This document shows, piece by piece, positions 1 through 64,000 of a stretch of 64,000 nucleotides of DNA. A program made the position numbers and the translations under genes. The first letter of the stretch is position 1, and the number at the start of each line of letters is the position of its first letter. The stretch is taken from assembly GCA_041690355.1 (NCBI GenBank), contig JAWLHK010000006.1, forward strand, positions 1 through 64,000, read 5' to 3'. A model generated the notes under the pieces. That model did not search any database and had not been told where the DNA came from. It worked only from the letters and a program-made list of their open reading frames with translations. This DNA comes from a bacterium (lineage in GTDB: Bacteria; J088; JAWLBW01).

Positions 1-99
1 CGCCCGAGGGCGCACCGCCGTCACGTCGCTCCGACCGAAGTGGAGGAGCCGCCCGAGGGCGCACCGCCGTCACGTCGCTCCGACCGAAGTGGAGGAGCC
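1..99. repeat. 49-bp tandem repeat, 2 copies (may continue beyond window start)
   Basis: Positions 1-49 and 50-98 are identical (CGCCCGAGGGCGCACCGCCGTCACGTCGCTCCGACCGAAGTGGAGGAGC); contains a GCTCC...GGAGC inverted pair. Confidence 0.9.
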
Positions 100-141
100 T
101 GTCAATTGTGCACTGCAGTCCGTGCCTGCCAGAATTTTTTC

Positions 142-478
142 CGGGAGCACCAGAGCGCTCCGCGCCCGCCATCCTCTTCTCGGGAGCACCGGAGCGCTCC
201 GCGCCCGCCATCTTCTTCTCGGGAGCACCAGAGCGCTCCGCGCCCGCCATCTTCTTCTCGGGAGCACCAGAGCACTCCGTGCCCGCCATCTTCTTCTCGG
301 GAGCACCAGAGCACTCCGTGCCCGCCAGCTTCTTCTCGGGAGCACCGGAGCACTCCGTGCCCGCCATCTTCTTCTCGGGAGCACCAGAGCACTCCGTGCC
401 CGCCATCTTCTTCTCGGGAGCACCAGAGCACTCCGTGCCCGCCATCTTCTTCTCGGGAGCACCGGAGCACCCCGCGCC
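142..478. repeat. 39-bp tandem array, 8 full copies plus one partial, REP-like palindromic unit
   Basis: Unit CGGGAGCACC(A/G)GAGC(G/A)CTCCG(C/T)GCCCGCCATCTTCTTCT starts at 142, 181, 220, 259, 298, 337, 376, 415 and 454; no spacers. Confidence 0.95.
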
Positions 479-654
479 TGCAATTCTACTTCCACGAGCG
501 TACCTGGCACCCGAGCACCGTTCTGCCGCACTCGTGTTCACCTGTCTGGGGCGGAACCGGACAATTTTGTCGCCTTCCTCCCTTTGAACGCTTTGGCATC
601 CCCGTTGCATTGGCTTCCTGCATCCGCGTTTCTATTTTCAGGAGTACCCGTACC

Positions 655-1098
655 ATGATCGATCTCGATACCCACGTGCAGATTGCCGCCGATGAGATGG
701 GCGCCGACGTTTGTTCGCTCTATATCCGTGAATTCGACGAGCTGGTCCTGCACGCCACGTTCGGTCTCGAGAAAGCTTCGGTCGGCTCGGTGCGCATGCA
801 GCTCGAAGAGGGGCTCACCGGAGCCGCCTACACGGGGGGAAGACCGCTCCCCATCTCGGAACCGTCGCTGCATCCGCGCTTCCGCTACTTTCCGAACACG
901 AAGGAAGAGCAGTTCCGCAGCTACCTCGGCATTCCGCTCCCCGACGGGCTGGGCGTACTGACCTTCCAGACCCGGGGACCGCATTTCTTCACGCGCACGG
1001 AGATCAACGCGGCGCAACTCTGGGCCGACCGTCTGGCCGAGGACATTCGCCGTCTGAACCCCTTCGGGCCCTTCGCGGCGGCGATGCATCGGGGGTGA
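655..1098 (+). CDS. Stand-alone GAF domain protein (resembles the PtsP N-terminal GAF)
   Basis: MIDLDTHVQIAADEMGADVCSLY...GLTG...HPRFRYFPNTKEEQFRSYLGIPL...GVLTFQ; start taken at ATG 655, after the repeat array. Confidence 0.8.
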   Translation: MIDLDTHVQIAADEMGADVCSLYIREFDELVLHATFGLEKASVGSVRMQLEEGLTGAAYTGGRPLPISEPSLHPRFRYFPNTKEEQFRSYLGIPLPDGLGVLTFQTRGPHFFTRTEINAAQLWADRLAEDIRRLNPFGPFAAAMHRG

Positions 1099-1189
1099 AC
1101 GGGCCGGGCGCCGGGGGATCCTCGCCCACGCGGTTTCACGTCCGTGGACCGGGTGCGCGCGGGGATCGGCGAGGGATGGGGACCTTGCG

Positions 1190-1399
1190 GGATGACCCGG
1201 GGTTCGAATGGTTCCCGCGAAATGACCCGGGGCCCTGCCGCCCGGGGCCGCCGCCCGGGGCCCTGCCCCGGGCTGGTGGCCGGGCGTCCCTTCAGGACGC
1301 CTGGGATGCGGTTGTGGTGGGGATGATAACGTCCCGGTTCGCGCGAAATGACCCGGGGCCCTGCCCCGGGCTGAAGGCCGGGCGTCCCTTCAGGACGCC
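1190..1399. repeat. Cluster of REP-like palindromic repeats
   Basis: CCCGGGGCCCTGCCCCGGGCTG..GGCCGGGCGTCCCTTCAGGACGCC at ~1254-1301 and ~1352-1399, plus partial ATGACCCGGGG copies; lies between convergent genes. Confidence 0.75.
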
Positions 1400-1444
1400 G
1401 GGGTTGCGTCGGTTTTCGAGGTGATTTGCGGGTTCGAGCTTCTA

Positions 1445-1482
1445 CGACGACCGCCGACTGACGACCGACGACTGGCGACTGA
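1445..1482. repeat. Degenerate heptamer run (GACGACT/GACGACC-like)
   Basis: CGACGACCGCCGACTGACGACCGACGACTGGCGACTGA immediately after the aldehyde dehydrogenase stop. Confidence 0.55.
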
Positions 1483-1483
1483 T

Positions 1484-2851
1484 TTACCGCACGTATACCG
1501 TCTTGATGTTCACGAACTCCTTGATGCCGTAGTGAGACAACTCGCGCCCGTAGCCGGATTCCTTGATGCCGCCGAAGGGGAGGCGCGGGTCTGACTTCAC
1601 GAAGGCATTCACGAAGCACGCGCCGGCGTCGAGCTCTTCCTTCGCGATCCGCTCGCCGCGCGCGACGTCGCGGGTGAAGACGGCCGCGCCAAGGCCGAAG
1701 TCCGAACGGTTGGCGAGTGCGATGGCCTCGGCCTCGTCGGCAGCGGGAATGATGGCCGCCACGGGACCGAACAGCTCCTCGTCGAACGCCGCCATGCCCG
1801 GGCGCACGTCCGCGAGCACCGTGGGCGGATAGAACGCGCCGGTCCCCGCGGGAATCTCGCCGCCGAGCAGGCAGCGTGCGCCGGAGGCGATCGAACGCTT
1901 GACCTGCGTGTGCAGCTCATCGCGCAGATCGGTGCGCGCCTGGGGTCCGACCTCGACCCCTTCTTCGAGCGGCGGCCCCATGCGCCGCTTGCGCATCTCG
2001 TCGACGAAGCGCCGCTCGAACTCCGCGCGAATCGGTTCCACGACGATGAACCGCTTGGCGGCAATGCAGCTCTGCCCGCTGTTGATGAGCCGGCTGGTCA
2101 CGCAGGTGGGCACGGCGAGATCCAGATCGGCATCCTCGAGGATGACGTAGGGATCGCTTCCGCCAAGTTCGAGCACGGTCTTCTTGAGCACGGCCCCCGC
2201 CTCGCGCGCGACGGCTTTGCCCGCCTGGGTGCTGCCGGTCAGGGTCACGGCGCGCACCAGCGGATTGCGGATCACGTCGGGCACGTCCTTCGAGCCGATG
2301 AGCAGTGTGCGGAACAGGTGTTCGGGGAGCCCGGCGTCGCGGAAGACCTGCTCGATGGCCAGGGCGCAGCCGGGAACGTTGGACGCGTGCTTGAGTACCC
2401 CCGCATTCCCCGCCATCAGCGCCGGGGCGGCGAAGCGGAACACCTGCCAGAACGGAAAATTCCACGGCATCACGGCGAGCACGATGCCGATGGGCTCGAA
2501 GGTCACGTAGCTTTTCGAGGCGTCGCTGGGGGCCGCCTCGGGCGCGAGCATCCCCTCGGCCTGGTCGGCGTAGTACTCGCAGACCCAGGCGCACTTCTCG
2601 ACCTCGGCCTTGCCCTGCGGCAGCGGCTTGCCCATTTCGACCGCCATGAGCTGCCCGTATTCGTCACTGCGCTGGCGCAGCACGCCGGCCGCCTTGCGCA
2701 TGAGCTCGGCGCGATGGGAGAAAGAGGTCCGGCGCCAGGCGGTCCAATCCGACTGAACCCGCGTCAGAACGCGCTGCACCTCGGCAGACGACATTTCGGG
2801 ATACGAGCAGACGAGATTGCCGGTGGCGGGGTCGAGCGTTTCGATGGCCAT
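1484..2851 (-). CDS. NAD(P)-dependent succinate-semialdehyde dehydrogenase (Sad/GabD-like)
   Basis: ALDH motifs VMPWNFPFWQ, LTGST, LELGGSDP, NSGQSCIA, EELFGPV, PFGGIKESGYGRE; start MAIETLD at 2851. Confidence 0.9.
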   Translation of the reverse strand: MAIETLDPATGNLVCSYPEMSSAEVQRVLTRVQSDWTAWRRTSFSHRAELMRKAAGVLRQRSDEYGQLMAVEMGKPLPQGKAEVEKCAWVCEYYADQAEGMLAPEAAPSDASKSYVTFEPIGIVLAVMPWNFPFWQVFRFAAPALMAGNAGVLKHASNVPGCALAIEQVFRDAGLPEHLFRTLLIGSKDVPDVIRNPLVRAVTLTGSTQAGKAVAREAGAVLKKTVLELGGSDPYVILEDADLDLAVPTCVTSRLINSGQSCIAAKRFIVVEPIRAEFERRFVDEMRKRRMGPPLEEGVEVGPQARTDLRDELHTQVKRSIASGARCLLGGEIPAGTGAFYPPTVLADVRPGMAAFDEELFGPVAAIIPAADEAEAIALANRSDFGLGAAVFTRDVARGERIAKEELDAGACFVNAFVKSDPRLPFGGIKESGYGRELSHYGIKEFVNIKTVYVR

Positions 2852-2900
2852 AGCGAGACTCCCTGGCGTGGATATTGCACCAGTATACCAAGCCGGACAC

Positions 2901-3150
2901 GAGTTACGAGTGACGGTGTGCACACCGTTCGTCCCGAGCTGACGGTGCGCAGCAGAGTGGAGCGCGACAGCGAGAGGGCGGCCCGCAAGCAATTGATGAT
3001 TTACGATTGACGATTGACGATTGACGATTTGCCGGAACGGACCAGACTCTCCTCTTGCCCTTGCCGTTTTTTGGCGCTTAGCGCTTGGCGCTCGGCGCTT
3101 GACCCCGGCCCGTGCTTCTCAGGAATCAAGAATCAGGAATCAGGAATCAA
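2901..3150. repeat. Composite heptamer-repeat element, copy 1
   Basis: GAGTTAC/GAGTGAC, then (GATTTAC/GATTGAC)n, TTTGCCGGAACGGACC, (GCGCTTG/GCGCTCG)n, (CAGGAAT/CAAGAAT)n. Confidence 0.8.
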
Positions 3151-3550
3151 GCCCCTGGCTGTCGAAGCTCCGCCACTGTCCGACCGCGGCCGTGAACCCC
3201 TTCTGCTGCAGGAACTCGAGCGCCTCGGCTTCGTTCTTGAACACGTGCATGTCGATGCCGCTCAGGGCGACGACGGTCTTCGCGAGCACGCGAACCCACG
3301 CTTTGGGAACGATGGCGACCGAGAGAAAGCGCCCCTTGAATTCCTTCGCGAAAGCGGCCCATTGCTGCAGGTAACCGTCGGGGGCCGATTCGGCGGCCGT
3401 GGCGTCGTGCAGGAGTGCCGCCTTTCCCTCGCCGGCCAGCAGCGAGCGCATGATGGGGCGCAGGGCGTCGGTAATCGCCTGCGCCGTGGCCGCATCGGGA
3501 CTCCCCTGGTGCTGAACGCGCACGATACGGTTCTGGTGCGAAATCTCCAT
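3140..3550 (-). CDS. STAS/SEC14 (SpoIIAA-like) domain protein
   Basis: 136 aa; AGGAGG RBS 6 nt upstream; alpha/beta pattern ALLHDAT...VAIV...HVFKNEAEALEFL. Confidence 0.65.
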   Translation of the reverse strand: MEISHQNRIVRVQHQGSPDAATAQAITDALRPIMRSLLAGEGKAALLHDATAAESAPDGYLQQWAAFAKEFKGRFLSVAIVPKAWVRVLAKTVVALSGIDMHVFKNEAEALEFLQQKGFTAAVGQWRSFDSQGLDS

Positions 3551-3589
3551 GAACATCCTCCTGGTAAGCAGGCGCTCACATTGTACCAA

Positions 3590-3796
3590 GAGTGACGAGT
3601 TACGAGTGACGAGTCAATCAATTGACGATTTACGATTTACGATTTACGATTGACGATTGACGATTTGCCGGAACGGACCGCACCTCTATTCCTCCCTTGA
3701 CCTTGCCTGATCAGCGCTTGGCGCTTGGCGCTCGGCGCTCGGAGCTTCATCCCAGCTGCTCAGGAATCAGGTATCAGGTATCAGGAATCAGGAATC
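3590..3796. repeat. Composite heptamer-repeat element, copy 2 (same orientation as copy 1)
   Basis: Same block order as 2901-3150 and the identical core TTTGCCGGAACGGACC. Confidence 0.85.
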
Positions 3797-3819
3797 TCTT
3801 CTGCTACCATGTAAAGCTC

Positions 3820-4668
3820 ATGTCTACCCAGGTTTCGGCCCAGGCCTCCGAAGACAAGCTGCGCACGAAGCTGCTGCGCGGCATCGGCAACGCCATCACC
3901 GACTACAACATGATCGCCGACGGCGACCGGGTCATGGTGTGCCTGAGCGGCGGCAAAGACAGCTTCACGCTGCTCGACCTGCTGCTCGATCTGCAGACGC
4001 GCGCGCCGGTGCGCTTCGAGATTCTCGCCGTCAATCTCGACCAGAAACAGCCCAACTTTCCCGCCGACGTGCTTCCGCGCTACCTGGCAGAGCGGGGCGT
4101 GGCGCACCGGATCGTCGAGCGCGATACCTATTCGGTCGTGACGGCGAACATCCCCGCGGGCAAGACGATGTGCTCGCTCTGTTCGCGGCTGCGCCGCGGC
4201 ATCCTCTACAACGTGGCGGTCGAAGAAGGGTGCACGAAGATCGCCCTCGGGCACCATGCCGACGACATCCTCCAGACGTTTCTGCTGAATGTCTTCTTCA
4301 ACGGAAGCATCAAGGCCATGCCGCCGATTCTGCGCAGCGACGACGGGCGCAACACGGTCATCCGCCCGCTGGCGTACTGTTGGGAAGAGGACATTGCCGC
4401 GTGGGCGAAGCTGCGGGCCTACCCGATCATTCCGTGTGACCTCTGCGGGTCGCAGGAGAACCTCAAGCGCAAGCGGGTCAAGCGGCTCATCGACGACCTG
4501 CAGCAGGAAATTCCCACGGTGCGGAACTCCATGTTGAACGCGCTGGCCAACGTACGCCCTTCGCAGCTGCTCGACAAGTCGATCTTCGACTTCCTCAAGC
4601 TTGGTTCCGCCACCGGCGACGTGTCTGCGGAACTGGACGAGGCCTTGGGGGTTCACGCATCCGGCTGA
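3820..4668 (+). CDS. ttcA: tRNA 2-thiocytidine(32) synthetase
   Basis: PP-loop [37 protein letters not shown]. Confidence 0.95.
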
Positions 4669-4696
4669 GCAGGGATGTGAATCCTTGGTCTCCGTT

Positions 4697-4880
4697 GAGG
4701 AGTGGGAGAGTGGGGGAGTGGGGGAGTGGGGGATGAAGCAAGAACCGCTTCAGCTCGCTACGACTTACCATCCACGGGCCACGTCTGCCTGCCCAGCGCT
4801 GAGCGTCCCACGTCCAGCCCAGGAGTCCACGCAGCTCTTGTTTTCCCAGCGACCAGCGCCCAGCGTCTAGCGTCTAGCGC
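4697..4880. repeat. Short tandem repeats (GGGGAGTG octamers; CCAGCGA/CTAGCGT heptamers)
   Basis: GGAGTGGGAGAGTGGGGGAGTGGGGGAGTGGG and CCAGCGACCAGCGCCCAGCGTCTAGCGTCTAGCG between convergent ttcA and the ChaN-like gene. Confidence 0.65.
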
Positions 4881-5823
4881 GGAACTGCGCGCAGGGGTCT
4901 TCCCGCTCGGCCGGTTCTGTACGCCACACGAAATCGTAGGGGAGATCCGCCGGAACTTCCGCGCCCGGTTCCGCTTCGACGAAGGCGAGGCTGACCACGC
5001 GTTTCCCGGGCGCCATGCGGCGCAGGTAGGCGGGAACCCCCCAATCCATACGCGCGTGGCCTGAACCGGCAATGAGGACGGCTCCGGATTCCCCCGCCGC
5101 CGCCAGCGTCTTCTCGGCCAGCCAGGCGTCGCGCGCGCGCTGAAAGTCGACCATGCGGGGAATGGCCTGCGCCGGCAGATGCCCGCAATGGGCCACCGCG
5201 AGCTCTTCTTCGAGCGCCGCCTGATCGGCCGCGGACAGCGGGCGATCGAGCCCCGTGCGCGCGCGGAATCCGTCGTCGAGCGCCGCGAGCCCCCGCTTCC
5301 GCAGTTCCGGCCGGATGGACTGCGGCAGATCCGCCGCCGCGAGGGGAAGATCGTGCGCCACCGCCGCCGTGAACACCGGCGCGTACAGGGCGAACGGCGG
5401 CCACCCCGAGCGTTCCCACGCTACCGCCGCCGCGATGGCGCTCACGGACTGCGGAAATTCCGCGCGGGACGCGTCGACGTCGCCCTGGCGATCGGAGGGA
5501 ATCATTTCAAAGGCCACGGCCGGCCGCCGGCCTCTTTCGGCCAGGGCCGTCACGAGGCGCGCCTGCAGCCGATGGTGTTTCGGATTGTCATGGCGTTCGC
5601 CGAGCAGCACGATGTCGGCGGCGGCCAGCTCGGCCAGCAGGGCATCGAAAGAGACGGGACGGCCGGTGGCGCCTGCCCGGATGGCAACGGTGTGGGAGGC
5701 GGTATCGTGAACCGGTGCGAACGCCGGCGCATCCGGCAGAACCTGCGCGTGGCATCCCATCCAGGCCAGGGCCGTCAGAAGGAGGCCCGGAAAGCGATTC
5801 GTGCGGTCGGCGAAAGTGGTCAT
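4867..5823 (-). CDS. ChaN family lipoprotein (putative heme-binding)
   Basis: Lipobox-like WMGC; DIVLLGERHDNPKHH, AFEM, QRARD, IAGSGH, GVP motifs. Confidence 0.85.
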   Translation of the reverse strand: MTTFADRTNRFPGLLLTALAWMGCHAQVLPDAPAFAPVHDTASHTVAIRAGATGRPVSFDALLAELAAADIVLLGERHDNPKHHRLQARLVTALAERGRRPAVAFEMIPSDRQGDVDASRAEFPQSVSAIAAAVAWERSGWPPFALYAPVFTAAVAHDLPLAAADLPQSIRPELRKRGLAALDDGFRARTGLDRPLSAADQAALEEELAVAHCGHLPAQAIPRMVDFQRARDAWLAEKTLAAAGESGAVLIAGSGHARMDWGVPAYLRRMAPGKRVVSLAFVEAEPGAEVPADLPYDFVWRTEPAEREDPCAQFRARR

Positions 5824-5825
5824 CG

Positions 5826-7724
5826 TCAGGGCCTCGTGGCGGCGAGGGGGAACAGGGCCGTCGCTAGGTCGCCGGCGCCGGCTTCGGTGAGATGCGCGGA
5901 ATCCCAGGCATACGGTACGACCTTATTCCCGTGGAGAAGGAGCGTCCGGCATCCGTCTTCGGCGCAGAGGTGGCGGGCCGGTTGCAGGAACGCCGCGGTT
6001 CCGCCTATGATCGACTCGAGCGCCGCATCCGCGGCCAGAACTTCCCCCAGTCGCTCGGCGGCCAGGCGCTTTTCCACGTGAGTTTCCTCCAGGCCTACGC
6101 CGCGGCGCACGAGGGTCGTCGGAAGGTCGGGGCTCCACTGGGGAACACCGCCCACTACCGAAATCCGTGTCGTGGGCGAGACCATCCGGATTCGATCGAT
6201 CGTCTCTGCGAGCGCGGGAAGCCGGTTCCGATAATAGATCCAGGCGGCATGCAGCACGACCGTCTCGGGCCGGGTCTGCTCGATGACGGCAAGCACGTGC
6301 TCGTTGATCGTCGCACAGAACGGACGCGCGGGGATCGGTTCGCCGAGCAGGGGAGGGCATCCGCTCGCCGTAAGCTGGCCCAGATCCGCACGGCTCATGC
6401 GCAACCCGGCGGCAAGTGCGGCGGCGTGAGAATCGCCCCACATCAGCATGCCTCCGCCGCCGGAGGGAAGGCACTCGGGCGCGAAGGCCGTAAACTCCTG
6501 CTCGGGCCGCAGAAAGCAGGCCCCTTCGCGGTAGGCTTCCGCGCGCGGATAATCGCGCCAGGCGAGCACCTCCCGCTGTGCGTCGGTGAGCCGGGAGGCG
6601 AAGCCGTCGGCCGCATGCCCCCAGGCGCCCAGGAGAAGGAACGAGATGCTGGCGGTTGCCGCCCCGGCGAACACGGTGCGGCGATCGATGCCTGTCCCGC
6701 GGCGGAACGGCTTTTCGCGGAACGGCTTTTCGACGAAGCGCCAGGTCAGGTAGGCCAGCGGCAGGGTCAGCGCGCAGAGCAGCGCCAGGAGCGCCGGCGG
6801 CGGCTCGCCCGGGCTCTGGTAGCGGGCAAAGGCGAGCAGCGGTTGATGCCAGAGATAGGCGCTGTAGCTGATCAGCCCAATGCCCGTGAAGACGCGATGG
6901 CCCAGAAGTTCGCCCGCCAGGTTCCCGGGCCCGGCCCCGAGAATCACGAGCACCGTACCCGCTGTCGGCACGAGGGCGGGGAGGCCCGGAAACGGGGTCC
7001 CCTCGTCGAAGACGGCGATGGCGAACGCGATGAGCGACAGCCCGGCGATGCCCAGCGCGGCCCGGATCCGCGGCGGGAGGGGCGGGGAGCCGTTGCGGAG
7101 GTAAAAGGCCGCCAGCGCGCCGAGCAGGATCTCCCAGCCGCGCGTGGGCAGGAGGTAGAAGGCGGCGGCGGGCCGATGTTCCGCAGCCCAGTGGGCGAGG
7201 CCGAGACTGCCCAACGTGATGCCGAGCAATCCAAGCGCCACCCGCCTCCGGCCGAGGCGCCACGTGAGCAGAAGAAAGAGGGGAAACAGCACGTAGTACT
7301 GCTCCTCGACCGCGAGGCTCCACGTGTGCAGGAGCGGCTTCAGCTCGGCCGCGGGGTCGAAGTAGCCGCTCTGCTGCCAGAACAGGATGTTCGACGAGAA
7401 CGTCGCCACGGCCGCGACGCTCTGGGCAAAGGCCTGCATGTCGCCCGGCATCAGCCACAGCCACGCGAACGGCAGCGACACGGCCATGACGAAGAAGAGG
7501 GCCGGCAGAATGCGTCTCGCCCGCCGCTCATAGAACGCGGCCAGACTGAACCGGCCCGTCTCCAGATCGGCCAGGAGCAGGGAGGTAATCAGGTATCCGC
7601 TGATGACGAAGAAGACGTCGACGCCGACGAAGCCGCCGCCGAAGGCCGCGAAGCCCGCGTGGTAGAGGATGACGGGAACCACCGCGACCGCCCGCAATCC
7701 GTCGATTTCAGCACGATACTGCAA
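5826..7724 (-). CDS. Acyltransferase_3 plus SGNH domain O-acyltransferase (OafA/YrhL-like)
   Basis: YRAEIDGLRAVAV, GGFVGVDVFFVISGYLIT, HTWSLAVEEQYY, GDSHA, DSAHLT. Confidence 0.92.
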   Translation of the reverse strand: MQYRAEIDGLRAVAVVPVILYHAGFAAFGGGFVGVDVFFVISGYLITSLLLADLETGRFSLAAFYERRARRILPALFFVMAVSLPFAWLWLMPGDMQAFAQSVAAVATFSSNILFWQQSGYFDPAAELKPLLHTWSLAVEEQYYVLFPLFLLLTWRLGRRRVALGLLGITLGSLGLAHWAAEHRPAAAFYLLPTRGWEILLGALAAFYLRNGSPPLPPRIRAALGIAGLSLIAFAIAVFDEGTPFPGLPALVPTAGTVLVILGAGPGNLAGELLGHRVFTGIGLISYSAYLWHQPLLAFARYQSPGEPPPALLALLCALTLPLAYLTWRFVEKPFREKPFRRGTGIDRRTVFAGAATASISFLLLGAWGHAADGFASRLTDAQREVLAWRDYPRAEAYREGACFLRPEQEFTAFAPECLPSGGGGMLMWGDSHAAALAAGLRMSRADLGQLTASGCPPLLGEPIPARPFCATINEHVLAVIEQTRPETVVLHAAWIYYRNRLPALAETIDRIRMVSPTTRISVVGGVPQWSPDLPTTLVRRGVGLEETHVEKRLAAERLGEVLAADAALESIIGGTAAFLQPARHLCAEDGCRTLLLHGNKVVPYAWDSAHLTEAGAGDLATALFPLAATRP

Positions 7725-7775
7725 AAGGTCCCCTGCGGCGGGCGCCTGCCCGCGGATCGATCGGGAGCGCCGAGG

Positions 7776-9323
7776 CTACTCCCACTCGATGGTGGCGGGC
7801 GGCTTCGACGAGATATCGTACACCACGCGGTTGATCCCCTTCACCTCGTTGATGATGCGGCTCGAGATGCGGGCGAGCAGTTCGCTCGGCAGGCGGCTCC
7901 AGTCGGCCGTCATGCCGTCGACCGAATCGACCACGCGCACGGCGCACACGTTTTCGTAGGTGCGCTCGTCGCCCATGACCCCGACGCTCTGCACGGGCAG
8001 CAGCACGGTGAACGCCTGCCAGGTCTTCAGATACCAGCCCGACGTCTTCAGCTCCTCGATGAGGATGGCGTCGGCCTCGCGCAGGACGTCGAGGCGATCC
8101 TGGGATACCGCGCCCAGCACGCGGATGGCCAGGCCCGGGCCGGGAAACGGATGGCGGTTGACGATGTCTTCGGGCAGGCCCAGTTCGCGTCCGAGCTCGC
8201 GTACCTCGTCCTTGAACAGCTCGCGCACCGGCTCCAGCAGCTGAAAGGGCATGTCTTCGGGAAGGCCGCCGACGTTGTGGTGGCTCTTGATCGTCGCCGA
8301 AGGCCCTTTGAAGCTCACGCTCTCGATCACGTCCGGATACAGCGTTCCCTGGGCGAGCCATTTGTAGTCGGACGAGAGACTGCGCGCCTCTTCGTCGAAG
8401 ACGTAGACGAACTCGTTGCCGATAAGCTTGCGCTTGCGTTCGGGGTCGCTGATGTCGCGCAGCTTGTCGAGAAAGCGGTCCGAGGCGTCCACATAGCGCA
8501 GGTCGATATGGAAGGCGTCGCGGAAGACGGAGATGACCTGGTCGGCTTCGCCCTTGCGCAGCAGGCCGTTGTTCACGAAGACGCAGGTCAGCTGGTCGCC
8601 GATGGCCTTGTGGATGAGCGCGGCCACCACCGAGCTGTCGACGCCGCCCGAGAGGCCGCAGAGGACGCGGTCCTTGCCGACCTTTTCGCGGATGGCGACG
8701 ATCTCGCGCTCGATGAAGGAGCCCATGCTCCAGTCGGGCTTGCAGCCGGCGATGCGGAAAACGAAGTTCCGCAAAATCTCGGCCCCGCGCACCGAGTGCA
8801 CGACTTCGGGGTGGAACTGGACGCCGTAGATTTCGCGGGTCTCGTGGCGGATGGCCGCGATGGGGGAATTCTGCGAGTGGGCGAGCACCTTGAAACCCGG
8901 CGGCATCGACTCCAGCCGATCGCCGTGGCTCATCCAGACGACCGAGGCGCCCGCGTCACCGGGTTCGAAGCCGTGAAAGAGGTCGCGGTTGTCGTCGACG
9001 ATCAGGTCGGCCCGGCCATACTCGCGGTGCGCGGCCTTGTCCACCTTGCCGCCGAAGACGTGGGCCGTCAGCTGCAGCCCGTAGCAGACGCCGAGCACCG
9101 GCACACCCAGCTCGTAGATGCCGGGGGGCACCAGAGGGGCATCCTTCTGCACGACGCTGAAGGGGCTGCCCGAGAGGATGACCCCGCGCGGCTGCATGCG
9201 GCGCACCTCTTCGAGATCGATGGTGCAGGGGTGGATCTCGGAGTAGACGTGCGCTTCGCGGATGCGGCGCGCGATGAGCTGGGTGTACTGACTGCCGAAA
9301 TCGAGAATGACGATTTTGTCCAT
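7776..9323 (-). CDS. guaA: GMP synthase (glutamine-hydrolyzing)
   Basis: [45 protein letters not shown]; start MDKIVIL. Confidence 0.97.
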
Positions 9324-9440
9324 GGAAACGCCGTCTTTGCCGTGCGGGAGGTAAACCAACATGGTAACAAAGGGGGACGCGAAAACCCAAGCGCGGACTT
9401 GGACTTTCTTGACGTTTCGGGTAGCATGGTTGAGCAGATC

Positions 9441-9971
9441 ATGATTTATCGCTTTGATGCCAAGAGCCCGGCTGTCCCGCCCGACGTCTATCTGGCGCCG
9501 GGCTGCGCCGTCATCGGCGACGTCGAGCTGGGGCCGCAGGCGAGCGTCTGGTTCGGGTCGGTGCTGCGCGGCGACGTCAACTTCATCCGCGTCGGCGCGC
9601 GCACGAACATCCAGGATCAGACCATGGTGCACGTCTCGTCGGGCACCTGGCCGACGCTGATCGGCGCCGACGTGACGGTCGGCCACAAGGTGATGATTCA
9701 CGGCTGCACGATCGGCGACCGGGTGCTCGTCGGCATGCGCGCGGTCATCCTCGACGGCTGCGAAATCGGCGAGGAGTCGATCATCGGCGCGGGGAGCGTC
9801 GTGCTCGAGGGCACGAAGATCCCTCCGCGCAGCCTGGTCGTCGGCTATCCGGCGAAGGTCAAGCGCACGATCGGCGATCAGGAAGTGCAACGGATTGTGA
9901 ACTCGGCGGCGCACTATGCGCAGCTTGCCGAGCGCTACCGGACCGGCGCGCTGGTGCCGGTGCAACGGTAG
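9441..9971 (+). CDS. Gamma carbonic anhydrase family hexapeptide-repeat protein
   Basis: [37 protein letters not shown]; alternative start at 9426. Confidence 0.92.
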
Positions 9972-9986
9972 GATGGCAGGGGAACG

Positions 9987-10463
9987 ATGTCGAACGTCAC
10001 CACATTTCTGAAGAGCATTCTCCTCTTCCGCAACTTCACCGAGAAGGAGCTGGCGCGCGTCGTCGAAATCGCCGAAGAGCGCACCGTGCCCTCGAACACG
10101 ATTGTGTTTTCGGAAGAGAGCATCGGCAACGCCCTCTACATCGTCCGCGAAGGCCACGTGCGCGTCTCCAAGGAGATTGAAGGGCATGGCAACCTGCCGC
10201 TGCTCGTGCTCGGGCAGGGCGAGTTCTTCGGCGAAATGGCCCTCATCCGCCCCGGCCCTCGCCTCGTGACGGTCAAGACCCTGGAGACCACCGAGCTTGT
10301 GGTATTCTCGAAAGAGAAATGGGATACCTTCGCCACGGCCCACCCGGCCATCGCCAAGAAAGTGACCGATCTCATCAGCAACTGGTTCCTGCTGAAGCTG
10401 CGCCGGTCGAACGCCGAGTTCAACCGCTTCATCGCGTGGCGGCTCGATCAGTCCGGCGTCTGA
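9987..10463 (+). CDS. Cyclic nucleotide-binding domain protein
   Basis: LYIVREGHV...GEFFGEMAL...PRLVTV; no HTH seen. Confidence 0.85.
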
Positions 10464-11119
10464 TCCGCTTCTCGCTTCTCGGCGGCCTGCTCACCGCCCC
10501 GGCGGCCTGCGGCAGCGCAGCCACTTACGTCCCCCGCGAAAACGGCGGCGCCGTCGTCACCGATGGCCGGGCCTCGGCCCGCAGCGGCCCCGTCGGCATC
10601 ACGGTCGAATACTGGCCCATGCACGACGCCCCGCCGGCCGCCCGGCGCACCCTCATCGCCTTTCGCGTCGGGTTGCGGAACTATGGGGACAAGGCCATCG
10701 CCGTCGAGCCGACCGATTTCTACCTGTTCGACGCCGAGGGCACGCAATATCCCATCGTGACGGTCGACGCCATGCGTGACCTGCTGCAGCAGGGGCCGGC
10801 GATGGGGTTCGGCATGGGCTACGAGCCCGGCTGGTGGGACCCCTGGTACGACCCGTGGTACGACCCCTGGTATCCGCGCTCGGGCTGGATCGGCCCCTGG
10901 GGCGGGTGGGGCGGCTGGTACTCGCCGGGGAACCCGAACCTGTACGCCGACGTCTTCGTCGACAGCCTGTTTCCGACGACGCCGCTGCAGCCGGGGGCGC
11001 GCCTGCGCGGCACGGTCTACTTCCGCGGCGCCGTGAAGGGGCATGAGACCCTGCGTCTCGAGGTGCGCCTGCCGCGGGGCATGGTGCAGCCCTTCCGCTT
11101 CCAGCTCCAGGAAGAATAG
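10436..11119 (+). CDS. Putative lipoprotein with Ig-like (DUF4352-like) fold and Trp/Tyr/Pro/Gly-rich insert; start uncertain
   Basis: Hydrophobic signal ending [23 protein letters not shown]...[17 protein letters not shown] repeats. Confidence 0.65.
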
Positions 11120-11182
11120 CCGCCCGCACCCGGGGGAGGGCGGTTTTCCCACGAAAAAAGGGTTCCCCTTGCGGAGAACCCT
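11120..11182. terminator. Back-to-back intrinsic terminators between convergent genes
   Basis: CCGCCC..GGGCGG-TTTT (plus strand) and AAAAAAGGGTTC..GAACCCTT (minus strand, after secF). Confidence 0.6.
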
Positions 11183-11207
11183 TGGAAAACGGACGGGCGC
11201 TGCGGCC

Positions 11208-12167
11208 TCAGCCCTTGGCGGCCGCCTTGACCTTGCGGTGCCCCTTCGCGGGGGTGCCCTTGGTGCCACCCTTGCGCGTATGCCAGTCGATGACCACCGG
11301 CGCCGCGATGTAGATGGACGAATAGGTACCGGCGACGACGCCGACGATCATCGTGAAGGCGAAGTCGTTGAGCACGCTGCCGCCGACGAAGAACAGAATC
11401 AGGCTCACCACGAACAGGGTCGCGCTGGTCAGCACCGAGCGGCCCAGCGTCTGGTTCAGCGAGGCGTTCACGATCTCGGCGAAGGTCTTCGTGCGGATGA
11501 GCCGCATGTTCTCGCGGATGCGGTCGTAGATGACGACCGTGTCGTTGATCGAGAAGCCGATGATCGTCAGAATGGCCGCGATGACCGTCAGGTTCAGCTC
11601 CTTGCCGAAGAAGGCGAAGAAGGCCAGCACGACGAGCGTGTCGTGCACCAGGGCCAGAATGGCGCCGGCGGCGAACTTGAAGTCGAAGCGGAAGCCGACG
11701 TAGATCAGGATGCCGAGGAACGAGAGGATGACGGCGAACAGCCCCTGACGGCGCAGATCTTCGCCCGCGCGGGGACCGACCAGATCTTCGCGTAGAACCT
11801 TGTAGCTGCCGGCGCCGAACTTTTCGTCGAGCGAGCCCTCGATGACCGCGGCCACCGAGGGGGCGTTCTCGACCTCGACGGCGGCGACGCGCACGAGGTA
11901 TTCGTTGTCGCCCTGCAGGCCGATCCCCTGCACGACGGTTTCGCCCAGGCCGAGCCCTTCGACCGCCGAGCGCACGTCGCCGGCCGCGACCTCCTGGTTG
12001 AACTGGACGTGCACTTCGGTGCCGCCCGTGAAGTCGATGCCCATCGGCAGCCCGCCGCGCAGGACGGTGGCGATGATGCCCGCCACGATGATGGCGATCG
12101 AGATGCCGAGCATGAGCCGGCGCTTGCTGATGAAGTCGATGTTGGTTCCCGGTTTTACGAATTCCAT
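11208..12167 (-). CDS. secF: Protein translocase subunit SecF
   Basis: GIDFTGG, HD, GFSINDTVVIYDRIRE, GTYSSIYIA. Confidence 0.96.
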   Translation of the reverse strand: MEFVKPGTNIDFISKRRLMLGISIAIIVAGIIATVLRGGLPMGIDFTGGTEVHVQFNQEVAAGDVRSAVEGLGLGETVVQGIGLQGDNEYLVRVAAVEVENAPSVAAVIEGSLDEKFGAGSYKVLREDLVGPRAGEDLRRQGLFAVILSFLGILIYVGFRFDFKFAAGAILALVHDTLVVLAFFAFFGKELNLTVIAAILTIIGFSINDTVVIYDRIRENMRLIRTKTFAEIVNASLNQTLGRSVLTSATLFVVSLILFFVGGSVLNDFAFTMIVGVVAGTYSSIYIAAPVVIDWHTRKGGTKGTPAKGHRKVKAAAKG

Positions 12168-12179
12168 GTGGAACCTTCC

Positions 12180-13886
12180 TTACTTGCCGGTGGAGGCGGG
12201 TACGGTGATACCGACCGGAATCTTGCGATTGCCGCGGCGGCCCACCCACTGTTCGAAAATCATCTTCGAGACGACGACCGCCGTGAAGATGGAGCTCAGC
12301 AGACCGATCGTCAGCGTGACGGCGAACCCTTTGATCGGCCCGGTGCCGAACTGGAAGAGCACGACCGCGGCCACGAGGCCGGTCACCTGGGCGTCGATGA
12401 TCGTCCACAGCGCCTTGGCGTAGCCGGCTTCGAGCGCCGAACGGCTGCTCTTGCCGAGCCGCAGCTCTTCGCGCATGCGTTCGAAGATGAGGATGTTCGC
12501 GTCGATGGCCATGCCGATCGTGAGCACGATGCCCGCGATGCCCGGCAGGGTGAGCGTCGCCTCGAACATCGAGAGGAGGCCGAGGATGAACAGAATGTTC
12601 AGCAGCAGGGCCAGGTCGGCCACGATGCCGGCGAGGCTGTAGTAGACCACCATAAAGATGAAGATGGCCGCCGCCGCAATCAGCACCGAGGTGATGCCGG
12701 CGCGGATGGAGTCGGCGCCGAGGGTCGGGCCCACGAGGCGCTTCTCGGCCAGCTCGACCGGCGCGGGCAGGGCGCCCGAGCGCAGCGCGATGGCCAGGTC
12801 GCGGGCTTCGTCCATCGTGAAGGCGCCCGAGATCTGCGCCTGGCCGCCCGGAATCGCTTCGCGGATGGTCGGCGCGCTGCGCACCGTGTTGTCGAGCACG
12901 ATGGCCAGGTTGCGGCCGACGTTGGCCCCCGTGATGTCGGCGAACCGGTCGGCCCCTTCGCTGTTGAAGTTCAGGCTCACGTACGGTTCGTTGTACTGCG
13001 TGTTGATGGCCACCTCGGCGTTGTCGATGGCGTCACCCGTCAGCAGCGGCTTGTCCTGCACGAGGTAGGCAACGCGGCGGCCCCCTTCGAAACGGCCGAA
13101 GAGCACCATCGTGCCGCGCGGCAGCTGGCCGGCGAGCAGCTCGTTCAGCCGGGCCACGTTCTTCGGCGCCGTCGGGGCCGTCTGCAGCGTGGGTTCCTGC
13201 TGATAAGCCTGGCGCACCCATTGGTCGAGGGTCGACGAAGCGACCATCGTCTCGACCAGGCGGAACTCGAGCTGCGCCGTGCTCTGAATCAGATCGAGCG
13301 CGCGCTGCGGATCCTGGATGCCGGGCAGCTGCACGACGATGCGATCGTCACCCTTGCGCACGACGTCGGCTTCGCGCACGCCGAACTGGTCGATGCGGTT
13401 GCGAATCGTGTCGAGGGCCTGGCGCACGGCCAGATCGCGCAGATCGCGGCGGGCCACCTCTTTCAGCGCGAAACGCACGGCGCCGGGGTCGCTCGAAACG
13501 ACGTCGAGGGTCGGGTACTGATCGGCGGCGATGTCGCGAAGCTGGCGCTGCCCCTCGGCCGTCGTCGAGACGACGATCTCGCCCCCTTCGATCTCAGCCT
13601 CGGCCTGTACGTTCTGCTTCTTCAGAAGGTCGACCATCGACTCGCCGGTGAAGACGAGGCGATTGCGCACGGCCGCTTCGGTATCGACGGCGAGGTCGAC
13701 GTGCATGCCCCCCTGCAGGTCGAGGCCGAGGTTCAGCGTGCGCTCCGTGAGCGTCCCCTTCCACCACGAGGGCAGCTGGGGATTGCCGTTCGCATCCTTG
13801 GCGACGAGCGTGGGCACGAGAAAATAAATGGACAGCGCGGTCAGCACGATCGTGCCGATCCAGCGCCAGAGCTTCAAGTCCAACAT
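12180..13886 (-). CDS. secD: Protein translocase subunit SecD
   Basis: LGLDLQGG, RNRIDQFGV, LRSGALP, GMAIDANILIFER. Confidence 0.97.
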   Translation of the reverse strand: MLDLKLWRWIGTIVLTALSIYFLVPTLVAKDANGNPQLPSWWKGTLTERTLNLGLDLQGGMHVDLAVDTEAAVRNRLVFTGESMVDLLKKQNVQAEAEIEGGEIVVSTTAEGQRQLRDIAADQYPTLDVVSSDPGAVRFALKEVARRDLRDLAVRQALDTIRNRIDQFGVREADVVRKGDDRIVVQLPGIQDPQRALDLIQSTAQLEFRLVETMVASSTLDQWVRQAYQQEPTLQTAPTAPKNVARLNELLAGQLPRGTMVLFGRFEGGRRVAYLVQDKPLLTGDAIDNAEVAINTQYNEPYVSLNFNSEGADRFADITGANVGRNLAIVLDNTVRSAPTIREAIPGGQAQISGAFTMDEARDLAIALRSGALPAPVELAEKRLVGPTLGADSIRAGITSVLIAAAAIFIFMVVYYSLAGIVADLALLLNILFILGLLSMFEATLTLPGIAGIVLTIGMAIDANILIFERMREELRLGKSSRSALEAGYAKALWTIIDAQVTGLVAAVVLFQFGTGPIKGFAVTLTIGLLSSIFTAVVVSKMIFEQWVGRRGNRKIPVGITVPASTGK

Positions 13887-13898
13887 GAAAATTCACCC

Positions 13899-14246
13899 TT
13901 ACTTGGTTTCGGTGGGCGCAGGCTGTACCAGCCCCTGGACGGAACCGCGCTGCACCTTGATGCGGACGTTATCGGCAACCTGGAGCGTGATGACGTCGTC
14001 GGTCAGGGCGTGAATCCTGCCGATGATTCCTCCCGTGGTATAGACCTCGTCACCCTTCTGCAGCCGGCCCAGCAGCTGCTGATGCTCTTTGAGCTTCTTC
14101 TGCTGCGGGCGGATGAGAAGGAAATAGAAAATCGCAAACATGATGATGAGCATGACGAAACCCGAGTAGGGGCTCGCCTGCCCGCCGTCACCTTGCGGGG
14201 GGGCCATGGACACGAGCGTCTGAATCCAGTGCGACGTGTTGATCAT
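13899..14246 (-). CDS. yajC: Preprotein translocase subunit YajC
   Basis: IFYFLLIRPQQKK...KGDEVYTTGGIIG; directly upstream of secD. Confidence 0.93.
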   Translation of the reverse strand: MINTSHWIQTLVSMAPPQGDGGQASPYSGFVMLIIMFAIFYFLLIRPQQKKLKEHQQLLGRLQKGDEVYTTGGIIGRIHALTDDVITLQVADNVRIKVQRGSVQGLVQPAPTETK

Positions 14247-14443
14247 CGTCTCTCCCTGTTCGCTCCCACGGAGCTGCGGATAAAGACATTGATTATAGCC
14301 GAAGCGAAAATTCGGCTGCAAATCGGGTGCTTCGGAAAGTATGGGAAGTATGGGCGAAAGCGGGGCGCTCCCGCAGGGGGAGGCAGCGAACGCGCGGCCG
14401 GGCTTGCGCGCGCGCGCGGCCATCGGGCACGCTATGAGGCTGC

Positions 14444-15481
14444 ATGAAGCTCTCTGATTACGATTTCGACCTGCCCGAAGACCGCATTGCCGCTTATCCT
14501 GCCGACCGGCGTGACGAAAGCCGCCTGCTCGTGCTCGACCGCGTCCGGGGGGCCTGGTCGCACCGCCGCATGGCCGAATTTCCCGCCTTTCTCGCCGCCG
14601 GCGATCTGCTGGTCGTGAATAATACGCGGGTGCTCCCGGCCCGCGTCTTCGGCCGCAAGGCCTCAGGCGGGCGGGTCGAGCTGCTCTTCGTGCGTCCGGC
14701 GGCGGCGCCGGGGCGTTGGCTGGCCCTCGCCAACGGGGGCAACCTGCGGGAGGGGACCACGGTCGACGTCGCCGGCACGCCGATCACGCTCGCCGCGCGC
14801 GAAGGGGGGGCCTGGGAGGTCGCCGTCGAGGGTGACGTGCACGATCTGCTCGAGCGGGCCGGCGAGCTGCCGCTGCCGCCGTACATCGTCCAGCGGCGCC
14901 GATCGCTGGCGGCCGGAGACCGGTGGGAGGCCGATCGCGAACGTTACCAGACCGTCTTCGCGGCCGAGTCGGGAGCCGTGGCCGCCCCCACGGCCGGCCT
15001 GCACTTCACGCCGCAGTTGCTCGAGACCCTGACGCAGCAGGGGGTCGAGCGGGCCGAGGTGACGCTGCACGTCGGGCCGGGAACGTTTCTGCCCGTGCGC
15101 AGCGACGATCCGCGCGAACATCGCATGCACGCCGAAGAGGTCGCCGTAGGCCGCGCGGCGGTCGACGCAGTGGAGGCCTGCCGCGCGCGGGGCGGTTCGG
15201 TCGTCGCCGTCGGCACCACCGTCGTGCGCACCCTCGAGGGGGTGGCCGGGCGGTGCGGGGGGCTGGCGCCGTATCAGGGCGACGTCGACACGTTCATCCT
15301 GCCGGGGCACCGCTTTCAGGTGGCCGACCGGCTGCTCACGAACTTTCACCTCCCGCGGTCGACCCTGCTCATGCTCGTCGCCGCCCTGACCGGGCGCGAG
15401 CTGCTGCTCGAGGCCTACCGCGACGCCGTGCGCGAGGGGTACCGGTTCTACTCCTACGGCGACGCCATGCTCGTCCTCTGA
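14444..15481 (+). CDS. queA: S-adenosylmethionine:tRNA ribosyltransferase-isomerase
   Basis: PLPPYI, YQTVFA, AVAAPTAGLHFT, TNFHLPRSTL, YRFYSYGDAM. Confidence 0.96.
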   Translation: MKLSDYDFDLPEDRIAAYPADRRDESRLLVLDRVRGAWSHRRMAEFPAFLAAGDLLVVNNTRVLPARVFGRKASGGRVELLFVRPAAAPGRWLALANGGNLREGTTVDVAGTPITLAAREGGAWEVAVEGDVHDLLERAGELPLPPYIVQRRRSLAAGDRWEADRERYQTVFAAESGAVAAPTAGLHFTPQLLETLTQQGVERAEVTLHVGPGTFLPVRSDDPREHRMHAEEVAVGRAAVDAVEACRARGGSVVAVGTTVVRTLEGVAGRCGGLAPYQGDVDTFILPGHRFQVADRLLTNFHLPRSTLLMLVAALTGRELLLEAYRDAVREGYRFYSYGDAMLVL

Positions 15482-15634
15482 CGAGCCACGCGCACGGGTT
15501 GGGGCCGGCGGGCCTGGTGCTGTGGAAACGCTGTTCTGAAACGGGTGCAATCTGCACCTGGAGCGCCCGCCGGGCCTGCGCTTGCATGGCGGGAGGGTGC
15601 GTGTTAAGGTGTTGTCACACGCCCGGAGGGTTCT

Positions 15635-15982
15635 TTGTATAAACCGCTCCCCGAAGTACGAAAATTCAGTCGGGCCCCGCTTGCGACCCGCGTCAACTGC
15701 CTGGGCCCCGGCACGTTTTTCTCCGACTTCACGATCAACGTGAGCGAGGGGGGGATGATGCTGCAGGCCATCAGCGAGGTGCGTCCCGGCACCGAGCTCG
15801 AGGTCCAGTTCTCCATTCCCGGTTCGGGCAAGGTCATCAAGGCGGTCGCCGAGGTGGTCTGGACCCGCAAGAACCCGCGCGGAGAGGCCCAGATCGGCGT
15901 CGGTCTGGGCGTGCGCTTCAAACGCATTGAACGCGACGAGCAGGCGACCATCCGCCGCTTCGTCGAAACGCAGTCGGCCTGA
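15635..15982 (+). CDS. Stand-alone PilZ domain protein
   Basis: RKFSR (RxxxR), NVSEGG, AEVVW, GVRF. Confidence 0.85.
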   Translation: MYKPLPEVRKFSRAPLATRVNCLGPGTFFSDFTINVSEGGMMLQAISEVRPGTELEVQFSIPGSGKVIKAVAEVVWTRKNPRGEAQIGVGLGVRFKRIERDEQATIRRFVETQSA

Positions 15983-16013
15983 GCCGCCGCCGAATTTTCC
16001 CCCTCCCGTTCGT

Positions 16014-16406
16014 TCAGGACGCGCGCGAACGCAGCAGCGGCGCGGGCGGAATCGAGCCCCAGAACACCTGCTGCCCGGCGATCCGTCCCCCTGTCACCGT
16101 GAAGATCTCCAGGTAGGTCATCATCCCCTCGGCATGCTCGACGATCACCTCGTCGCCGGTCTGCCAGAAGCGGCGCACGTCGACCCGCGGCGCCTCGGGC
16201 ATGTTCGAGAAGGCGGCGTAGTAGTACTTGAGGATGTTTTCGACCCCCGAGGCCAGGATGTCGGTGTGGCCGAGCAGAAAGCCGACCCCCGGATCGCGCA
16301 GCACCGCCTCGGGCGCATACAGCGTGCGCATCGTATCCAGGTCGCCTTTCTGAAAGGCGGTGTAGAATTCGCGGACGGGGGAGGGGAGATCCTGAACGGC
16401 GGGCAT
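16014..16406 (-). CDS. SnoaL-like/NTF2 family protein
   Basis: VREFYTAFQKGDLD..LYAPEAVLRDP..G..I; 130 aa. Confidence 0.75.
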   Translation of the reverse strand: MPAVQDLPSPVREFYTAFQKGDLDTMRTLYAPEAVLRDPGVGFLLGHTDILASGVENILKYYYAAFSNMPEAPRVDVRRFWQTGDEVIVEHAEGMMTYLEIFTVTGGRIAGQQVFWGSIPPAPLLRSRAS

Positions 16407-16538
16407 GGTCGACTCCGGGGAAAAGAGGGTAGGGTAGCCGACCGCGCGCCCGGTGACAAGCCGCGGGCGGGGCGTGCGACGCTGCACGGGGAAAAAACGG
16501 GCGTGATTCCCCCCCGGGGATTCTATATACTGGCTGAC

Positions 16539-17348
16539 ATGTCTTCGCGAACCCTGTTCGTGCTCAGCGACAGCACCGGTTCGACCGCCGAAAAGGTGAC
16601 CCGCGCCGCCGTCATGCAGTTCTCCGACGCCGACGTGCGCATCCGCCGCTTTCCCAACATCCGCACCGAGGCCGCCCTGCGCCGCGCCCTCGAGCTCGCC
16701 CGCGACGAAGACGCGCTCGTCGTGCACACCATCGGGTTGCGCACCCTGCGCGATCTCGCCAATTACGAAACCGAGCGGCAGGGCATTCAGGCGCTCGACC
16801 TGCTCGGACCGCTGCTCACGAAGCTCTCGACCTACCTGGGACGCGCCCCGTACAACCTGCCGGGCCTTCTGCACCAGCTCGACGAAGACTACTTTCACCG
16901 GGTCGATGCCGTCGAGTTCGCCGTGCGCCACGACGACGGCATGGGCATCGATACGATTCAAGGCGCCGATCTCATTCTCGCCGGCGTGAGCCGCACCTCG
17001 AAGACCCCCCTGAGCATGTACCTCGCGCACCTCGGCTACCGCGTGGGCAACGTGCCCATCGTTCCCGGAATTCCCCCGCCCGAACAGCTGCTCACGGCGC
17101 CGAAAGAGAAGGTCTTCGGCCTCATCATCCGCCCCGAGTCGCTCGTGCGGGTGCGCGAAGAGCGCCTGCGCAAACTGGGGGTCCAGAAAAAGACCAGTTA
17201 CGTGGATGGGCGGTCCATTCAGCAGGAGCTCGCCCAGGCGCGCAGGCTGTATGAGGAACAGGGGTGGCGCGTCATCGACGTGAGCGGCAAGGCGGTCGAA
17301 GAGGTCGCCACCGAGCTCATGACCCACCTCGGGGCGCACGAAGGCTGA
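16539..17348 (+). CDS. ppsR: PEP synthase/PPDK regulatory protein (DUF299 kinase/pyrophosphorylase)
   Basis: SDSTGSTAE, HDDG, GVSRTSKTPLSMYLA, N-V-P, VEEVA. Confidence 0.93.
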   Translation: MSSRTLFVLSDSTGSTAEKVTRAAVMQFSDADVRIRRFPNIRTEAALRRALELARDEDALVVHTIGLRTLRDLANYETERQGIQALDLLGPLLTKLSTYLGRAPYNLPGLLHQLDEDYFHRVDAVEFAVRHDDGMGIDTIQGADLILAGVSRTSKTPLSMYLAHLGYRVGNVPIVPGIPPPEQLLTAPKEKVFGLIIRPESLVRVREERLRKLGVQKKTSYVDGRSIQQELAQARRLYEEQGWRVIDVSGKAVEEVATELMTHLGAHEG

Positions 17349-17370
17349 CCCGCCCGCGGAGCCCCCTTCC

Positions 17371-18291
17371 ATGTTCCGCCACTACCTCGACCTCGAGTAT
17401 CCGATTGCCGCCGCCCAGCTCGTCTTCACCATGCTGGGCATGGGGGCCGCGCTGCGCCCGGGCGACTTTCTGCATCTGCTGCGGGCGCCCCGGGCGCTCG
17501 TGACGGGCATCGTCTACCAGCTCGTGGCCGTGCCGCTTCTGGCGGCGGCCTGGGTCTTTCTCTTCCCCCTCGACGCGGGGCTCGCGGTGGGCCTCTTCAT
17601 TCTCGCCGCCGTGCCCGGCGGCTCGCTCTCCAACGTCTTTACCTGGCTGGGCGGGGGCAACGTGCCGCTCTCGATTTCGCTCACGGCGGTGCTCACCCTG
17701 GGCGCCCTGGGCACCACGCCGCTGCTGCTTTCGCTGCTTACGGCGGGGGCCCTGCCCGGCCTCGTCATGCCGGTGGGGCGCATGCTGGCCGAGATCGTGC
17801 TGCTTCTGCTGCTCCCGCTCGCCGCGGGCATGAGCCTGCAGCGGCGTTTTCCCGGTGCGGCGCCGCGTCTCGCGCGCCTCTTTCTGCGCGGCGGTCTCGT
17901 GCTCGTCGGCGTCGTCGTCGTGGGGGCCCTGGGCAGCGGACGCATCCGCGTCGACGCCTACGGCTGGCTCGGCCCGCTTGTGCTCATCGGCTTCTGTCAC
18001 GCGGCTCTCTTCGGCGGCGAGCTGGCGGCGCGCCTGGCCGGCCTCGGGCATCGCGAACAGTTTGCCATCGGCATCGAGGCGGCCGCGCGCAATGGCAACC
18101 TCGCGCTGCTGCTGGCGGTCTCCCTCCTGCGTTCGGCTCCGGAACCCGTGGCCGCCGGGGCCGTCTTCGCCATTCTCTACTACGGCGGCACGGCGCTCGT
18201 GACCGGCCTGCTCGCCGTGCCGATCTACCGCGCCCGCGCCCGGAGGGTCGACGCCCGGGCGGCACGGCCCCCCTTCGTTACTCCGGGGTGA
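17371..18291 (+). CDS. Bile acid:sodium symporter family transporter
   Basis: MLGMG, PGGSLSNVFT, GNVPLSISLT, multiple TM helices. Confidence 0.85.
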   Translation: MFRHYLDLEYPIAAAQLVFTMLGMGAALRPGDFLHLLRAPRALVTGIVYQLVAVPLLAAAWVFLFPLDAGLAVGLFILAAVPGGSLSNVFTWLGGGNVPLSISLTAVLTLGALGTTPLLLSLLTAGALPGLVMPVGRMLAEIVLLLLLPLAAGMSLQRRFPGAAPRLARLFLRGGLVLVGVVVVGALGSGRIRVDAYGWLGPLVLIGFCHAALFGGELAARLAGLGHREQFAIGIEAAARNGNLALLLAVSLLRSAPEPVAAGAVFAILYYGGTALVTGLLAVPIYRARARRVDARAARPPFVTPG

Positions 18292-18688
18292 ACGGGCGCT
18301 CCGGTTCCCCTCCGGATCGGCCGGCGTGCCGGGCGACCATGCCGAGAAGACGGTCGAGGTCGACCGGCTTGCTCAGGTAGCCCGCCACATGCAGTGTTTC
18401 GGCCATGCGGGGGAGCATGCTGTGGCCCGAGAAGAGGACGATGGGCAGTTCGGCCAGCGCATCGTCGGTCTTCACCCGGCGCACCAGATCTTCGCCGCTC
18501 ATGTCGGGCATCATGAGGTCGACGATGGCCAGGGCCGGACGCAGGTGCGTGGCCAGAAACGCGAGGGCTTCGTTGCCATTGCGCACGCCCGCCGCGCGGT
18601 AGCCGTGTGACGTGAGCGCCAGCTGAAGCATCGTGCGCACGTCTTCGTCGTCTTCGACGATGAGCACCTGGGGCCCGTCAGACCGCAT
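18278..18688 (-). CDS. Single-domain response regulator
   Basis: VEDD, VDLMMP, FSG, LSKP. Confidence 0.9.
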   Translation of the reverse strand: MRSDGPQVLIVEDDEDVRTMLQLALTSHGYRAAGVRNGNEALAFLATHLRPALAIVDLMMPDMSGEDLVRRVKTDDALAELPIVLFSGHSMLPRMAETLHVAGYLSKPVDLDRLLGMVARHAGRSGGEPERPFTPE

Positions 18689-20921
18689 CGGTTCCCCGCC
18701 GGGGGAGTGTGACCGTGAACCGCGTGTCGCCCGGCGAGCTCTCGACGGCGATGCTGCCGCCGAAGGCTTCGGTGAGCGAGCGCACGATGTACAGGCCTAG
18801 CCCCAGTCCTCCATAGTTACGCAGCGAGACCCCGCGTTCGAACGGGTTGAAGATGCGCTCCTGTATCTCGGGGGGGATGCCGATTCCGTGATCGCCGACT
18901 TCAAGCGTGACGTTTTCGCCTTCGTCGCGCACCCGGATTTCAATCGGTTTTCCGCCTCCGAATTTGACGGCGTTACTCAGCAGATTGGCGACGATCTGTT
19001 CGACGCGCATCCGGTCCCATTCGCCCGTGGCGCTCCCCGGGGCGGTGACGGTAATGGACGATCCGGATGCGTCGATGTCGCCTTTCTGGGCGCTTACCGT
19101 CTCACGCACGACCTCGGCCAGATCGACCGGCTCCAGGGAGAGTTGGAGCCGCCCCCCCCGGATGCGCCCGAGATCGAGCAGCTCGCGCACGAACCGGCCG
19201 AGGCGCCGGTCTTCCCGCTCGATGACCTCGAGGGCCGTCGCCTGGCCCTCGGGCGACAGTTTTCCCGACCGCAGCGTCTGCACGGCCAGATGCAGCGACG
19301 AGATGGGCCCGCGAATCTCGTGGGCGGCGATGGCCAGGAATTCGTCGCGGGCCCGCAGGGCTTCGTGGGCCTGTTCATAGAGGCGTGCGTTTTCGAGCGC
19401 GAGCGAGGCCCGCCGGCCCAGTTCTTCGATGACCTCGACTTCGCGTTCGCCATATCCGCGGCCGGCGGCGGCCATGAGGGTGAGCGCGCCGGCGATCTGC
19501 CCGCCGGCGAGCAGGGGCACCGAGAGGTAGGCGCGGCCGTCGCGCCGGTAATGGGTCGCATGGGTCTGCGCCAGCGCCCGCCGCACGTCGGTCGCTATCC
19601 TTTCCCGCGGATTACGCACGACGGCGACCAGCCGCGAGGGGCCCGCGTCCCGGAGCAGATCGACGGCGCAGCCGTCTCCCAGGAGGGGAACGGCGAGCCG
19701 TGCCACCGATTCGAGCGCCTGCTCGGCGTTCAGCGACGCGAGCAGGCGCGTGGCGTCTGACAGAAACTCGGTATGCCGCAGCGAGCGGGCGCGCTCGGTG
19801 ACGTCCCTGAAGCTCCAGACGCGGCCGATGATCTTGTTGTCGCTGCGCTGGGGAATGGAATAGCGTTCGTAGACCCGCCCGTCCTTGAACTGGAGGGTGT
19901 CGAAGCTCTCCTGTTCGGCATGGGCGTAGAGATTCTGGACCCCGGTCAGAAACTGTTGGGGATTCTCGAGCTGATCGAGGACGAAGTCCAGCAGCGCCCG
20001 GTCGTCACCCTGGTCGGCGAGCGATTGGGGGATGCCCCAGAGCGAGCGGAAACGCTGGTTGTAGGTTTCGATTCTGCCTGAACGGTCGACGACGAGCAGA
20101 CCGTCGGCCGTCGCGTCGAGCGTTGCCGTCAGCAAAGACACATTCGAAGCGAGCTTGTCGAGCGTCGCCTTCTGTTCCGTGACGTCCCAGCAGGTTCCCG
20201 TCATGCGCAGCAGCGTCCCCTCCTTGTTGCGCAGGGCGGCCCCCCGCGTGTGCAGCGTACGGATGGCGCCGTCGGGGCGCAGGATGCGATGCTCGTACGA
20301 GAAATAGCCCCCCCGGTGATAGGCGCTGAGCAGGACAGACTGCACATGTTCCCGATCGGCGGGAAAGATGTATCCGAGAAAGACCTCGAGGGAAGAGGGC
20401 GGAGTTCCCGACTCGCCGAGTCCGTAGATGCGGCAGAGTTCGCGGGACCAGACCAGGCGGTTGGCATGGGCATCCCACTCGAAACTCCCGATGTGTGCGA
20501 CTTCCTGGGCCTCGCGCAGGCGGGCTTCGCTGTCGCGCAGGCGCTGCTCGTTTTCGAACGCCTGGGTGAAGTCGACGCCGGCGCCGATGGTGCCGATGAT
20601 TTTACCTTCGGTATCCCGCAACGGCTCGACGGTGACCTGATACCATTTTTCCCCGTAGGCATACCGGAATGTTTCACGCCGCCCGGTCAGCGCTGCGAGA
20701 TGGTGCGCATTGGCCGGCTCCCGCGGGTCACGTGTCCCCACGAAATCGTAGACCGACGAGCCGGTAAGCCGGCCGATACCGAGGTTCTCGGCGATGACGC
20801 TGCCGTAGGTGAAGGTGAGCCGCAGATCCGTGTCGGTGCTCCACACCGCTCCGGGAAACTGGCTGAGCAGCAGATTCAGGTAGTCGGGGCGGACGCCTTG
20901 CTTGGACCCGGAAGCTGGCAT
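18678..20921 (-). CDS. Cytoplasmic PAS/GAF sensor histidine kinase
   Basis: Several PAS/PAC segments, GAF-like part, H-box AAHEIRGP, NLLSNAVKF, DHGIGI, GLGLGLYI. Confidence 0.92.
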   Translation of the reverse strand: MPASGSKQGVRPDYLNLLLSQFPGAVWSTDTDLRLTFTYGSVIAENLGIGRLTGSSVYDFVGTRDPREPANAHHLAALTGRRETFRYAYGEKWYQVTVEPLRDTEGKIIGTIGAGVDFTQAFENEQRLRDSEARLREAQEVAHIGSFEWDAHANRLVWSRELCRIYGLGESGTPPSSLEVFLGYIFPADREHVQSVLLSAYHRGGYFSYEHRILRPDGAIRTLHTRGAALRNKEGTLLRMTGTCWDVTEQKATLDKLASNVSLLTATLDATADGLLVVDRSGRIETYNQRFRSLWGIPQSLADQGDDRALLDFVLDQLENPQQFLTGVQNLYAHAEQESFDTLQFKDGRVYERYSIPQRSDNKIIGRVWSFRDVTERARSLRHTEFLSDATRLLASLNAEQALESVARLAVPLLGDGCAVDLLRDAGPSRLVAVVRNPRERIATDVRRALAQTHATHYRRDGRAYLSVPLLAGGQIAGALTLMAAAGRGYGEREVEVIEELGRRASLALENARLYEQAHEALRARDEFLAIAAHEIRGPISSLHLAVQTLRSGKLSPEGQATALEVIEREDRRLGRFVRELLDLGRIRGGRLQLSLEPVDLAEVVRETVSAQKGDIDASGSSITVTAPGSATGEWDRMRVEQIVANLLSNAVKFGGGKPIEIRVRDEGENVTLEVGDHGIGIPPEIQERIFNPFERGVSLRNYGGLGLGLYIVRSLTEAFGGSIAVESSPGDTRFTVTLPRRGTDAV

Positions 20922-21150
20922 GTTTCGTCAGGGCGCGGGTTGATCGGCGGACGCAATCGTGCCCCGTCGGGCCATCGCGTCCCACTTCAGCATGCGCGAT
21001 GCGGCGTCGTGGCCGCAGCCCCGGGCAGTGTCCCGGTTGCGGGCGGGCCGGCGAGCGTCGGGTTCGCGGCCCCGGTACGCTGCGTTTGTGCCCGCCCGCG
21101 GTGGAACGGATGATACACTGTGTTTCACCGTCACGTCGGAGTCGTCTGAA

Positions 21151-21972
21151 GTGGAAGCCTATGAAATCCGTCTGCGTGCCGCGTTGCGTGAGGCCGGCTC
21201 GGTGCTCGTGACCCTCTCCGGTGGAGTCGACAGCTCGCTGCTCGCGCGCATCGCCCATGAGGAGCTGGGCGAGCGTGCCGCCGCGCTCACGGCGGTCGGC
21301 GCTGCGCTCTCGGCGCGCGAGCTGGAAGACTGCCGGCGCATCGCCGCCGAGATCGGCATCCGTCATTTCGCCGTCGACTCGCGCGAAATCGACGATCCCG
21401 ACTACCGGGCCAATCCGGTCAACCGCTGCTACTTCTGCAAGACCGAGCTGTACGGGCTGGCTGCCGGCAAAGCCCGCGAGCTCGGCTTCGCGCGTCTGGC
21501 CGCGGGGATCAACCGCGACGACCTGGGTGACCACCGTCCCGGGATCGTCGCCGCCCGGGAGCACGACGTGCTCATGCCGTACGTCGAGGCGCGCATGGGC
21601 AAGCAGGAGATCCGCGCTGTCGCCCGCCGCATCGGGCTCAGCGTGGCCGAAAAGCCCGCCGCCGCCTGCCTGGCCAGCCGCATCCCTTACGGGCTCGGCG
21701 TCACCGAAGAGCGCCTGCGCCGCATCGAGCAGTGCGAGAACGTGCTCAAGGATCTCGGCTTCGCCCAGTGCCGGGTGCGCCTGCACGACAAGGTGGCGCG
21801 CATCGAAGTGCCTCCCGCCATGCTTCTGCACCTGCTCGAGCATCGGGAACGGATCGTCGAAAGTTTCCGCGGCGCCGGCTTCAGCTACGTGACGCTCGAT
21901 CTGGAGGGCTTTCGCAGCGGCAGCCTGAATGCCGGGCTCCCGCAGGCGGAGACCGGAATCCACCATGGCTGA
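21151..21972 (+). CDS. larE: LarE-family ATP-dependent (PP-loop) sulfur transferase
   Basis: [56 protein letters not shown] start at 21151. Confidence 0.85.
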   Translation: MEAYEIRLRAALREAGSVLVTLSGGVDSSLLARIAHEELGERAAALTAVGAALSARELEDCRRIAAEIGIRHFAVDSREIDDPDYRANPVNRCYFCKTELYGLAAGKARELGFARLAAGINRDDLGDHRPGIVAAREHDVLMPYVEARMGKQEIRAVARRIGLSVAEKPAAACLASRIPYGLGVTEERLRRIEQCENVLKDLGFAQCRVRLHDKVARIEVPPAMLLHLLEHRERIVESFRGAGFSYVTLDLEGFRSGSLNAGLPQAETGIHHG

Positions 21973-22171
21973 GCGCGATCGGCAGCCGGGGGGCGGCCCG
22001 CTGCCGTTTCCGACTTCGGCCTGTCACGGCTGCCGGCACATGGTGCTGGTGGGCAACCGGTGCGGTAGCCGCTTTCTGCAGTGCCGGGCGGCCGCGCAGT
22101 CGTTCTACCCGCCTCAGCCGGTGGGCGATTGCGCGTTGCGCTTGCCTGCATCCCCCTCGGGCGGCGGATAA
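21965..22171 (+). CDS. Small Cys-rich hypothetical protein (68 aa)
   Basis: ATG overlaps the larE stop; CHGCRH...GSRFLQC...YPPQPVGDC, 5 Cys. Confidence 0.6.
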   Translation: MAERDRQPGGGPLPFPTSACHGCRHMVLVGNRCGSRFLQCRAAAQSFYPPQPVGDCALRLPASPSGGG

Positions 22172-22572
22172 GCCCAGGTCTCGCGGAACCCGCCCAGGAA
22201 CTCCGCATCCTCCCAGAGCGGCTCGCCGTTCAGCGTGAGCCATGCATGCCCCGTAACCCCGTTGCGATCCGGTTTGACCCCCATGTGGAACCGGACGTTG
22301 AACCCGCGGCCGGTCAGGTGCAGAAAGCGCAGCAGCGACAGCTTCAGGCAGTTGCCCATGTTCAGGTAGGGGAGCTGATAGACCACCATTTCGGAGAGTC
22401 GCCGGATGCGTTCGGCATCGGTCCACCGCCGGGCATAGCGGCGCCCGGTCGGCGTCATGCGCGCCATGAGCCCGTCGAGGGGGGCGCGGTCGAACATCAC
22501 GCTCAGATAGACCAGCTCGCCCGCCATCCGGGCGACCGTGGGGAGATCGCGAACCACATGCATGCTTTTCAT
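22114..22572 (-). CDS. Lasso peptide B2-type leader peptidase (transglutaminase-like)
   Basis: GNCLKLSLL (catalytic Cys), FHMGV, GHAWL (catalytic His); ~150 aa; alternative start 22563. Confidence 0.87.
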   Translation of the reverse strand: MKSMHVVRDLPTVARMAGELVYLSVMFDRAPLDGLMARMTPTGRRYARRWTDAERIRRLSEMVVYQLPYLNMGNCLKLSLLRFLHLTGRGFNVRFHMGVKPDRNGVTGHAWLTLNGEPLWEDAEFLGGFRETWAYPPPEGDAGKRNAQSPTG

Positions 22573-22611
22573 CTTGCCGAATCCCGGGCGGATAGTCAAT
22601 TTGATAAGAGC

Positions 22612-22641
22612 TTGACGAATTGGAAAGCCGAGTGCCAGAAT
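22612..22641 (+). promoter_or_regulatory. Putative sigma70 promoter for the RRE-precursor unit
   Basis: TTGACG-N18-CAGAAT with TG extended -10, in an AT-richer divergent intergenic region. Confidence 0.45.
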
Positions 22642-22670
22642 GGGGATAGAAACCGAACGGGGAGGCCGGC

Positions 22671-22943
22671 ATGGGCTATCGCATCCATCCATCAGTGTTG
22701 TTCACCGATCTGGAAGACGGCACGAGCGTGCTGCTGCACATGGACAGCAAGTTCTATTTCACGCTGAACGAGTCGGGCACGGTCATCTGGCGCGCACTCA
22801 TGGAGCGTGAGGGTGCGACGGCCGAGGATCTCGCCCGCAGCCTCGCCGCCACCACGTTCAGTGTCGAAGAAGAAACGCTGCGGAACGACATCGACAGCAT
22901 GTTCCGCGAAATGGTCGGCGAAGATATCCTGGTTGAGGAGTGA
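22671..22943 (+). CDS. PqqD family RiPP recognition element (lasso B1-type)
   Basis: 90 aa; DGTSVLLHMDSKFYFTLNESGTVIW...EDL...F...DI...GEDIL pattern; GGAGG RBS. Confidence 0.9.
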   Translation: MGYRIHPSVLFTDLEDGTSVLLHMDSKFYFTLNESGTVIWRALMEREGATAEDLARSLAATTFSVEEETLRNDIDSMFREMVGEDILVEE

Positions 22944-22946
22944 GCC

Positions 22947-23084
22947 ATGGCGAAACGTAACTACAGTCAGCCGTCGTTCGCCCGGTACCGCCCCGTGCGC
23001 GACGTGACCCTGCTGACGCAGTGCTGCCCGTTCGATGAAGAGCCGGTCGATCCCAAGCGGGGCCACGCCGTCTTTTCGGGCTGA
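22947..23084 (+). CDS. RiPP precursor peptide with lasso-type leader (45 aa, absent from ORF track)
   Basis: Manual translation MAKRNYSQPSFARYRPVRDVTLLTQCCPFDEEPVDPKRGHAVFSG; GAGGAG RBS 6 nt upstream; YxxPxF and Thr at the lasso leader spacing; followed by a terminator. Confidence 0.85.
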   Translation: MAKRNYSQPSFARYRPVRDVTLLTQCCPFDEEPVDPKRGHAVFSG

Positions 23085-23108
23085 GCGCGCAGACATCGAT
23101 TGTTTGAG

Positions 23109-23148
23109 AGAGGCCCGCCGGTCATCCGGCGGGCCTCTTTTCTTTCTT
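23109..23148 (+). terminator. Rho-independent terminator after the precursor
   Basis: 13-bp perfect stem AGAGGCCCGCCGG/CCGGCGGGCCTCT, TCAT loop, T-rich tail. Confidence 0.88.
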
Positions 23149-23240
23149 CGGCGTGCCCTCGGGGAAACTGGATTTTTTCTCAATCATTGTGCTATGTTAT
23201 ACGGGGCCCGCCTGCCGCCCGCCCCGGATCCCGACCGCTT

Positions 23241-24977
23241 ATGAGCGACGACGCTTTCGACACCTCCGAACTCATCGACGATTTCGTCGACGACGCCCGC
23301 GTTCACCTGGGGCTTCTCGACGACGCGCTCCTGCGCTTCGAGGCCTCGGTCGAGGCCGGGCGCACCGACCGGAGCGTTTTCGCGAGCATCCTCGGCGCCC
23401 TGCACACGCTCAAGGGCAATGCCGGCATGATGGGCTTCGGCGGTATCCAGCACGCCGTGCACGAACTCGAGACGGTCATCAAGAAGATTACGTCCGAGGG
23501 CATTGCGGTCACCCGCGCCGGCGTCGACGCCCTCTTCGCCATTGCCGCGCTCCTGCACGGGGCCGTCGCCGGCCTTTCGGCCCAGCGGCATGAGACCGAA
23601 ACCTTCGCGCGCCTCGAGGGGCTGCTGGCCACCGTGATTGCGGGGGGCGACGCGGCCCCCGATGCGCCGGCCCCGGAAAGGCAGGGGAATGCTGCGCAGG
23701 GAAATGCCGCGCAGGGAAATGCCGCGCAGGTCGAGTCGGTGGCGGCTGAACCGGCGGTGGCCGAACCGGTCGGGCCGGCGGGGCTCGGGGGCGAGACGCA
23801 GACCATCAAAATCGATTTCAAACGTCTCGACCGGCTGCTGAATCTTGTCGGCGAGCTCGTCATGTACCGCACCTCGCTGAACCAGGTGCAGACCGACCTC
23901 GTGCACCGCGGCGCCGACCTCGTCGCCGGCCGCGAACTGAGCGACGTCTCGCAGCTCATCGGTAAGACGGTGACCGAGCTGCAGGAAGCCATCATGGAGG
24001 CCCGCCTGCTTCCGATGCGCACGGTGCTCCATCCGTTCCCCCGGCTGGTGCGCGACATCGCCCGCAAGCAGGGTAAGAAGGTGACCCTGCACCTGCGGGG
24101 CGCCGAAACCGAGCTCGACAAGACGGTCATCGACAAGATCGGCGAACCGCTGCTGCACCTGGTGCGCAATGCGGTCGATCACGGCATCGAGCTTCCCGAT
24201 CAGCGCCGGGGCGAGGGCAAGACCGAGACGGGCAACCTGACCATCTCGGCCGCGCAGGAGTCGAACAGCATCATCATCACCGTCGAAGACGACGGCCGCG
24301 GGCTCGACGCGAAGAAGATCCTCGAGAAGGCGCGCCGCATCGGCCTCGTCGACCACGACCGCAAGATGGCCGAACAGGAGATCTTCGAGCTCATTTTCTC
24401 GCCCGGCTTCAGCACCGCCGACCAGGTGACCGAAATCAGCGGACGCGGCGTGGGCATGGACGTCGTGCGCGCGGCCATCGCCGGCCTGGGCGGCGTCATC
24501 GAACTGGATACGATCGCCCATCTGGGCACGAAATTCACGGTCAAACTGCCCCTTACGCTGGCCATCATCACCGCCCTGCTCGTGCGCGTCGGCGAAGAGT
24601 CGTACGCCGTCCCCATCACCCATGTGCTCGAGAGCGTGCGCTACGACGCCGCTGCGGTGCACGAGGTCAACGATCGCCAGGTGCTGCGCCTTCGCGACCG
24701 CATCCTGCCGCTTGCCGATCTGCGCGCGCTGTTTCAGCTTCCCGAACGGGATGCGGGCGACCAGGCTTACGTCGTCGTGCTCGGGCGCGGCGAGCGGCGG
24801 GTCGGCCTCATCGTCGACGGCCTGCTCGGGCAGATGGAAATCGTCATCAAGGGCATCGACGAGGTCCTCGGCGCCACGCCGTACATCGCCGGTGCTTCGG
24901 TGCTCGGCGACGGGCGCGTCATTCTCATCGTCGACGTAGCCCGGCTGCTCGCCGGGGCCGACATGGTGGTGACCTGA
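23241..24977 (+). CDS. cheA: Chemotaxis histidine kinase CheA (no obvious P2 or REC domain)
   Basis: Hpt LHTLKG, LNLVGELV, HLVRNAVDHGIE, PGFSTA..SGRGVGMDVV, C-terminal CheW-like P5. Confidence 0.95.
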   Translation: MSDDAFDTSELIDDFVDDARVHLGLLDDALLRFEASVEAGRTDRSVFASILGALHTLKGNAGMMGFGGIQHAVHELETVIKKITSEGIAVTRAGVDALFAIAALLHGAVAGLSAQRHETETFARLEGLLATVIAGGDAAPDAPAPERQGNAAQGNAAQGNAAQVESVAAEPAVAEPVGPAGLGGETQTIKIDFKRLDRLLNLVGELVMYRTSLNQVQTDLVHRGADLVAGRELSDVSQLIGKTVTELQEAIMEARLLPMRTVLHPFPRLVRDIARKQGKKVTLHLRGAETELDKTVIDKIGEPLLHLVRNAVDHGIELPDQRRGEGKTETGNLTISAAQESNSIIITVEDDGRGLDAKKILEKARRIGLVDHDRKMAEQEIFELIFSPGFSTADQVTEISGRGVGMDVVRAAIAGLGGVIELDTIAHLGTKFTVKLPLTLAIITALLVRVGEESYAVPITHVLESVRYDAAAVHEVNDRQVLRLRDRILPLADLRALFQLPERDAGDQAYVVVLGRGERRVGLIVDGLLGQMEIVIKGIDEVLGATPYIAGASVLGDGRVILIVDVARLLAGADMVVT

Positions 24978-25780
24978 TGTACGAAGCGTTCTTCGGCCTG
25001 CGCGAAAAAGCGTTTTCCAAGACGCCCGATCCACGGTTTCTCTTTCTCTCCGAAGCCCACCAGGAGGCACTGGCGCAGCTCGAGTACGCCGTCGAAGAGA
25101 AGGAGATTGCCGTGCTGACCGGCGAGATCGGCACCGGCAAGACGCTGCTTTCGCGTGTGCTCATGGACCGCCTCGACGAGCGGTACGAGATCGCCAACGT
25201 GCTGCACCCGGGGCTGAGCACGACGGCCTTTCTGCGCACGGTCGCCCAGGAGCTCGGCGTCGGCGAGCCGGCGCGCACGAAGCAGGGGATCGTGGATCAG
25301 CTGCAGCAGCGCTTTCTCGCCCTGCACGACGAGGCGCGCACGCCGGTCATCCTCATCGACGAATCGCAGCTCATCCGCGGCAAGGACGTCTTCGACGAGA
25401 TCCGCCTGCTCACGAACTTCCAGCTCGACACCGAGAACCTGGTCGCCTTCGTGCTCATCGGCCAGCCCGAGCTCGCCAAACGCCTGCGCAAGCCGGCCTA
25501 CCGCCCGCTCACGCAGCGCATCGGGGCCGAATTTCACCTGGGGCCGCTCGATGGCGAGGCAACCTCGGGGTACCTGCGCCACCGCCTGCGCACGGCGGGC
25601 GCCGAACGCGACATTTTCGACGACGGAGCCTGCGCCGCCGTGCACGAGCGCACGGGCGGGACGCCGCGAATCGTCAACAACCTGGCTACCCAGTGCCTGC
25701 TCGAAGGTCTGGCGGCCGAAGAACCGGTCATCACGCGTCCGCTCGTGCAGCGGGTGGCCGACAGCATGCGGTTTCTCTGA
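24977..25780 (+). CDS. ExeA/GspA-family AAA ATPase (ATPase domain only)
   Basis: MYEAFFGLREKAFSKTPDPRF, Walker A GEIGTGKT, Walker B IDESQ, LIGQPEL, GGTPRIVN. Confidence 0.9.
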   Translation: MYEAFFGLREKAFSKTPDPRFLFLSEAHQEALAQLEYAVEEKEIAVLTGEIGTGKTLLSRVLMDRLDERYEIANVLHPGLSTTAFLRTVAQELGVGEPARTKQGIVDQLQQRFLALHDEARTPVILIDESQLIRGKDVFDEIRLLTNFQLDTENLVAFVLIGQPELAKRLRKPAYRPLTQRIGAEFHLGPLDGEATSGYLRHRLRTAGAERDIFDDGACAAVHERTGGTPRIVNNLATQCLLEGLAAEEPVITRPLVQRVADSMRFL

Positions 25781-26877
25781 TGGGCCGGCTGAGCGAAGCG
25801 CGAAAGAAGGCCAGGGCGAAGAAGGGGGGCAATGACGGCGAAACGCCTGTGACGCCTGGCGCCGACGCGCCTGCGCCGTCTTCCGCCGAAAGCGTCGTTC
25901 CCGCATCCGTCTCCGCGCCGGCCGCCCCGTCCCCGGAACCCGAGTCGGCTGCCTCCGCTCCCGAGCCCGATGTGCACCAGGCCGACGACGAGGCTGCCTG
26001 GATCGCCAGAGCGCTGGCCGAAGCCGAGGCCGAAATCGGCGGCGCCCCCGCCGTGGCCGAGGCCGCCGAAGGGAAATCCGACGGACGCATCGTGCTGCCC
26101 GCCAGCGGGCTGGCCGACGACATCCTCGCCGCGTGGAGCGCCGAACAGGACGAAAGCGATACGGGGGCAGGCGCGGCCGTTTCTCCGGCGGCCGGCGAAG
26201 AATCCTTTTCCTTCGACGACGTTTTCGACGACGCGGCCGGCCTGCAGGGGTCGGTGCTCGAAGCGCTGCGCGAAGAAGCGGCCCCCGGGGCGCTGCGCTC
26301 GATGCCGAGCAGCGGTCTGGCCGAAGACATCCTGCAGTACGTCGACGCCAAGCCGGCGCAGCGTTCGTCGCTGAGCCTCGACGAGATTCACGAATTCGAA
26401 AACTTCTTCGAAGACGAACAGCAGACCGAGTTCGCCCAGTACGTGCTGTTCTCCATCGGCCGCGAAACCTTCGGCGTCGACATCGCGCATGTCCGGGAGA
26501 TCATCCGCGCGCCGCGCATCACCCGCGTTCCCAACGCCGACCGGGCCGTGACCGGCGTCTTCAACCTGCGCGGCCGCATCGTGCCCCTGTTCGTGCTGCG
26601 CAGCCTGCTGAACCTGCCGTCGCGCGCGCTCGATCGCGACAGCAGGGTCATGGTCTTCGAGTCGGGCGCCCGCCATGTGGGCATGCTCATCGACGGCGTA
26701 CGCGAAGTCGCGCGCGTCGACGTGCGCGACATCGAACCGCCGCCCGAAGAAATCACGAGCGCCGTCGACCGCAATCTGGTCACGGCGGTCGCCCGGTACC
26801 GAGACCGGGTGATCTTTCTGCTCGACATGGATTCCGTTCTCGGATTCAATCGCCCCCCCATGAGTCACGCGAGGTAG
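25780..26877 (+). CDS. cheW: CheW with long acidic/low-complexity N-terminal extension
   Basis: C-terminal [40 protein letters not shown] coupling to the upstream gene. Confidence 0.88.
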
Positions 26878-26879
26878 CC

Positions 26880-28808
26880 GTGAAGCTTCGAAACAAGATG
26901 CCCTTGTATACCTTCATCACGGTCATGGCCGTCGGCATTGTGCTGGCCATCGCCGTGCGGATTATCGCGCACGACAAGCTGTACGAAGAAGCCCGCGGCA
27001 AGGCGACGGCCCTCTCGGGAGCCCTGGCCTACAACGCCCGGTACGGACTGCTCACGCAGGATTCAGTCATCCTCTCGGACCTGATGCGCGGGGTCATCTC
27101 GGTGCAGGAGATCGAGTTCTCGCTCTTCGCCGATGCCGAGGGCAAGGTGCTCGCGCGGCAGCTCGAACCCGGGGTCGAACTCGACGAGGCGGCGGTGCTG
27201 CAGGGACTCGCGGGGAGCGGGGAGACGTCACGCATCGAAATCGACTCGCACCTCATCGTGCGCACCCCCGTGTTCAGCGAGGTTTACGATCCGTTCGCCG
27301 AGAACATGCAGGGCGGCGTCGATGCCGACGCCCCGAAGAAACCGATCGGCTACGCCGTCGTGGGTATCACGCTGGCCGGCGTCGCCGAGCGGGTCGGTTC
27401 CATGATGACGCTCATCCTGCTCATCGTCGCGGCCTCGGCCGTCGTCTTCGCGGCCTTCCAGAGCTACCTGGCCCGCCGGGAGCTGCTCCCCCTCGACGAT
27501 ATGGAACTGGCCGCCTCGCGCATCGCCGACGGTGACTTCACGGCGCGCGTGAATGTGAGCGGCAACGATGAAATCGGCCGTCTGGGCGACATCTTCAACC
27601 GCATGGCCATGAGTCTCGAGAACATCGTCGGCAGCGTGCAGACGACCTCCGACAAGGTCGCCGCCGAAGCCGAACGCATCAGCCGGGCGGCCCGCGACGT
27701 GCTGCAGGGATCGAAGGTGCAGGCCCAGGCTTCGGAAGAGACCAGCAGCTCGATGGAAGAAATCGCGGTCCAGATCATTACCGTCGCCGGCAACGCCGAG
27801 CGCCTGAGCGCCAACGTGGGCGACACCTCGAGCTCCATCGAAGAGATGGGGGCGAGCATCGAGCAGATCTCGAGGAACACGGACCTGCTCGCGCGCAGCG
27901 TCGAGGTCGCCAGCAGCACCGTCGAAGAGATGCTCGGCAGCATCAACGAGGTCGCGACGAACGTCGAAGAAGCCGAAAAGACCAGCGGTCGGGCGGCCGA
28001 AGAGGCCGCCGTCAGCGGAAACTCGGTCCTGCGCACGGTCGAGCGCATGCGCAAGATCGCCGGCACGATGGAAGGGACGGCCGGCGTCATTCAGACGCTG
28101 GGCGAGCGCGGGGGCGAGATTGAGAAGATCATCGGCGTCATCGAAGACATCGCCGACCAGACCAATCTGCTGGCCCTGAACGCGGCCATCGAAGCTGCGC
28201 GCGCCGGTGACGCCGGGCGCGGGTTCGCGGTCGTCGCCGACGAGGTGCGCAAACTGGCCGAGCGGTCGGTGGCGGCCACCAAGGAGATCGGGCGCGTCAT
28301 CAGCGAGGTCGTGCGCGACACCGAGAAGGCCGTGCTCGCCTCGCGCGAGGGGGTCGAAGAGACCAAGGCCGGCATCCGCATCGCAGACGAGGCCGTGGCC
28401 GCCATCGAGCGCATCCGCGAGAGCGTCGACGGCACGTCGCGCATCATGCGCGAGATACTCGTCGCCACGCAGGCCCAGCGCGACGCGAGCAAGCACGTCA
28501 CCTCGGCCATGATGGACATGAACCGCATCACCGGCGAAGTCCGGGCGGCGACGGCCGAGCAGGCCCGCGGTTCGGCCCAGATCGTACGCTCGGTCGAGGA
28601 GATGCGCCAGCAGACCGACGAAGTCAAGATGGCGACCGAAGAGCAGAAGCGCGGCGGCGAAATGGTCGTCGCTGCCATCGAGAACATCTCGGCCATCGCC
28701 CGCGACAACCTGCGCGCCATGGAAGAGATGAACACGATCGCCTCGGGCCTCACCGAAGAGAGCGAGAACCTGCGCAACTTCCTGCAGACGCTGCGGGCCA
28801 AGGGCTGA
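26880..28808 (+). CDS. Methyl-accepting chemotaxis protein
   Basis: Two TM helices, HAMP (DEIGRLG..FNRM), [38 protein letters not shown] start. Confidence 0.95.
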
Positions 28809-28827
28809 GCGGGCGGGGAGCGCGTAC

Positions 28828-31080
28828 GTGGCCGTTATGGAATCCGATCCGCGGGATGAAGCCGCCCGCTGCCGGGATGCAGAGGCGCTTGCCGGCCGGC
28901 AGGACGACGAGGCGTTCAACCTGCTGCTCGACGCCGCGCGCGACGAGTCGTGGCGCGTGCGCGAGCGCGCCGTGCGTCTGCTGACGGCTTTTCCGGCACG
29001 GCGGCTCGTCGCCTGCGTGCGCGACACGGTGACGGGTACGCGGGAGCCTTCGCTGCGCAACGTGGCCATGGACGCCCTGGTGCGCCAGGGTGAAGGATCC
29101 GTCGCCGAGGTCGTGACCCTGCTCGCCGAAGAAAACTGGGAGATGCGGCTGCACGGCGCCGTCATGCTGGGTAACATCCGCTCGCCGCTCGCCATCGACG
29201 CGCTCTGCCGGCTGCTCGGCGACGAAGAAGAGAACGTCATTCATGCCGCCGCGGAGTCGCTGGGCGAAATTGGCGATCCGCGGGCGGTTATTCCCCTCAC
29301 CGAGGTGCTGAGCTCGCATGAGTTCTGGTCGCAGTATCCGGCCATCGTGGCCCTGGGCAAGATCGCCCATCACAGCTCGACCGAGCATCTGCTCGCCTAT
29401 CTGAATGACGAGATGCTTGCGCCGGCGGTCGTCGACGCGCTCGGACGGGTAGCCGATCCGCGCGCGCTCACGCCGCTGCTGCAATTGCTTCCCGCCGACG
29501 ATGCGCCCCCCTTTGTTCCGTACCCGCAGCTGATTCGCGCTCTGGTGCGCATCACGGCCGTGGCCGGCGAAAGCTGGACGCTCGCCGATGCCCTGCGCGC
29601 CCCGATGCGCAGAGCGGTGCGCGAGGCGCTGCGCGGCGAAGAGGCCGAGGATCGCATCGCGGCGCTGCTCGTCGCCGGCTGGACGGCCGATGCGGAACTG
29701 ATTCCCGACATGCTGCCGTCGCTCGAGCACGACGGTGAACAGGACGCGGCGGCTCGCGCCCTCTCGGGCATGGGCGAGGCCATCGTGCCCGCCCTCGAGC
29801 CGCTGCTTTCGGCGCCCCTCGCGTCGGTGCGCCGGCTCGCCGTGCAGCTGCTGTCTGCCGCCGGCCATGTGGAGCCGATTCTGCGCCTCATCATCGACCC
29901 CGACGAGGCCGTGCGCATGGAAATCGCGCTGGCGGTCGGCAACAGCGGCCGGGCCGAACTGAGCGAGTACGTGCTCGAGATGCTGCTCGACGAAAGCGAC
30001 GAAGTGCGCAGTGTGGCGCTCGAGGTCATCGCGCGCTTTCAGAGCGACGACCGGGTGCGCGAACAGCTCTATCATCGTCTCGAATACTTTCCCGACGACC
30101 ACCTGCCGACCATTGTCGAGACGCTCGGCCGCCTTGCCGTCGCCGACGCGCTGCCGCGCCTCGAACCGCTGCTGGGCGTCGAGCGTGATCCCGCCGTGCG
30201 CGCGGCCGCGGTGCGGGCGGTGAGCGCCATCGGCGCGGCGGGTGATAAGGCGGCGGCGGCGCGCGACGCCCTCCTGCCGCTGGCCGGCGACGCCGACCCC
30301 GATGTGCGCTACGAGGTGCTGCGCGCGCTCGATCGCTTTCAGGGCGAGGCGGTTTTTGCCGCACTCAGCCGCGGTATCGACGACCCCGAACTTCACTGCG
30401 CCTACGCCGCCGTCAGCGCGCTCGGCCACGTCGGCGACGAACGGGCCGCGCCGCTGCTCGAACGCGCCGCCCTGCGGGCCGACGCCGACATGGGGCTGCG
30501 CGTTGCGGCCGTGGGGGCGCTCGGGCGCATTCAGGCCGAAAGCTCCACCTCTGCGCTGCTCGATCTGCTGGCCGTCGATGACGCCGACGTGCGCCGCGAA
30601 GTGACGCGGGCGCTCAGCCGCATTCCCGGACCCCGGGCGCTCGATGGGCTGCGGCGGGCGGCGGCCGATCCGTTCTGGGGGGTTCGTGCGCTGGCCATCC
30701 GCGCGCTCGCGTCGCGGGGCGAGGCCGGGCGCGAACTGGTGCTCGCCGCCCTGAGCGACGAGGATTCTCTGGTTCGCAAGGCGGGCGTGCGCGGATTGCA
30801 GGAGGCTGGCCTCGCGGCCGTCGATCGACTCATCCCGCTGCTCAGCGACGACGATCTGGAAGAAACGGTGGCCGACACGCTGGCGACCTTCGGGCCGGCC
30901 CTGCTCGAGCGCATCGGCGAGGCGGGCGCCCAGGCAGATCCGGTGGTGCGCATCCGGCTCGCCCGGCTTCTCGGGCGCATCGGGGGCGAGAAGGCCCGCC
31001 GCCAGCTCGATGGATTGTCGCGCGACGCCGTCGCCGAAGTGGCTGCCGTGGCCCAGCGCGAACTGGCGGGAGAAGGCTGA
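28828..31080 (+). CDS. HEAT-repeat (PBS lyase-like) protein
   Basis: Many repeats of D....VR..A..ALG.IGD.RA...L..L across ~750 aa. Confidence 0.9.
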   Translation: MAVMESDPRDEAARCRDAEALAGRQDDEAFNLLLDAARDESWRVRERAVRLLTAFPARRLVACVRDTVTGTREPSLRNVAMDALVRQGEGSVAEVVTLLAEENWEMRLHGAVMLGNIRSPLAIDALCRLLGDEEENVIHAAAESLGEIGDPRAVIPLTEVLSSHEFWSQYPAIVALGKIAHHSSTEHLLAYLNDEMLAPAVVDALGRVADPRALTPLLQLLPADDAPPFVPYPQLIRALVRITAVAGESWTLADALRAPMRRAVREALRGEEAEDRIAALLVAGWTADAELIPDMLPSLEHDGEQDAAARALSGMGEAIVPALEPLLSAPLASVRRLAVQLLSAAGHVEPILRLIIDPDEAVRMEIALAVGNSGRAELSEYVLEMLLDESDEVRSVALEVIARFQSDDRVREQLYHRLEYFPDDHLPTIVETLGRLAVADALPRLEPLLGVERDPAVRAAAVRAVSAIGAAGDKAAAARDALLPLAGDADPDVRYEVLRALDRFQGEAVFAALSRGIDDPELHCAYAAVSALGHVGDERAAPLLERAALRADADMGLRVAAVGALGRIQAESSTSALLDLLAVDDADVRREVTRALSRIPGPRALDGLRRAAADPFWGVRALAIRALASRGEAGRELVLAALSDEDSLVRKAGVRGLQEAGLAAVDRLIPLLSDDDLEETVADTLATFGPALLERIGEAGAQADPVVRIRLARLLGRIGGEKARRQLDGLSRDAVAEVAAVAQRELAGEG

Positions 31081-31081
31081 G

Positions 31082-31933
31082 ATGTATTATTACCCGTCTA
31101 CCCGCGAACTGCCGATGACCGAGGAGGAGTTCCGCCTCCTGCGCGACTTTGTGCGCCAGCAGTTCGGCCTGTTCTATGACGATTCGAAGCTGCAGCTGTT
31201 CAAGAACCGGCTGCTCCCGCGGGTCGCCGCGCTCGGTCTGACGACCTTCGACGAATACTACCACTACCTCCGCTTCAATCCCGGCCGCGCCGAAGAGATG
31301 CGCAAGATGGTCAGCCACCTGACCAACAACGAGACTTACTTCTTCCGCGAGATGAAGCAGCTCGAACTGTTCCGCGACCAGCTGCTCCCCACCGTGGCCG
31401 CCCGCCGCAAGGGTACCATCCGGGTGCTGAGCGCGGGCTGCTCGAGCGGCGAAGAGCCGTATACGCTGGCCATGCTGGCGCACGAGAAGCTCGGGCTCTT
31501 CCCCCGCAGCCGCGTCGAGATCGTCGGCATCGACGTCGACGACAAGGTGCTCGAAAAGGCGCGTCTGGGGCAGTACTTCAAGTCAAGCTTCCGCGCGACC
31601 GACCCACTGGTGATCCACCGCTACTTCCAGGCCCAGGGCGAGGCCCGCGTCGTGCGTGAGTCCATCCGCAGCAGCGTGCGGTTCGAGTGGGCGAACCTGG
31701 TCGACTTCTCGACGCTGCGCGGCCTGGGGCAGTTCGACATCGTTCTCTGCCGCAACGTCATCATCTACTTCGAGGATCCGACCATACGCAAGGTGGTCGA
31801 AGGGTTCTACCGGCTGCTGGCCGAAGACGGCTACCTGCTGCTGGGACACTCCGAATCGCTTGCGCGCATCACCGATCTCTTCGAGGCAGAGCGCCACCCC
31901 GGAACGTTCGCCTACCGCAAGGTGCTGCTGTGA
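31082..31933 (+). CDS. cheR: Chemotaxis methyltransferase CheR
   Basis: TNNETYFFRE, SAGCSSGEEPY, CRNVIIYF, GHSE. Confidence 0.95.
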   Translation: MYYYPSTRELPMTEEEFRLLRDFVRQQFGLFYDDSKLQLFKNRLLPRVAALGLTTFDEYYHYLRFNPGRAEEMRKMVSHLTNNETYFFREMKQLELFRDQLLPTVAARRKGTIRVLSAGCSSGEEPYTLAMLAHEKLGLFPRSRVEIVGIDVDDKVLEKARLGQYFKSSFRATDPLVIHRYFQAQGEARVVRESIRSSVRFEWANLVDFSTLRGLGQFDIVLCRNVIIYFEDPTIRKVVEGFYRLLAEDGYLLLGHSESLARITDLFEAERHPGTFAYRKVLL

Positions 31934-33021
31934 ACCCGGTGCGCGTGCTCATCGTCGACGATTCGGCCTTCATGCGCAAGGCAATCCGGCGCATGCTCGA
32001 GGCCGACCCCGAGATCGAGGTCGTCGGCGTGGCCCGCGACGGCGCCGAAGGGGTGCGCCTGGCCCGCGAGCTCGTGCCCGACCTGATCACGCTCGATTTT
32101 CAGATGCCCGACATGAACGGCCTTCGGGTCATCGAAGAGATTCTGGCCTGGCGCTCGATACCCATTCTGATGCTCTCGTCGTTCACGGCCGAGGGCTCTG
32201 AGGTCACTCTGCGTGCCTTCGAGCTGGGCGCGCTCGACTACATTGACAAGTCGAGCGTCAAGACGCAGATGGACATCGTCAACATCGCGCCGATGCTGCG
32301 CACGAAGGTGAAGACCCTGGCCGGCATCGGCCACGAGAAGCTGGCGCGCGCCCGCGTGGCCGCCGTGCCGCAGGCTCCGCCGCCGCCGTTCGAGGCGTTC
32401 GAGGCGTCGGTGGGCGAGGGGACGTCGGCCTACGATCTGGTCGCCATCGGCTCGTCGACGGGGGGCCCGTCGGCGTTGCAGGCGATTCTGGCGGGGCTCC
32501 CGCGCGGGTTTCCGTGCCCGATCGTCATCGTGCAGCACATGCCGGCGGGGTTTACCGGACCGCTGGCCGATCGGCTGAACTCCATCTGCGAGATCCGGGT
32601 GCGCGAAGGGGCCAACGGCGACGAGCTGGCTCCGGGCACGGCCTACATCGCCCCGGCCGGCTCGCACGTGCTCATCGCCCGTCGCGGCAACGGCCTGCAG
32701 ATGCTGCTCAGCCAGAAGCCCGAAGACGCGCTGCACCGGCCGAGCGTCGATGTCCTGTTCGCGAGCGTGGCCCGTACCGTGGGCGCGGCGGCGGTCGGTG
32801 TCCTGCTCACGGGCATGGGCAAGGACGGCGCCCTCGGTCTGAAGACGCTGCGCGATCGCGGCGCCGCGACCATTGCCCAGGACGAAACCACGAGCGTCGT
32901 CTGGGGCATGCCCCGGGTCGCCGTCGAAATCGGGGCGGCGCGCGAAGTGCTCCCGCTCGGCGACATACGCGGACGCATTCTCGCCCTGGCGCGCGAACGG
33001 CGGACCGCGCCTGCTCACTGA
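31930..33021 (+). CDS. cheB: Chemotaxis methylesterase CheB (REC plus esterase)
   Basis: VLIVDDSAFMR, GSSTGGP, QHMP, RPSVD, LTGMGKDGA. Confidence 0.96.
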   Translation: MNPVRVLIVDDSAFMRKAIRRMLEADPEIEVVGVARDGAEGVRLARELVPDLITLDFQMPDMNGLRVIEEILAWRSIPILMLSSFTAEGSEVTLRAFELGALDYIDKSSVKTQMDIVNIAPMLRTKVKTLAGIGHEKLARARVAAVPQAPPPPFEAFEASVGEGTSAYDLVAIGSSTGGPSALQAILAGLPRGFPCPIVIVQHMPAGFTGPLADRLNSICEIRVREGANGDELAPGTAYIAPAGSHVLIARRGNGLQMLLSQKPEDALHRPSVDVLFASVARTVGAAAVGVLLTGMGKDGALGLKTLRDRGAATIAQDETTSVVWGMPRVAVEIGAAREVLPLGDIRGRILALARERRTAPAH

Positions 33022-33072
33022 GCCGGCCGCGACCGCTGGTCGACGCATCGCCCTTCGCGTTATCGTGTAAGA

Positions 33073-35124
33073 ATGGCCGAATCCGCACCCGCATCCGCAA
33101 GCCTTGACGCCGGGCCGCAGTTCCCGGCGGCCCTGCTCGAGAAGGTCGACCAGCTTCCTTCCGACCCCGGGGTCTACCTGTACAAGAGCGCGGCCGGGGC
33201 GGTAATCTACGTGGGCAAGGCCAAGAACCTCCGCTCCCGCGTGCGCAGCTACTTTCAGGCGCTGGACCCCGCGCAGTTCAAGACGGCCTTTCTCGTGCGG
33301 CGCATCGCCGACCTCGATTACATCGTCACGCGCAACGAGAAGGAGGCGTTTCTTCTCGAGAACACGCTCATCAAGAAGCACCGGCCGCGCTACAACGTGC
33401 GGCTGCGCGACGACAAGGACTACATCAGCCTGCGCATCGACCCCCGCGAACGCTGGCCCCGGGTCGAGATCGTGCGCCGTCCGACCGAGAAGGGGGTGCT
33501 GCTGTTCGGCCCGTACGCTTCAGCCGGGGCGGTGCGCGAGACACTGCAGTCGCTCCAGCGCATCTTTCCCCTGCGGCCGTGCACGAACGGCAAGTTCACG
33601 CAGTACCGGCGCCGGGGCCGTCCGTGTCTCGACTACCAGCTGAAGAAGTGCAGCGGGCCGTGCGGCGACCGGATTACGCCCGAAGAGTACCAGAAGCTCG
33701 TCGACGGCACGGCCGCCTTTCTGCGCGGGCGCAAAGGAGAACTGGTCGAGAGCCTGCAGGCGCAGATGGCCGATGCCGCTGCCGGAGAGCAGTTCGAGAA
33801 GGCGGCCCGTTTCCGCGACCAGATCCGCGCCATCGAGCAGACCCTGACGCGGCAGACCGTGGCGCGCTATTCCGGCGCCGACAGCCACGTGCTCGGGCTG
33901 GCCCGCGAGGGCGAGCGGGTGGCGATCGTCGTCCTCGAGATTGTCGACGGCCGCCTGGAGAACAAGGCCGAATTCTTTTTTCCCGATCTGCCCGAAGACG
34001 ACGACGTCATCGTGGCCGACTTTCTCTCGCAGTATTATCTGGCCGGGGCCCATGGCGACGACGATGAAATCGCGGCCGCGCGCGTCATCCCGCGCGAAGT
34101 CGTGCTGCCGCTCGAAATTCAGGGGGCCGACGTGCTGGGGGAGCTGCTCGGTGAGGCGGCCGGGAGGGTGGTGGCGCTGGTCACCCCGCAGCGGGGGGTG
34201 CGGGCCGAACTGCAGCGCATGGCCGAGAGCAACGCGGCCGAGGCCCTGCGCAAGAAGAAGGAAGAGGCCGACATCGCCGACGTTCCCCTGCAGGTGCTGC
34301 AGGAGAAGCTGCACCTGCCGCGGCTCCCCCGGCGCATCGAGTGCTTCGACATCTCGAACACGATGGGCACCGGGGCCGTGGGGAGCATGGTCGTCTTCAC
34401 CGACGGCAAACCCGATCGGTCCGCCTACCGGCGTTTCAAGATCAAGACGGTGCACCAGGCCGACGATTTCGCCATGATGGGTGAAGTGCTGCGCCGCCGC
34501 CTCAGGCGGGGGCTCGATGAGGGGCTGCTCCCCGACCTGCTCATCGTCGACGGCGGCAAGGGGCAGCTGGCCGTGGCCGTGCACGTGGCCCAGGAGCTGG
34601 GGATCGAGGGGATGGGGATCGCCGGGCTCGCCAAGTCGCGGATACTCGATGCCGACCCCTACGCGACCGAAATCAGCCGTTCCGACGAACGCCTCTTTCT
34701 CCCGAACCGCAAGAATCCGGTCATCCTGGCGCGCAACTCCTCGGCCCTGCACCTAGTGACCTTTCTGCGCGACGAGGCCCACCGTTTTGCGGTTTCGTAC
34801 CACCGCCTGATCCGGCGGAAAGGGATCAAGAGCCGGCTGGCCGACGTGCCCGGCGTGGGTCCCAAGCGCCAGCGGGCCCTGCTGCGCGCATTCGGGTCGG
34901 TGCGCGCCATGCGCGATGCCGGGGTCGACGAACTGGCCGCCGCCGAGGGAATGTCCCGCACGGCCGCCGAGCGGGTCTACGCGTTTCTCCACCCCCCTCA
35001 CGCACCCGAAGAGGCGGGCCCGCTCCCGTCCGAAGCGGGCGCCGAGACCCTCGAAAACCCCGCAGAAAGCGGCTCGGCAGAGGCCGGGAGACCGGAGGGG
35101 ACCGCCCGGCGCCCCTCCCGCTGA
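33073..35124 (+). CDS. uvrC: Excinuclease ABC subunit C
   Basis: GIY-YIG GVYL..YVGKAKNLRSRV, IECFDIS, DGGKGQL, RDEAHRFA, HhH. Confidence 0.96.
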   Translation: MAESAPASASLDAGPQFPAALLEKVDQLPSDPGVYLYKSAAGAVIYVGKAKNLRSRVRSYFQALDPAQFKTAFLVRRIADLDYIVTRNEKEAFLLENTLIKKHRPRYNVRLRDDKDYISLRIDPRERWPRVEIVRRPTEKGVLLFGPYASAGAVRETLQSLQRIFPLRPCTNGKFTQYRRRGRPCLDYQLKKCSGPCGDRITPEEYQKLVDGTAAFLRGRKGELVESLQAQMADAAAGEQFEKAARFRDQIRAIEQTLTRQTVARYSGADSHVLGLAREGERVAIVVLEIVDGRLENKAEFFFPDLPEDDDVIVADFLSQYYLAGAHGDDDEIAAARVIPREVVLPLEIQGADVLGELLGEAAGRVVALVTPQRGVRAELQRMAESNAAEALRKKKEEADIADVPLQVLQEKLHLPRLPRRIECFDISNTMGTGAVGSMVVFTDGKPDRSAYRRFKIKTVHQADDFAMMGEVLRRRLRRGLDEGLLPDLLIVDGGKGQLAVAVHVAQELGIEGMGIAGLAKSRILDADPYATEISRSDERLFLPNRKNPVILARNSSALHLVTFLRDEAHRFAVSYHRLIRRKGIKSRLADVPGVGPKRQRALLRAFGSVRAMRDAGVDELAAAEGMSRTAAERVYAFLHPPHAPEEAGPLPSEAGAETLENPAESGSAEAGRPEGTARRPSR

Positions 35125-35183
35125 TTGCACGGGCGCGACCGCCCGCCGGGCGGTATAATGTAGGTTTCCTCTCCGTACCCGAC

Positions 35184-36317
35184 ATGGCACTTTCAGGCAG
35201 CCTCCGCACAATGGAAATTTCGGAGCTGTTGCAATGGATTGCAAACAGCCAGAAAACCGGTGTGCTCACCCTGCAACGCGACCGGACGACCAAGCGTATC
35301 GGGTTCGGCGACGGCAAGGTGGTCTCGGTCGAGTCCAACGATCCGGCTGAACATCTGGGGCAGTACCTTCTGGCCTACGGCAAGATCGACGCCGAGAGCC
35401 TGAAACGGGCCTTCTCGGTGCAGGAGAAGACGGGACTGCGCCTCGGCGAGATTCTCGTGGAGGTGAACCTGCTCAAGGAGGCCGACCTCGAAGACTCGCT
35501 GCGCATTCAGGCCGTGGAGATTCTCTACAACCTGTTTCTCTGGAGCGAAGAGGGGTCGTTCACGTTCGACGACGAAGCCGAGCCGCTGCGGGCCGGGCTC
35601 GACCTCGAGCTCTCGGGCATCATCATGGAAGGGGTCTACCGCTACGACGAGTGGAAGCGGTACCGCGAGGTGTTTCCCTCCGACAACGTGGCCATCGAGT
35701 CGGCCGGCGCCTGGGAACCCGCTTCGGACGAAGATCGCCTGCTTTCGCGCCTGATCGCGCAGCGCAAGAGTATCGGGGAGATCTGCTACGAGTTTCGCAC
35801 CAGCAAGTTCAACACCTACAGCCGTCTGTACGAGCTGTACGAAAAGGGGGCCGTGCGCGTTTCGCGGCAGGAGGCCCCGTCGGCTCCCGACGCCGTGACC
35901 GCGCCGGTCGCTCCGGGCGCTGCGGGCGCCAAGGTTCCCGATCTGCATGATCTCTTCGACGAGGCCTTCGCGGCCGTGCGCGAGCGGCGCTACGAACAGG
36001 CGCTGCCGCTGCTCGAGACGGTGCAGCGGCGCGGCCGCGACGAAGGCGCCGCCCAGGACATCATCGACAAGGCAGAGCGCACGTACCGCGACATCCTGAT
36101 TACGCGCTTCATCGATCCCCACAAGATCCCCAAGGTGACCCTTCCGCCCAAGCTGCTGACCGAGAAGAAGTTCTCGTCGGCCGAGGGCTATCTCATCAGC
36201 CGCATCGACGGCACCTGGGACGTCGCCTCGATCATCCGCATCAGCCCGATTCCCGAGAGCGAGGCGCTGGGGATCTTCAAGAAGTTCATCGACGACAACA
36301 TCATCGTTCTGACCTGA
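35184..36317 (+). CDS. DUF4388 domain protein with MshEN-like motifs and TPR-like helix
   Basis: LSGSLRTMEISELLQWI..KTGVL; LGQYLL..RLGEILV; LFLW.EG.F.F; EGYLISRIDG. Confidence 0.8.
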   Translation: MALSGSLRTMEISELLQWIANSQKTGVLTLQRDRTTKRIGFGDGKVVSVESNDPAEHLGQYLLAYGKIDAESLKRAFSVQEKTGLRLGEILVEVNLLKEADLEDSLRIQAVEILYNLFLWSEEGSFTFDDEAEPLRAGLDLELSGIIMEGVYRYDEWKRYREVFPSDNVAIESAGAWEPASDEDRLLSRLIAQRKSIGEICYEFRTSKFNTYSRLYELYEKGAVRVSRQEAPSAPDAVTAPVAPGAAGAKVPDLHDLFDEAFAAVRERRYEQALPLLETVQRRGRDEGAAQDIIDKAERTYRDILITRFIDPHKIPKVTLPPKLLTEKKFSSAEGYLISRIDGTWDVASIIRISPIPESEALGIFKKFIDDNIIVLT

Positions 36318-36326
36318 CAGCTTTCT

Positions 36327-38810
36327 ATGCGTGAGTACACCCCGAGTTCCATCGAGTCCAAGTGGCAGGCCGAGTGGGCGCGGCGCGAGGCCTTTCGTGC
36401 CGGGCGCGCCGACGGACAGAAGTATTATCTGCTCGAGATGTTTCCCTATCCGAGCGGCCGCATCCACATGGGGCACGTGCGCAACTACTCCATCGGCGAC
36501 GCCATCGCGCGTTTCCGCCGGCTGCAGGGGTTCGACGTGCTGCACCCGATGGGCTGGGACGCCTTCGGCATGCCCGCCGAGAACGCGGCCATCAAGCACA
36601 AGGTGCATCCGGCGAAGTGGACGCGCGAAAATATCGCCTACATGCGCGAACAGCTCCAGAAGATGGGCTTCAGCTACGACTGGAAGCGTGAGGTGGCCAC
36701 CTGCTTTCCCGAATACTACCGCTGGGAGCAGAAGTTCTTCATCGAACTGTATCGCAAGGGGCTCGCCTACAAGCGCATGAGCGTCGTCAACTGGTGCCCC
36801 GCCTGCATGACGGTGCTCGCCAACGAGCAGGTCGAGCAGGGGCTCTGCTGGCGCTGCGACACCCCGGTCGAGGCCAAGGAACTCGAACAGTGGTTTCTCA
36901 AGATTACGGCCTATGCCGAGGAGCTGCTGGCCGATCTCGACAAGCTGGCCGACGGCTGGCCCGAGCGCGTGCTGACCATGCAGCGCAACTGGATCGGCAA
37001 GTCGGTCGGCGCCGAGATCCGCTTCGACGTTGCCGATTCTGACGAGTCGATTACCGTTTTCACGACGCGCCCCGACACGCTGTTCGGCGCGACGTTCGTC
37101 AGCCTGGCGCCGGAGCACAAACTCGTCGAAAAGCTCATCGCCGGTCGTCCCGAAGCGGCCGCCGTGCAGGCGTTCGTGGCCAGGGTCAAGGCCATGGACA
37201 AGATCGAGCGCACGGCTGAAGGGGGCGAGAAGGAAGGGGTCTTCACCGGGGCCTGGGCCGTACATCCGCTCGACGGACGCCGCATCCCCATCTGGGTCGC
37301 CAACTTCGTCCTGGCCGAGTACGGCACGGGCGCGGTCATGGCGGTTCCCACGCATGACCAGCGCGACTTCGAGTTTTCAGCCAAATACGGGCTCGACCGC
37401 ATCGTGGTCGTTCAACCCGAGGGCGAGCCGCTCGAGCCGGCCGCGATGAAACAGGCCTGGGACGGTCCCGGAACGCTCGTTCGTTCGGGCGCCTTCGACG
37501 GCATGCCCGGTGACGAGGCCAAGTGGGCGATCGCGGCGGAGCTGGAGAAGCAGGGGAAGGGGAAGAAGAGTATTACCTACCGCCTGCGCGACTGGGGCAT
37601 TTCGCGCCAGCGCTACTGGGGCGCCCCCATCCCGATGATCTACTGCGCGAAGTGCGGCGTCGTGCCCGTGCCCGAAGACCAGCTGCCGGTCACGCTGCCC
37701 GAAGACGTCGAGTTCACGGGCGAAGGGGGCAACCCGCTGGCGCGCAACCGGTCGTTCTACGAGACCGCCTGTCCGACCTGCGCGGGACCGGCCCGCCGCG
37801 AGACCGACACCATGGATACGTTCATGGAGAGCTCGTGGTATTTCCTGCGGTACTGCTCGGTCGACGAGTCGCAGGCCCCGTTCAAGCGCGAAGACGTCGA
37901 TCGCTGGATGCCCGTCGATCAGTACATCGGGGGGATCGAGCACGCCGTGCTGCACCTGCTCTATTCCCGCTTCTACACGAAAGCCCTGCGCGACCTGGGG
38001 TACATCGGGGCCGACGAGCCGTTCGCCCGCCTGCTCACGCAGGGCATGGTCATCAAGGACGGCGCGAAGATGAGCAAGAGCAAGGGCAACGTGGTCGATC
38101 CCGACGAGCTCATCGGCAAGTACGGGGCCGATACGGCGCGCATGTTCAGCCTCTTTGCCGCCCCGCCCGAGAAGGACCTCGATTGGAGCGACCGCGGCGT
38201 CGAAGGGGCCCACCGCTTTCTGAACCGGCTGTGGAACACGATCATGACGCACCGCGACGCCGTTCTTTCGGCCGGCCCGGTGCAGGCGGCGGAGCTGGAC
38301 GAAGGCCTGAAGACCATCCGCCGGCAGGTGCACAAGACGCTGCAGAAGGCGGCCGTCGACATCGGCGAGCGGTTTCACTTCAACACCGCCATCGCCGCCG
38401 TCATGGAGCTGCTCAACGCGCTAACCGACGACCTGAACCGCCGCGGCTCGCTCACGGGAACGGCTGCCGCCGTTTATCGGGAAGCCTTCACGTTTCTGCT
38501 CTTCATGCTGAATCCGATCGTGCCGCACGTCACCGAGGAGCTGAGCGCCGAGCTGGGCATGGCGCCGCTGTGCGACAGCCGCTGGCCGGCCGCCGATGCC
38601 GAGGCCGCGCGCGACGAGGCCCTCGAGATTCCCGTGCAGGTAAACGGAAAACTCCGCGGCAAGATCACCGTGCCGGTGGGCACCGGCCGCGACGCCCTCA
38701 TCGCGCTCGCCCAGGCCGAGCCGACGGTGCGCGGCTGGGTCGAAGGCAAGGACGTGGTCAAGATCGTGGCCGTGCCCGACCGGCTCGTCAACATCGTCGT
38801 GAAGGGGTGA
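36327..38810 (+). CDS. leuS: Leucine--tRNA ligase
   Basis: [27 protein letters not shown]. Confidence 0.98.
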
Positions 38811-39454
38811 TGCGCAGAGCGCTTGCCATCACCGTGCTGCTGCTCGCCGGGTGCGGCTACTCGTCGGTCGCCGGGCGGATGGCGCCCGACCTCGGGCCCG
38901 AGGTCCGTTTCGCGCCGTTCATCGTGCGCAACCAGACTCCCGAGCTGTCGGTCACCCACACGGTCACGCGCGCCCTGCGTTCGGAGCTCGGCCAGCTGGG
39001 CCTGCTCGGCGGCGGCGGCGAACGCCTCGTGCCCGAAATCCAGGTGCGGCGTATCGTCGACGTGCCGGCCTCGTACGGCGCCGGCCGCGTCATCGAGTAC
39101 CTGGGCTACCTTTCGATGGACGTTGTCGTCTACGACCGCCTGCGCAGCACACCGCTGCTCGCGGGGACCCAGGAGATCCGCTACCGGTACGATTACAGCC
39201 GCAACCCGCAGGTCATGCAGCAGCTGCGCATGGCCGCGCTCGAACAGGCGCTGCGCGCCTGGACCTCGCGGTTTCTCTTGCAGGTCTCGACCGCACTCGA
39301 GCTGCCGGCGGCCGTGCCCGTGAGCGCCGAGGCGGTGACCGGGCCCACGCCGAGGCCGGTGACGGCGCCGGCCGATTCGAGTCCGCTCACGCCCCCGGGT
39401 TCGCCCTTCGAGGGGCCCGATCTGCCGCCCATCGATCCGCGGGGCGCCCCATGA
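38810..39454 (+). CDS. lptE: LptE-like lipoprotein
   Basis: Lipobox LAGCGY; located between leuS and holA; Pro-rich tail. Confidence 0.65.
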   Translation: MRRALAITVLLLAGCGYSSVAGRMAPDLGPEVRFAPFIVRNQTPELSVTHTVTRALRSELGQLGLLGGGGERLVPEIQVRRIVDVPASYGAGRVIEYLGYLSMDVVVYDRLRSTPLLAGTQEIRYRYDYSRNPQVMQQLRMAALEQALRAWTSRFLLQVSTALELPAAVPVSAEAVTGPTPRPVTAPADSSPLTPPGSPFEGPDLPPIDPRGAP

Positions 39455-40467
39455 TGCACGACGGTTTCGTTCGCAAGGTCCGCGAAAAGAGCCTCAAGCC
39501 GGTGGTCGTCGTGTACGGCAGCGACGAGTATCCGATCCACCAGATCGTCAAGGCGATTCGCGAGACCTACGGCGGCGGGTCGATGGCCCAGTTCAACGTC
39601 GACGAGCTGAGCGGCGCCGCCGTCACCTGGGATGCCGTGCTCGAGCGGGCGCGCACGCTGCCCATGATGGCCTCGCAGCGGCTCGTGCTGGCGTGGAATG
39701 TCGAGAAGATTCTCAAGAAGGGTACGCCGGGCCTCGAAGAGGCCGAAGCCTATGTCGCGGCCCCGTTCGCCGAGACGCTGCTCGTGCTCATCGCGGCCGA
39801 GATGGACAAGCGCACCCGGTTCTGGAAGGCGCTCGTCGAAGGCAAGGCCGATGTCTTCGAGAGCCGTCCGCCGCGCCTGCAGGAGATTCCCGATCTGGCC
39901 GTCGCCTTCGCGCGCCAGGAGGGCAAGAAGCTCGATCGCGAGGCCGCCGAGCTGCTGCGCGAGCTGGTCGGGGCCGAGCTCATGTGGGTGGCCAACGAGG
40001 TCAAGAAGCTTTCGCTGTACGTCGGCGAGCGGGCCGAGATTACGGCCGACGACGTGCGTGAGCTCATGGCCGACGTGAGCGCCCATCAGGTCTGGGATCT
40101 CACCGATGCGCTGGCCGCGCGCAACTTTGAAGCCTGCGTCAGGCTGCTCGAAGGGCTGCTTCGCGACGGCGCCCAGCCGCCGATGATCTTCGGCGCCCTG
40201 GCGGGGGAGCTGCGCAGAATCGCCAAGGTCAAGAAGCTGCAGGAGGCGCGCGTCGGCCGCGACGCCATGATCCGGGCGCTCGGCATGACCGACAAACAAT
40301 CGTTCTTTCTGGGCAAAATCGTCGAGAACGCCCGCCGGTTTTCAGCGGGCCAGCTGGCCAACATCGGCCGCCGGCTGAACGAAACCGACTTCCGCCTGAA
40401 GCGCAGCAGCCAGCCCGCGCACCTCGTGCTCGAGAATCTGATCGCCGACATCTGCTTCATGCGCTGA
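39451..40467 (+). CDS. holA: DNA polymerase III subunit delta
   Basis: YGSDEY, TLPMMASQRLV, NEVKKL, LTDAL; synteny with leuS-lptE. Confidence 0.9.
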   Translation: MMHDGFVRKVREKSLKPVVVVYGSDEYPIHQIVKAIRETYGGGSMAQFNVDELSGAAVTWDAVLERARTLPMMASQRLVLAWNVEKILKKGTPGLEEAEAYVAAPFAETLLVLIAAEMDKRTRFWKALVEGKADVFESRPPRLQEIPDLAVAFARQEGKKLDREAAELLRELVGAELMWVANEVKKLSLYVGERAEITADDVRELMADVSAHQVWDLTDALAARNFEACVRLLEGLLRDGAQPPMIFGALAGELRRIAKVKKLQEARVGRDAMIRALGMTDKQSFFLGKIVENARRFSAGQLANIGRRLNETDFRLKRSSQPAHLVLENLIADICFMR

Positions 40468-40512
40468 CGCGCCCGCGGCTGCCGGGCAATGCCCGATGGC
40501 CGATTCCACTTC

Positions 40513-40667
40513 TCAAGCGCCAAGCGCCAAGCGCAGAGCGCCAACGAAACAAGAACCTGCTGCATCAGGTCCTTTCGGATAAATCGTCAATCGTAAATTG
40601 TCGATCGTAAATTGCCCCGATTCGTCACTCGTCACTCATGACTCGTCACTATTCGTAAATCGTCAAT
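40513..40667. repeat. Composite heptamer-repeat element, inverted copy
   Basis: (CAAGCGC)n, (AATCGTC/AATCGTA)n, (ACTCGTC)n are reverse complements of the blocks at 3590-3796. Confidence 0.8.
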
Positions 40668-40685
40668 GGTATAATGGGTGGTCGT

Positions 40686-41333
40686 ATGACCGCTTCGCTC
40701 CCGTCCCGGATACCCCTGTTTCCGCTTCCGGACACGGTGCTTTTTCCCCACGTTCCGTTGCCGCTGCACATCTTCGAGCCCCGGTACCGGACGATGATCG
40801 AAGAGGCCCTCGCCGGGCCGCGCGTCATCGGCATGGTCATGCTCAAGCCCGGCTGGGAGCCTGCGTATCAGGGGCGCCCGCCGATTTTCCGCGTGGGCTG
40901 CGCCGGCATCATCTCGCAGCACGAGCAGCTGCCCGACGGCCGCTACAACATCGTGCTGCTCGGGCAGTCGGCCTTCTCGGTCACCGCCGAAGACGATTCG
41001 CGCCCCTACCGCATCGGTCACGTCGTCTACCGGCCCGATGCCCCGCCGGAAAATCCCGCCGAGATCCGCGAGATGCGCGCCCGTCTGCTCGCGCGCATCA
41101 ACAGCCTGGCCCGGTCGGGCGGGGCGGCCGGCGATCTCGTCGACGAGCAGTCGACCGGGCCCATCCCCGACGTCGAGTTCGTCAACGTGCTCGGCGCGCT
41201 GCTCGACCTGAAACCCCTCGAAAAACAGGCTCTGCTCGAGACCTCGGGTACCGCCGCGCGGTACCGCAAACTGCTCGATCTGGTCGAGTTCTGGGGCCTC
41301 ATGCAGGGGCGGCCGCGCGGGCCCGTGCAGTGA
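40686..41333 (+). CDS. LON peptidase substrate-binding domain protein
   Basis: IPLFPL..VLFP..LPLHIFEPRYRTMI..VGC.G..LPDGRYNI; TGGTATAAT just upstream. Confidence 0.9.
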   Translation: MTASLPSRIPLFPLPDTVLFPHVPLPLHIFEPRYRTMIEEALAGPRVIGMVMLKPGWEPAYQGRPPIFRVGCAGIISQHEQLPDGRYNIVLLGQSAFSVTAEDDSRPYRIGHVVYRPDAPPENPAEIREMRARLLARINSLARSGGAAGDLVDEQSTGPIPDVEFVNVLGALLDLKPLEKQALLETSGTAARYRKLLDLVEFWGLMQGRPRGPVQ

Positions 41334-41632
41334 TTCCCGAACGCGCCGAACACGAGCCTGCCCATGAAGATCTGCTCGCGGCCCTGGAGACGCTGGGGCT
41401 TTTTCCGCCCGTGGGGTGGACGCAGATCCGGAGCGCCTACCGGCGCCGGGCCCGTGCCCTGCACCCGGATCGGAACCCGGGGGCCGATGCCGCCGAGGCG
41501 ATGGCCGAGTTGAACCGGGCCTACCGGTTGCTGCAGGGGTATGTGGAATCGTTCCGCTACCGCTTCGACGAAGCCGAATATCTCGAGCAGCATCCCCGCG
41601 AACGGCTCCGCAGACAGTTCCGCGTCGACTGA
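41330..41632 (+). CDS. J-domain protein
   Basis: IRSAYRRRARALHPDRN..LNRAYRLL (HPD motif); GTGA overlap with upstream stop. Confidence 0.85.
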   Translation: MIPERAEHEPAHEDLLAALETLGLFPPVGWTQIRSAYRRRARALHPDRNPGADAAEAMAELNRAYRLLQGYVESFRYRFDEAEYLEQHPRERLRRQFRVD

Positions 41633-41639
41633 CGGTCAG

Positions 41640-41949
41640 GCAGGGGGTCGAAACGTCCCGCGCGCAGGTGCCGCCAGCAGGGTGCGTAATCTTCGGCGCC
41701 GCGCGTGAGGGCCGTGGCTTGCAGTTGCAAGGCGTCCGCGTCGAAGACATACCGGTCTGCCGTGACGCGGCAACGCAGCAGATGCGGCCATGCCGGCCCT
41801 AACCCCTTTCAGGGAACAGGGCTTTTTCTAGGCGGCTGCCGCGTTGCGCCTTCGTCGCCGAGGCACGAGCTCGATTCCTTGCCGCGCCTTGCAGCCCCCT
41901 GAAAACGCACCCTGTGCGCGCTCACGGGAATCTTGCAACACCCCGCTAG
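41640..41949. mobile_element. Putative MITE/REP-like element with nested inverted repeats
   Basis: Pairs 41678-41687/41905-41914, 41726-41734/41885-41893, 41770-41781/41836-41847; right end abuts CTAG. Confidence 0.55.
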
Positions 41950-43001
41950 TGCCGCGGCGGGTAGAAGGGGAGGGGAACGATCCAGACCTGGCGGCCGTCG
42001 GCGCGCAGATCGCCCGCCGTGTCTTCGACGTGCTTCTGGACGTAACCGAGGCCGATGGGGCGCCCGCGCAGGCTCAGGCTTACCACCGACGAATGAATGA
42101 CGCCGACCGCCCGCTCGCCCGAGAAGACCTCGGTGCCGGGGGCGACGGGGCCCCCCTCGATGGAAAAGCCCACGAGACGCCGCGCGGGTTCGCCGCGGGC
42201 ATCGATGCGGGCGATGATCTCCTGGCCGACGTAGCAGCCCTTGCGAAACGAGATGGCCCGGTCGCCGAGCCCGGCCTCGAGCGGTATCGTCTGATCGGTC
42301 AGCTCGACGCCGAACCGCGGCACCCCCGCCTCGATGCGCGCCATTTCGAGCGCCGTCCACCCGACCGGCCGGAGACCGAGCGCTTCGAGCCGTTCGAGCA
42401 GACGGGAGACGAGGGCCGGCGGCACGAACAGGTCAATTCCCGGTTCGCCGATGAGTGCGTTGCCCGCCATGCGCAGCGTCTCGCCCTCGAAGGCGAAGGT
42501 GCGCTGCTCGAGATCGGCGGGAGGGCGGCCCACCTGGCCGGTGAGCGCCGGAAGCACGTCGCCGAGCGTACTGCCGAAGAGTCCGAGCTGGGCGATGCCC
42601 GCCGTACGATCCTCGAAGTCCACCTGTTCCGTGAAATGGTACTTCTCCAGATAGGCGAGCACGGCGGCGGTTGCCTGGGGTTCGACGTCGAGCAGCAGGC
42701 CGTCGTCGACATCGCTGACGCGGGCATCGGCCACCATGCGCCCCCGGGCCGTGAGAAAGGCGCCGTAGACCGCGCGGCCGTCCCGCTGCAGAACGTCGTT
42801 CGTGAAGAGCGCCTGCAGAAACTGCGCGGCCTCGGGGCCCGTCAGCGTGATGCGGCCCCGGGCGCTCCGGTCGACCCACCCGGCGCCGCGCCGCAGGGCC
42901 TGGATTTCCAGCGCGGTATCGCCGTAATCGGCGGGAACCTCGATGCCGTGGGTGATCTCGAACCGGGCGCCGCGAGCGGCGTGAAGATTGCGTGCGTTCA
43001 T
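41946..43001 (-). CDS. Folate-binding YgfZ/GcvT family protein
   Basis: KGCYVGQE signature; N-terminal GcvT-like fold. Confidence 0.9.
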   Translation of the reverse strand: MNARNLHAARGARFEITHGIEVPADYGDTALEIQALRRGAGWVDRSARGRITLTGPEAAQFLQALFTNDVLQRDGRAVYGAFLTARGRMVADARVSDVDDGLLLDVEPQATAAVLAYLEKYHFTEQVDFEDRTAGIAQLGLFGSTLGDVLPALTGQVGRPPADLEQRTFAFEGETLRMAGNALIGEPGIDLFVPPALVSRLLERLEALGLRPVGWTALEMARIEAGVPRFGVELTDQTIPLEAGLGDRAISFRKGCYVGQEIIARIDARGEPARRLVGFSIEGGPVAPGTEVFSGERAVGVIHSSVVSLSLRGRPIGLGYVQKHVEDTAGDLRADGRQVWIVPLPFYPPRH

Positions 43002-43081
43002 CGCTGTGCCGATGGCCGGGGTTGGCGTATAATACAGGGAAGTAACAGTGTAACAAAGGACGGACCGCTCACGCGGAGAAC

Positions 43082-43450
43082 TTGGGATTCGGACGCACGC
43101 TCATCGTCGAAGACGACCCCGCCATCCGCCAGTCGCTCGCCGACGTCTGCCGTCTCTTTCTTCAGATCGAGCCTGAACAGGCGGGCACGGCGCGCGAAGC
43201 CGTCGCGCTGGTCGAGCGACACCGGCCGGCCGTGCTGCTGCTCGATCTGGTGCTCCCCGACGAATCGGGCGAGTGGGTCATCGCCCAGATCCGCGAGCGC
43301 GGGTGGTCCGACGACGTGCGCATCATCGTCATGTCGGCGCAGAACGAGATGCAGGACAAAGCGCATGCCGTGGGCGCCTGGGATTCGCTCGAGAAACCGT
43401 TCTCGCTCCAGGTCGTCACCGAAAAACTGCGCAACGCCGGGGCCATGTAG
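43082..43450 (+). CDS. Single-domain response regulator
   Basis: IVEDD, LDLVLPD, MSA, EKPF. Confidence 0.88.
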   Translation: MGFGRTLIVEDDPAIRQSLADVCRLFLQIEPEQAGTAREAVALVERHRPAVLLLDLVLPDESGEWVIAQIRERGWSDDVRIIVMSAQNEMQDKAHAVGAWDSLEKPFSLQVVTEKLRNAGAM

Positions 43451-43471
43451 CTGCGGGTCCGCGCCGCCGCC

Positions 43472-43672
43472 TTACCGATCGGCACCGGCGGCCGGCCGCA
43501 CTTCGCTGCGGTCTTTGAACACGAACGGCACGCCGATATCCGCTTGGGTCCGGATGACCAGTTCGGCATCGGGAGCATTCACCGTGAACTCCACCACGGT
43601 TCCCGTACATTCGACGAATTCGTCGTTGCGGCGGTGTACGAAGGCAACCAGATCGCCGATTCTTACTCTCAT
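43472..43672 (-). CDS. Small hypothetical beta-rich protein (66 aa)
   Basis: AGGAG RBS; MRVRIGDLVAFV...GTVVEF...LVIR resembles a KOW/SH3 barrel. Confidence 0.55.
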   Translation of the reverse strand: MRVRIGDLVAFVHRRNDEFVECTGTVVEFTVNAPDAELVIRTQADIGVPFVFKDRSEVRPAAGADR

Positions 43673-43848
43673 CCTGCTCCTCGGCTTCGGGTTGTAGGTC
43701 GGGCGGGTTCTATTTTCGCAGACACGGATCGCCTGTGCCACCGATCGCAGCAGAAACTTCTCCGGCGCGTGCGTTTGCGCGCGGTTTCGGCTTGCCCGGC
43801 GGGTCGGCGAAACGTATCCTGTAACTTCTCCTCGACGCGGAGTCTGCT

Positions 43849-44223
43849 GTGAGTCGGCTGTTTCTTCTTCTCGGGGCCCTCAACGGGCTGCTCGCCGTCG
43901 GATTCGGAGCGTTCGGCGCCCACGGACTGCGGGCGCGCGTGACACCCGATCTGCTTGCCGTGTGGAATACGGGGGCGCAGTACCACATGTACCATGCGCT
44001 CGCGCTGCTGGCGGTCGCCGTCTTTGCGGCGCATTACCCTGATGCCGCGCTGCTGCGCGCGGGGGGCTGGCTCTTTCTGGGCGGCATTGTCGTGTTCTCG
44101 GGCAGCCTGTACCTGCTCGCATTCACGGGCCTGCGCTGGCTGGGAGCCGTCACGCCGCTGGGGGGCGTTGCCTTTCTCGCCGGCTGGGCCTGCCTCGCCC
44201 TCTTCGCGCTGCGCCTGCGCTGA
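43849..44223 (+). CDS. DUF423 family membrane protein
   Basis: GAFGAHGL, YHMYHAL, FSGSLY, TPLGG. Confidence 0.92.
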   Translation: MSRLFLLLGALNGLLAVGFGAFGAHGLRARVTPDLLAVWNTGAQYHMYHALALLAVAVFAAHYPDAALLRAGGWLFLGGIVVFSGSLYLLAFTGLRWLGAVTPLGGVAFLAGWACLALFALRLR

Positions 44224-44232
44224 CTCTGCCGA

Positions 44233-45615
44233 TTACGCCGTCGCCGCCGCTGTCTGCGTCCGGACGGCCCTGCCTCGCGATGCATGGCCGTCGCTTTTCG
44301 GCACGCTGCGGTGTCTGGCCGGGTCGGTCGTGAACTCGGCGTGGCCGTAACTGACCAGCAGTTCGTTGATTCGCCGGACCAGCAGCATATCGGCGAGCCC
44401 GTTCACGACGGGGATGTGCTCGGCCGCGATGTGGGCGACCATCTGCGGAACCGCGTAGGCCTGGAATGCGGCAAACAGCGCATAGTCCTTCAGGTCGGGC
44501 ACGACGCCCATCTGCTTCGCCTTCCACGCCGGGAGCGGAAAGCCGTGGCGGAAGAAGACCTTCGACACACTGCGCTCGACCGTGTTCACCACCCGGCTGC
44601 GCAGGCTGCGATCGTTGGGCAGGTAGGCCTGCATCGTCGCACGCACGAGGGCGCCGTTGGTGGCGTCGTCGTACCCTTCGCGCAGCGTGCCGGCGCCCGC
44701 CAGGGCCATGCCGAAGATGTCTTCGGGCGTCTCGGGAAGCAGATCGCCGGGCAGGCCGAGCATGAAGCACTGATGTCGCGAGAGTTCGACGATGGCGCGT
44801 TCGCGGCGCGTGAACGGCCGCTTCGCCCTCACGGCCTTCAAGGCCGTCAGGGTCGCCGCCATCATGCCCGCGGGGAGCTGGTCGATCTGGGGGATGGGCA
44901 CGCCGTAAACGGCCGGGTCCCAGCGCTCGGCATGCAGGAGCAGGCTTGCCCGCACGATGGAGTGCATCAGGCGCACCATGGCCGCCGCGCGAAATCCGGG
45001 ACCGAAGCGATCGAGGGCGTTGGGGAGGGTCGCCGTCGTGAAGAAGCTCGTCGTCTCCTTCACGCGCTGCACCGACGAATTGTTCGAGAGCGCGCCGGTC
45101 ACCGCCATCGGCAGGCCCGCGTACTTGTTCGTGAAGGTGGCGATGAACGCGCCGCGGATCATGAAGGGGACGAGAATGGCCATCGGCGCGCGGCTCGAAC
45201 GGGCCCCCTGCGCCGACAGTCGGCGATCGATCCAGTCGGGGGTCTGCTCCATCGAGGCGATGAAGCGCACGAGTTCGGGCGGCGCATCCTTGACGGCGTC
45301 GATACCCTTTTCGCAGGCGAGCGTGAGCATGTCGACCAGCTTGCGGAACCCGTACGTACGCAGCAGCGCCGCGTAGGCGTCGGCCACACTGTCGCCCATC
45401 ATCGTGTAGGCCAGGGCGCGCTCGACCCGCTCGGTATCGCGCAGGAGGCCGGGGCGGTATCTGCGGGCCAGGGATGCGGGCAGAATCGTCTGCACCTCGG
45501 GATCGGCCGTGAAGCGCTCGGGAACCAGGTCGAAATCGATGTTTCCGTAGAGCGCCGGGATGGCGGTCTTCTGGGCGCGCACCTGCGCCTTCAGCTCGGC
45601 GAGAGGGGTCTTCAT
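44233..45615 (-). CDS. MpaB/DUF2236 (Lcp-like) oxygenase family protein
   Basis: GDSVAD, PDWID, RVKET, VRLMHSIVR, WD..YGVPIPQ. Confidence 0.8.
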   Translation of the reverse strand: MKTPLAELKAQVRAQKTAIPALYGNIDFDLVPERFTADPEVQTILPASLARRYRPGLLRDTERVERALAYTMMGDSVADAYAALLRTYGFRKLVDMLTLACEKGIDAVKDAPPELVRFIASMEQTPDWIDRRLSAQGARSSRAPMAILVPFMIRGAFIATFTNKYAGLPMAVTGALSNNSSVQRVKETTSFFTTATLPNALDRFGPGFRAAAMVRLMHSIVRASLLLHAERWDPAVYGVPIPQIDQLPAGMMAATLTALKAVRAKRPFTRRERAIVELSRHQCFMLGLPGDLLPETPEDIFGMALAGAGTLREGYDDATNGALVRATMQAYLPNDRSLRSRVVNTVERSVSKVFFRHGFPLPAWKAKQMGVVPDLKDYALFAAFQAYAVPQMVAHIAAEHIPVVNGLADMLLVRRINELLVSYGHAEFTTDPARHRSVPKSDGHASRGRAVRTQTAAATA

Positions 45616-45766
45616 CGGGGGAACTCCTTGGCCGGGGGCGGTGCACCGGGCGATCGGCGCCGGGTCCCCGGAATCTTCAGCCTACCATAGGGTAGGCAAT
45701 TCCGCGCCTGGCGTCAATGCGCTTCCCTGCGGCTGAAATTCCCTGGCCGGCCCGAAGTGGAAATGC

Positions 45767-45794
45767 AAAAGGGCCCTGCGCGTGCGCAGGGCCC
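45767..45794 (-). terminator. Intrinsic terminator after the DAHP synthase gene
   Basis: GGGCCCTGCG/CGCAGGGCCC stem followed by TTTT on the minus strand. Confidence 0.75.
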
Positions 45795-45825
45795 CTGTGA
45801 TTGGATGACGCAATGGTCTGCAGTC

Positions 45826-46890
45826 TCAGACGGCCGCCTGCCCGCGCCGCTGGCGCACGGCATCGGCCAGCTCGCGCAGCATGCCGTCGGTGGCGTCCCA
45901 TCCGATGCAGGCGTCGGTGATGCTCTGGCCGTAGGTCAGCTCGACCCCCGGCTTGAGATCCTGGCGGCCTTCTTTCAGATGGCTCTCGACCATGACGCCG
46001 AAGATGCGCTGCTCGCCGTGGCGGATCTGCCAGGCGACGTCGCGGCCCACTTCGAGCTGCCGCTGGTATTCCTTGCGGCTGTTGGCGTGGCTGAAGTCGA
46101 TCATGAGCCGCGGGCGCAGGCCCACCGCCTCGAGTTCGGCCGAGGCCGCCTGGATGTTCGCGGCGTCGTAGTTCGGGGTCTTGCCGCCGCGCAGGATGAC
46201 GTGGCAATCGGGGTTGCCCGACGTCGAGACGATGGCCGAATGTCCCGTCTTGGTGACGGAGAGAAAATGGTGCGGCACGCTGGCGGCGCGGATGGCGTCG
46301 ATGGCGATGCGCAGATTGCCGTCGGTGCCGTTCTTGAAGCCGATGGGGCACGACAGGCCCGAGGCGAGTTCGCGGTGCACCTGGCTCTCGGTCGTGCGCG
46401 CCCCGATGGCGCCCCAGCTGATCAGGTCGCCGATATACTGCGGGGTGAGCACGTCGAGGTACTCGGTGCCCGCCGGCACGCCCATGGAGTTGATGTCGAG
46501 CAGCAGGCCGCGGGCGATGCGCAGGCCGTCGTTGATGCGGAACGTGTCGTCGAGGTACGGGTCGTTGACCAGCCCCTTCCAGCCGACGGTCGTGCGCGGC
46601 TTTTCGAAATAGACGCGCATGACGACGATCAGGGCGTCCGAAAGCTCATCCTTGAGGACGCGCAGCCGCTCGGCATAGTCGAGAGCCGCCTTCGGGTCGT
46701 GAATGGAGCAGGGGCCCACGACGGTGACGAGACGGTCGTCCTGGCCGTGCAGCACGGCGTGAATCGCGTCGCGCGTGCCGGCCGTGGTCTGCGCGGCCGC
46801 CTCGGTGATCGGTCGCTCGGCGATGAGGTCCTGCGGCGTCGAAAGCTCTTTGATCTCGCGGATGCGGATGTCGTCGGTACGGTAAGGCAT
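45826..46890 (-). CDS. aroG: 3-deoxy-7-phosphoheptulonate synthase, class I alpha
   Basis: GPCSIHD, RVYFEKPRTTVGWKG, GARTTESQVHR, SITDACIGW; isozyme type uncertain. Confidence 0.92.
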   Translation of the reverse strand: MPYRTDDIRIREIKELSTPQDLIAERPITEAAAQTTAGTRDAIHAVLHGQDDRLVTVVGPCSIHDPKAALDYAERLRVLKDELSDALIVVMRVYFEKPRTTVGWKGLVNDPYLDDTFRINDGLRIARGLLLDINSMGVPAGTEYLDVLTPQYIGDLISWGAIGARTTESQVHRELASGLSCPIGFKNGTDGNLRIAIDAIRAASVPHHFLSVTKTGHSAIVSTSGNPDCHVILRGGKTPNYDAANIQAASAELEAVGLRPRLMIDFSHANSRKEYQRQLEVGRDVAWQIRHGEQRIFGVMVESHLKEGRQDLKPGVELTYGQSITDACIGWDATDGMLRELADAVRQRRGQAAV

Positions 46891-46912
46891 CTGTATATCT
46901 TATCCAATCGGT

Positions 46913-48937
46913 TCAGCGGGCTCCAGCCGCGGCAGAAGGCGCGCGGAGGCCCGGGGAGGGCGGTTCGAAACGGGCCAGGTCGGCGGCCACCGAGACACTC
47001 TCGTCGACGAGGGGGCGAACCGGATCTTCCGGTTCCTCCTGGCCTTTCGGAGCGGCCGCCTCTGTCGGATCGGCAGACTGCTGCAGGACGTCGGCGATGC
47101 GCACGACGGCCCCCTGCGCGATGCGTTCGGCATGCTTGCGGCGGATGCTCGCGAAGGCTTCGCTGGCGGCGCGGCGTGCCTTCGACTGCTCGGCCAGACG
47201 CCGTATCGTTTGGGCCTCGACGGGTATCCAGCGTTCGGCAGGCTTCAGGCTGTTGGCCTCGCGCGAAAGAAACGGGGCGATGCGCTGCGAGGGGAGCGAG
47301 TTTTCGATGGCCCGCTCGCCGAGGCTCGGGTCGCTGAAGGGCGACGGAAAGGGGATGTCGACGCCGACGCCGTCCTGCTGGGTCGACTTGCCGTCGGCCA
47401 GAAAGAACATGCCCATCGTGACCTTGATGGCCCCGGCTTCTTCAGGCAGATCGACGATGGTCTGGATGCTCCCCTTGCCGAACGTCCGGTCGCCGACGAT
47501 GACCGCCCGGCGATAGGCCTGCAGGGTGCCGGCGAGGATTTCGGAGGCCGATGCGCTCAGGCGGCTGACGAGGATGACGAGCGGACCCGCATAGACGGTC
47601 TCGCCGTCTTCATCGGCCAGCACGCGCACGCTGCCGTCGGCGTCGCGGGTGGCCACGACGGCCCCGCGGTTCAGAAAGAGTCCGGCGATGCGCACGGCGC
47701 TGTCGAGCAGCCCGCCGCCGTTTTTCGACAGGTCGAGCACGATGCCGTCGACTTTGCGCGCGCGGGCTTCGAGCAGCAGGCGGCGCACGTCTTCATAGCT
47801 GTCGCGGCTGCCGCCGCCGAATCCGCCGTAGAAGGAGGGCAGGTCGATGACGCCCACCGTGAGCGTGCGCTCGCCCTGCTTGCGCGTTTCGTAGCGGATG
47901 CTCGCGGCCTGATCGCGAACGTCGATGCGGTCGCGCACGATGGTGACGTCGAAGGTTTCGTTGCGCGCGCCGTCCTTGCGCAGAACCGTCAGGGTGACCT
48001 TCGTCCCCTTCTTGCCGCGAATCATGCGCACGACGTCCTTCAGGTCCATGTCGATGACCGGCACGGGTTGCCCGGCCTCCTGGCGCACCGAGACGATGCG
48101 ATCCTGCGGGCGCAGGCGGCCCGATCGATCGGCGCCCCCGCCGGGAATGATGCTTTCGACGATCGTGAAGCCGTCTTCGGAGAAGAGCGTGGCGCCGATA
48201 CCCTCGAGCGAGAGCTTCATCTGGATCTCGAAATCCTTGAGGTCCTCCCAGGAGAAGAAGGAGCTGTGCGGGTCGAGCGTCGTGGCGAAGCTCTCGGCGA
48301 AGCGCGCGTAGACGTCGGTCGCCCGCAGCTCCGAGGCGCGGCGGGTCGCGAGTTCGTACCGGTGAATCAGCAGCCGCCGGGCTTCGGCCGGCTCGACGCC
48401 CCCCTGCAGGTAGTTGGCGATCTGGAAGTGGACGAGATTCGTGAGCAGCCCGCGCCGCGCCTTGGCCGTGGCCGGAAACTTGCGCTTCTCGGAATCGGCG
48501 GTGATGGAGGCATCGTGATCGAGCCGGTACTTCGGGCCGAGCAGCTTGCGCACGAAGGCTTCGTTCTCCCGGCTGCGGGCCAGCACGAGGGCGGGCAGGG
48601 CGTCGAGCACCGGACACTTGCCCTGGGTCATGGCGTCGAACGAAGCCGGCAGCTCCTTGCGCAGGCGTTCGACGTCGGCGCGCAGCAGGAGCGTACGGGA
48701 CGGATCGAGGGCATCCGCCAGGCGTTCCGAGGCCTGGGTGAGAAGATCTTCGGCGAGCAGGCGCTGGCTGTAGTGCAGCTGCAGGTAGCCGTCGAGAACC
48801 GACGGCAGCTGGGCGCAGGCCAGGTCTGCAGCCTGCGCCGGGCGGCCGAAGGCGGCGCTCAGGGCGAAGACCAGAAGGGGCAGTGTGCCGGCGAGACGGC
48901 GCCGAAACGACGCCGGAAAACGGAGGGAGTGCATCAT
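46913..48937 (-). CDS. prc: Carboxy-terminal processing (tail-specific) protease, S41 family
   Basis: DPHSSF, PDZ LEGIGA, DLSKNGGGLL, SASASEI, TFGKG. Confidence 0.88.
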   Translation of the reverse strand: MMHSLRFPASFRRRLAGTLPLLVFALSAAFGRPAQAADLACAQLPSVLDGYLQLHYSQRLLAEDLLTQASERLADALDPSRTLLLRADVERLRKELPASFDAMTQGKCPVLDALPALVLARSRENEAFVRKLLGPKYRLDHDASITADSEKRKFPATAKARRGLLTNLVHFQIANYLQGGVEPAEARRLLIHRYELATRRASELRATDVYARFAESFATTLDPHSSFFSWEDLKDFEIQMKLSLEGIGATLFSEDGFTIVESIIPGGGADRSGRLRPQDRIVSVRQEAGQPVPVIDMDLKDVVRMIRGKKGTKVTLTVLRKDGARNETFDVTIVRDRIDVRDQAASIRYETRKQGERTLTVGVIDLPSFYGGFGGGSRDSYEDVRRLLLEARARKVDGIVLDLSKNGGGLLDSAVRIAGLFLNRGAVVATRDADGSVRVLADEDGETVYAGPLVILVSRLSASASEILAGTLQAYRRAVIVGDRTFGKGSIQTIVDLPEEAGAIKVTMGMFFLADGKSTQQDGVGVDIPFPSPFSDPSLGERAIENSLPSQRIAPFLSREANSLKPAERWIPVEAQTIRRLAEQSKARRAASEAFASIRRKHAERIAQGAVVRIADVLQQSADPTEAAAPKGQEEPEDPVRPLVDESVSVAADLARFEPPSPGLRAPSAAAGAR

Positions 48938-49037
48938 GAACCGTCTGGATATGATACAGGGTCGCGTCCGGTTCCTCCAGCGGCGTGCAGGGGATTGGTC
49001 TCCCGGCGGAGGGCAGGGTACACTGGACCGAATCCGT

Positions 49038-49472
49038 ATGTTCACGCTTCACCCGCGCCTTGCCGAAGACACGGTGCCCCTGGGCCGGTTCGAGCTTTCA
49101 CTCGTCCGCCTCATGGACGACGCCCGGTATCCCTGGTTCCTGCTCGTCCCCCGCGTGCCCGATGCCCGGGAGATTTACCGGCTCGCCGCGGCTGACCAGC
49201 AGCGCCTGTTGGCCGAGTCAGGCGCGCTCTGCCGGTGGATGGAGCGCGAGCTGCGCCCCGACAAACTCAACCTGGCCGCGCTGGGCAACGTCGTGCCCCA
49301 GCTGCACGTCCATCACGTTGCGCGCTACGCGGACGACGCCGCCTGGCCCCGGCCGGTCTGGGGGGTGCACCCGCCGCTTCCCTATGCGCCGGCCGCCCGG
49401 GAGGCCCTCGTCGCCCGGTTTCTCGCACGCCCGCCCGAGGGTTTCGTTCCCGACGGGGAGGAGAGAGCATGA
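49038..49472 (+). CDS. HIT family protein
   Basis: LGNVVPQLHVHHVAR, DAAWPRPVWG. Confidence 0.9.
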   Translation: MFTLHPRLAEDTVPLGRFELSLVRLMDDARYPWFLLVPRVPDAREIYRLAAADQQRLLAESGALCRWMERELRPDKLNLAALGNVVPQLHVHHVARYADDAAWPRPVWGVHPPLPYAPAAREALVARFLARPPEGFVPDGEERA

Positions 49473-51358
49473 GCCATTCTGCAGGCCGGGAACCCCGCGG
49501 CCGCTACCTGGCGACGCTTTCGCTGGCGTCGCTCGGCATCGTCTTCGGCGATATCGGCACCAGCCCGCTCTACGCGCTGCGCGAATGCTTCAGCGGCCCG
49601 CATGCCATCGCCGCGACCCCCGCGAACATCCTCGGGGTGCTGTCGCTCATCTTCTGGGCCCTGATCCTTGTCATTTCGGTCAAATACCAGGCCTTCGTTC
49701 TGCGGGCCGACAACCGGGGCGAAGGGGGCATCCTGGCCCTCACCGCCCTGGTGGCCCCCCTGCAGCGCTCGCCGCGCGCCCGGCGCAGCGTGCTCATCCT
49801 TCTCGGGGTGTTCGGCACGGCGCTGCTCTACGGCGACGGCATCATCACGCCCGCCATTTCGGTGCTGAGCGCCGTCGAGGGACTCAGCGTCGCCGCACCT
49901 TTCTTCGATCCGTACGTTCTGCCGATCACCATCGCCATTCTCGTCGGGTTGTTCGCCCTGCAGCGTAACGGCACGGCGCGCGTCGGGGCCCTGTTCGGTC
50001 CGGTGACGCTCGTCTGGTTCAGCGTTCTATTCGTACTGGGTATCTTTCGCATTGTCGACGCCCCTTCGGTGCTGCGGGCCGTGCACCCCGGCTACGCCAT
50101 CGACTTCTTCGCCGCCGAGAAGCTGCATGCCTTTGTCGTGCTTGGCGCCGTCTTTCTCGTCGTCACCGGGGGTGAGGCCCTGTACGCCGACATGGGGCAT
50201 TTCGGCCGGCGCCCGATCCGTCTCGCCTGGTTCGCGGTGGTGCTGCCGGCGCTCGTGACCAATTACTTCGGCCAAGGGGCCCTGCTCATGGTGAACCCTG
50301 CGGCAGCCGAGAACCCCTTTTACCGCCTTGCGCCGGCGTGGGCGTTGTATCCCCTCATCGCCCTCTCGACGGCCGCTACCGTCATCGCGTCGCAGGCTCT
50401 GATTACGGGCGCCTTCTCGCTCACGATGCAGGCCGTGCAGCTGGGCTACGCGCCGCGCATGGAGATCGCGCATACCTCGGCGTCTCAGTTCGGCCAGATC
50501 TACGTGCCCGGCGTCAACTGGGCGCTCATGGCGGCCTGTGTCGGGGTCGTGCTCGGATTTCAGTCGTCGAGCAACCTGGCCGCCGCCTACGGCATCGCCG
50601 TGACGAGTACGATGGTCATTACGGCGCTGCTCTTCTTCGCCGTCGCCCGCAGCCGCTGGCATTGGCCGACCTGGCTGGCGGCGCTGGTCGTGGGTTTCTT
50701 TCTCGTCTTCGACCTGGCCTTCTTCGGGGCCAACATCGTCAAGATTCCGAACGGCGGCTGGTTTCCCATTGTCGTGGCCGCCCTGATCTTCATCCTGCTC
50801 GTGACGTGGAAGCGGGGGCGCACGATTCTGGCCGAGCGCCTGCAGGCCGGCAGCCTGCCGATCGAGACGTTTCTCGAGAGTCTGCGGCGCAGCCCGCCGA
50901 CGCGGGTCCCCGGCACGGCCATCTTCATGTCGGGAAACGTGCGCAATACGCCGCACGCCCTTCTGCACAGCATGAAACACTATAAAGTGCTTCACGAGCG
51001 CACGGTCTTCCTGGCCGTACAGACCGAAGAGGTCGCGCACGTTCCCGAGCGCGACCGCGTCAACGTCGAGTCACTGGGGCAGGGCTTCTACGCCATCGAG
51101 CTGCACTACGGCTTCATGCAGGAGCCCGACGTGCCGGCGGCGCTCCGGTCCCTGCGGCTCGACGATCGGCCGATTGAGCCGATGGCCACCACCTATTTTC
51201 TCGGACGCGAGACCCTGATCCCCACCGATCGGCCCGGGATGGCCGCCTGGCGCGAGCGTCTCTTCGCGAGCATGTCCCGCAACGCGCGCCCGGCGACCGC
51301 CTTCTTCCGTCTGCCGCCGAACCGGGTCGTCGAACTGGGGGCGCAGATCGAACTCTGA
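49469..51358 (+). CDS. kup: Potassium transporter Kup
   Basis: GDIGTSPLY, GEGG, TPAISVLSAVEG, EALYADMGHF. Confidence 0.96.
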   Translation: MSHSAGREPRGRYLATLSLASLGIVFGDIGTSPLYALRECFSGPHAIAATPANILGVLSLIFWALILVISVKYQAFVLRADNRGEGGILALTALVAPLQRSPRARRSVLILLGVFGTALLYGDGIITPAISVLSAVEGLSVAAPFFDPYVLPITIAILVGLFALQRNGTARVGALFGPVTLVWFSVLFVLGIFRIVDAPSVLRAVHPGYAIDFFAAEKLHAFVVLGAVFLVVTGGEALYADMGHFGRRPIRLAWFAVVLPALVTNYFGQGALLMVNPAAAENPFYRLAPAWALYPLIALSTAATVIASQALITGAFSLTMQAVQLGYAPRMEIAHTSASQFGQIYVPGVNWALMAACVGVVLGFQSSSNLAAAYGIAVTSTMVITALLFFAVARSRWHWPTWLAALVVGFFLVFDLAFFGANIVKIPNGGWFPIVVAALIFILLVTWKRGRTILAERLQAGSLPIETFLESLRRSPPTRVPGTAIFMSGNVRNTPHALLHSMKHYKVLHERTVFLAVQTEEVAHVPERDRVNVESLGQGFYAIELHYGFMQEPDVPAALRSLRLDDRPIEPMATTYFLGRETLIPTDRPGMAAWRERLFASMSRNARPATAFFRLPPNRVVELGAQIEL

Positions 51359-51514
51359 CGGGGCGTGACGGCGGCCCCGGTTGTGCGCTACCATCCATCC
51401 CGCGGTTCTCTGCGGGCGGGCCCCTTCTCGAGCTGAGCCCGACGGTTCGCACGTCGATCCGTCGCGCCCAGTGCGGGAACCCTGCGTTTCCCCCGCGCTG
51501 CAGGGAGTTTCACT

Positions 51515-51865
51515 ATGTCCGGAATGCCCGTTCTCGCCCAGACCGCCGGGCTGCTCGTGCTGTCGAATCTCTTCATGACCTACGCCTGGTATGGTCACCT
51601 CAAGACGCTCAACGCCCGCGCCTGGTACGTGGCCGCGCTACTCAGCTGGGGGGTGGCCCTTTTCGAATACCTGCTGCAGGTTCCGGCCAACCGGATCGGC
51701 TACTCCGCCTACAGCCTCGCGCAGCTCAAGGTGCTGCAGGAGGTCATCACGCTGGCCGTCTTCGTGCCGTTCTCGCTGCTTTTCATGGGGCAGCCGCTGA
51801 AGCTGGACTACCTCTGGGCGGGGTGCTGCCTGATCGGGGCCGTCTACTTCATCTTCCGCGCGTAG
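51515..51865 (+). CDS. DMT family protein (DUF486-like)
   Basis: SNLFMTYAWYGHL, EYLLQVPANRIG, QLKVLQEVI. Confidence 0.9.
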   Translation: MSGMPVLAQTAGLLVLSNLFMTYAWYGHLKTLNARAWYVAALLSWGVALFEYLLQVPANRIGYSAYSLAQLKVLQEVITLAVFVPFSLLFMGQPLKLDYLWAGCCLIGAVYFIFRA

Positions 51866-51904
51866 GCAGTATCCGTCGGTTGGGGAATCGTGATTGCGAA
51901 CCGC

Positions 51905-52993
51905 TCAGAACATGAAGCGGCGCATCGAGATGTTCAGCAGCAGCCCCAGCGAAACCATGTTCAGCAGCAGGGCCGAGCCGCCGTAGCTGATGAACGGCAG
52001 CGGCACGCCGACGACGGGAAACAGGCCCAGGACCATGGCGATGTTGATGGCGGCCCCCCAGAAGTAGAGCGCCGTGATGCCGGCGGCCACGATCTGACCG
52101 AATCGATCCTTGGCGTTGAGCGCCACCTGCATCGCGAAGTAGAGCAGGGCGATCAGCGCGCCCATCGTCACGATGCCGCCGAGAAAGCCCCACTCCTCGG
52201 TCAGCACCGAGAAGATGAAGTCGGTGTGCTGCTCGGGGAGGAACTTGAGCTGCGCCTGGCTGCCGCTCATGAAGCCCTTGCCGGCGAACCCGCCCGAGCC
52301 CACGGCAATCATGCTCTGAATGATGTGGTACCCCTTGCCGAGCGGATCGCTCATCGGGTCGATCAGGGTCAGAATGCGCCCGCGCTGGTAGTCGTGCAGC
52401 AGAAACTCCCAGGCGACGAACGGTATCGGGAGGGCCATCAGCGTGAGCGTGACGAGCAGGCGGCGGTCGACCTTCACGAGCAGAAAAATCGTTCCGGCGA
52501 GCAGGATCTGGAACCCGGCCGAACCGAGGTCGGGCTGTTTCGCGATGAGCAGAAACGGGGCCAGCGCCATGAGGAGCGGAATGAACAACTCGCGCGCCGA
52601 GTAGCCGTTCGTGCGCCAGAACGACTGGAAATATTTGGCGAGGGCGATGATGAGCGCGAGCTTGGCGAACTCCGACGGCTGAATGGAGAACGAGCCGATG
52701 TCGATCCAGCGGCGCGCACCCATGGAGACGCGGCCGAAGGCCAGTACCCCCACGAGCATGGCGAATACGATGCCGTAGATGACGTACCCCAGCCGGTCGA
52801 GCACGCGGTAGTCGACGATCACGACCGGCACCATGGCGATGAGGCCGAGCGTGAACCAGAGCAGCTGCTTGCCGAAGTGGCTGCCGCCCGCGGTGGCGCT
52901 GTAGATGTTGATGAGGCCGATGGTGATGAGGACGAGACCGGCGATCAGCAGCTTGACGTCGAAGTTGCGGATGTAGCGTTTATCGAAGGCCAC
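51905..52993 (-). CDS. rodA: Rod shape-determining protein RodA
   Basis: QPSEFAK, QPDLG, FLPEQHTDFIF, PLPFISYGGS. Confidence 0.95.
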   Translation of the reverse strand: MAFDKRYIRNFDVKLLIAGLVLITIGLINIYSATAGGSHFGKQLLWFTLGLIAMVPVVIVDYRVLDRLGYVIYGIVFAMLVGVLAFGRVSMGARRWIDIGSFSIQPSEFAKLALIIALAKYFQSFWRTNGYSARELFIPLLMALAPFLLIAKQPDLGSAGFQILLAGTIFLLVKVDRRLLVTLTLMALPIPFVAWEFLLHDYQRGRILTLIDPMSDPLGKGYHIIQSMIAVGSGGFAGKGFMSGSQAQLKFLPEQHTDFIFSVLTEEWGFLGGIVTMGALIALLYFAMQVALNAKDRFGQIVAAGITALYFWGAAINIAMVLGLFPVVGVPLPFISYGGSALLLNMVSLGLLLNISMRRFMF

Positions 52994-54896
52994 TGTCCCC
53001 TCCGTCGGCGGTGTGGACCGTCGCGCCCCCGTGGCGGTCGAAATCCTCGATGGAAACCCCCTGGCGCTCGGCCGTGAGTTCGAAGTAGCGGGTGAGCAGC
53101 TGTTTGACGAGCGGCGCGGCCGTCGACGAACCATGGCCGCCGTTTTCGACGAGCGCGACGGCGACGATGGTCGGGTTGTCGACCGGCGCGAAGCCGACGA
53201 ACCAGGCGTGATCTTCGAGTTCAGCCGAGCCGGCCGAACGGGCGTCACCCTTGTAGCCGACGACCTGCGCCGTGCCGGTCTTACCGGCCATGCGGATGTT
53301 CTTGAAGGGGAGACGGCTCCAGTAGGCCGTGCCGCCCGGCTCGTTGACCACCGACGAGAGGCCGGCGCGCACGACGTTCAGCGTCGACGGCGACATCCGG
53401 ATTTCGTCGTGCAGCACCGGTTCGTAGCGTTTGACGGTCTCGCCGTTCTCGTCGACCGCCGAACGGAACAGGTGGGGGCGGTAGACCTTGCCGCCGATGC
53501 CGAGCGCGCCGTAGACGGTGGCCACCTGCAGCGGAGTGGCGAGGTTGTAGCCCTGGCCGATGGCGACCGAGATGGTTTCGCCGGGGTACCAGGGCTCCTT
53601 GAACCGGTTCAGCTTCCACCCGCTCGAGGGAACGATGCCCCCTTTTTCGCCGTCGACGTCGATGCCGGTCGGGCGTCCGAGTCCGAGGTGCGAAGCGTAT
53701 TCGGCCAGTTTGTCGACGCCGAGCTTTTCGCCCATCGTGTAGAAGAAGACGTCGCAGCTGTGCTTGATGGCGTCCTTGACGTCGACCCAGCCGTGCCCCG
53801 ACGGTTTCCAGCAGCGAAAGGTGCGGTTGCCGAAGCGATAGTAACCGCTGCAGTAGACCTTGCTCCACGGGGTGACCGTCTTCGTCTCGAGCGCCGCGAC
53901 GGCCGGAATGATCTTGTAGGTGGAACCGGGGGGATAGAGCCCGCGGATGGCCCGGTTCTCGAGCGGATGGTCGGGGTCGTCGCGCAGGCGGATCCAGTTC
54001 GTGCTCGAGATGCCGCCCGAAAACAGTTCCGGATCGTAGCGCGGCGAGTTGACGACGGAGAGAATCTCGCCGGTGCGCGGATCAAGTGCCAGCAGCACGC
54101 CGACCTTGTCCTTGAAGACTTCGCGGGCATAAAGCTGCAGATCGAGATCGAGCGTCAGGTGCAGGTTCGTTCCCGGTTTGGGGTCGTGCCGCCCGAGCTC
54201 GGCGATCTCGCGGCCCAGCGAGTCGACGCGCACCGTCTTGTAGCCGTCACGTCCCTTCAGGATACTTTCGTAGCGCCGCTCGATGCCCCCCTTGCCGATC
54301 TGATCGCCCTGCTGGTATCGGTCGTCCTCGCGCTCCGCATTCCACGCGTTCAGTTCGTCGGGGCTGATTTCCGAAAGGTAGCCCAGGAGATGAGGCGCGA
54401 TGTCGCCGTAAATGTAGCTGCGTCGGCTTTCGACGGCGATATCCAGGCCGGGAAATTCGAAGCGGTGCGCCTCGAGGCGGGCGAGCTCGCTCCACGACAG
54501 GCCGCGCTTGATGGGCACGGGCAGGTAGCGGGGGCCGCGGTAATCCTGCAGCTTCTTGGCGATCGCGGTCACCGGCATGCTGACGGCGTCGCTCATGAAG
54601 CCGATGAGGCGATTTTTGTCGCGCACGTCTTCGGGTACGATACCGGCGACGTAGTTCGGCTTGTTGTCGATGATGAGCTTGCCGAAGCGGTCGCGTATCA
54701 TGCCGCGCGAGGCCAGAATCTCCTTCATGCGGATGGAGTTTTCTTCACTCTCCTGCCTGAAGTGCGCCCCCTGGAAGATCTGCAGATACCAGAGGCGGGC
54801 GAGCATGAGCGAGAAAAAGGCCACGGCGATATAGAAGGCGATGCGGATGCGCGCCTTGAGGTATCGATCCTCGCCGTGTCCGAACGTAAACGCCAT
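52980..54896 (-). CDS. mrdA: Penicillin-binding protein 2
   Basis: PPGSTYK (SxxK), SCD, KTGTAQ, DHAWF. Confidence 0.95.
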   Translation of the reverse strand: MAFTFGHGEDRYLKARIRIAFYIAVAFFSLMLARLWYLQIFQGAHFRQESEENSIRMKEILASRGMIRDRFGKLIIDNKPNYVAGIVPEDVRDKNRLIGFMSDAVSMPVTAIAKKLQDYRGPRYLPVPIKRGLSWSELARLEAHRFEFPGLDIAVESRRSYIYGDIAPHLLGYLSEISPDELNAWNAEREDDRYQQGDQIGKGGIERRYESILKGRDGYKTVRVDSLGREIAELGRHDPKPGTNLHLTLDLDLQLYAREVFKDKVGVLLALDPRTGEILSVVNSPRYDPELFSGGISSTNWIRLRDDPDHPLENRAIRGLYPPGSTYKIIPAVAALETKTVTPWSKVYCSGYYRFGNRTFRCWKPSGHGWVDVKDAIKHSCDVFFYTMGEKLGVDKLAEYASHLGLGRPTGIDVDGEKGGIVPSSGWKLNRFKEPWYPGETISVAIGQGYNLATPLQVATVYGALGIGGKVYRPHLFRSAVDENGETVKRYEPVLHDEIRMSPSTLNVVRAGLSSVVNEPGGTAYWSRLPFKNIRMAGKTGTAQVVGYKGDARSAGSAELEDHAWFVGFAPVDNPTIVAVALVENGGHGSSTAAPLVKQLLTRYFELTAERQGVSIEDFDRHGGATVHTADGGDSGLR

Positions 54897-54898
54897 GG

Positions 54899-55414
54899 TC
54901 AGTCCAGTGCGATGCCGGTGCCGCCCCGGTGCAGGGGGGCCCAGCGCTCGTCGACGCGCGAGAGGTAGTGGAACAGCGGAACGGCCAGCAGGCTGTTGGC
55001 CAGCACGCGCCAGACGACGTCGGACAGCAGGATGGCGGCGTCTTTCTCGCCGATGATCAGCCGGAAGATGCCGGCCGCCAGAAGGTCGCTGACGGCGATC
55101 ATGGCCGCGCAGAAGACCGCATGAAAGAAAACGCTCTCCAGAAAGACGCGCCCGCGGACGAGACCCGACAGGTAGTACAGCGCGGCCGCGACGATGATGT
55201 GAAAACCAAAATGGCTGCCGGAGAAGATGTCGACCAGGTAGCCCAGAAAGAGCGCCACGAGCGCAAACGACGGCCCCGGGCGGAAAAGGCCGAGATAGAC
55301 GACGAGCAGCAGAACCGGGTCGACCACATGCGCCAGCGCAGGCCAGGGGGCCAGCAGGCTCGTCTTGCCGAGCAGCAGCGCAAACCCGAGGCCGGCGTAG
55401 ATCAGGTGAATCAC
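54899..55414 (-). CDS. mreD: Rod shape-determining protein MreD
   Basis: Hydrophobic 171 aa, GYLVD; located between mreC and mrdA. Confidence 0.8.
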   Translation of the reverse strand: MIHLIYAGLGFALLLGKTSLLAPWPALAHVVDPVLLLVVYLGLFRPGPSFALVALFLGYLVDIFSGSHFGFHIIVAAALYYLSGLVRGRVFLESVFFHAVFCAAMIAVSDLLAAGIFRLIIGEKDAAILLSDVVWRVLANSLLAVPLFHYLSRVDERWAPLHRGGTGIALD

Positions 55415-56748
55415 GGCTGGCTGGCCTCGGTGGCGGGTTCGGCGGTGTCGGGGGGCATCGCCGAGGGGATCGAGGGCATGGGGGCCGCCGCGGGCGCAGG
55501 CAGCGGCGTTGCGGCCCCGTCGATCGGCGTCGGCGCAGGGGTCGGAGAAACCGCAGGCTTCGGTCGCGGCCGAGGGCGCGGCCGGGTCGCGTCGGTGGCG
55601 GCGGCCGGGGTGCCTGGGTCGCGCGCCGGCTGCGCGGCGGCCGAAGGCGGCGTTGCAGAAGGCGCGGGGCGGGGCGCCGGAACAGGTTTTTCAGCGGGTT
55701 TCGAATCGGGCGCCGGTTGTGCATGCAGCGCCGGCTTCGGCGTGGGAGCGGGGGGCGGCGTCTGCGGGGGCAGATTGGCGCCGACGAGCTCGCGCGGGGC
55801 GGCCGGCGTCGGGACGGCGCGGCGGGGAATTTCAGGGGGTTCCGGTTCCGCTACGAGCAGCAGGGCCGGCACGGCAGGCTCCGTGACGGGAGACGGTGCC
55901 GAGACCGGCGCCTGAAAGGGGGGCATGGCGTCGCCTTCGCGGTAGCGCAGGACGAGCACGTTCTCGAGCCGGTGCACGGGAACCACGGTCTCGGCAAAGG
56001 CTTCCTGGAAGAGTCCGTAGGACTTGTGGCGCACCTCGGTCACGCGCGCGACCGGAATGCCCGCCGGATACATGCCGCCGAGCCCCGACGTGACCAGCAG
56101 ATCGTCGGGGCGCAGGTCTTCCGAACGTTCCACGTAGTTGACGAAGACGCGCCCGCGGCCGCGCCCGTTGATGATGCCCCGCGCGCGGCTGCGCAGGCTG
56201 ACGACCTCGACGGCGCTGTGCAGGTCGATCACCGGCAGCACTTTGGCCGAACGGCCGGCTACCGAGACGATGCGGCCCACGAGCCCTTCGTGCGTGGCCA
56301 CCGGCATGCCTTCTGCAATGCCGTCCTCAGCGCCGACGTTGATCGTGAAGCTGCTGAACCAGGCCGAGCCGTCGAGCGCGATGATGCGTGCCCCCACGGC
56401 ATCGAACCCGTTCTGTTCGCGCATGGCCAGCAGCCGCTGCAGGCGTTCGTTCTCGGTCGCGACGTTGCCGAGACGCATGAGTTCGCCGCGCAGGACGGCG
56501 TTCTCTTCGCGCAGGCGCTCGTTGTCGGCTTCGACGCCGACGAGCAGCACGTAGCGGTTCGCCGTGTTGCGCAGGAAGTCTGCGGTGCCCACCCAGACCT
56601 GCTGGGGGAAATAGGCGATGGTGTAGAGGACGCGCGAGGCGAAACTCAGCGTCCGGTCCTGCTTCCAGAAGATGGGAATCTGGAGGGCGAGGAGAAGAAT
56701 GGCCACTCCGACCAGAAGGTGCCGGTATTTGCGCAGGAAAGCGAGCAA
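55411..56748 (-). CDS. mreC: Rod shape-determining protein MreC with Pro/Ala-rich C-terminal tail
   Basis: Coiled coil ENERL, GLVGRI, TSGLGGMYPAGIPV. Confidence 0.93.
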   Translation of the reverse strand: MLAFLRKYRHLLVGVAILLLALQIPIFWKQDRTLSFASRVLYTIAYFPQQVWVGTADFLRNTANRYVLLVGVEADNERLREENAVLRGELMRLGNVATENERLQRLLAMREQNGFDAVGARIIALDGSAWFSSFTINVGAEDGIAEGMPVATHEGLVGRIVSVAGRSAKVLPVIDLHSAVEVVSLRSRARGIINGRGRGRVFVNYVERSEDLRPDDLLVTSGLGGMYPAGIPVARVTEVRHKSYGLFQEAFAETVVPVHRLENVLVLRYREGDAMPPFQAPVSAPSPVTEPAVPALLLVAEPEPPEIPRRAVPTPAAPRELVGANLPPQTPPPAPTPKPALHAQPAPDSKPAEKPVPAPRPAPSATPPSAAAQPARDPGTPAAATDATRPRPRPRPKPAVSPTPAPTPIDGAATPLPAPAAAPMPSIPSAMPPDTAEPATEASQP

Positions 56749-56770
56749 CGGCCTTCTTCTCCTCTACCGG

Positions 56771-57841
<1,071 letters not shown>

Positions 57842-57872
57842 TTACCGCAATGCAGCCGACAGGTAACGTGAA

Positions 57873-57902
57873 AGTATAGCAAGAAGGCCGCGCAATCGGC
57901 AA
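57873..57902 (-). promoter_or_regulatory. Putative sigma70 promoter of the mre operon
   Basis: Minus strand TTGCCG-N18-TATACT with TG extended -10. Confidence 0.55.
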
Positions 57903-58191
57903 GAAATCCAAGTATCCTCGCAGGGTTAGCGGCAGGGTTAGCGGCCGTTTTTCCGAGTCGGCTCTCGGGTTCGCTTCGTCTGCGCGGCTGAGCCGTCGGC
58001 GGGGGTTTCTGCTGGGGGAACTGCGTCACGCAGGGCGGGCGTCGTTCAGGCGCCGCTGATGACGACGGCGTCGCGAAGGGTGGAACCGCCGGCGGCAATG
58101 GGCGATAATATACCGATCGGCCGCGCATCGGGTTCCGCAGCGGGCGCCGGCACGGCCGCCAATCTACGGGCCGGTCACAGGATTACGCCGC

Positions 58192-58590
58192 ATGATTTCC
58201 TTTATCTTCAAATTTTTCGTCTTTGCCGCCGCCGCCGGCTTCTGCTGGTGGATGTTCGACGTCGACTGGCAAGGGGGCGAGATACGCATCACGACCCGCT
58301 TTTCCGAAGAGGCCGGCCAGGCGCGCCGCCTCTGGGAAGAGTCGGGCAAAAAAGTCGACCGGGTCCGCGAAGAAGCGACCGATCGCGCCCGCCGTAGCGC
58401 AGACGAAACGGTCGACACGGCCCGCGCCGCCGCCCGCCAGACGGGCGCCCGCGCCGTCGACAATGCCAAAGGGCAGCTCCGTCTCGACGTTCCGGGCCTG
58501 CCGCCGCCGGCGAAAAACGCCCGGCCCATGGAGAACGTCGAGGCCGGCCGTGACGAGATCGGCGACATCATTCAGGAGGAAGCCCGATGA
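58192..58590 (+). CDS. Hypothetical membrane-anchored protein
   Basis: N-terminal hydrophobic segment, helical charged remainder; ATGA overlap with bamD. Confidence 0.6.
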   Translation: MISFIFKFFVFAAAAGFCWWMFDVDWQGGEIRITTRFSEEAGQARRLWEESGKKVDRVREEATDRARRSADETVDTARAAARQTGARAVDNAKGQLRLDVPGLPPPAKNARPMENVEAGRDEIGDIIQEEAR

Positions 58591-59342
58591 GCGTGTACGG
58601 GAAGAGCGGGGGAGGGCGCAGGTACGCGCTTGTGGTGGCCGCCGGCGCCTTCGGTGCATGGCTCGGCGCATGCGCGCACGCGGGCGACGTGGGGCAGGTG
58701 CCGCCGGCCGACGTCCTGTTCGCCGAGGCCGAACAGCTGGCGGCCGAGAAGCCGTTTCTCTGGTGGACCAGCGACGACTGCGACGAGGCGATCCCGAAGT
58801 ATCAGCAGGTGCTCGACAACTATCCCTTCAGCCAGTTCGCGGTGCGCTCGAAACTGGGGATCGCCGACTGCTATTTCCGGCAGGAAGAATGGGCCGATGC
58901 CATTCTGCACTACCGCGACTTCGAGAAGATGCACCCCACGCACGCCGAGATCTGGATGGTGCGCTTCCGGCTGGGCGAAGCCTACGCCCGACTCCGGCTC
59001 GACTATGATCGTGACCTGGCCGACACCGAACAGGCCTACCTCTACTACAGCAAGGTCGCCTCTGCCGACAACCCCTGGCGCGCCGAAGCGGCAGCGCAGG
59101 CGGCCGACCTCGCTTCGGAGCTGGCCCGGAGGCTGCTCTACATCGGACGCTTTTACGAGCGTAAGGGAGAGGCGCTCTCGGCGCTCGACCGGTACGAGGC
59201 GGTGCTGGCCGCCTACCGGCAGACCGAAGAGGCCCGCGAGGCGTACGAGCGCGCGGCCGATCTGTACCGCAAGCTGGGCGACGAACAGAAGATCGCCGCG
59301 CTGCCGCGTCCGGCCGGCATACCGCCGGGCGGCGAAGAATGA
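58587..59342 (+). CDS. bamD: Outer membrane protein assembly factor BamD
   Basis: Lipobox LGAC; YPFSQFA, ADCYF, F.KMHPTH, DRD, IGRFY TPR pattern. Confidence 0.82.
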   Translation: MSVYGKSGGGRRYALVVAAGAFGAWLGACAHAGDVGQVPPADVLFAEAEQLAAEKPFLWWTSDDCDEAIPKYQQVLDNYPFSQFAVRSKLGIADCYFRQEEWADAILHYRDFEKMHPTHAEIWMVRFRLGEAYARLRLDYDRDLADTEQAYLYYSKVASADNPWRAEAAAQAADLASELARRLLYIGRFYERKGEALSALDRYEAVLAAYRQTEEAREAYERAADLYRKLGDEQKIAALPRPAGIPPGGEE

Positions 59343-59749
59343 CGGCCGGCCGCGCGGTCGCCTTCACGCTGGTATTGCTGTCGCTCGCGTGCGTGCCCGG
59401 CGCGACGCCTGCCGAGAAGGCGGTTGAGACACTTGCCGTACGCGAGAAGGCGCTGAACGCGCGCGATCTCGACCTGTATATGACGACCATCGCCCCCGGC
59501 TACGGCGGCAGTGCGACCGGTCCTGCCGCCATCCGCGCACGCGCGTCGCGGCTTTTCGAGGGAATCGATGCCATCCGCTACTCCACCGACGAGCGTTCGG
59601 TTTACGAAGAACCCGACGGCCGCGTGCGGGTCATCCAGCGTTTCGTCATGGAACTCGAGCGCGAAGGCGTCCGCCGGAATCTGGCCGGACGGGAAGAGAT
59701 CTTTCTGACCCCGCTCGACGGGCGCATGCTCATCGTCGACGGTCTGTAA
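59339..59749 (+). CDS. Putative lipoprotein, NTF2-like
   Basis: Lipobox SLAC; ALNARDLDLYM..IAPGY; beta-rich C-terminus ending IVDGL. Confidence 0.6.
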   Translation: MTAGRAVAFTLVLLSLACVPGATPAEKAVETLAVREKALNARDLDLYMTTIAPGYGGSATGPAAIRARASRLFEGIDAIRYSTDERSVYEEPDGRVRVIQRFVMELEREGVRRNLAGREEIFLTPLDGRMLIVDGL

Positions 59750-59817
59750 CCGGCGGCCCCGAAGATTTGCGAGCGTGGCACCGTTGCTGTACAGTAAGCG
59801 CACGGAGGTATGACGTT

Positions 59818-60801
59818 TTGACGCAGGCATCCGCCGAAAAAAAACGGCTGGGCGAAATTCTGGTCGAGCGCAGGCTGATCACGCCGGAGCAGCTGTCGGC
59901 TGCGCTGGAGTATCAGAAGAAGGATCCGCGTTCGCTCGGCGAGATCCTGCACAGCTTTCGGCTGCTCTCCGAAGAAGACCTGCTCAAGGTCCTTTCCATC
60001 GAGCTGGGCACCGAGTATTTTCCCACGAGCCACCTGCTCGACATGGAGATCTCGCCCCAGGCCTGCCGGCTGATGACGCGTGAACAGGCCAGCGAGTTCA
60101 TGGTGGCGCCGCTCGATTACAACGAAGCGACCGACACCCTGCTCGTGGCCATGGCCTATCCGCAGCAGCTCGACGTCATTGACCGCGTTCGCGAACTCAC
60201 CGGGCGCACCCGGGTCGAAACCTGCCTGTGCTTCGAGGGTTCGCTGTTTCGCCTCATTCAGCGCTGTTACCCCGAGATCCGCACCGAGCCGGTGCCCCCG
60301 GCAGCCGACGGCGATGACAGCTTCTTTCTCGGTTCCGAAGACGACACCGAGGCATTTCCCGGCATTTACGGCCACGGCCTCGACGATTCGCTCCTGACGG
60401 TCGACGAAGAGAATCCCCCTGAAGGCGAGGAATTCTTTCTCGGCGGCGAGGGGGCCGACAAGGGGCCCGGCGCGACCTCGGGCGTTTCGGGAAACCTCAT
60501 GGATCTGGGGCTGCTCGAGATGCTCCAGATCATGGGCGCCAGCAACAAAACCTGTCTCATCCAGATCCGCAGAGCCGAAGAAGTGGCCGAGCTGTTCATG
60601 GAGAACGGGCGCATCGTTCACGCCATTCTGGCCGACCTCAAGGGCGAATCGGCCTTCTACGCCGTCATCGGCTGGTCCGAGGGGTACTTCCAGATCAAGA
60701 CTGACGTGGCCCCCGAAGAGAAGACGATCAAGTCGTCGCTCGACGGTCTGATTCTCGAGGGCCTGCGCCTGCTCGACGAGCAGAACAACTTCGGCGGCTG
60801 A
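59818..60801 (+). CDS. MshEN (T2SSE N-terminal) plus DUF4388 domain protein
   Basis: RLGEILVERRLITPEQLSAALEYQ; C-terminal SGNLMDLGLLEMLQ..W.EGYF..LILEGLRLLDE; TTG start with GGAGG RBS. Confidence 0.82.
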   Translation: MTQASAEKKRLGEILVERRLITPEQLSAALEYQKKDPRSLGEILHSFRLLSEEDLLKVLSIELGTEYFPTSHLLDMEISPQACRLMTREQASEFMVAPLDYNEATDTLLVAMAYPQQLDVIDRVRELTGRTRVETCLCFEGSLFRLIQRCYPEIRTEPVPPAADGDDSFFLGSEDDTEAFPGIYGHGLDDSLLTVDEENPPEGEEFFLGGEGADKGPGATSGVSGNLMDLGLLEMLQIMGASNKTCLIQIRRAEEVAELFMENGRIVHAILADLKGESAFYAVIGWSEGYFQIKTDVAPEEKTIKSSLDGLILEGLRLLDEQNNFGG

Positions 60802-60971
60802 GGCCGGCGCCGCACCCGCTTTTTCCGCATAGCACACCGCCGCCGTCTGCACGGCCCCCGCGAGAGCTCGCTGGGCGGGCGCCCGCCTGGGCGCGTCTCC
60901 CGCCCGTGATAGCGTGGTAGTCAAGAAGGGGAACAACCAGAAACCGTTCGGGGGGATGGGAGGAAGAAGCC

Positions 60972-61826
60972 GTGCCTTCACATCTTGTCTATCAGGTCTA
61001 CGGGGGAGACCGCTATCTGGCCCAGGCCCGTCACGCCCTGTGGTCGGCCCTGGCGTGGAGCGACCGCGACATCCGGATTCACCTGTACACCGATCGGCCC
61101 GCGGCATTCGCCGACCTCGACGGGCGGGTGACCCTGCACCGGCTGCCCGCGGGTAAGGTCGCCGAGTGGATGGGCCCGCTGGGCTACGTCCACCGCCCGA
61201 AAATCATGATGCTGCGCGACCTCACCGCGCAGGTTTCCGAGCCGGTTCTCTACTCCGACGTCGACACGCTGTTCGTCGGCCCGGTGGCGGGGGTCATGGC
61301 GCGCATCGGTCCCGAAGCGGCCGTCATGCACCGGCGTGAATATCCGGTCGCCGGATATCCGAGCGGCCAGATGCGCCAGCTGCGGCGCGATCTGGAGCGA
61401 AGCGGCGCCGGGGCCGAAGCGTTACAGGTGACCATGTGGAATGCCGGCGTCGTCGGGCTTCATCCCGAGCACTTCGCCTGGCTCGAACGCGTCACCGATC
61501 TCCTCGACGCCCTTTATCCGGTGAGCCGCATGGAGCTCGTCGAGCAGTACGCCGTGGGCGCCGTCCTGCAGCAGCGGGTTGCCCTGCGGCCGGCAGACGA
61601 CCGCATCTTTCACTACTGGGACGACAAGGAGCGTTATCAGGCGGCTTTGGAAGCGCGTCTTGCGGCCTGGGCGAGCCTGCCCGCCGACGATATCGTCGCC
61701 ATGCACCGGGCCGACCCGCTCCTTCTGCCGCCCGCCCAGCGCCCCCCGCTGGCCGCGCGGGCGCGCACCGTGCTGCGGCAACCCGGGGCCGCCTGGGAGC
61801 GCCACCGCATGCGCAGGGTGGCCTGA
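60972..61826 (+). CDS. Putative GT-A fold glycosyltransferase-like protein
   Basis: LYTD, YSDVDT (DxD), WNAGVVG, EQ, IFHYW. Confidence 0.6.
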   Translation: MPSHLVYQVYGGDRYLAQARHALWSALAWSDRDIRIHLYTDRPAAFADLDGRVTLHRLPAGKVAEWMGPLGYVHRPKIMMLRDLTAQVSEPVLYSDVDTLFVGPVAGVMARIGPEAAVMHRREYPVAGYPSGQMRQLRRDLERSGAGAEALQVTMWNAGVVGLHPEHFAWLERVTDLLDALYPVSRMELVEQYAVGAVLQQRVALRPADDRIFHYWDDKERYQAALEARLAAWASLPADDIVAMHRADPLLLPPAQRPPLAARARTVLRQPGAAWERHRMRRVA

Positions 61827-61893
61827 GGATGCGGTGGCCCCGGCATACCGAAGCGGCTTGACAATTTGGCAAGAATGGACCGATACTGACCTT

Positions 61894-61964
61894 GCGCCTC
61901 GCTCCGCACGAGGGGGAGGAGAAGATCGGGTGGTGGCACTCGGGGTTGGCCGATCTTCCTTTTG
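61894..61964 (+). ncRNA. Candidate small RNA
   Basis: Preceded by TTGACA-N18-GATACT (61858-61887); two hairpins, the second GAAGATCGG..CCGATCTTC followed by CTTTT; no downstream plus-strand gene. Confidence 0.35.
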
Positions 61965-62056
61965 GGCTCGTGCGTGACGCGGGGCGTATTTTTGTCAATC
62001 CCCGCGGGCGCACCCTTCCGCCGCCCTGCGCCCCCCCCGCATTTCCCGTTCCGCGT

Positions 62057-62083
62057 AAAAAATGAGCGCCCCGCGGGGCGCTC
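62057..62083 (-). terminator. Intrinsic terminator after fbaB
   Basis: GAGCGCCCC/GGGGCGCTC stem followed by a T-run on the minus strand. Confidence 0.7.
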
Positions 62084-62105
62084 GAGAAACGGGTAACCGC
62101 CTCGC

Positions 62106-63164
62106 TTACGCGACGGTGACATCCTTCGTCAGATAGACATCCTGAATGGCGTTCAGCAGCGCGATGCCGTCTTTCATCGGGCGCTGAAAGGCTTTGCGGC
62201 CCGAGATGAGGCCGGCCCCGCCGGCCCGCTTGTTGATGACCGCCGTGCGAATGGCCTCCTGCAGGTCGGTCTGGCCCGACGAGCCGCCGCCCGAGTTGAT
62301 GAGGGGGGCGCGGCCGCTGAAGGAGTTGAGCACCTGGTAACGGCACAGGTCGATCGGATGATCCGACGTCAGGTCGGTGTAGACCTTCTTGTGGGTCTTG
62401 CCCACCTTGATGGCGTTGTAGCCGCCGTTGCAGTCAGGCTGCTTCTGCTTGATGATGTCGGCCTGAATCGTCGTGCCGAGGTGGTTGGCCTGGCCGGTCA
62501 GGTCGGCGGCGGTGTGATAGTCGACGCCGTCTTTCTTGAAGTCGGGGTTGCGCAGGTAGCACCAGAGAATCGTCACCAGGCCGAGCTCGTGGGCGCGCTC
62601 GAAGGCCTGCGAGATCTCCTGAATCTGGCGGCGGCTTTCTTCAGAGCCGAAGTAAATCGTGGCGCCGACGGCCACGGCCCCCATTTCGAACGCCTGGTCG
62701 ACGCTGGCGAAGAGCACCTGGTCGTACGTCTCGGGAAGCGTCAGCAGTTCGTTGTGGTTGAGCTTCACGATGAACGGAATCTTGTGGGCGTACTTGCGCG
62801 AGACCGAACCGAGCACGCCGAGGGTCGAGGCGACGGCGTTGCAGCCGCCTTCGAGGGCGAGCTTGACGATGTTCTCGGGATCGAAGTAGGCCGGCTCGGG
62901 TGCGAACGAGGCCGCGGCGCTGTGCTCGATACCCTGATCGACCGGCAGGATCGACATGTAACCGGTGCCCGCGAGACGGCCCGTGTTGTAAATCGTCTGC
63001 AGATTGCGCAGCACGGCCGGCTTGCGGTCGGTCGGCATGAAGATCCGGTCGACGAAGTCGGGGCCGGGCAGATGCAGGTTTTCTTTGGGGAACTTGGCTT
63101 TGTGATTCAGCAGGCTGTCAGCTTCGTTGCCCAGCCATTCGGTAATCTTGTCGATCATGTCCAC
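62106..63164 (-). CDS. fbaB: Class I fructose-bisphosphate aldolase
   Basis: [38 protein letters not shown]. Confidence 0.95.
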
Positions 63165-63365
63165 TTCCTCATGGTACGGCGTCAGCGCATTCCCTCCGAT
63201 ATGCTACACGGCCCCTGCGAACGCGGAATGTCGGTGAACATTTGCGGTGGCGGACCAGGCGGAACATTTCGGAGGGCGTCGCAGAGGGAGATCCGCTGCG
63301 GCGACAAACAGACTATCGCTCTACATGATAGCAGGTAGGTGAAAAGAAGGGGAGGGCTTCGCCAA

Positions 63366-63500
63366 GTTACGAGTGACGATTCAATTTACAATTTACGATT
63401 GACGATTGACGGTTCAGGCAAGCACCAAAAGAAAAACAGAAGGAGAGAAACGGACAAACGACAAACGAAGAACGAGAAACGAAGAACGAGAAACACGAAC
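63366..63500. repeat. Composite heptamer-repeat element (partial) plus AACGAGA/AACGAAG run
   Basis: GTTACGAGTGACGA..ATTTACGATTGACGATTGACG, then AAACGACAAACGAAGAACGAGAAACGAAGAACGAGAAAC. Confidence 0.75.
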
Positions 63501-63531
63501 CGTGCTCCTTTCCAACTCTTGCCGGGCGCGC

Positions 63532-63561
63532 AAAAAAAAGCGCCCCGGTCAGGGGCGCTTT
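63532..63561 (-). terminator. Intrinsic terminator after ndk
   Basis: AAAGCGCCCC..GGGGCGCTTT hairpin with a long T-run on the minus strand. Confidence 0.85.
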
Positions 63562-63585
63562 GTCGGAGCTGAGAGGGGATCGCCC

Positions 63586-64000
63586 TTACAGCTTCGAATT
63601 CACGAGTTCCATCTGGCCGAAGAACCAGCCGATTTCGAAGGCGGCCGTCTCGGGGGCGTCGGAGCCGTGCACGGTGTTGGCTTCGATGCTCTCGGCAAAG
63701 CGCTTGCGGATGGTCCCCTCGGCGGCCTTGGCCGGGTCGGTGGCGCCCATCAGTTCGCGGTTCTTCGCGATGGCGTTTTCGCCCTCGAGCACCATGACCA
63801 GGCTCGCGCCCGAGGTCATGAACTTGATGAGGTCGCCGAAGAACGGGCGCGCCTTGTGCACGGCGTAGAAACCGGCGGCCTGCTGCTCGCTCATGTGGAT
63901 CATTTTGGCGGCGGCCACGCGCAGGCCGTTCTTTTCAAAGATGGCGATGACTTCGCCGATGACGCCCTTGGCGACGCCGTCGGGCTTGATGATGGACAGG
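63586..64000 (-). CDS. ndk: Nucleoside diphosphate kinase (5' end beyond window)
   Basis: LSIIKPDGV at the window end, [23 protein letters not shown]. Confidence 0.96.

Follow-up and report, generated by a model that had tools for sequence, protein, structure and literature searches.

A lasso-type precursor, recognition element and probable leader peptidase in a bacterial genome without a detectable lasso cyclase

Lasso-type B1/B2 pairs, together with their leaders, are usually taken as markers of lasso peptides. In known systems, these pairs act beside modifying enzymes. The leaders follow a numbering rule: Tyr-x-x-Pro, then a hydrophobic residue two positions on, and finally Thr at position -2. 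The core that comes after the leader starts with Gly, Ala, Ser or Cys in known lasso peptides. Another described gene set is the SynChlorMet cassette, consisting of ScmC (HprK-like), ScmD (PqqD-like) and the radical SAM-SPASM proteins ScmE and ScmF.

In lasso pathways of the paeninodin/pseudomycoidin type, an HprK-like kinase phosphorylates the C-terminal Ser of the precursor, and an uncharacterised NTP transferase is required for the addition of hexose to the phosphate, according to the accessible text of PMC6993621. Among the published work found, the RRE-Finder paper (PMC7470986) comes closest, with a bioinformatic remark; its accessible part treats such cases as false positives of the model and gives no cluster description. 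A literature search found no description of cyclase-less clusters of PqqD, B2, HprK-like and radical SAM genes; subscription papers or supplements may hold one.

The locus in the window

The locus lies in a stretch of bacterial DNA of 64,000 nucleotides, called the window here. Its features are as follows.

22114..22572, minus strand: B2-type transglutaminase-like Cys peptidase of 152 aa (PF13471), putative leader peptidase
22573..22670, no strand: 98-nt region between the two divergent genes; it has a promoter-like site and, on each strand, a TTGAC box
22671..22943, plus strand: discrete PqqD-family RiPP recognition element (RRE), B1-type, 90 aa (PF05402)
22947..23084, plus strand: precursor peptide of 45 aa, without a family match and kept in relatives
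23106..23151, plus strand: intrinsic terminator of the PqqD-precursor operon, with a stem of 16 pairs (11 of them G-C), a 4-nt loop and a T-rich tail

In its longest form, the peptidase reading frame spans 22114..22692 on the minus strand, and it would then overlap the start of PqqD. Translation probably begins with the ATG at 22572 or 22563, matching the start in relatives. The protein matches Pfam Transglut_core3 (PF13471) at 1.8e-11, with 44.4 bits against a cut-off of 26. On the NCBIfam lasso B2 model NF033537 it scores 31.4 bits, slightly below the cut-off of 33. The initial annotation had described a B2-type peptidase with Cys and HAW motifs, divergent from a PqqD/RRE gene, and both the gene positions and the Pfam match above cut-off bear this out. 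Cys75, His109 and Trp111 ('HAW' motif) are invariant in all 49 aligned B2 relatives, and Glu121 is nearly so; the Cys/His/acid triad expected of a lasso B2 is present as Cys75, His109 and Glu121.

The AlphaFold model of B2 has a pLDDT of 92.5. Foldseek gave no match at E <= 0.001. Fold matches are weak (best Z 5.4, by VIA-align) and are to transglutaminase-fold proteases. Searching a B2 profile against the sequences of solved structures returned nothing relevant; the best E-value, 0.096, belonged to ribosomal protein L9. This B2 is the sole one in its genome. A Transglut_core protein of 492 aa on contig C14 was considered as a second B2 and dropped, being a general transglutaminase-core protein.

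The PqqD is likewise the only one in the genome. It matches Pfam PqqD (PF05402) at 6.3e-14, and of the chains with a solved structure, TbiB1, a lasso B1 protein, is its best match (1.7e-5). Scores against NCBIfam lasso PqqD models are below the cut-offs (45.5 versus 70, and 27.5 versus 80). Judged by these matches, the locus has an RRE of the B1/PqqD type, as looked for in lasso systems, and this is predicted to bind the leader.

A promoter-like site for the PqqD-precursor operon, TTGACG-N18-CAGAAT, is found at 22612-22641 in the divergent region. The GTCAA/TTGAC pair in this region is also present in G001, a related genome. These words were considered as an operator common to both promoter regions. 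This was dropped, since they are most simply read as probable back-to-back -35 boxes.

The PqqD stop ends at 22943 and the precursor ATG is at 22947, leaving a gap of 3 nt, with a Shine-Dalgarno sequence (GAGGAG) 6 nt ahead of the ATG. Together with the 16-pair stem of the terminator, this upholds the earlier description of a 45-codon ORF 3 nt after PqqD, with its own ribosome binding site and a strong terminator. The precursor has no family match in Pfam or NCBIfam. It is kept in G001 and in a metagenome protein, P0161, at 73-77% identity. Of the 43 codons aligned with G001, 18 are unchanged, and the others comprise 15 synonymous and 10 non-synonymous differences; there are 21 differences at third positions versus 9 at positions 1 and 2. 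Because two relatives keep the ORF and change is mostly synonymous, it encodes a real peptide, and the codon pattern indicates that this peptide is under purifying selection.

The predicted leader is residues 1-22, with Tyr6, Pro9, Phe11 and Thr21. This makes residues 23-45 the predicted core, which has Leu23 first, followed by Cys26-Cys27, Asp30 (core position 8) and Ser44. If the core begins at Leu23, the leader has spacing of the lasso type, namely Tyr-17, Pro-14, Phe-12 and Thr-2, and canonical lasso leaders have this same spacing. Cleavage after Thr21-Leu22, as predicted in the initial annotation, would agree with it, as Thr21 would then be at -2. The leader columns Y6, P9, D19 and T21 are invariant across 11 precursors from 10 loci. 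Among the genome's 92,372 six-frame ORFs, a loose form of the lasso-leader pattern occurs 65 times, but only one ORF, the window precursor, has the strict form.

Core position 8 is acidic in all three close peptides (Asp30 in the window, Glu in both relatives). Core position 1 is Leu in these three as well, where a lasso core would have a small residue. A metagenome scan with the two-peptide alignment gave 167 pattern matches and 0 relatives. A similar scan using the B2 alignment returned 49 loci; their identities range over 27-52%, and none of the close subfamily is among them.

Cyclase search and a candidate partner operon

The 42 called ORFs of the window include no Asn_synthase, no ABC exporter, no radical SAM gene and no kinase-like RiPP gene, in agreement with the initial annotation. 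A LarE in the window matches Asn_synthase by the PP-loop only.

The whole genome (100% complete, 42 contigs) was searched as well. It contains two full Asn_synthase genes only, both on contig C4. Both pass the model for true asparagine synthase, AsnB (447.6 and 392.8 bits, cut-off 267), and both fail the lasso cyclase model NF033535 (245.5 and 169.1 bits, cut-off 525). They keep their glutamine-amidotransferase (GATase) domains, and are sited in a polysaccharide/O-antigen locus. On these three grounds they were rejected as lasso cyclases. Profile search thus found no lasso cyclase (macrolactam synthetase) in this 100%-complete genome. One explanation offered initially, that of a split lasso pathway relying on a cyclase in trans, is therefore not supported.

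Contig C28 of the same genome (G000) has an operon of three overlapping genes.

G000:C28:39381-40418: HprK-like P-loop protein
G000:C28:40415-41386: radical SAM enzyme, the middle gene
G000:C28:41376-42353: NTP_transf_5 nucleotidyltransferase-fold protein, the last gene

There is one such operon in the genome (G000:C28:39381-42353). The HprK-like protein is below every curated cut-off (Pfam 21 bits versus 33.3; HprK_rel_A, TIGR04352, 36.6 versus 200), and its translation shows a P-loop and an Asp-Asp pair. The radical SAM enzyme begins directly at the CxxxCxxC motif and is therefore without an RRE of its own. It has five C-terminal Cys residues and does not match Pfam SPASM at E <= 1. Its best named relatives are ScmF, MftC and PqqE, which are RRE-dependent peptide maturases, all of them below cut-offs; against StsB it has 51.6 bits where the cut-off is 625. 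The operon and the window locus, which is on contig C6, are unlinked: contig arithmetic puts at least about 34 kb between them, even were C28 to adjoin C6 directly. No exporter is encoded beside either of them.

G001 is split alike. Its B2 is 59% identical to that of the window and the arrangement of PqqD, B2 and precursor is kept; precursor-PqqD-B2 is on contig C191, and the three-gene operon is on C380. G014 is also split. Both genomes have a single PqqD, which adjoins B2.

Elsewhere, including in other phyla (G125, G085 and G022), genes of these kinds are found together. G125 has PqqD, a B2-like gene (no Pfam match), rSAM-SPASM, a precursor and an HprK-like gene, all on one strand; its precursor, with two Cys in the core, is matched by the leader HMM at 1e-7. 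B2 and an HprK-like gene adjoin a pair of PqqD and rSAM-SPASM in G085, where a candidate precursor with two Cys comes after the rSAM gene. The radical SAM homologues of G125 and G085 do match SPASM. The order in G022 is HprK-like gene, rSAM, one intervening gene and then B2, and in G051 it is PqqD, HprK-like gene and rSAM, followed by a fragment of B2 where the contig stops. This clustering of C28-type genes with PqqD, B2 and precursor supports the other explanation offered initially, an undescribed RiPP class with the leader-removal module alone encoded locally. That reading is now more specific, as partner enzymes have been named on C28.

All 8 Nitrospira-type loci have PqqD, 1-5 precursors, an HprK-like gene, NTP_transf_5 and B2, and no cyclase; both loci checked for an ABC exporter have one. 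When a leader HMM is built on nothing but the Nitrospira-type peptides, it misses the window peptide at E <= 20, so the leaders resemble each other at the level of the motif. Across 150 other genomes, B2 is present in 10 and the HprK-like gene in 11, with both in 7 and neither in 136 (one-sided Fisher p = 1.2e-7).

The B2 tree has 71 rows, of which 38 are from cyclase-bearing loci; in 25 of these 38, an HprK-like gene is present too. The window and G001 are on their own long branch (length 2.44). This branch is sister to the cyclase-bearing clade (SH-aLRT 89, not starred) and does not fall within that of the cyclase-less loci. Beyond the subfamily, the nearest B2 relatives, at 31-41% identity, are in canonical PqqD-B2-cyclase clusters.

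A proposed split pathway and its rivals

Taken together, the lasso-like front end in the window, the lack of a lasso cyclase and the likely partner operon on another contig suggest a modified peptide of an uncharacterised kind. It is slightly more probable than not that the locus forms one half (precursor, RRE and peptidase) of a split RiPP system without a cyclase, whose product is not a lasso peptide. The likely partners in trans are the HprK-like protein, the RRE-less radical SAM enzyme and the NTP_transf_5 protein of C28; the joint action of the two loci is something we infer. PqqD would bind the leader at Tyr6-x-x-Pro9 and hand the peptide over to the radical SAM enzyme for cross-linking or another modification of the Cys26-Cys27 region. 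PqqD would also present the peptide to the HprK-like protein, which would phosphorylate the core at either Thr24 or Ser44. By analogy with PsmK and PsmN of pseudomycoidin, the NTP_transf_5 protein might add a further group onto the phosphate. B2 would cut after Leu22, with Thr21 as the -2 mark, to release the modified 23-mer.

Against the split reading, the window B2 groups beside the cyclase-bearing clade and not with the cyclase-less loci. In addition, an acid at core position 8 and Thr at -2 are what a lasso macrolactam would need. A wider proposal is that of a distinct multi-phylum RiPP class with a lasso-type leader, a B1 RRE and B2, in which radical SAM(-SPASM), HprK-like and NTP_transf_5 proteins replace the macrolactam synthetase. 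Here a single RRE would serve an unlinked locus, and the product would be a cross-linked, phospho-decorated 23-mer, which might in addition bear a lactam between Leu23 and Asp30, formed with no homologue of asparagine synthetase involved. This proposal is tentative, and its truth is judged slightly less probable than its falsehood.

The module may also stand alone, with PqqD and B2 binding and cutting a peptide that ends up as an unmodified or disulfide-bonded 23-mer, while the C28 operon acts elsewhere. Only precursor, PqqD and B2 are linked, both here and in G001. The third precursor (P0161) is on a contig of 1,661 bp, as recorded for the B2 relative P0003, which suggests a shared contig; and the core is highly conserved within the subfamily, as in a signalling peptide. 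This is nevertheless unlikely, given that B1/B2 pairs of known systems accompany modifying enzymes, that B2 and HprK-like genes co-occur so strongly across genomes, and that the RRE-less radical SAM enzyme would be left without a PqqD partner and a precursor in the genome. A true lasso peptide, with Leu23 and Asp30 joined by a cyclase in trans (a C4 asparagine synthase or a non-homologous ATP-dependent enzyme), is quite improbable. It would agree with the canonical leader and its Thr at -2, with the acidic residue that all three peptides have as the eighth of the core, and with the lasso clusters in which the closest B2 relatives beyond the subfamily sit; the accessible text of PMC6993621 also indicates that expected parts are dispensable in some lasso pathways. 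Both C4 enzymes, however, pass AsnB and fail the lasso cyclase model, and they keep GATase domains among polysaccharide genes. The cores of related cyclase-less clusters have no acid at positions 7-9, and core residue 1 is Leu, versus Gly, Ala, Ser or Cys in known lasso peptides.

The initial annotation also raised the possibility of a remnant of a complete canonical cluster. This would be a kinase-decorated lasso cluster that has lost its cyclase, with its other genes heading for loss. The part about ancestry has something to it: the nearest B2 relatives outside the subfamily are in PqqD-B2-cyclase clusters, most cyclase-bearing loci of the B2 tree (25 of 38) also have the HprK-like gene, and the window B2 is slightly below its NCBIfam cut-off. 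The part about decay does not hold up as well. All three genes are intact with catalytic residues kept, the precursor appears to be under purifying selection, and the arrangement is kept in G001 at 59% B2 identity, as is the precursor in a third lineage. Decay is disfavoured because the locus is conserved and intact in relatives, and its probability is accordingly low. A last candidate was the adjacent LarE-type PP-loop ATPase (20959-21972), which, perhaps with a small 4-Cys ORF, could adenylate a peptide carboxylate as a minimal cyclase or thio-modifying enzyme. The PP-loop is common to LarE and Asn_synthase, and the order LarE, 4-Cys ORF, B2, PqqD, precursor is the same in G001, a weak synteny from two genomes of one family. 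The protein is, however, a full LarE equivalog (302 bits versus a cut-off of 150). It is the sole LarE of the genome and LarC is encoded elsewhere; a housekeeping cofactor role therefore fits. As no LarE is near B2 or PqqD in any other locus scanned, this very improbable partner was dropped.

A lasso-type B1/B2 pair and leader appear to be kept under selection in a genome without a cyclase, and gene co-occurrence ties them to a set of radical SAM, HprK-like and nucleotidyltransferase genes. If this tie is true, it would define a new product class and provide a natural example of one RRE serving the enzymes of an unlinked locus. It would also be a warning that cluster-based mining overlooks split pathways. 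It would further explain a share of the many lasso-type RREs that are discarded as false positives in genome mining, as described in the accessible text of PMC7470986.

Comparison with known systems

As far as the accessible descriptions go, pathways of the paeninodin/pseudomycoidin type are like this one in having a discrete PqqD/B1 and a B2 Cys peptidase, and in a leader that has Tyr-17, Pro-14 and Thr-2, with a hydrophobic residue at -12. In both cases the genome also encodes an HprK-like P-loop protein and an NTP_transf_5 protein. Unlike in those pathways, the window genome has no macrolactam synthetase and the core starts with Leu. In addition, a radical SAM gene sits between the kinase-like and transferase genes, and the tailoring genes are on another contig.

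The cyclase-less Nitrospira clusters, of which we know no description, have the same gene families, with the precursor directly after PqqD and no cyclase, and the Tyr, Pro, Asp and Thr columns of the leader are invariant. These clusters differ in being contiguous, in having no radical SAM gene (by HMM) and in their hypervariable cores. They also have an ABC exporter in the two checked loci, and their B2 is in a separate clade.

RiPPs of the sactipeptide/ranthipeptide type have thioethers and combine an rSAM-SPASM maturase with Cys donors in the core; here the core has Cys26-Cys27, and the C28 enzyme has CxxxCxxC and no Pfam SPASM match.

SynChlorMet similarly combines HprK-like and PqqD-like proteins with a radical SAM enzyme of the peptide type. 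Among named families, the C28 radical SAM enzyme matches ScmF best, and members of the ScmC family are among the Atlas look-alikes of the HprK-like protein. The scores are far below the equivalog cut-offs however (ScmF 76.8/400, ScmE 35.8/400, ScmC 15.8/125, ScmD 14.8/100), and the window genome differs in having the B2 peptidase and the NTP_transf_5 protein. Relative to the remark in the RRE-Finder paper, as far as its accessible text goes, the system described here adds a B2 peptidase and a lasso-type leader.

The locus and its precursor peptide

The window corresponds to G000:C6:1-64000. The locus in it combines a transglutaminase-like Cys peptidase of the B2 type, a RiPP recognition element (RRE) of the PqqD, or B1, type and a small ORF for a candidate precursor peptide. 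Its features are as follows.

22114-22692, minus strand: B2-type peptidase ORF (ORF call)
22612-22641: promoter-like site in the divergent B2/PqqD region
22671-22943, plus strand: PqqD gene, 90 aa (ORF call, Pfam PqqD)
22947-23084, plus strand: small (precursor) ORF, 45 codons, starting 3 nt past the PqqD stop codon
23106-23141: terminator 3' of the small ORF, 16-pair stem

The initial annotation described this divergent arrangement, with a 45-codon ORF 3 nt beyond PqqD that has its own ribosome binding site and terminator. All of it is found at these coordinates, including a GAGGAG 6 nt ahead of the ATG of the small ORF. Since relatives of B2 begin at the second or third methionine of the ORF, its start is most likely at 22572 or 22563; the former would leave a divergent promoter region of 98 nt between B2 and PqqD.

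B2 matches Pfam Transglut_core3 (1.8e-11) and scores 31.4 bits with the NCBIfam lasso B2 model, slightly below the cut-off of 33. Across an alignment of 49 relatives, Cys75, Gly98, His109 and Trp111 never vary and Glu121 hardly does. The AlphaFold model is confident (pLDDT 92.5); its fold matches are weak, and mostly to proteases with a transglutaminase fold (Foldseek E at least 0.16, best VIA-align Z 5.4). The PqqD protein matches Pfam PqqD at 6.3e-14, and its top solved relative is the lasso B1 protein TbiB1 (1.7e-5). A genome-wide search finds one PqqD and one B2.

No family in Pfam or NCBIfam matches the precursor ORF. Among 5.8 billion proteins there are three members of its family, mutually 73-77% identical: the window peptide, one from G001 (the sole genome of the same family) and a 44-aa protein encoded on a 1,661-bp metagenome contig. 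The B2 relative P0003 is recorded from a contig that is likewise 1,661 bp long. Metagenome scans gave no additional member of this close subfamily. Gene order in G001 is that of the window: CheA, small ORF, PqqD, B2, 4-Cys ORF, LarE. Over 43 aligned codons the two precursors have 18 identical codons, 15 synonymous and 10 non-synonymous changes, with 21 differences at third positions versus 9 at positions 1 and 2. The small ORF is a gene.

Lasso leaders have conserved positions at -17, -14, -12 and -2. If the core starts at Leu23, then Tyr6, Pro9, Phe11 and Thr21 of the precursor stand at -17, -14, -12 and -2, and the cleavage first proposed, after Thr21-Leu22, would agree with this spacing. 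Among 92,372 six-frame ORFs from the genome, a loose lasso-leader pattern has 65 matches and the strict pattern a single one, the precursor ORF itself. A leader HMM found no second precursor in the genome. The predicted core has Thr at position 2 and a penultimate Ser.

LarE (20959-21972) is a full equivalog (302 bits, cut-off 150) and the only one in the genome; LarC lies on another contig (G000:C7:173572-174861). No LarA N-terminal domain was found in the genome, so the nickel-pincer cofactor genes apparently occur without the usual racemase family. LarE is treated as a neighbour unrelated to the peptide system, as none of the other loci scanned has it near B2 or PqqD. An ORF with four Cys (21965-22171, plus strand; 68 aa from this start) comes next after LarE, and 58 nt of it overlap the 3' end of the convergent B2 gene. 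G001 has a conserved counterpart of this ORF (phmmer 3e-12), and Pfam gives no match to it. Directly past the terminator is a chemotaxis cluster (23240-33021) with CheA, an AAA_22 ATPase, an MCP, a HEAT-repeat protein and CheB, where an ATPase flanked by CheA and the MCP is an unusual arrangement.

Absence of a lasso cyclase

The called ORFs of the window, 42 in all, encode housekeeping and chemotaxis functions, with no Asn synthase, radical SAM (rSAM) enzyme or ABC exporter among them, which bears out the earlier remark that the 64 kb lack all three. The genome, rated 100% complete, has five Asn_synthase matches, of which all but two, a tandem pair on contig C4, fall short of full length. Both of the pair pass the model for true asparagine synthase (447.6 and 392.8 bits, cut-off 267), fail that for lasso cyclase (245.5 and 169.1 bits, cut-off 525) and retain glutamine-amidotransferase domains. 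Next to them are sugar epimerase and dehydrogenase genes, a group 1 glycosyltransferase and a Wzy_C protein. Model scores, amidotransferase domains and these polysaccharide-type neighbours led to their rejection as a lasso cyclase. Because the only full-length Asn synthases fit the true asparagine synthase model and fail the lasso cyclase one, the cyclase-less state holds for the whole genome as well as the window. A split lasso pathway with its cyclase in trans, one of the two readings offered initially, is therefore not supported.

On the opposing side, each of five further genomes examined also has Asn synthase homologues, though on contigs other than those of the clusters. The stretch G000:C4:164862-179588 (L042) is a polysaccharide/O-antigen locus with tandem glutamine-dependent asparagine synthases, and it also holds a second NTP_transf_5 gene. 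The tandem pair is present in G001 too.

Related loci and a candidate partner operon

Searching species-representative genomes with the B2 alignment turned up 23 loci. In 12 of 13 Chloroflexota-titled loci, PqqD, B2 and Asn synthase are consecutive, as is canonical for lasso clusters. All eight Nitrospira-titled loci (Pfam on four, the analysis's own HMMs on eight) have PqqD, 1-5 small ORFs, an HprK-like gene, NTP_transf_5 and B2, with no cyclase; an ABC exporter lies 3' of B2 in both where that ORF was scanned. On one Nitrospira-titled contig, L016 (4700-16000), a single locus has a pair of PqqD/HprK-like modules together with five precursor-like ORFs, whose leaders fall into two subtypes, and a gene of the ATP-grasp (RimK-like) kind.

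Whole-genome searches covered 150 other genomes. B2 occurs in 10, an HprK-like gene in 11, both in 7 and neither in 136 (one-sided Fisher p = 1.2e-7, for genomes that are of different families yet not fully independent). The cluster in G125 has PqqD, a B2-like gene, an rSAM-SPASM gene, a two-Cys precursor and an HprK-like gene. In G085, B2 and an HprK-like gene adjoin PqqD and rSAM-SPASM, with a methyltransferase and a two-Cys candidate precursor. The order in G022 is HprK-like gene, rSAM, one gene between, then B2; G051 has PqqD, an HprK-like gene and rSAM. In G051 (L062, G051:C86) the sequence immediately 5' of PqqD, about 2690-2990, reads N, which would hide any precursor located there. G014 is split as the window genome is: PqqD, B2 and NTP_transf_5 share a contig, and the HprK-like and rSAM genes lie on a second one. 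G001 and G014 each have a single PqqD, adjoining B2.

In the window genome, three overlapping genes on contig C28 form one operon.

HprK-like protein: 345 aa, P-loop and Asp-Asp pair
Radical SAM protein: 323 aa, beginning at the CxxxCxxC motif, Cys-rich tail at the end
NTP_transf_5 protein: 325 aa

The HprK-like protein scores 36.6 bits with HprK_rel_A (cut-off 200) and 21 with Pfam Hpr_kinase_C (cut-off 33.3). The radical SAM protein is closest to ScmF, MftC and PqqE, with every score below cut-off, and has no Pfam SPASM match. Since its N-terminus is the CxxxCxxC motif itself, the protein carries no built-in RRE. G001 has the same operon on a separate contig, its HprK-like protein 62% identical. 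The C28 operon is likely the other half of the window system.

Weighing the readings

Given the observed gene content, conservation, cyclase absence and clustering of the same families elsewhere, comparative genomics alone tips the balance slightly towards a split system. The alternative first offered, a RiPP class with only its leader-removal module at the locus, is thereby supported, and sharpened to HprK-like, rSAM and NTP_transf_5 partners on C28. Other results count against it. A quick maximum-likelihood tree was made from 71 B2 rows, 19 of them from contigs too short to classify; G125 was omitted, since too small a part of the profile is covered by its match. In this tree the window and G001 sit by themselves on a long branch (2.44), sister to a clade of cyclase-bearing loci (SH-aLRT 89). 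Nitrospira, G022, G014 and G085 form a separate clade (SH-aLRT 92). This placement cuts against grouping the window with the cyclase-less loci. The three close peptides all retain an acid at position 8 of the core, which likewise counts against a split cyclase-less system. A further B2-like clade (SH-aLRT 99: L078, L080-L082, L092, L093, L096, L102, L104, L106) has no detected PqqD, cyclase or HprK-like gene nearby in loci long enough to judge.

The leader speaks to recognition. The small ORFs of the Nitrospira-titled loci have a leader in common with the window peptide. Over 11 aligned precursors, Tyr6, Pro9, Asp19 and Thr21 never vary and Arg18 hardly does; the cores are wholly different. 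With the window and G001 peptides left out of its building set, a leader HMM did not retrieve the window peptide (E up to 20, 111,141 ORFs), and canonical lasso leaders of Chloroflexota-type loci, with the same spacing, scored E 1.8-4.7. We read this leader as marking lasso-type recognition, not the cyclase-less type.

In the split system, PqqD would bind the leader and serve both the radical SAM enzyme and the HprK-like protein. The former would act at or near Cys26-Cys27 of the precursor; the candidate phospho-site is the penultimate Ser or the Thr at core position 2, if either. NTP_transf_5 would extend the phosphate, and B2 would cleave after Leu22.

In the literature searched, a cyclase-less PqqD/B2/HprK-like/rSAM cluster is not described; supplements or other papers may have one. 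In the RRE-Finder work, the discrete lasso RRE model is reported to match about 8,000 proteins, of which only about 4,000 co-occur with peptidase and cyclase, and about 300 with rSAM enzymes (PMC7470986). Lasso clusters that contain HPr kinase and sulfotransferase genes are mentioned in an older survey of anaerobes (PMC4289311). For pseudomycoidin, the HprK-like PsmK is described as phosphorylating the C-terminal Ser of the precursor, and PsmN, an uncharacterised NTP transferase, as required for a hexose on the phosphate; the pair sets a precedent for the phosphorylation and NTP_transf_5 steps proposed here (PMC6993621).

Follow-up and report, generated by a model that had tools for sequence, protein, structure and literature searches.

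Lasso peptides are defined by a macrolactam that is formed by a cyclase of the asparagine synthetase type. According to PMC10368454, their leaders carry the motif YxxPxL at positions -17 to -12 and usually Thr at -2, the ring is closed on an acidic residue (Asp or Glu) in core positions 7-9, and B1 and B2 together suffice for cleavage of the precursor in vitro. The RRE motif is given as [Y/W]xxPx[L/V/I/F/A], so that Phe is allowed, in PMC13381572. That paper also describes linear polyphosphorylated peptides (LPPs) of Bacillota, which have a lasso-type RRE, a YxxP leader, no cyclase, and linear products. The RRE-Finder study (PMC7470986) counts about 8,000 discrete lasso-type RREs, of which no more than about 4,000 are accompanied by both a peptidase and a cyclase. 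Lasso-type leader handling is therefore found outside lasso biosynthesis too. A search of the full-text literature, subscription-only papers aside, turned up no cyclase-less B1/B2/precursor cassette.

The window (the whole 64-kb stretch of DNA analysed here) contains a cyclase-less cassette in its barest form, with an RRE, a B2 protein, and a precursor only. Its three genes are a PqqD-type RRE gene (B1), a precursor gene probably co-transcribed with it, and a divergently oriented B2 gene. We see an even chance that this is a lasso-derived RiPP cassette without a cyclase, yielding a linear 23-residue peptide with a Cys-Cys pair. This reading is based on the LPPs, on the RRE-Finder counts, on precursor cleavage by B1 and B2 in vitro, and on the purifying selection that acts on the bare cassette.

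The precursor gene and its homologues

The precursor-peptide ORF (22947..23084, plus strand) encodes 45 amino acids followed by a stop codon (MAKRNYSQPSFARYRPVRDVTLLTQCCPFDEEPVDPKRGHAVFSG). Its coordinates and translation are identical to those of the sequence-only reading that first pointed to it. The leader is assigned to residues 1-22 (22947-23012, plus strand) and the predicted core to residues 23-45 (23013-23081, plus strand). The G+C content of the window is 66.7%, a composition at which long shadow ORFs are common, and an open frame alone therefore means little. This ORF is nevertheless a real gene, beyond a chance ORF, because it has a ribosome-binding signal (GAGGAG), lies between a promoter-like site and a terminator, has homologues, shows a dN/dS of 0.11, and occurs in the same layout at an orthologous locus. 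Taken together, the substitution pattern and these signals suggest that it is translated and constrained. An identical 45-aa protein exists in the protein collection searched and must thus have been predicted by some gene caller. Two minus-strand ORFs that overlap the peptide gene (22692-23183 and 22967-23125) were set aside, since the substitutions in the orthologous locus fall at third positions of the plus-strand frame.

The Shine-Dalgarno-like GAGGAG (22935..22940, plus strand) lies 6 nt 5' of the peptide ATG. The stop codon of the PqqD gene occupies 22941-22943, and the peptide ATG starts 3 nt later. A sigma-70-like promoter site, TTGACG-18-CAGAAT with a TG element (22612..22641, plus strand), precedes the PqqD-peptide pair; it is a consensus match only, found once against 0.3 expected from shuffled sequences. 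An intrinsic-terminator-like hairpin with a T-rich tail (23106..23151, plus strand) separates the peptide gene from cheA. The hairpin itself (23106-23141) begins 22 nt past the peptide stop and has a 16-bp stem with 11 GC pairs and a 4-nt loop. Since the promoter-like site and the hairpin bracket the two genes, the transcription unit is read as promoter, PqqD, peptide, and terminator. An Rfam scan of 21800-23400 gave two sub-threshold matches only, judged to be chance; at 23074-23143, a weak match to Thr_leader with 26.7 bits (cut-off 55) corresponds to the terminator-like hairpin after the peptide gene.

Relatives of the peptide are few. A word-based search of 5.8 billion proteins returned two, of 43 and 44 aa (P0002 with 74% and P0003 with 71% identity), and a profile search with HMMER that covered 1.84 billion cluster representatives exhaustively, with four matches at E <= 0.001, added one genuine relative of 44 aa (P0010). 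P0011 and P0013 were discarded as long repetitive proteins, and P0012 (978 aa, six stretches) was set aside on length. The family thus consists of four sequences including that of the window, and five close B2 proteins were found in the same collections (5.8 and 1.8 billion proteins). Tyr6, Pro9, the block P-V-R-D-V-T-L-L-T, and C-C-P-F are identical in all four peptides, whose C-terminal end reads P-[KR]-R-G-H-A-V-F-[SA]-G with an invariant final Gly. The sequence-only reading had proposed to look in homologues for conservation of the Cys-Cys pair and of the acidic residues Asp8 and Glu9. The Cys-Cys pair is invariant (4/4) and core position 8 is always acidic (Asp in the window; Glu in P0002, P0003, and P0010), whereas Glu9 did not hold up, with E, Q, Q, and E across the four peptides. 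A one-residue indel among the homologues falls right at the acidic ring-residue spot.

The sole orthologous DNA locus with visible context is L001, an 8.9-kb contig of a metagenome-assembled genome; P0003 sits on a 1.7-kb contig. L001 has the same arrangement of promoter-like site, PqqD, peptide, and terminator, and with it the conserved small ORF downstream of an orthologous RRE gene that the sequence-only reading had named as a point to check. In L001 the PqqD stop and the peptide start overlap as ATGA with GAGGAG upstream, the promoter-like site is TTGACA-16-CAGAAT in the equivalent place, and an equivalent terminator-like hairpin with TTTTTT lies at 5424-5398. The shared gene order may reflect close kinship, as it is seen in one orthologous locus. 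Of the differences between the two peptide genes over 43 aligned codons, 18.5 are synonymous and 11.5 non-synonymous, and the invariant block contains third-position changes only. With dS of about 1.2 or more, dN/dS against L001 is 0.06 for PqqD and 0.32 for B2, compared at the same locus with the 0.11 of the peptide. By these ratios, purifying selection acts on all three genes.

Leader recognition, cleavage, and the core

The PqqD-family RRE (B1-like; 22671..22943, plus strand) has 90 aa and matches PF05402 with 52.5 bits against a cut-off of 23.4. It scores below the cut-offs of the NCBIfam lasso PqqD models (45.5 vs 70 and 27.5 vs 80). The best solved match of the family profile is the lasso B1 protein TbiB1 (5v1u; E 1.2e-19). 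A predicted complex of the RRE with the peptide reached an ipSAE of 0.35, compared with 0.01 for the best of three controls. Among solved complexes, 116 of 157 reach the mark for such predictions, as do 2 of 215 pairs that were mismatched, and those that pass it at 0.60 or under are 18 of the 157 solved complexes and both passing mismatches. The runs, for which our own alignments were used as input, agree in at least 91% of contacts with a partner pLDDT of at least 52. This model tentatively suggests that the RRE binds the peptide leader, and its pass may mirror likeness to similar solved complexes (TbiB1 with leader, 5v1v).

The B2-like protein (22114..22572, minus strand) is a transglutaminase-fold cysteine protease of 152 aa encoded divergently from the PqqD gene. 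Its frame is open upstream to an ATG at 22692, and the protein collection has the 152-aa form. It matches PF13471 (Transglut_core3), to which the lasso B2 leader peptidases belong, with 44.4 bits against a cut-off of 26. On NF033537 (lasso_biosyn_B2; cut-off 33) the L001 orthologue scores 36.6 and the window protein 31.4, just under the cut-off, which counts against the cyclase-less reading. Cys75 and His109 are kept in all 27 aligned B2 proteins, 26 of which have Glu at position 121 and one Asp; by this alignment, the catalytic Cys/His/Glu residues are intact. The AlphaFold2 model has a pLDDT of 90.5. A sequence comparison with solved structures gave 0 matches, as did a fold search at E <= 0.001; the top weak rows of the latter were transglutaminase-fold cysteine proteases (3isr, PeiP, and LapG), which fits the superfamily without being significant.

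Counted from Leu23, Tyr6 lies at -17, Pro9 at -14, Phe11 at -12, and Thr21 at -2. The spacing of these four residues can be read off the translation as the sequence-only reading had described it, and its assignment of a RiPP-type precursor with a lasso-type leader beside an RRE (YxxPxF at -17 to -12, Thr at -2) is borne out. Since the Tyr/Pro/Phe ruler and the Thr ruler agree, the cut is placed between Leu22 and Leu23, where cleavage would probably occur. The predicted core is then LTQCCPFDEEPVDPKRGHAVFSG, of 23 residues, and the cores of the homologues have 22. With Leu23 as residue 1, the translation has Cys4-Cys5 (Cys26-Cys27 of the precursor; 23022-23027, plus strand), Asp8 (Asp30; 23034-23036, plus strand), and Glu9, as previously noted, followed by a tail with the bulky residues K, R, H, and F. 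Of the two putative ring acceptors proposed earlier, Asp8 lies at a position that is acidic in 4/4, and Glu9 at one that is Gln in two of the three homologues.

An alternative cut after Thr24-Gln25 had also been considered. It does give Cys1 with Glu7 in the window, but the ring positions are inconsistent across the family: P0003 has Glu7 or Glu9, and P0002 and P0010 have Glu9 only. The YxxPxF ruler and the alignment with the Nitrospirota leaders (see below) point to Thr21, and the cut after T24-x25 was rejected. In a feature search of the ESM Atlas, the nearest named clusters were the lasso leader families DUF5972 (0.85) and subterisin (0.85 and 0.83), scores that are below the lead level of 0.9 and serve as leads only.

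In the reading that we favor, a cyclase-less cassette with a linear product, the RRE would bind the leader via Tyr6, Pro9, and Phe11 and present the Thr21-Leu22/Leu23 junction to the Cys75/His109/Glu121 site of B2. Cleavage by B2 would free the 23-residue core, or 22 residues in the homologues. The freed core would most likely be linear, bar possible thiol chemistry at the Cys-Cys pair, and would not be a threaded lasso. A vicinal disulfide or metal binding at this pair is speculation, and the full-text literature, subscription-only papers aside, yielded no description that joins 'vicinal disulfide' with 'lasso peptide'. In conservation, the C-terminal decapeptide equals or exceeds the putative ring. 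Such conservation, unusual for lasso tails, together with C-C-P-F suggests a specific partner.

The missing cyclase and more distant relatives

The search for a cyclase extended over the 64-kb window, which belongs to a contig of at least 256 kb, and over the 8.9-kb contig L001. An Asn_synthase plus GATase architecture was found neither in the 52 window ORFs scanned with Pfam (9 + 29 + 14) nor in the 11 ORFs of L001, and the only Pfam Asn_synthase match in these ORFs is a 70-residue P-loop stretch of a LarE-type protein. With two cyclases from related loci as queries, tblastn returned nothing from either the window or L001 at E <= 1e-3. An HMM built from 10 cyclases, run against all stop-to-stop ORFs of at least 50 aa in the window and L001, recovered PP-loop matches only, the best being LarE (15.6 bits), the L001 LarE, a TilS-like protein, and GuaA. 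The cyclase is thus absent locally, from the 64-kb window and the 8.9-kb L001. The claim of the sequence-only reading that the product is a lasso peptide is not upheld, as the class-defining enzyme is missing from both stretches.

Other maturation genes are likewise missing. The Pfam-scanned ORFs of the 64-kb window contain no ABC exporter, ATP-grasp enzyme, radical-SAM enzyme, NTP_transf_5, or HprK-like kinase. Neither a signal-peptidase family (SpI-like) nor an immunity gene was found among these 52 ORFs. Nothing kinase-like lies in the neighbourhood apart from a PEP-synthase regulatory protein (PF03618) at a distance of 5 kb. Because no cyclase, kinase, nucleotidyltransferase, ATP-grasp, radical-SAM enzyme, or ABC exporter is nearby, the freed peptide is most likely linear. 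The lack of an exporter near the cassette for the released peptide counts against the cyclase-less reading.

To place the cassette among its relatives, we used the B2 alignment in a scan of one genome per species, which returned 23 loci: the orthologue L001 and 22 distant ones. A cyclase is present in 13 of the 22 distant loci (12 Chloroflexota and one Contendobacter, L021), in every case within 1.8 kb of B2. L022 ends at a contig edge, and L023 is marginal (E 4e-4) and was not counted. In eight Nitrospirota loci (L004, L005, L006, L008, L010, L012, L015, and L016), the 4-10 kb fetched to either side of B2 contain no cyclase. These loci encode PqqD, an HprK-related kinase (matches of about 60 bits, under the model cut-off of 200), NTP_transf_5, B2, and an MsbA-like ABC exporter, to which two of the eight add ATP-grasp peptide-maturase pairs. 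Their PqqD genes are adjoined by one to three small ORFs, the leaders of which align with the window peptide.

In an alignment of 14 leaders, from the four family peptides and 10 precursors of the eight Nitrospirota loci, Tyr6, Pro9, Asp19, and Thr21 are invariant (14/14) and Arg18 is present in at least 90%. The shared pattern is Y-x-x-P-x-hydrophobic-x-x-[HYF]-x-x-[LV]-R-D-[IV]-T. The Nitrospirota cores are unrelated to that of the window and have Ser3-Gly4, no Cys-Cys, and no Asp or Glu at 7-9. By leader sequence, the window peptide appears closest to the Nitrospirota precursors, in a comparison from which the Chloroflexota leaders are left out. A motif scan of the Chloroflexota loci for lasso-like leaders gave no convincing precursor. 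The leader regular expression produced many chance matches in all loci; the motif alone is therefore weak, and the evidence is the alignment. The window PqqD has 23-34% identity to the Nitrospirota and 21-26% to the Chloroflexota proteins, and the window B2 is 22-30% identical to its cyclase-bearing relatives. The B2 and PqqD trees each have three clades. The window family joins weakly in the former (55/25 support), and the 100/100 split in the latter is the stem of the Chloroflexota clade only, so that neither places the window family with Nitrospirota rather than Chloroflexota; for the B2 tree, this is a point against the cyclase-less reading.

Alternative readings and comparison with known systems

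The main rival reading is a true lasso peptide, cut by B1 and B2 between Leu22 and Leu23. It would require a cyclase of the asparagine synthetase type elsewhere in the genome to close a ring from the Leu1 amine to Asp8 (to Glu8 in the homologues), with the Cys-Cys pair inside, and to pass the tail through it. We regard this as unlikely. It is kept alive because the acidic residue at position 8 is conserved and because the genome was viewed in part only, the window being a fraction of its contig. The leader, B1, and B2 are moreover all of lasso type, and the nearest named ESM Atlas clusters, albeit below the lead level, are lasso leader families. The acidic position 8 in 4/4, the 22-23-residue core, and the bulky tail residues are lasso-substrate traits that support a lasso and count against a linear peptide. 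However, no cyclase or cyclase remnant is present in the window or L001, whereas all 13 cyclase-bearing related loci keep theirs at most 1.8 kb from B2. Within a family at 71-74% identity, Asp and Glu replace each other as the ring residue, with a one-residue indel at the same spot, and the closest relatives of the leader belong to cyclase-less clusters whose cores lack an acidic residue at 7-9.

We consider it quite unlikely that there is no processed RiPP at all, the locus being either a remnant, now unused, of a lasso cluster that lost its cyclase or the source of a small protein of 45 aa that acts uncleaved, perhaps as a regulator connected with the chemotaxis genes next to it. A chemotaxis operon (CheA, an AAA_22 ATPase, CheW, an MCP, a HEAT-repeat protein, CheR, and CheB) does follow downstream of the terminator, directly so in both genomes, and such readings would fit the lack of any tailoring enzyme, exporter, or immunity gene and the tiny family of four peptides and five close B2 proteins. 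They are opposed by the purifying selection on all three genes, by the intact catalytic residues of B2, by the RRE-binding and cleavage motifs that are invariant across the family, and by the terminator that separates the peptide gene from cheA.

The cassette is flanked by CheA and LarE in both the window and L001. The gene for the LarE-type PP-loop ATPase (21151-21972; 6747-7583 in L001) is convergent with B2 and, in the window, ends 141 bp from it. Carboxylate activation via a PP-loop is common to LarE enzymes and lasso cyclases. The window LarE scores 302 bits on TIGR00268 (cut-off 150), and its homologues at E <= 1e-40 number at least 6,710 and form a continuum at 50-60% identity where several, in unrelated phyla, are named LarE; twelve homologues have 63-73% identity, compared with four close relatives of B2. 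A LarE that replaces the cyclase and adenylates the carboxylate of Asp/Glu8 or Gly45, leading to ring closure or a thiocarboxylate, would be favored by its place next to B2 in both genomes with visible context, by the shared chemistry, and by the invariant C-terminal Gly, and it would amount to a new RiPP class that couples lasso-type leader handling to LarE chemistry; it is very unlikely and was rejected as the main reading, since this is an ordinary LarE by score and by its homologues, its likeness to cyclases is confined to the P-loop (15.6 bits), its convergent orientation excludes co-transcription with B2, its adjacency may be plain synteny given that the CheA flank is kept too, and no paper in the full-text literature, subscription-only papers aside, ties LarE to RiPP pathways.

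If the cyclase-less, linear reading is correct, leader recognition and cleavage by B1 and B2 would be kept by selection as a stand-alone module with no cyclase or tailoring enzyme, and the linear, cyclase-less relatives of lasso peptides known as LPPs from Bacillota would extend to a B2-dependent form in other phyla. The Nitrospirota clusters point likewise to cyclase-less lasso relatives beyond Bacillota. For genome mining, the locus is a warning against calling a lasso peptide from no more than a leader of lasso type, an RRE, a B2 protein, and an acidic position 8. Cys-Cys-Pro-Phe, which is invariant, and the nearly invariant decapeptide at the C terminus are predicted to mark a specific function in a very rare family, one small enough for a direct three-gene test.

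Among described systems, the cassette resembles the lasso clusters with split B proteins (TbiB1, TfuB1, and Chloroflexota loci such as L002, L007, and L009) in its discrete PqqD-type RRE, in its transglutaminase-fold B2 with Cys, His, and acidic residues, and in a precursor whose leader has Thr at -2 and YxxPx(hydrophobic) at -17 to -12 and whose core, about 23 residues long, has Asp or Glu at position 8. Unlike those clusters, in which related loci have a cyclase of the asparagine synthetase type within 1.8 kb, neither the window nor L001 has one, and the window has no ABC exporter. Its core starts with Leu and has an invariant vicinal Cys-Cys at 4-5, and its B2, at 22-30% identity, is divergently transcribed outside the RRE operon.

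The Nitrospirota clusters share with the window the leader pattern, the B2 and PqqD pair, and the lack of a cyclase in the fetched flanks. They differ from it in having a kinase, a nucleotidyltransferase, an exporter, and sometimes ATP-grasp maturases, in cores with Ser3-Gly4 and no Cys-Cys, and in a B2 tree that does not join the two groups. The Bsf- and paeninodin-type phosphorylated lasso clusters (PMC10368454) resemble the Nitrospirota clusters apart from the cyclase, which the latter lack. With the LPPs of Bacillota (PMC13381572), the window cassette has in common a discrete lasso-type RRE, a YxxP leader, no macrolactam cyclase, and a product that is probably linear. LPP clusters have an SpI-like (SipW-type) leader peptidase, a trait not found in the window, where the peptidase is of the B2 type; the HprK-like kinase, NTP transferase, and MsbA-like exporter of LPP clusters, missing from the window, are all present in the Nitrospirota relatives. 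The later part of the leader consensus and the host phylum also set the window cassette apart from the LPPs.

Gene content beside the protease gene

The gene for B2, the transglutaminase-fold cysteine protease of the cassette, is convergent with a gene for a LarE-type PP-loop sulfur transferase both in the window (21151-21972, + strand; TIGR00268, 302 bits) and in L001, the contig carrying the orthologous cassette (6747-7583, - strand; TIGR00268, 297 bits). This LarE-type protein is the sole carboxylate-activating enzyme near the cassette. No members of the LarB, LarC or LarA families were found among the 52 scanned ORFs of the window, and the adjacency of LarE and B2 is probably ordinary synteny. 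Both genomes also encode a PEP-synthase regulatory protein of the Kinase-PPPase family (PF03618, about 300 bits), at 16540-17348 (+) in the window and at 7684-8616 (-) in L001. In L001 its gene adjoins LarE, and in the window three genes lie between the two, for a bile-acid:sodium symporter family protein, a response regulator, and a histidine kinase with PAS/GAF domains, so this trio was inserted or lost between the genomes.

Chemotaxis operon downstream of the peptide gene

Directly 3' of the unit containing the peptide gene is a chemotaxis operon of unusual make-up (23241-33021, + strand), with genes for CheA, an AAA_22 ATPase, CheW, an MCP, a HEAT-repeat protein of 750 aa, CheR, and CheB. 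The CheW has a long extension at its N terminus. In L001, too, CheA comes after the peptide gene. At 23074-23143 (+ strand), Rfam gives a match to Thr_leader below threshold (26.7 bits versus a gathering score of 55); it coincides with the terminator hairpin 3' of the peptide gene and was rejected as a chance match to the hairpin and T-run. Elsewhere, the window encodes a PilZ protein (15635-15982) and two DUF4388 proteins (35184-36317 and 59767-60801, both +), one of which is fused to an MshEN domain.

Clusters of distant B2 relatives

Among the loci of distant B2 relatives, the Chloroflexota lasso clusters include those in L011 (2084-6045), L013 (3831-8064), L014 (9405-12854), and L018 (549-4666), all with an unassigned 170-230-aa protein between B2 and the cyclase. 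L017 and L019 contain clusters of similar make-up. Next after the cyclase, all of these except L014 encode an Exo_endo_phos family protein, and a radical-SAM enzyme is encoded upstream in all except L018, with a B12-binding domain in L013, L014, L017, and L019, not L011. No precursors with a YxxP-type pattern were found for these clusters.

Eight Nitrospirota loci, L004 (6167-11699 and 12030-15610), L005 (836-6167), L006 (5289-10336), L008 (5485-10920), L010 (6783-12122), L012 (1544-6948), L015 (9851-13682), and L016 (9812-13710), share PqqD, an HprK-related kinase, NTP_transf_5, and B2, with one to three short precursors each. Five encode an MsbA-like ABC exporter, and L004 and L006 additionally contain ATP-grasp peptide maturase pairs. 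No lasso cyclase was found in the fetched flanks of the eight loci. The precursor cores have Ser3-Gly4 and are without Asp or Glu at positions 7-9. These clusters resemble a B2-dependent equivalent of the linear polyphosphorylated peptides published for Bacillota.
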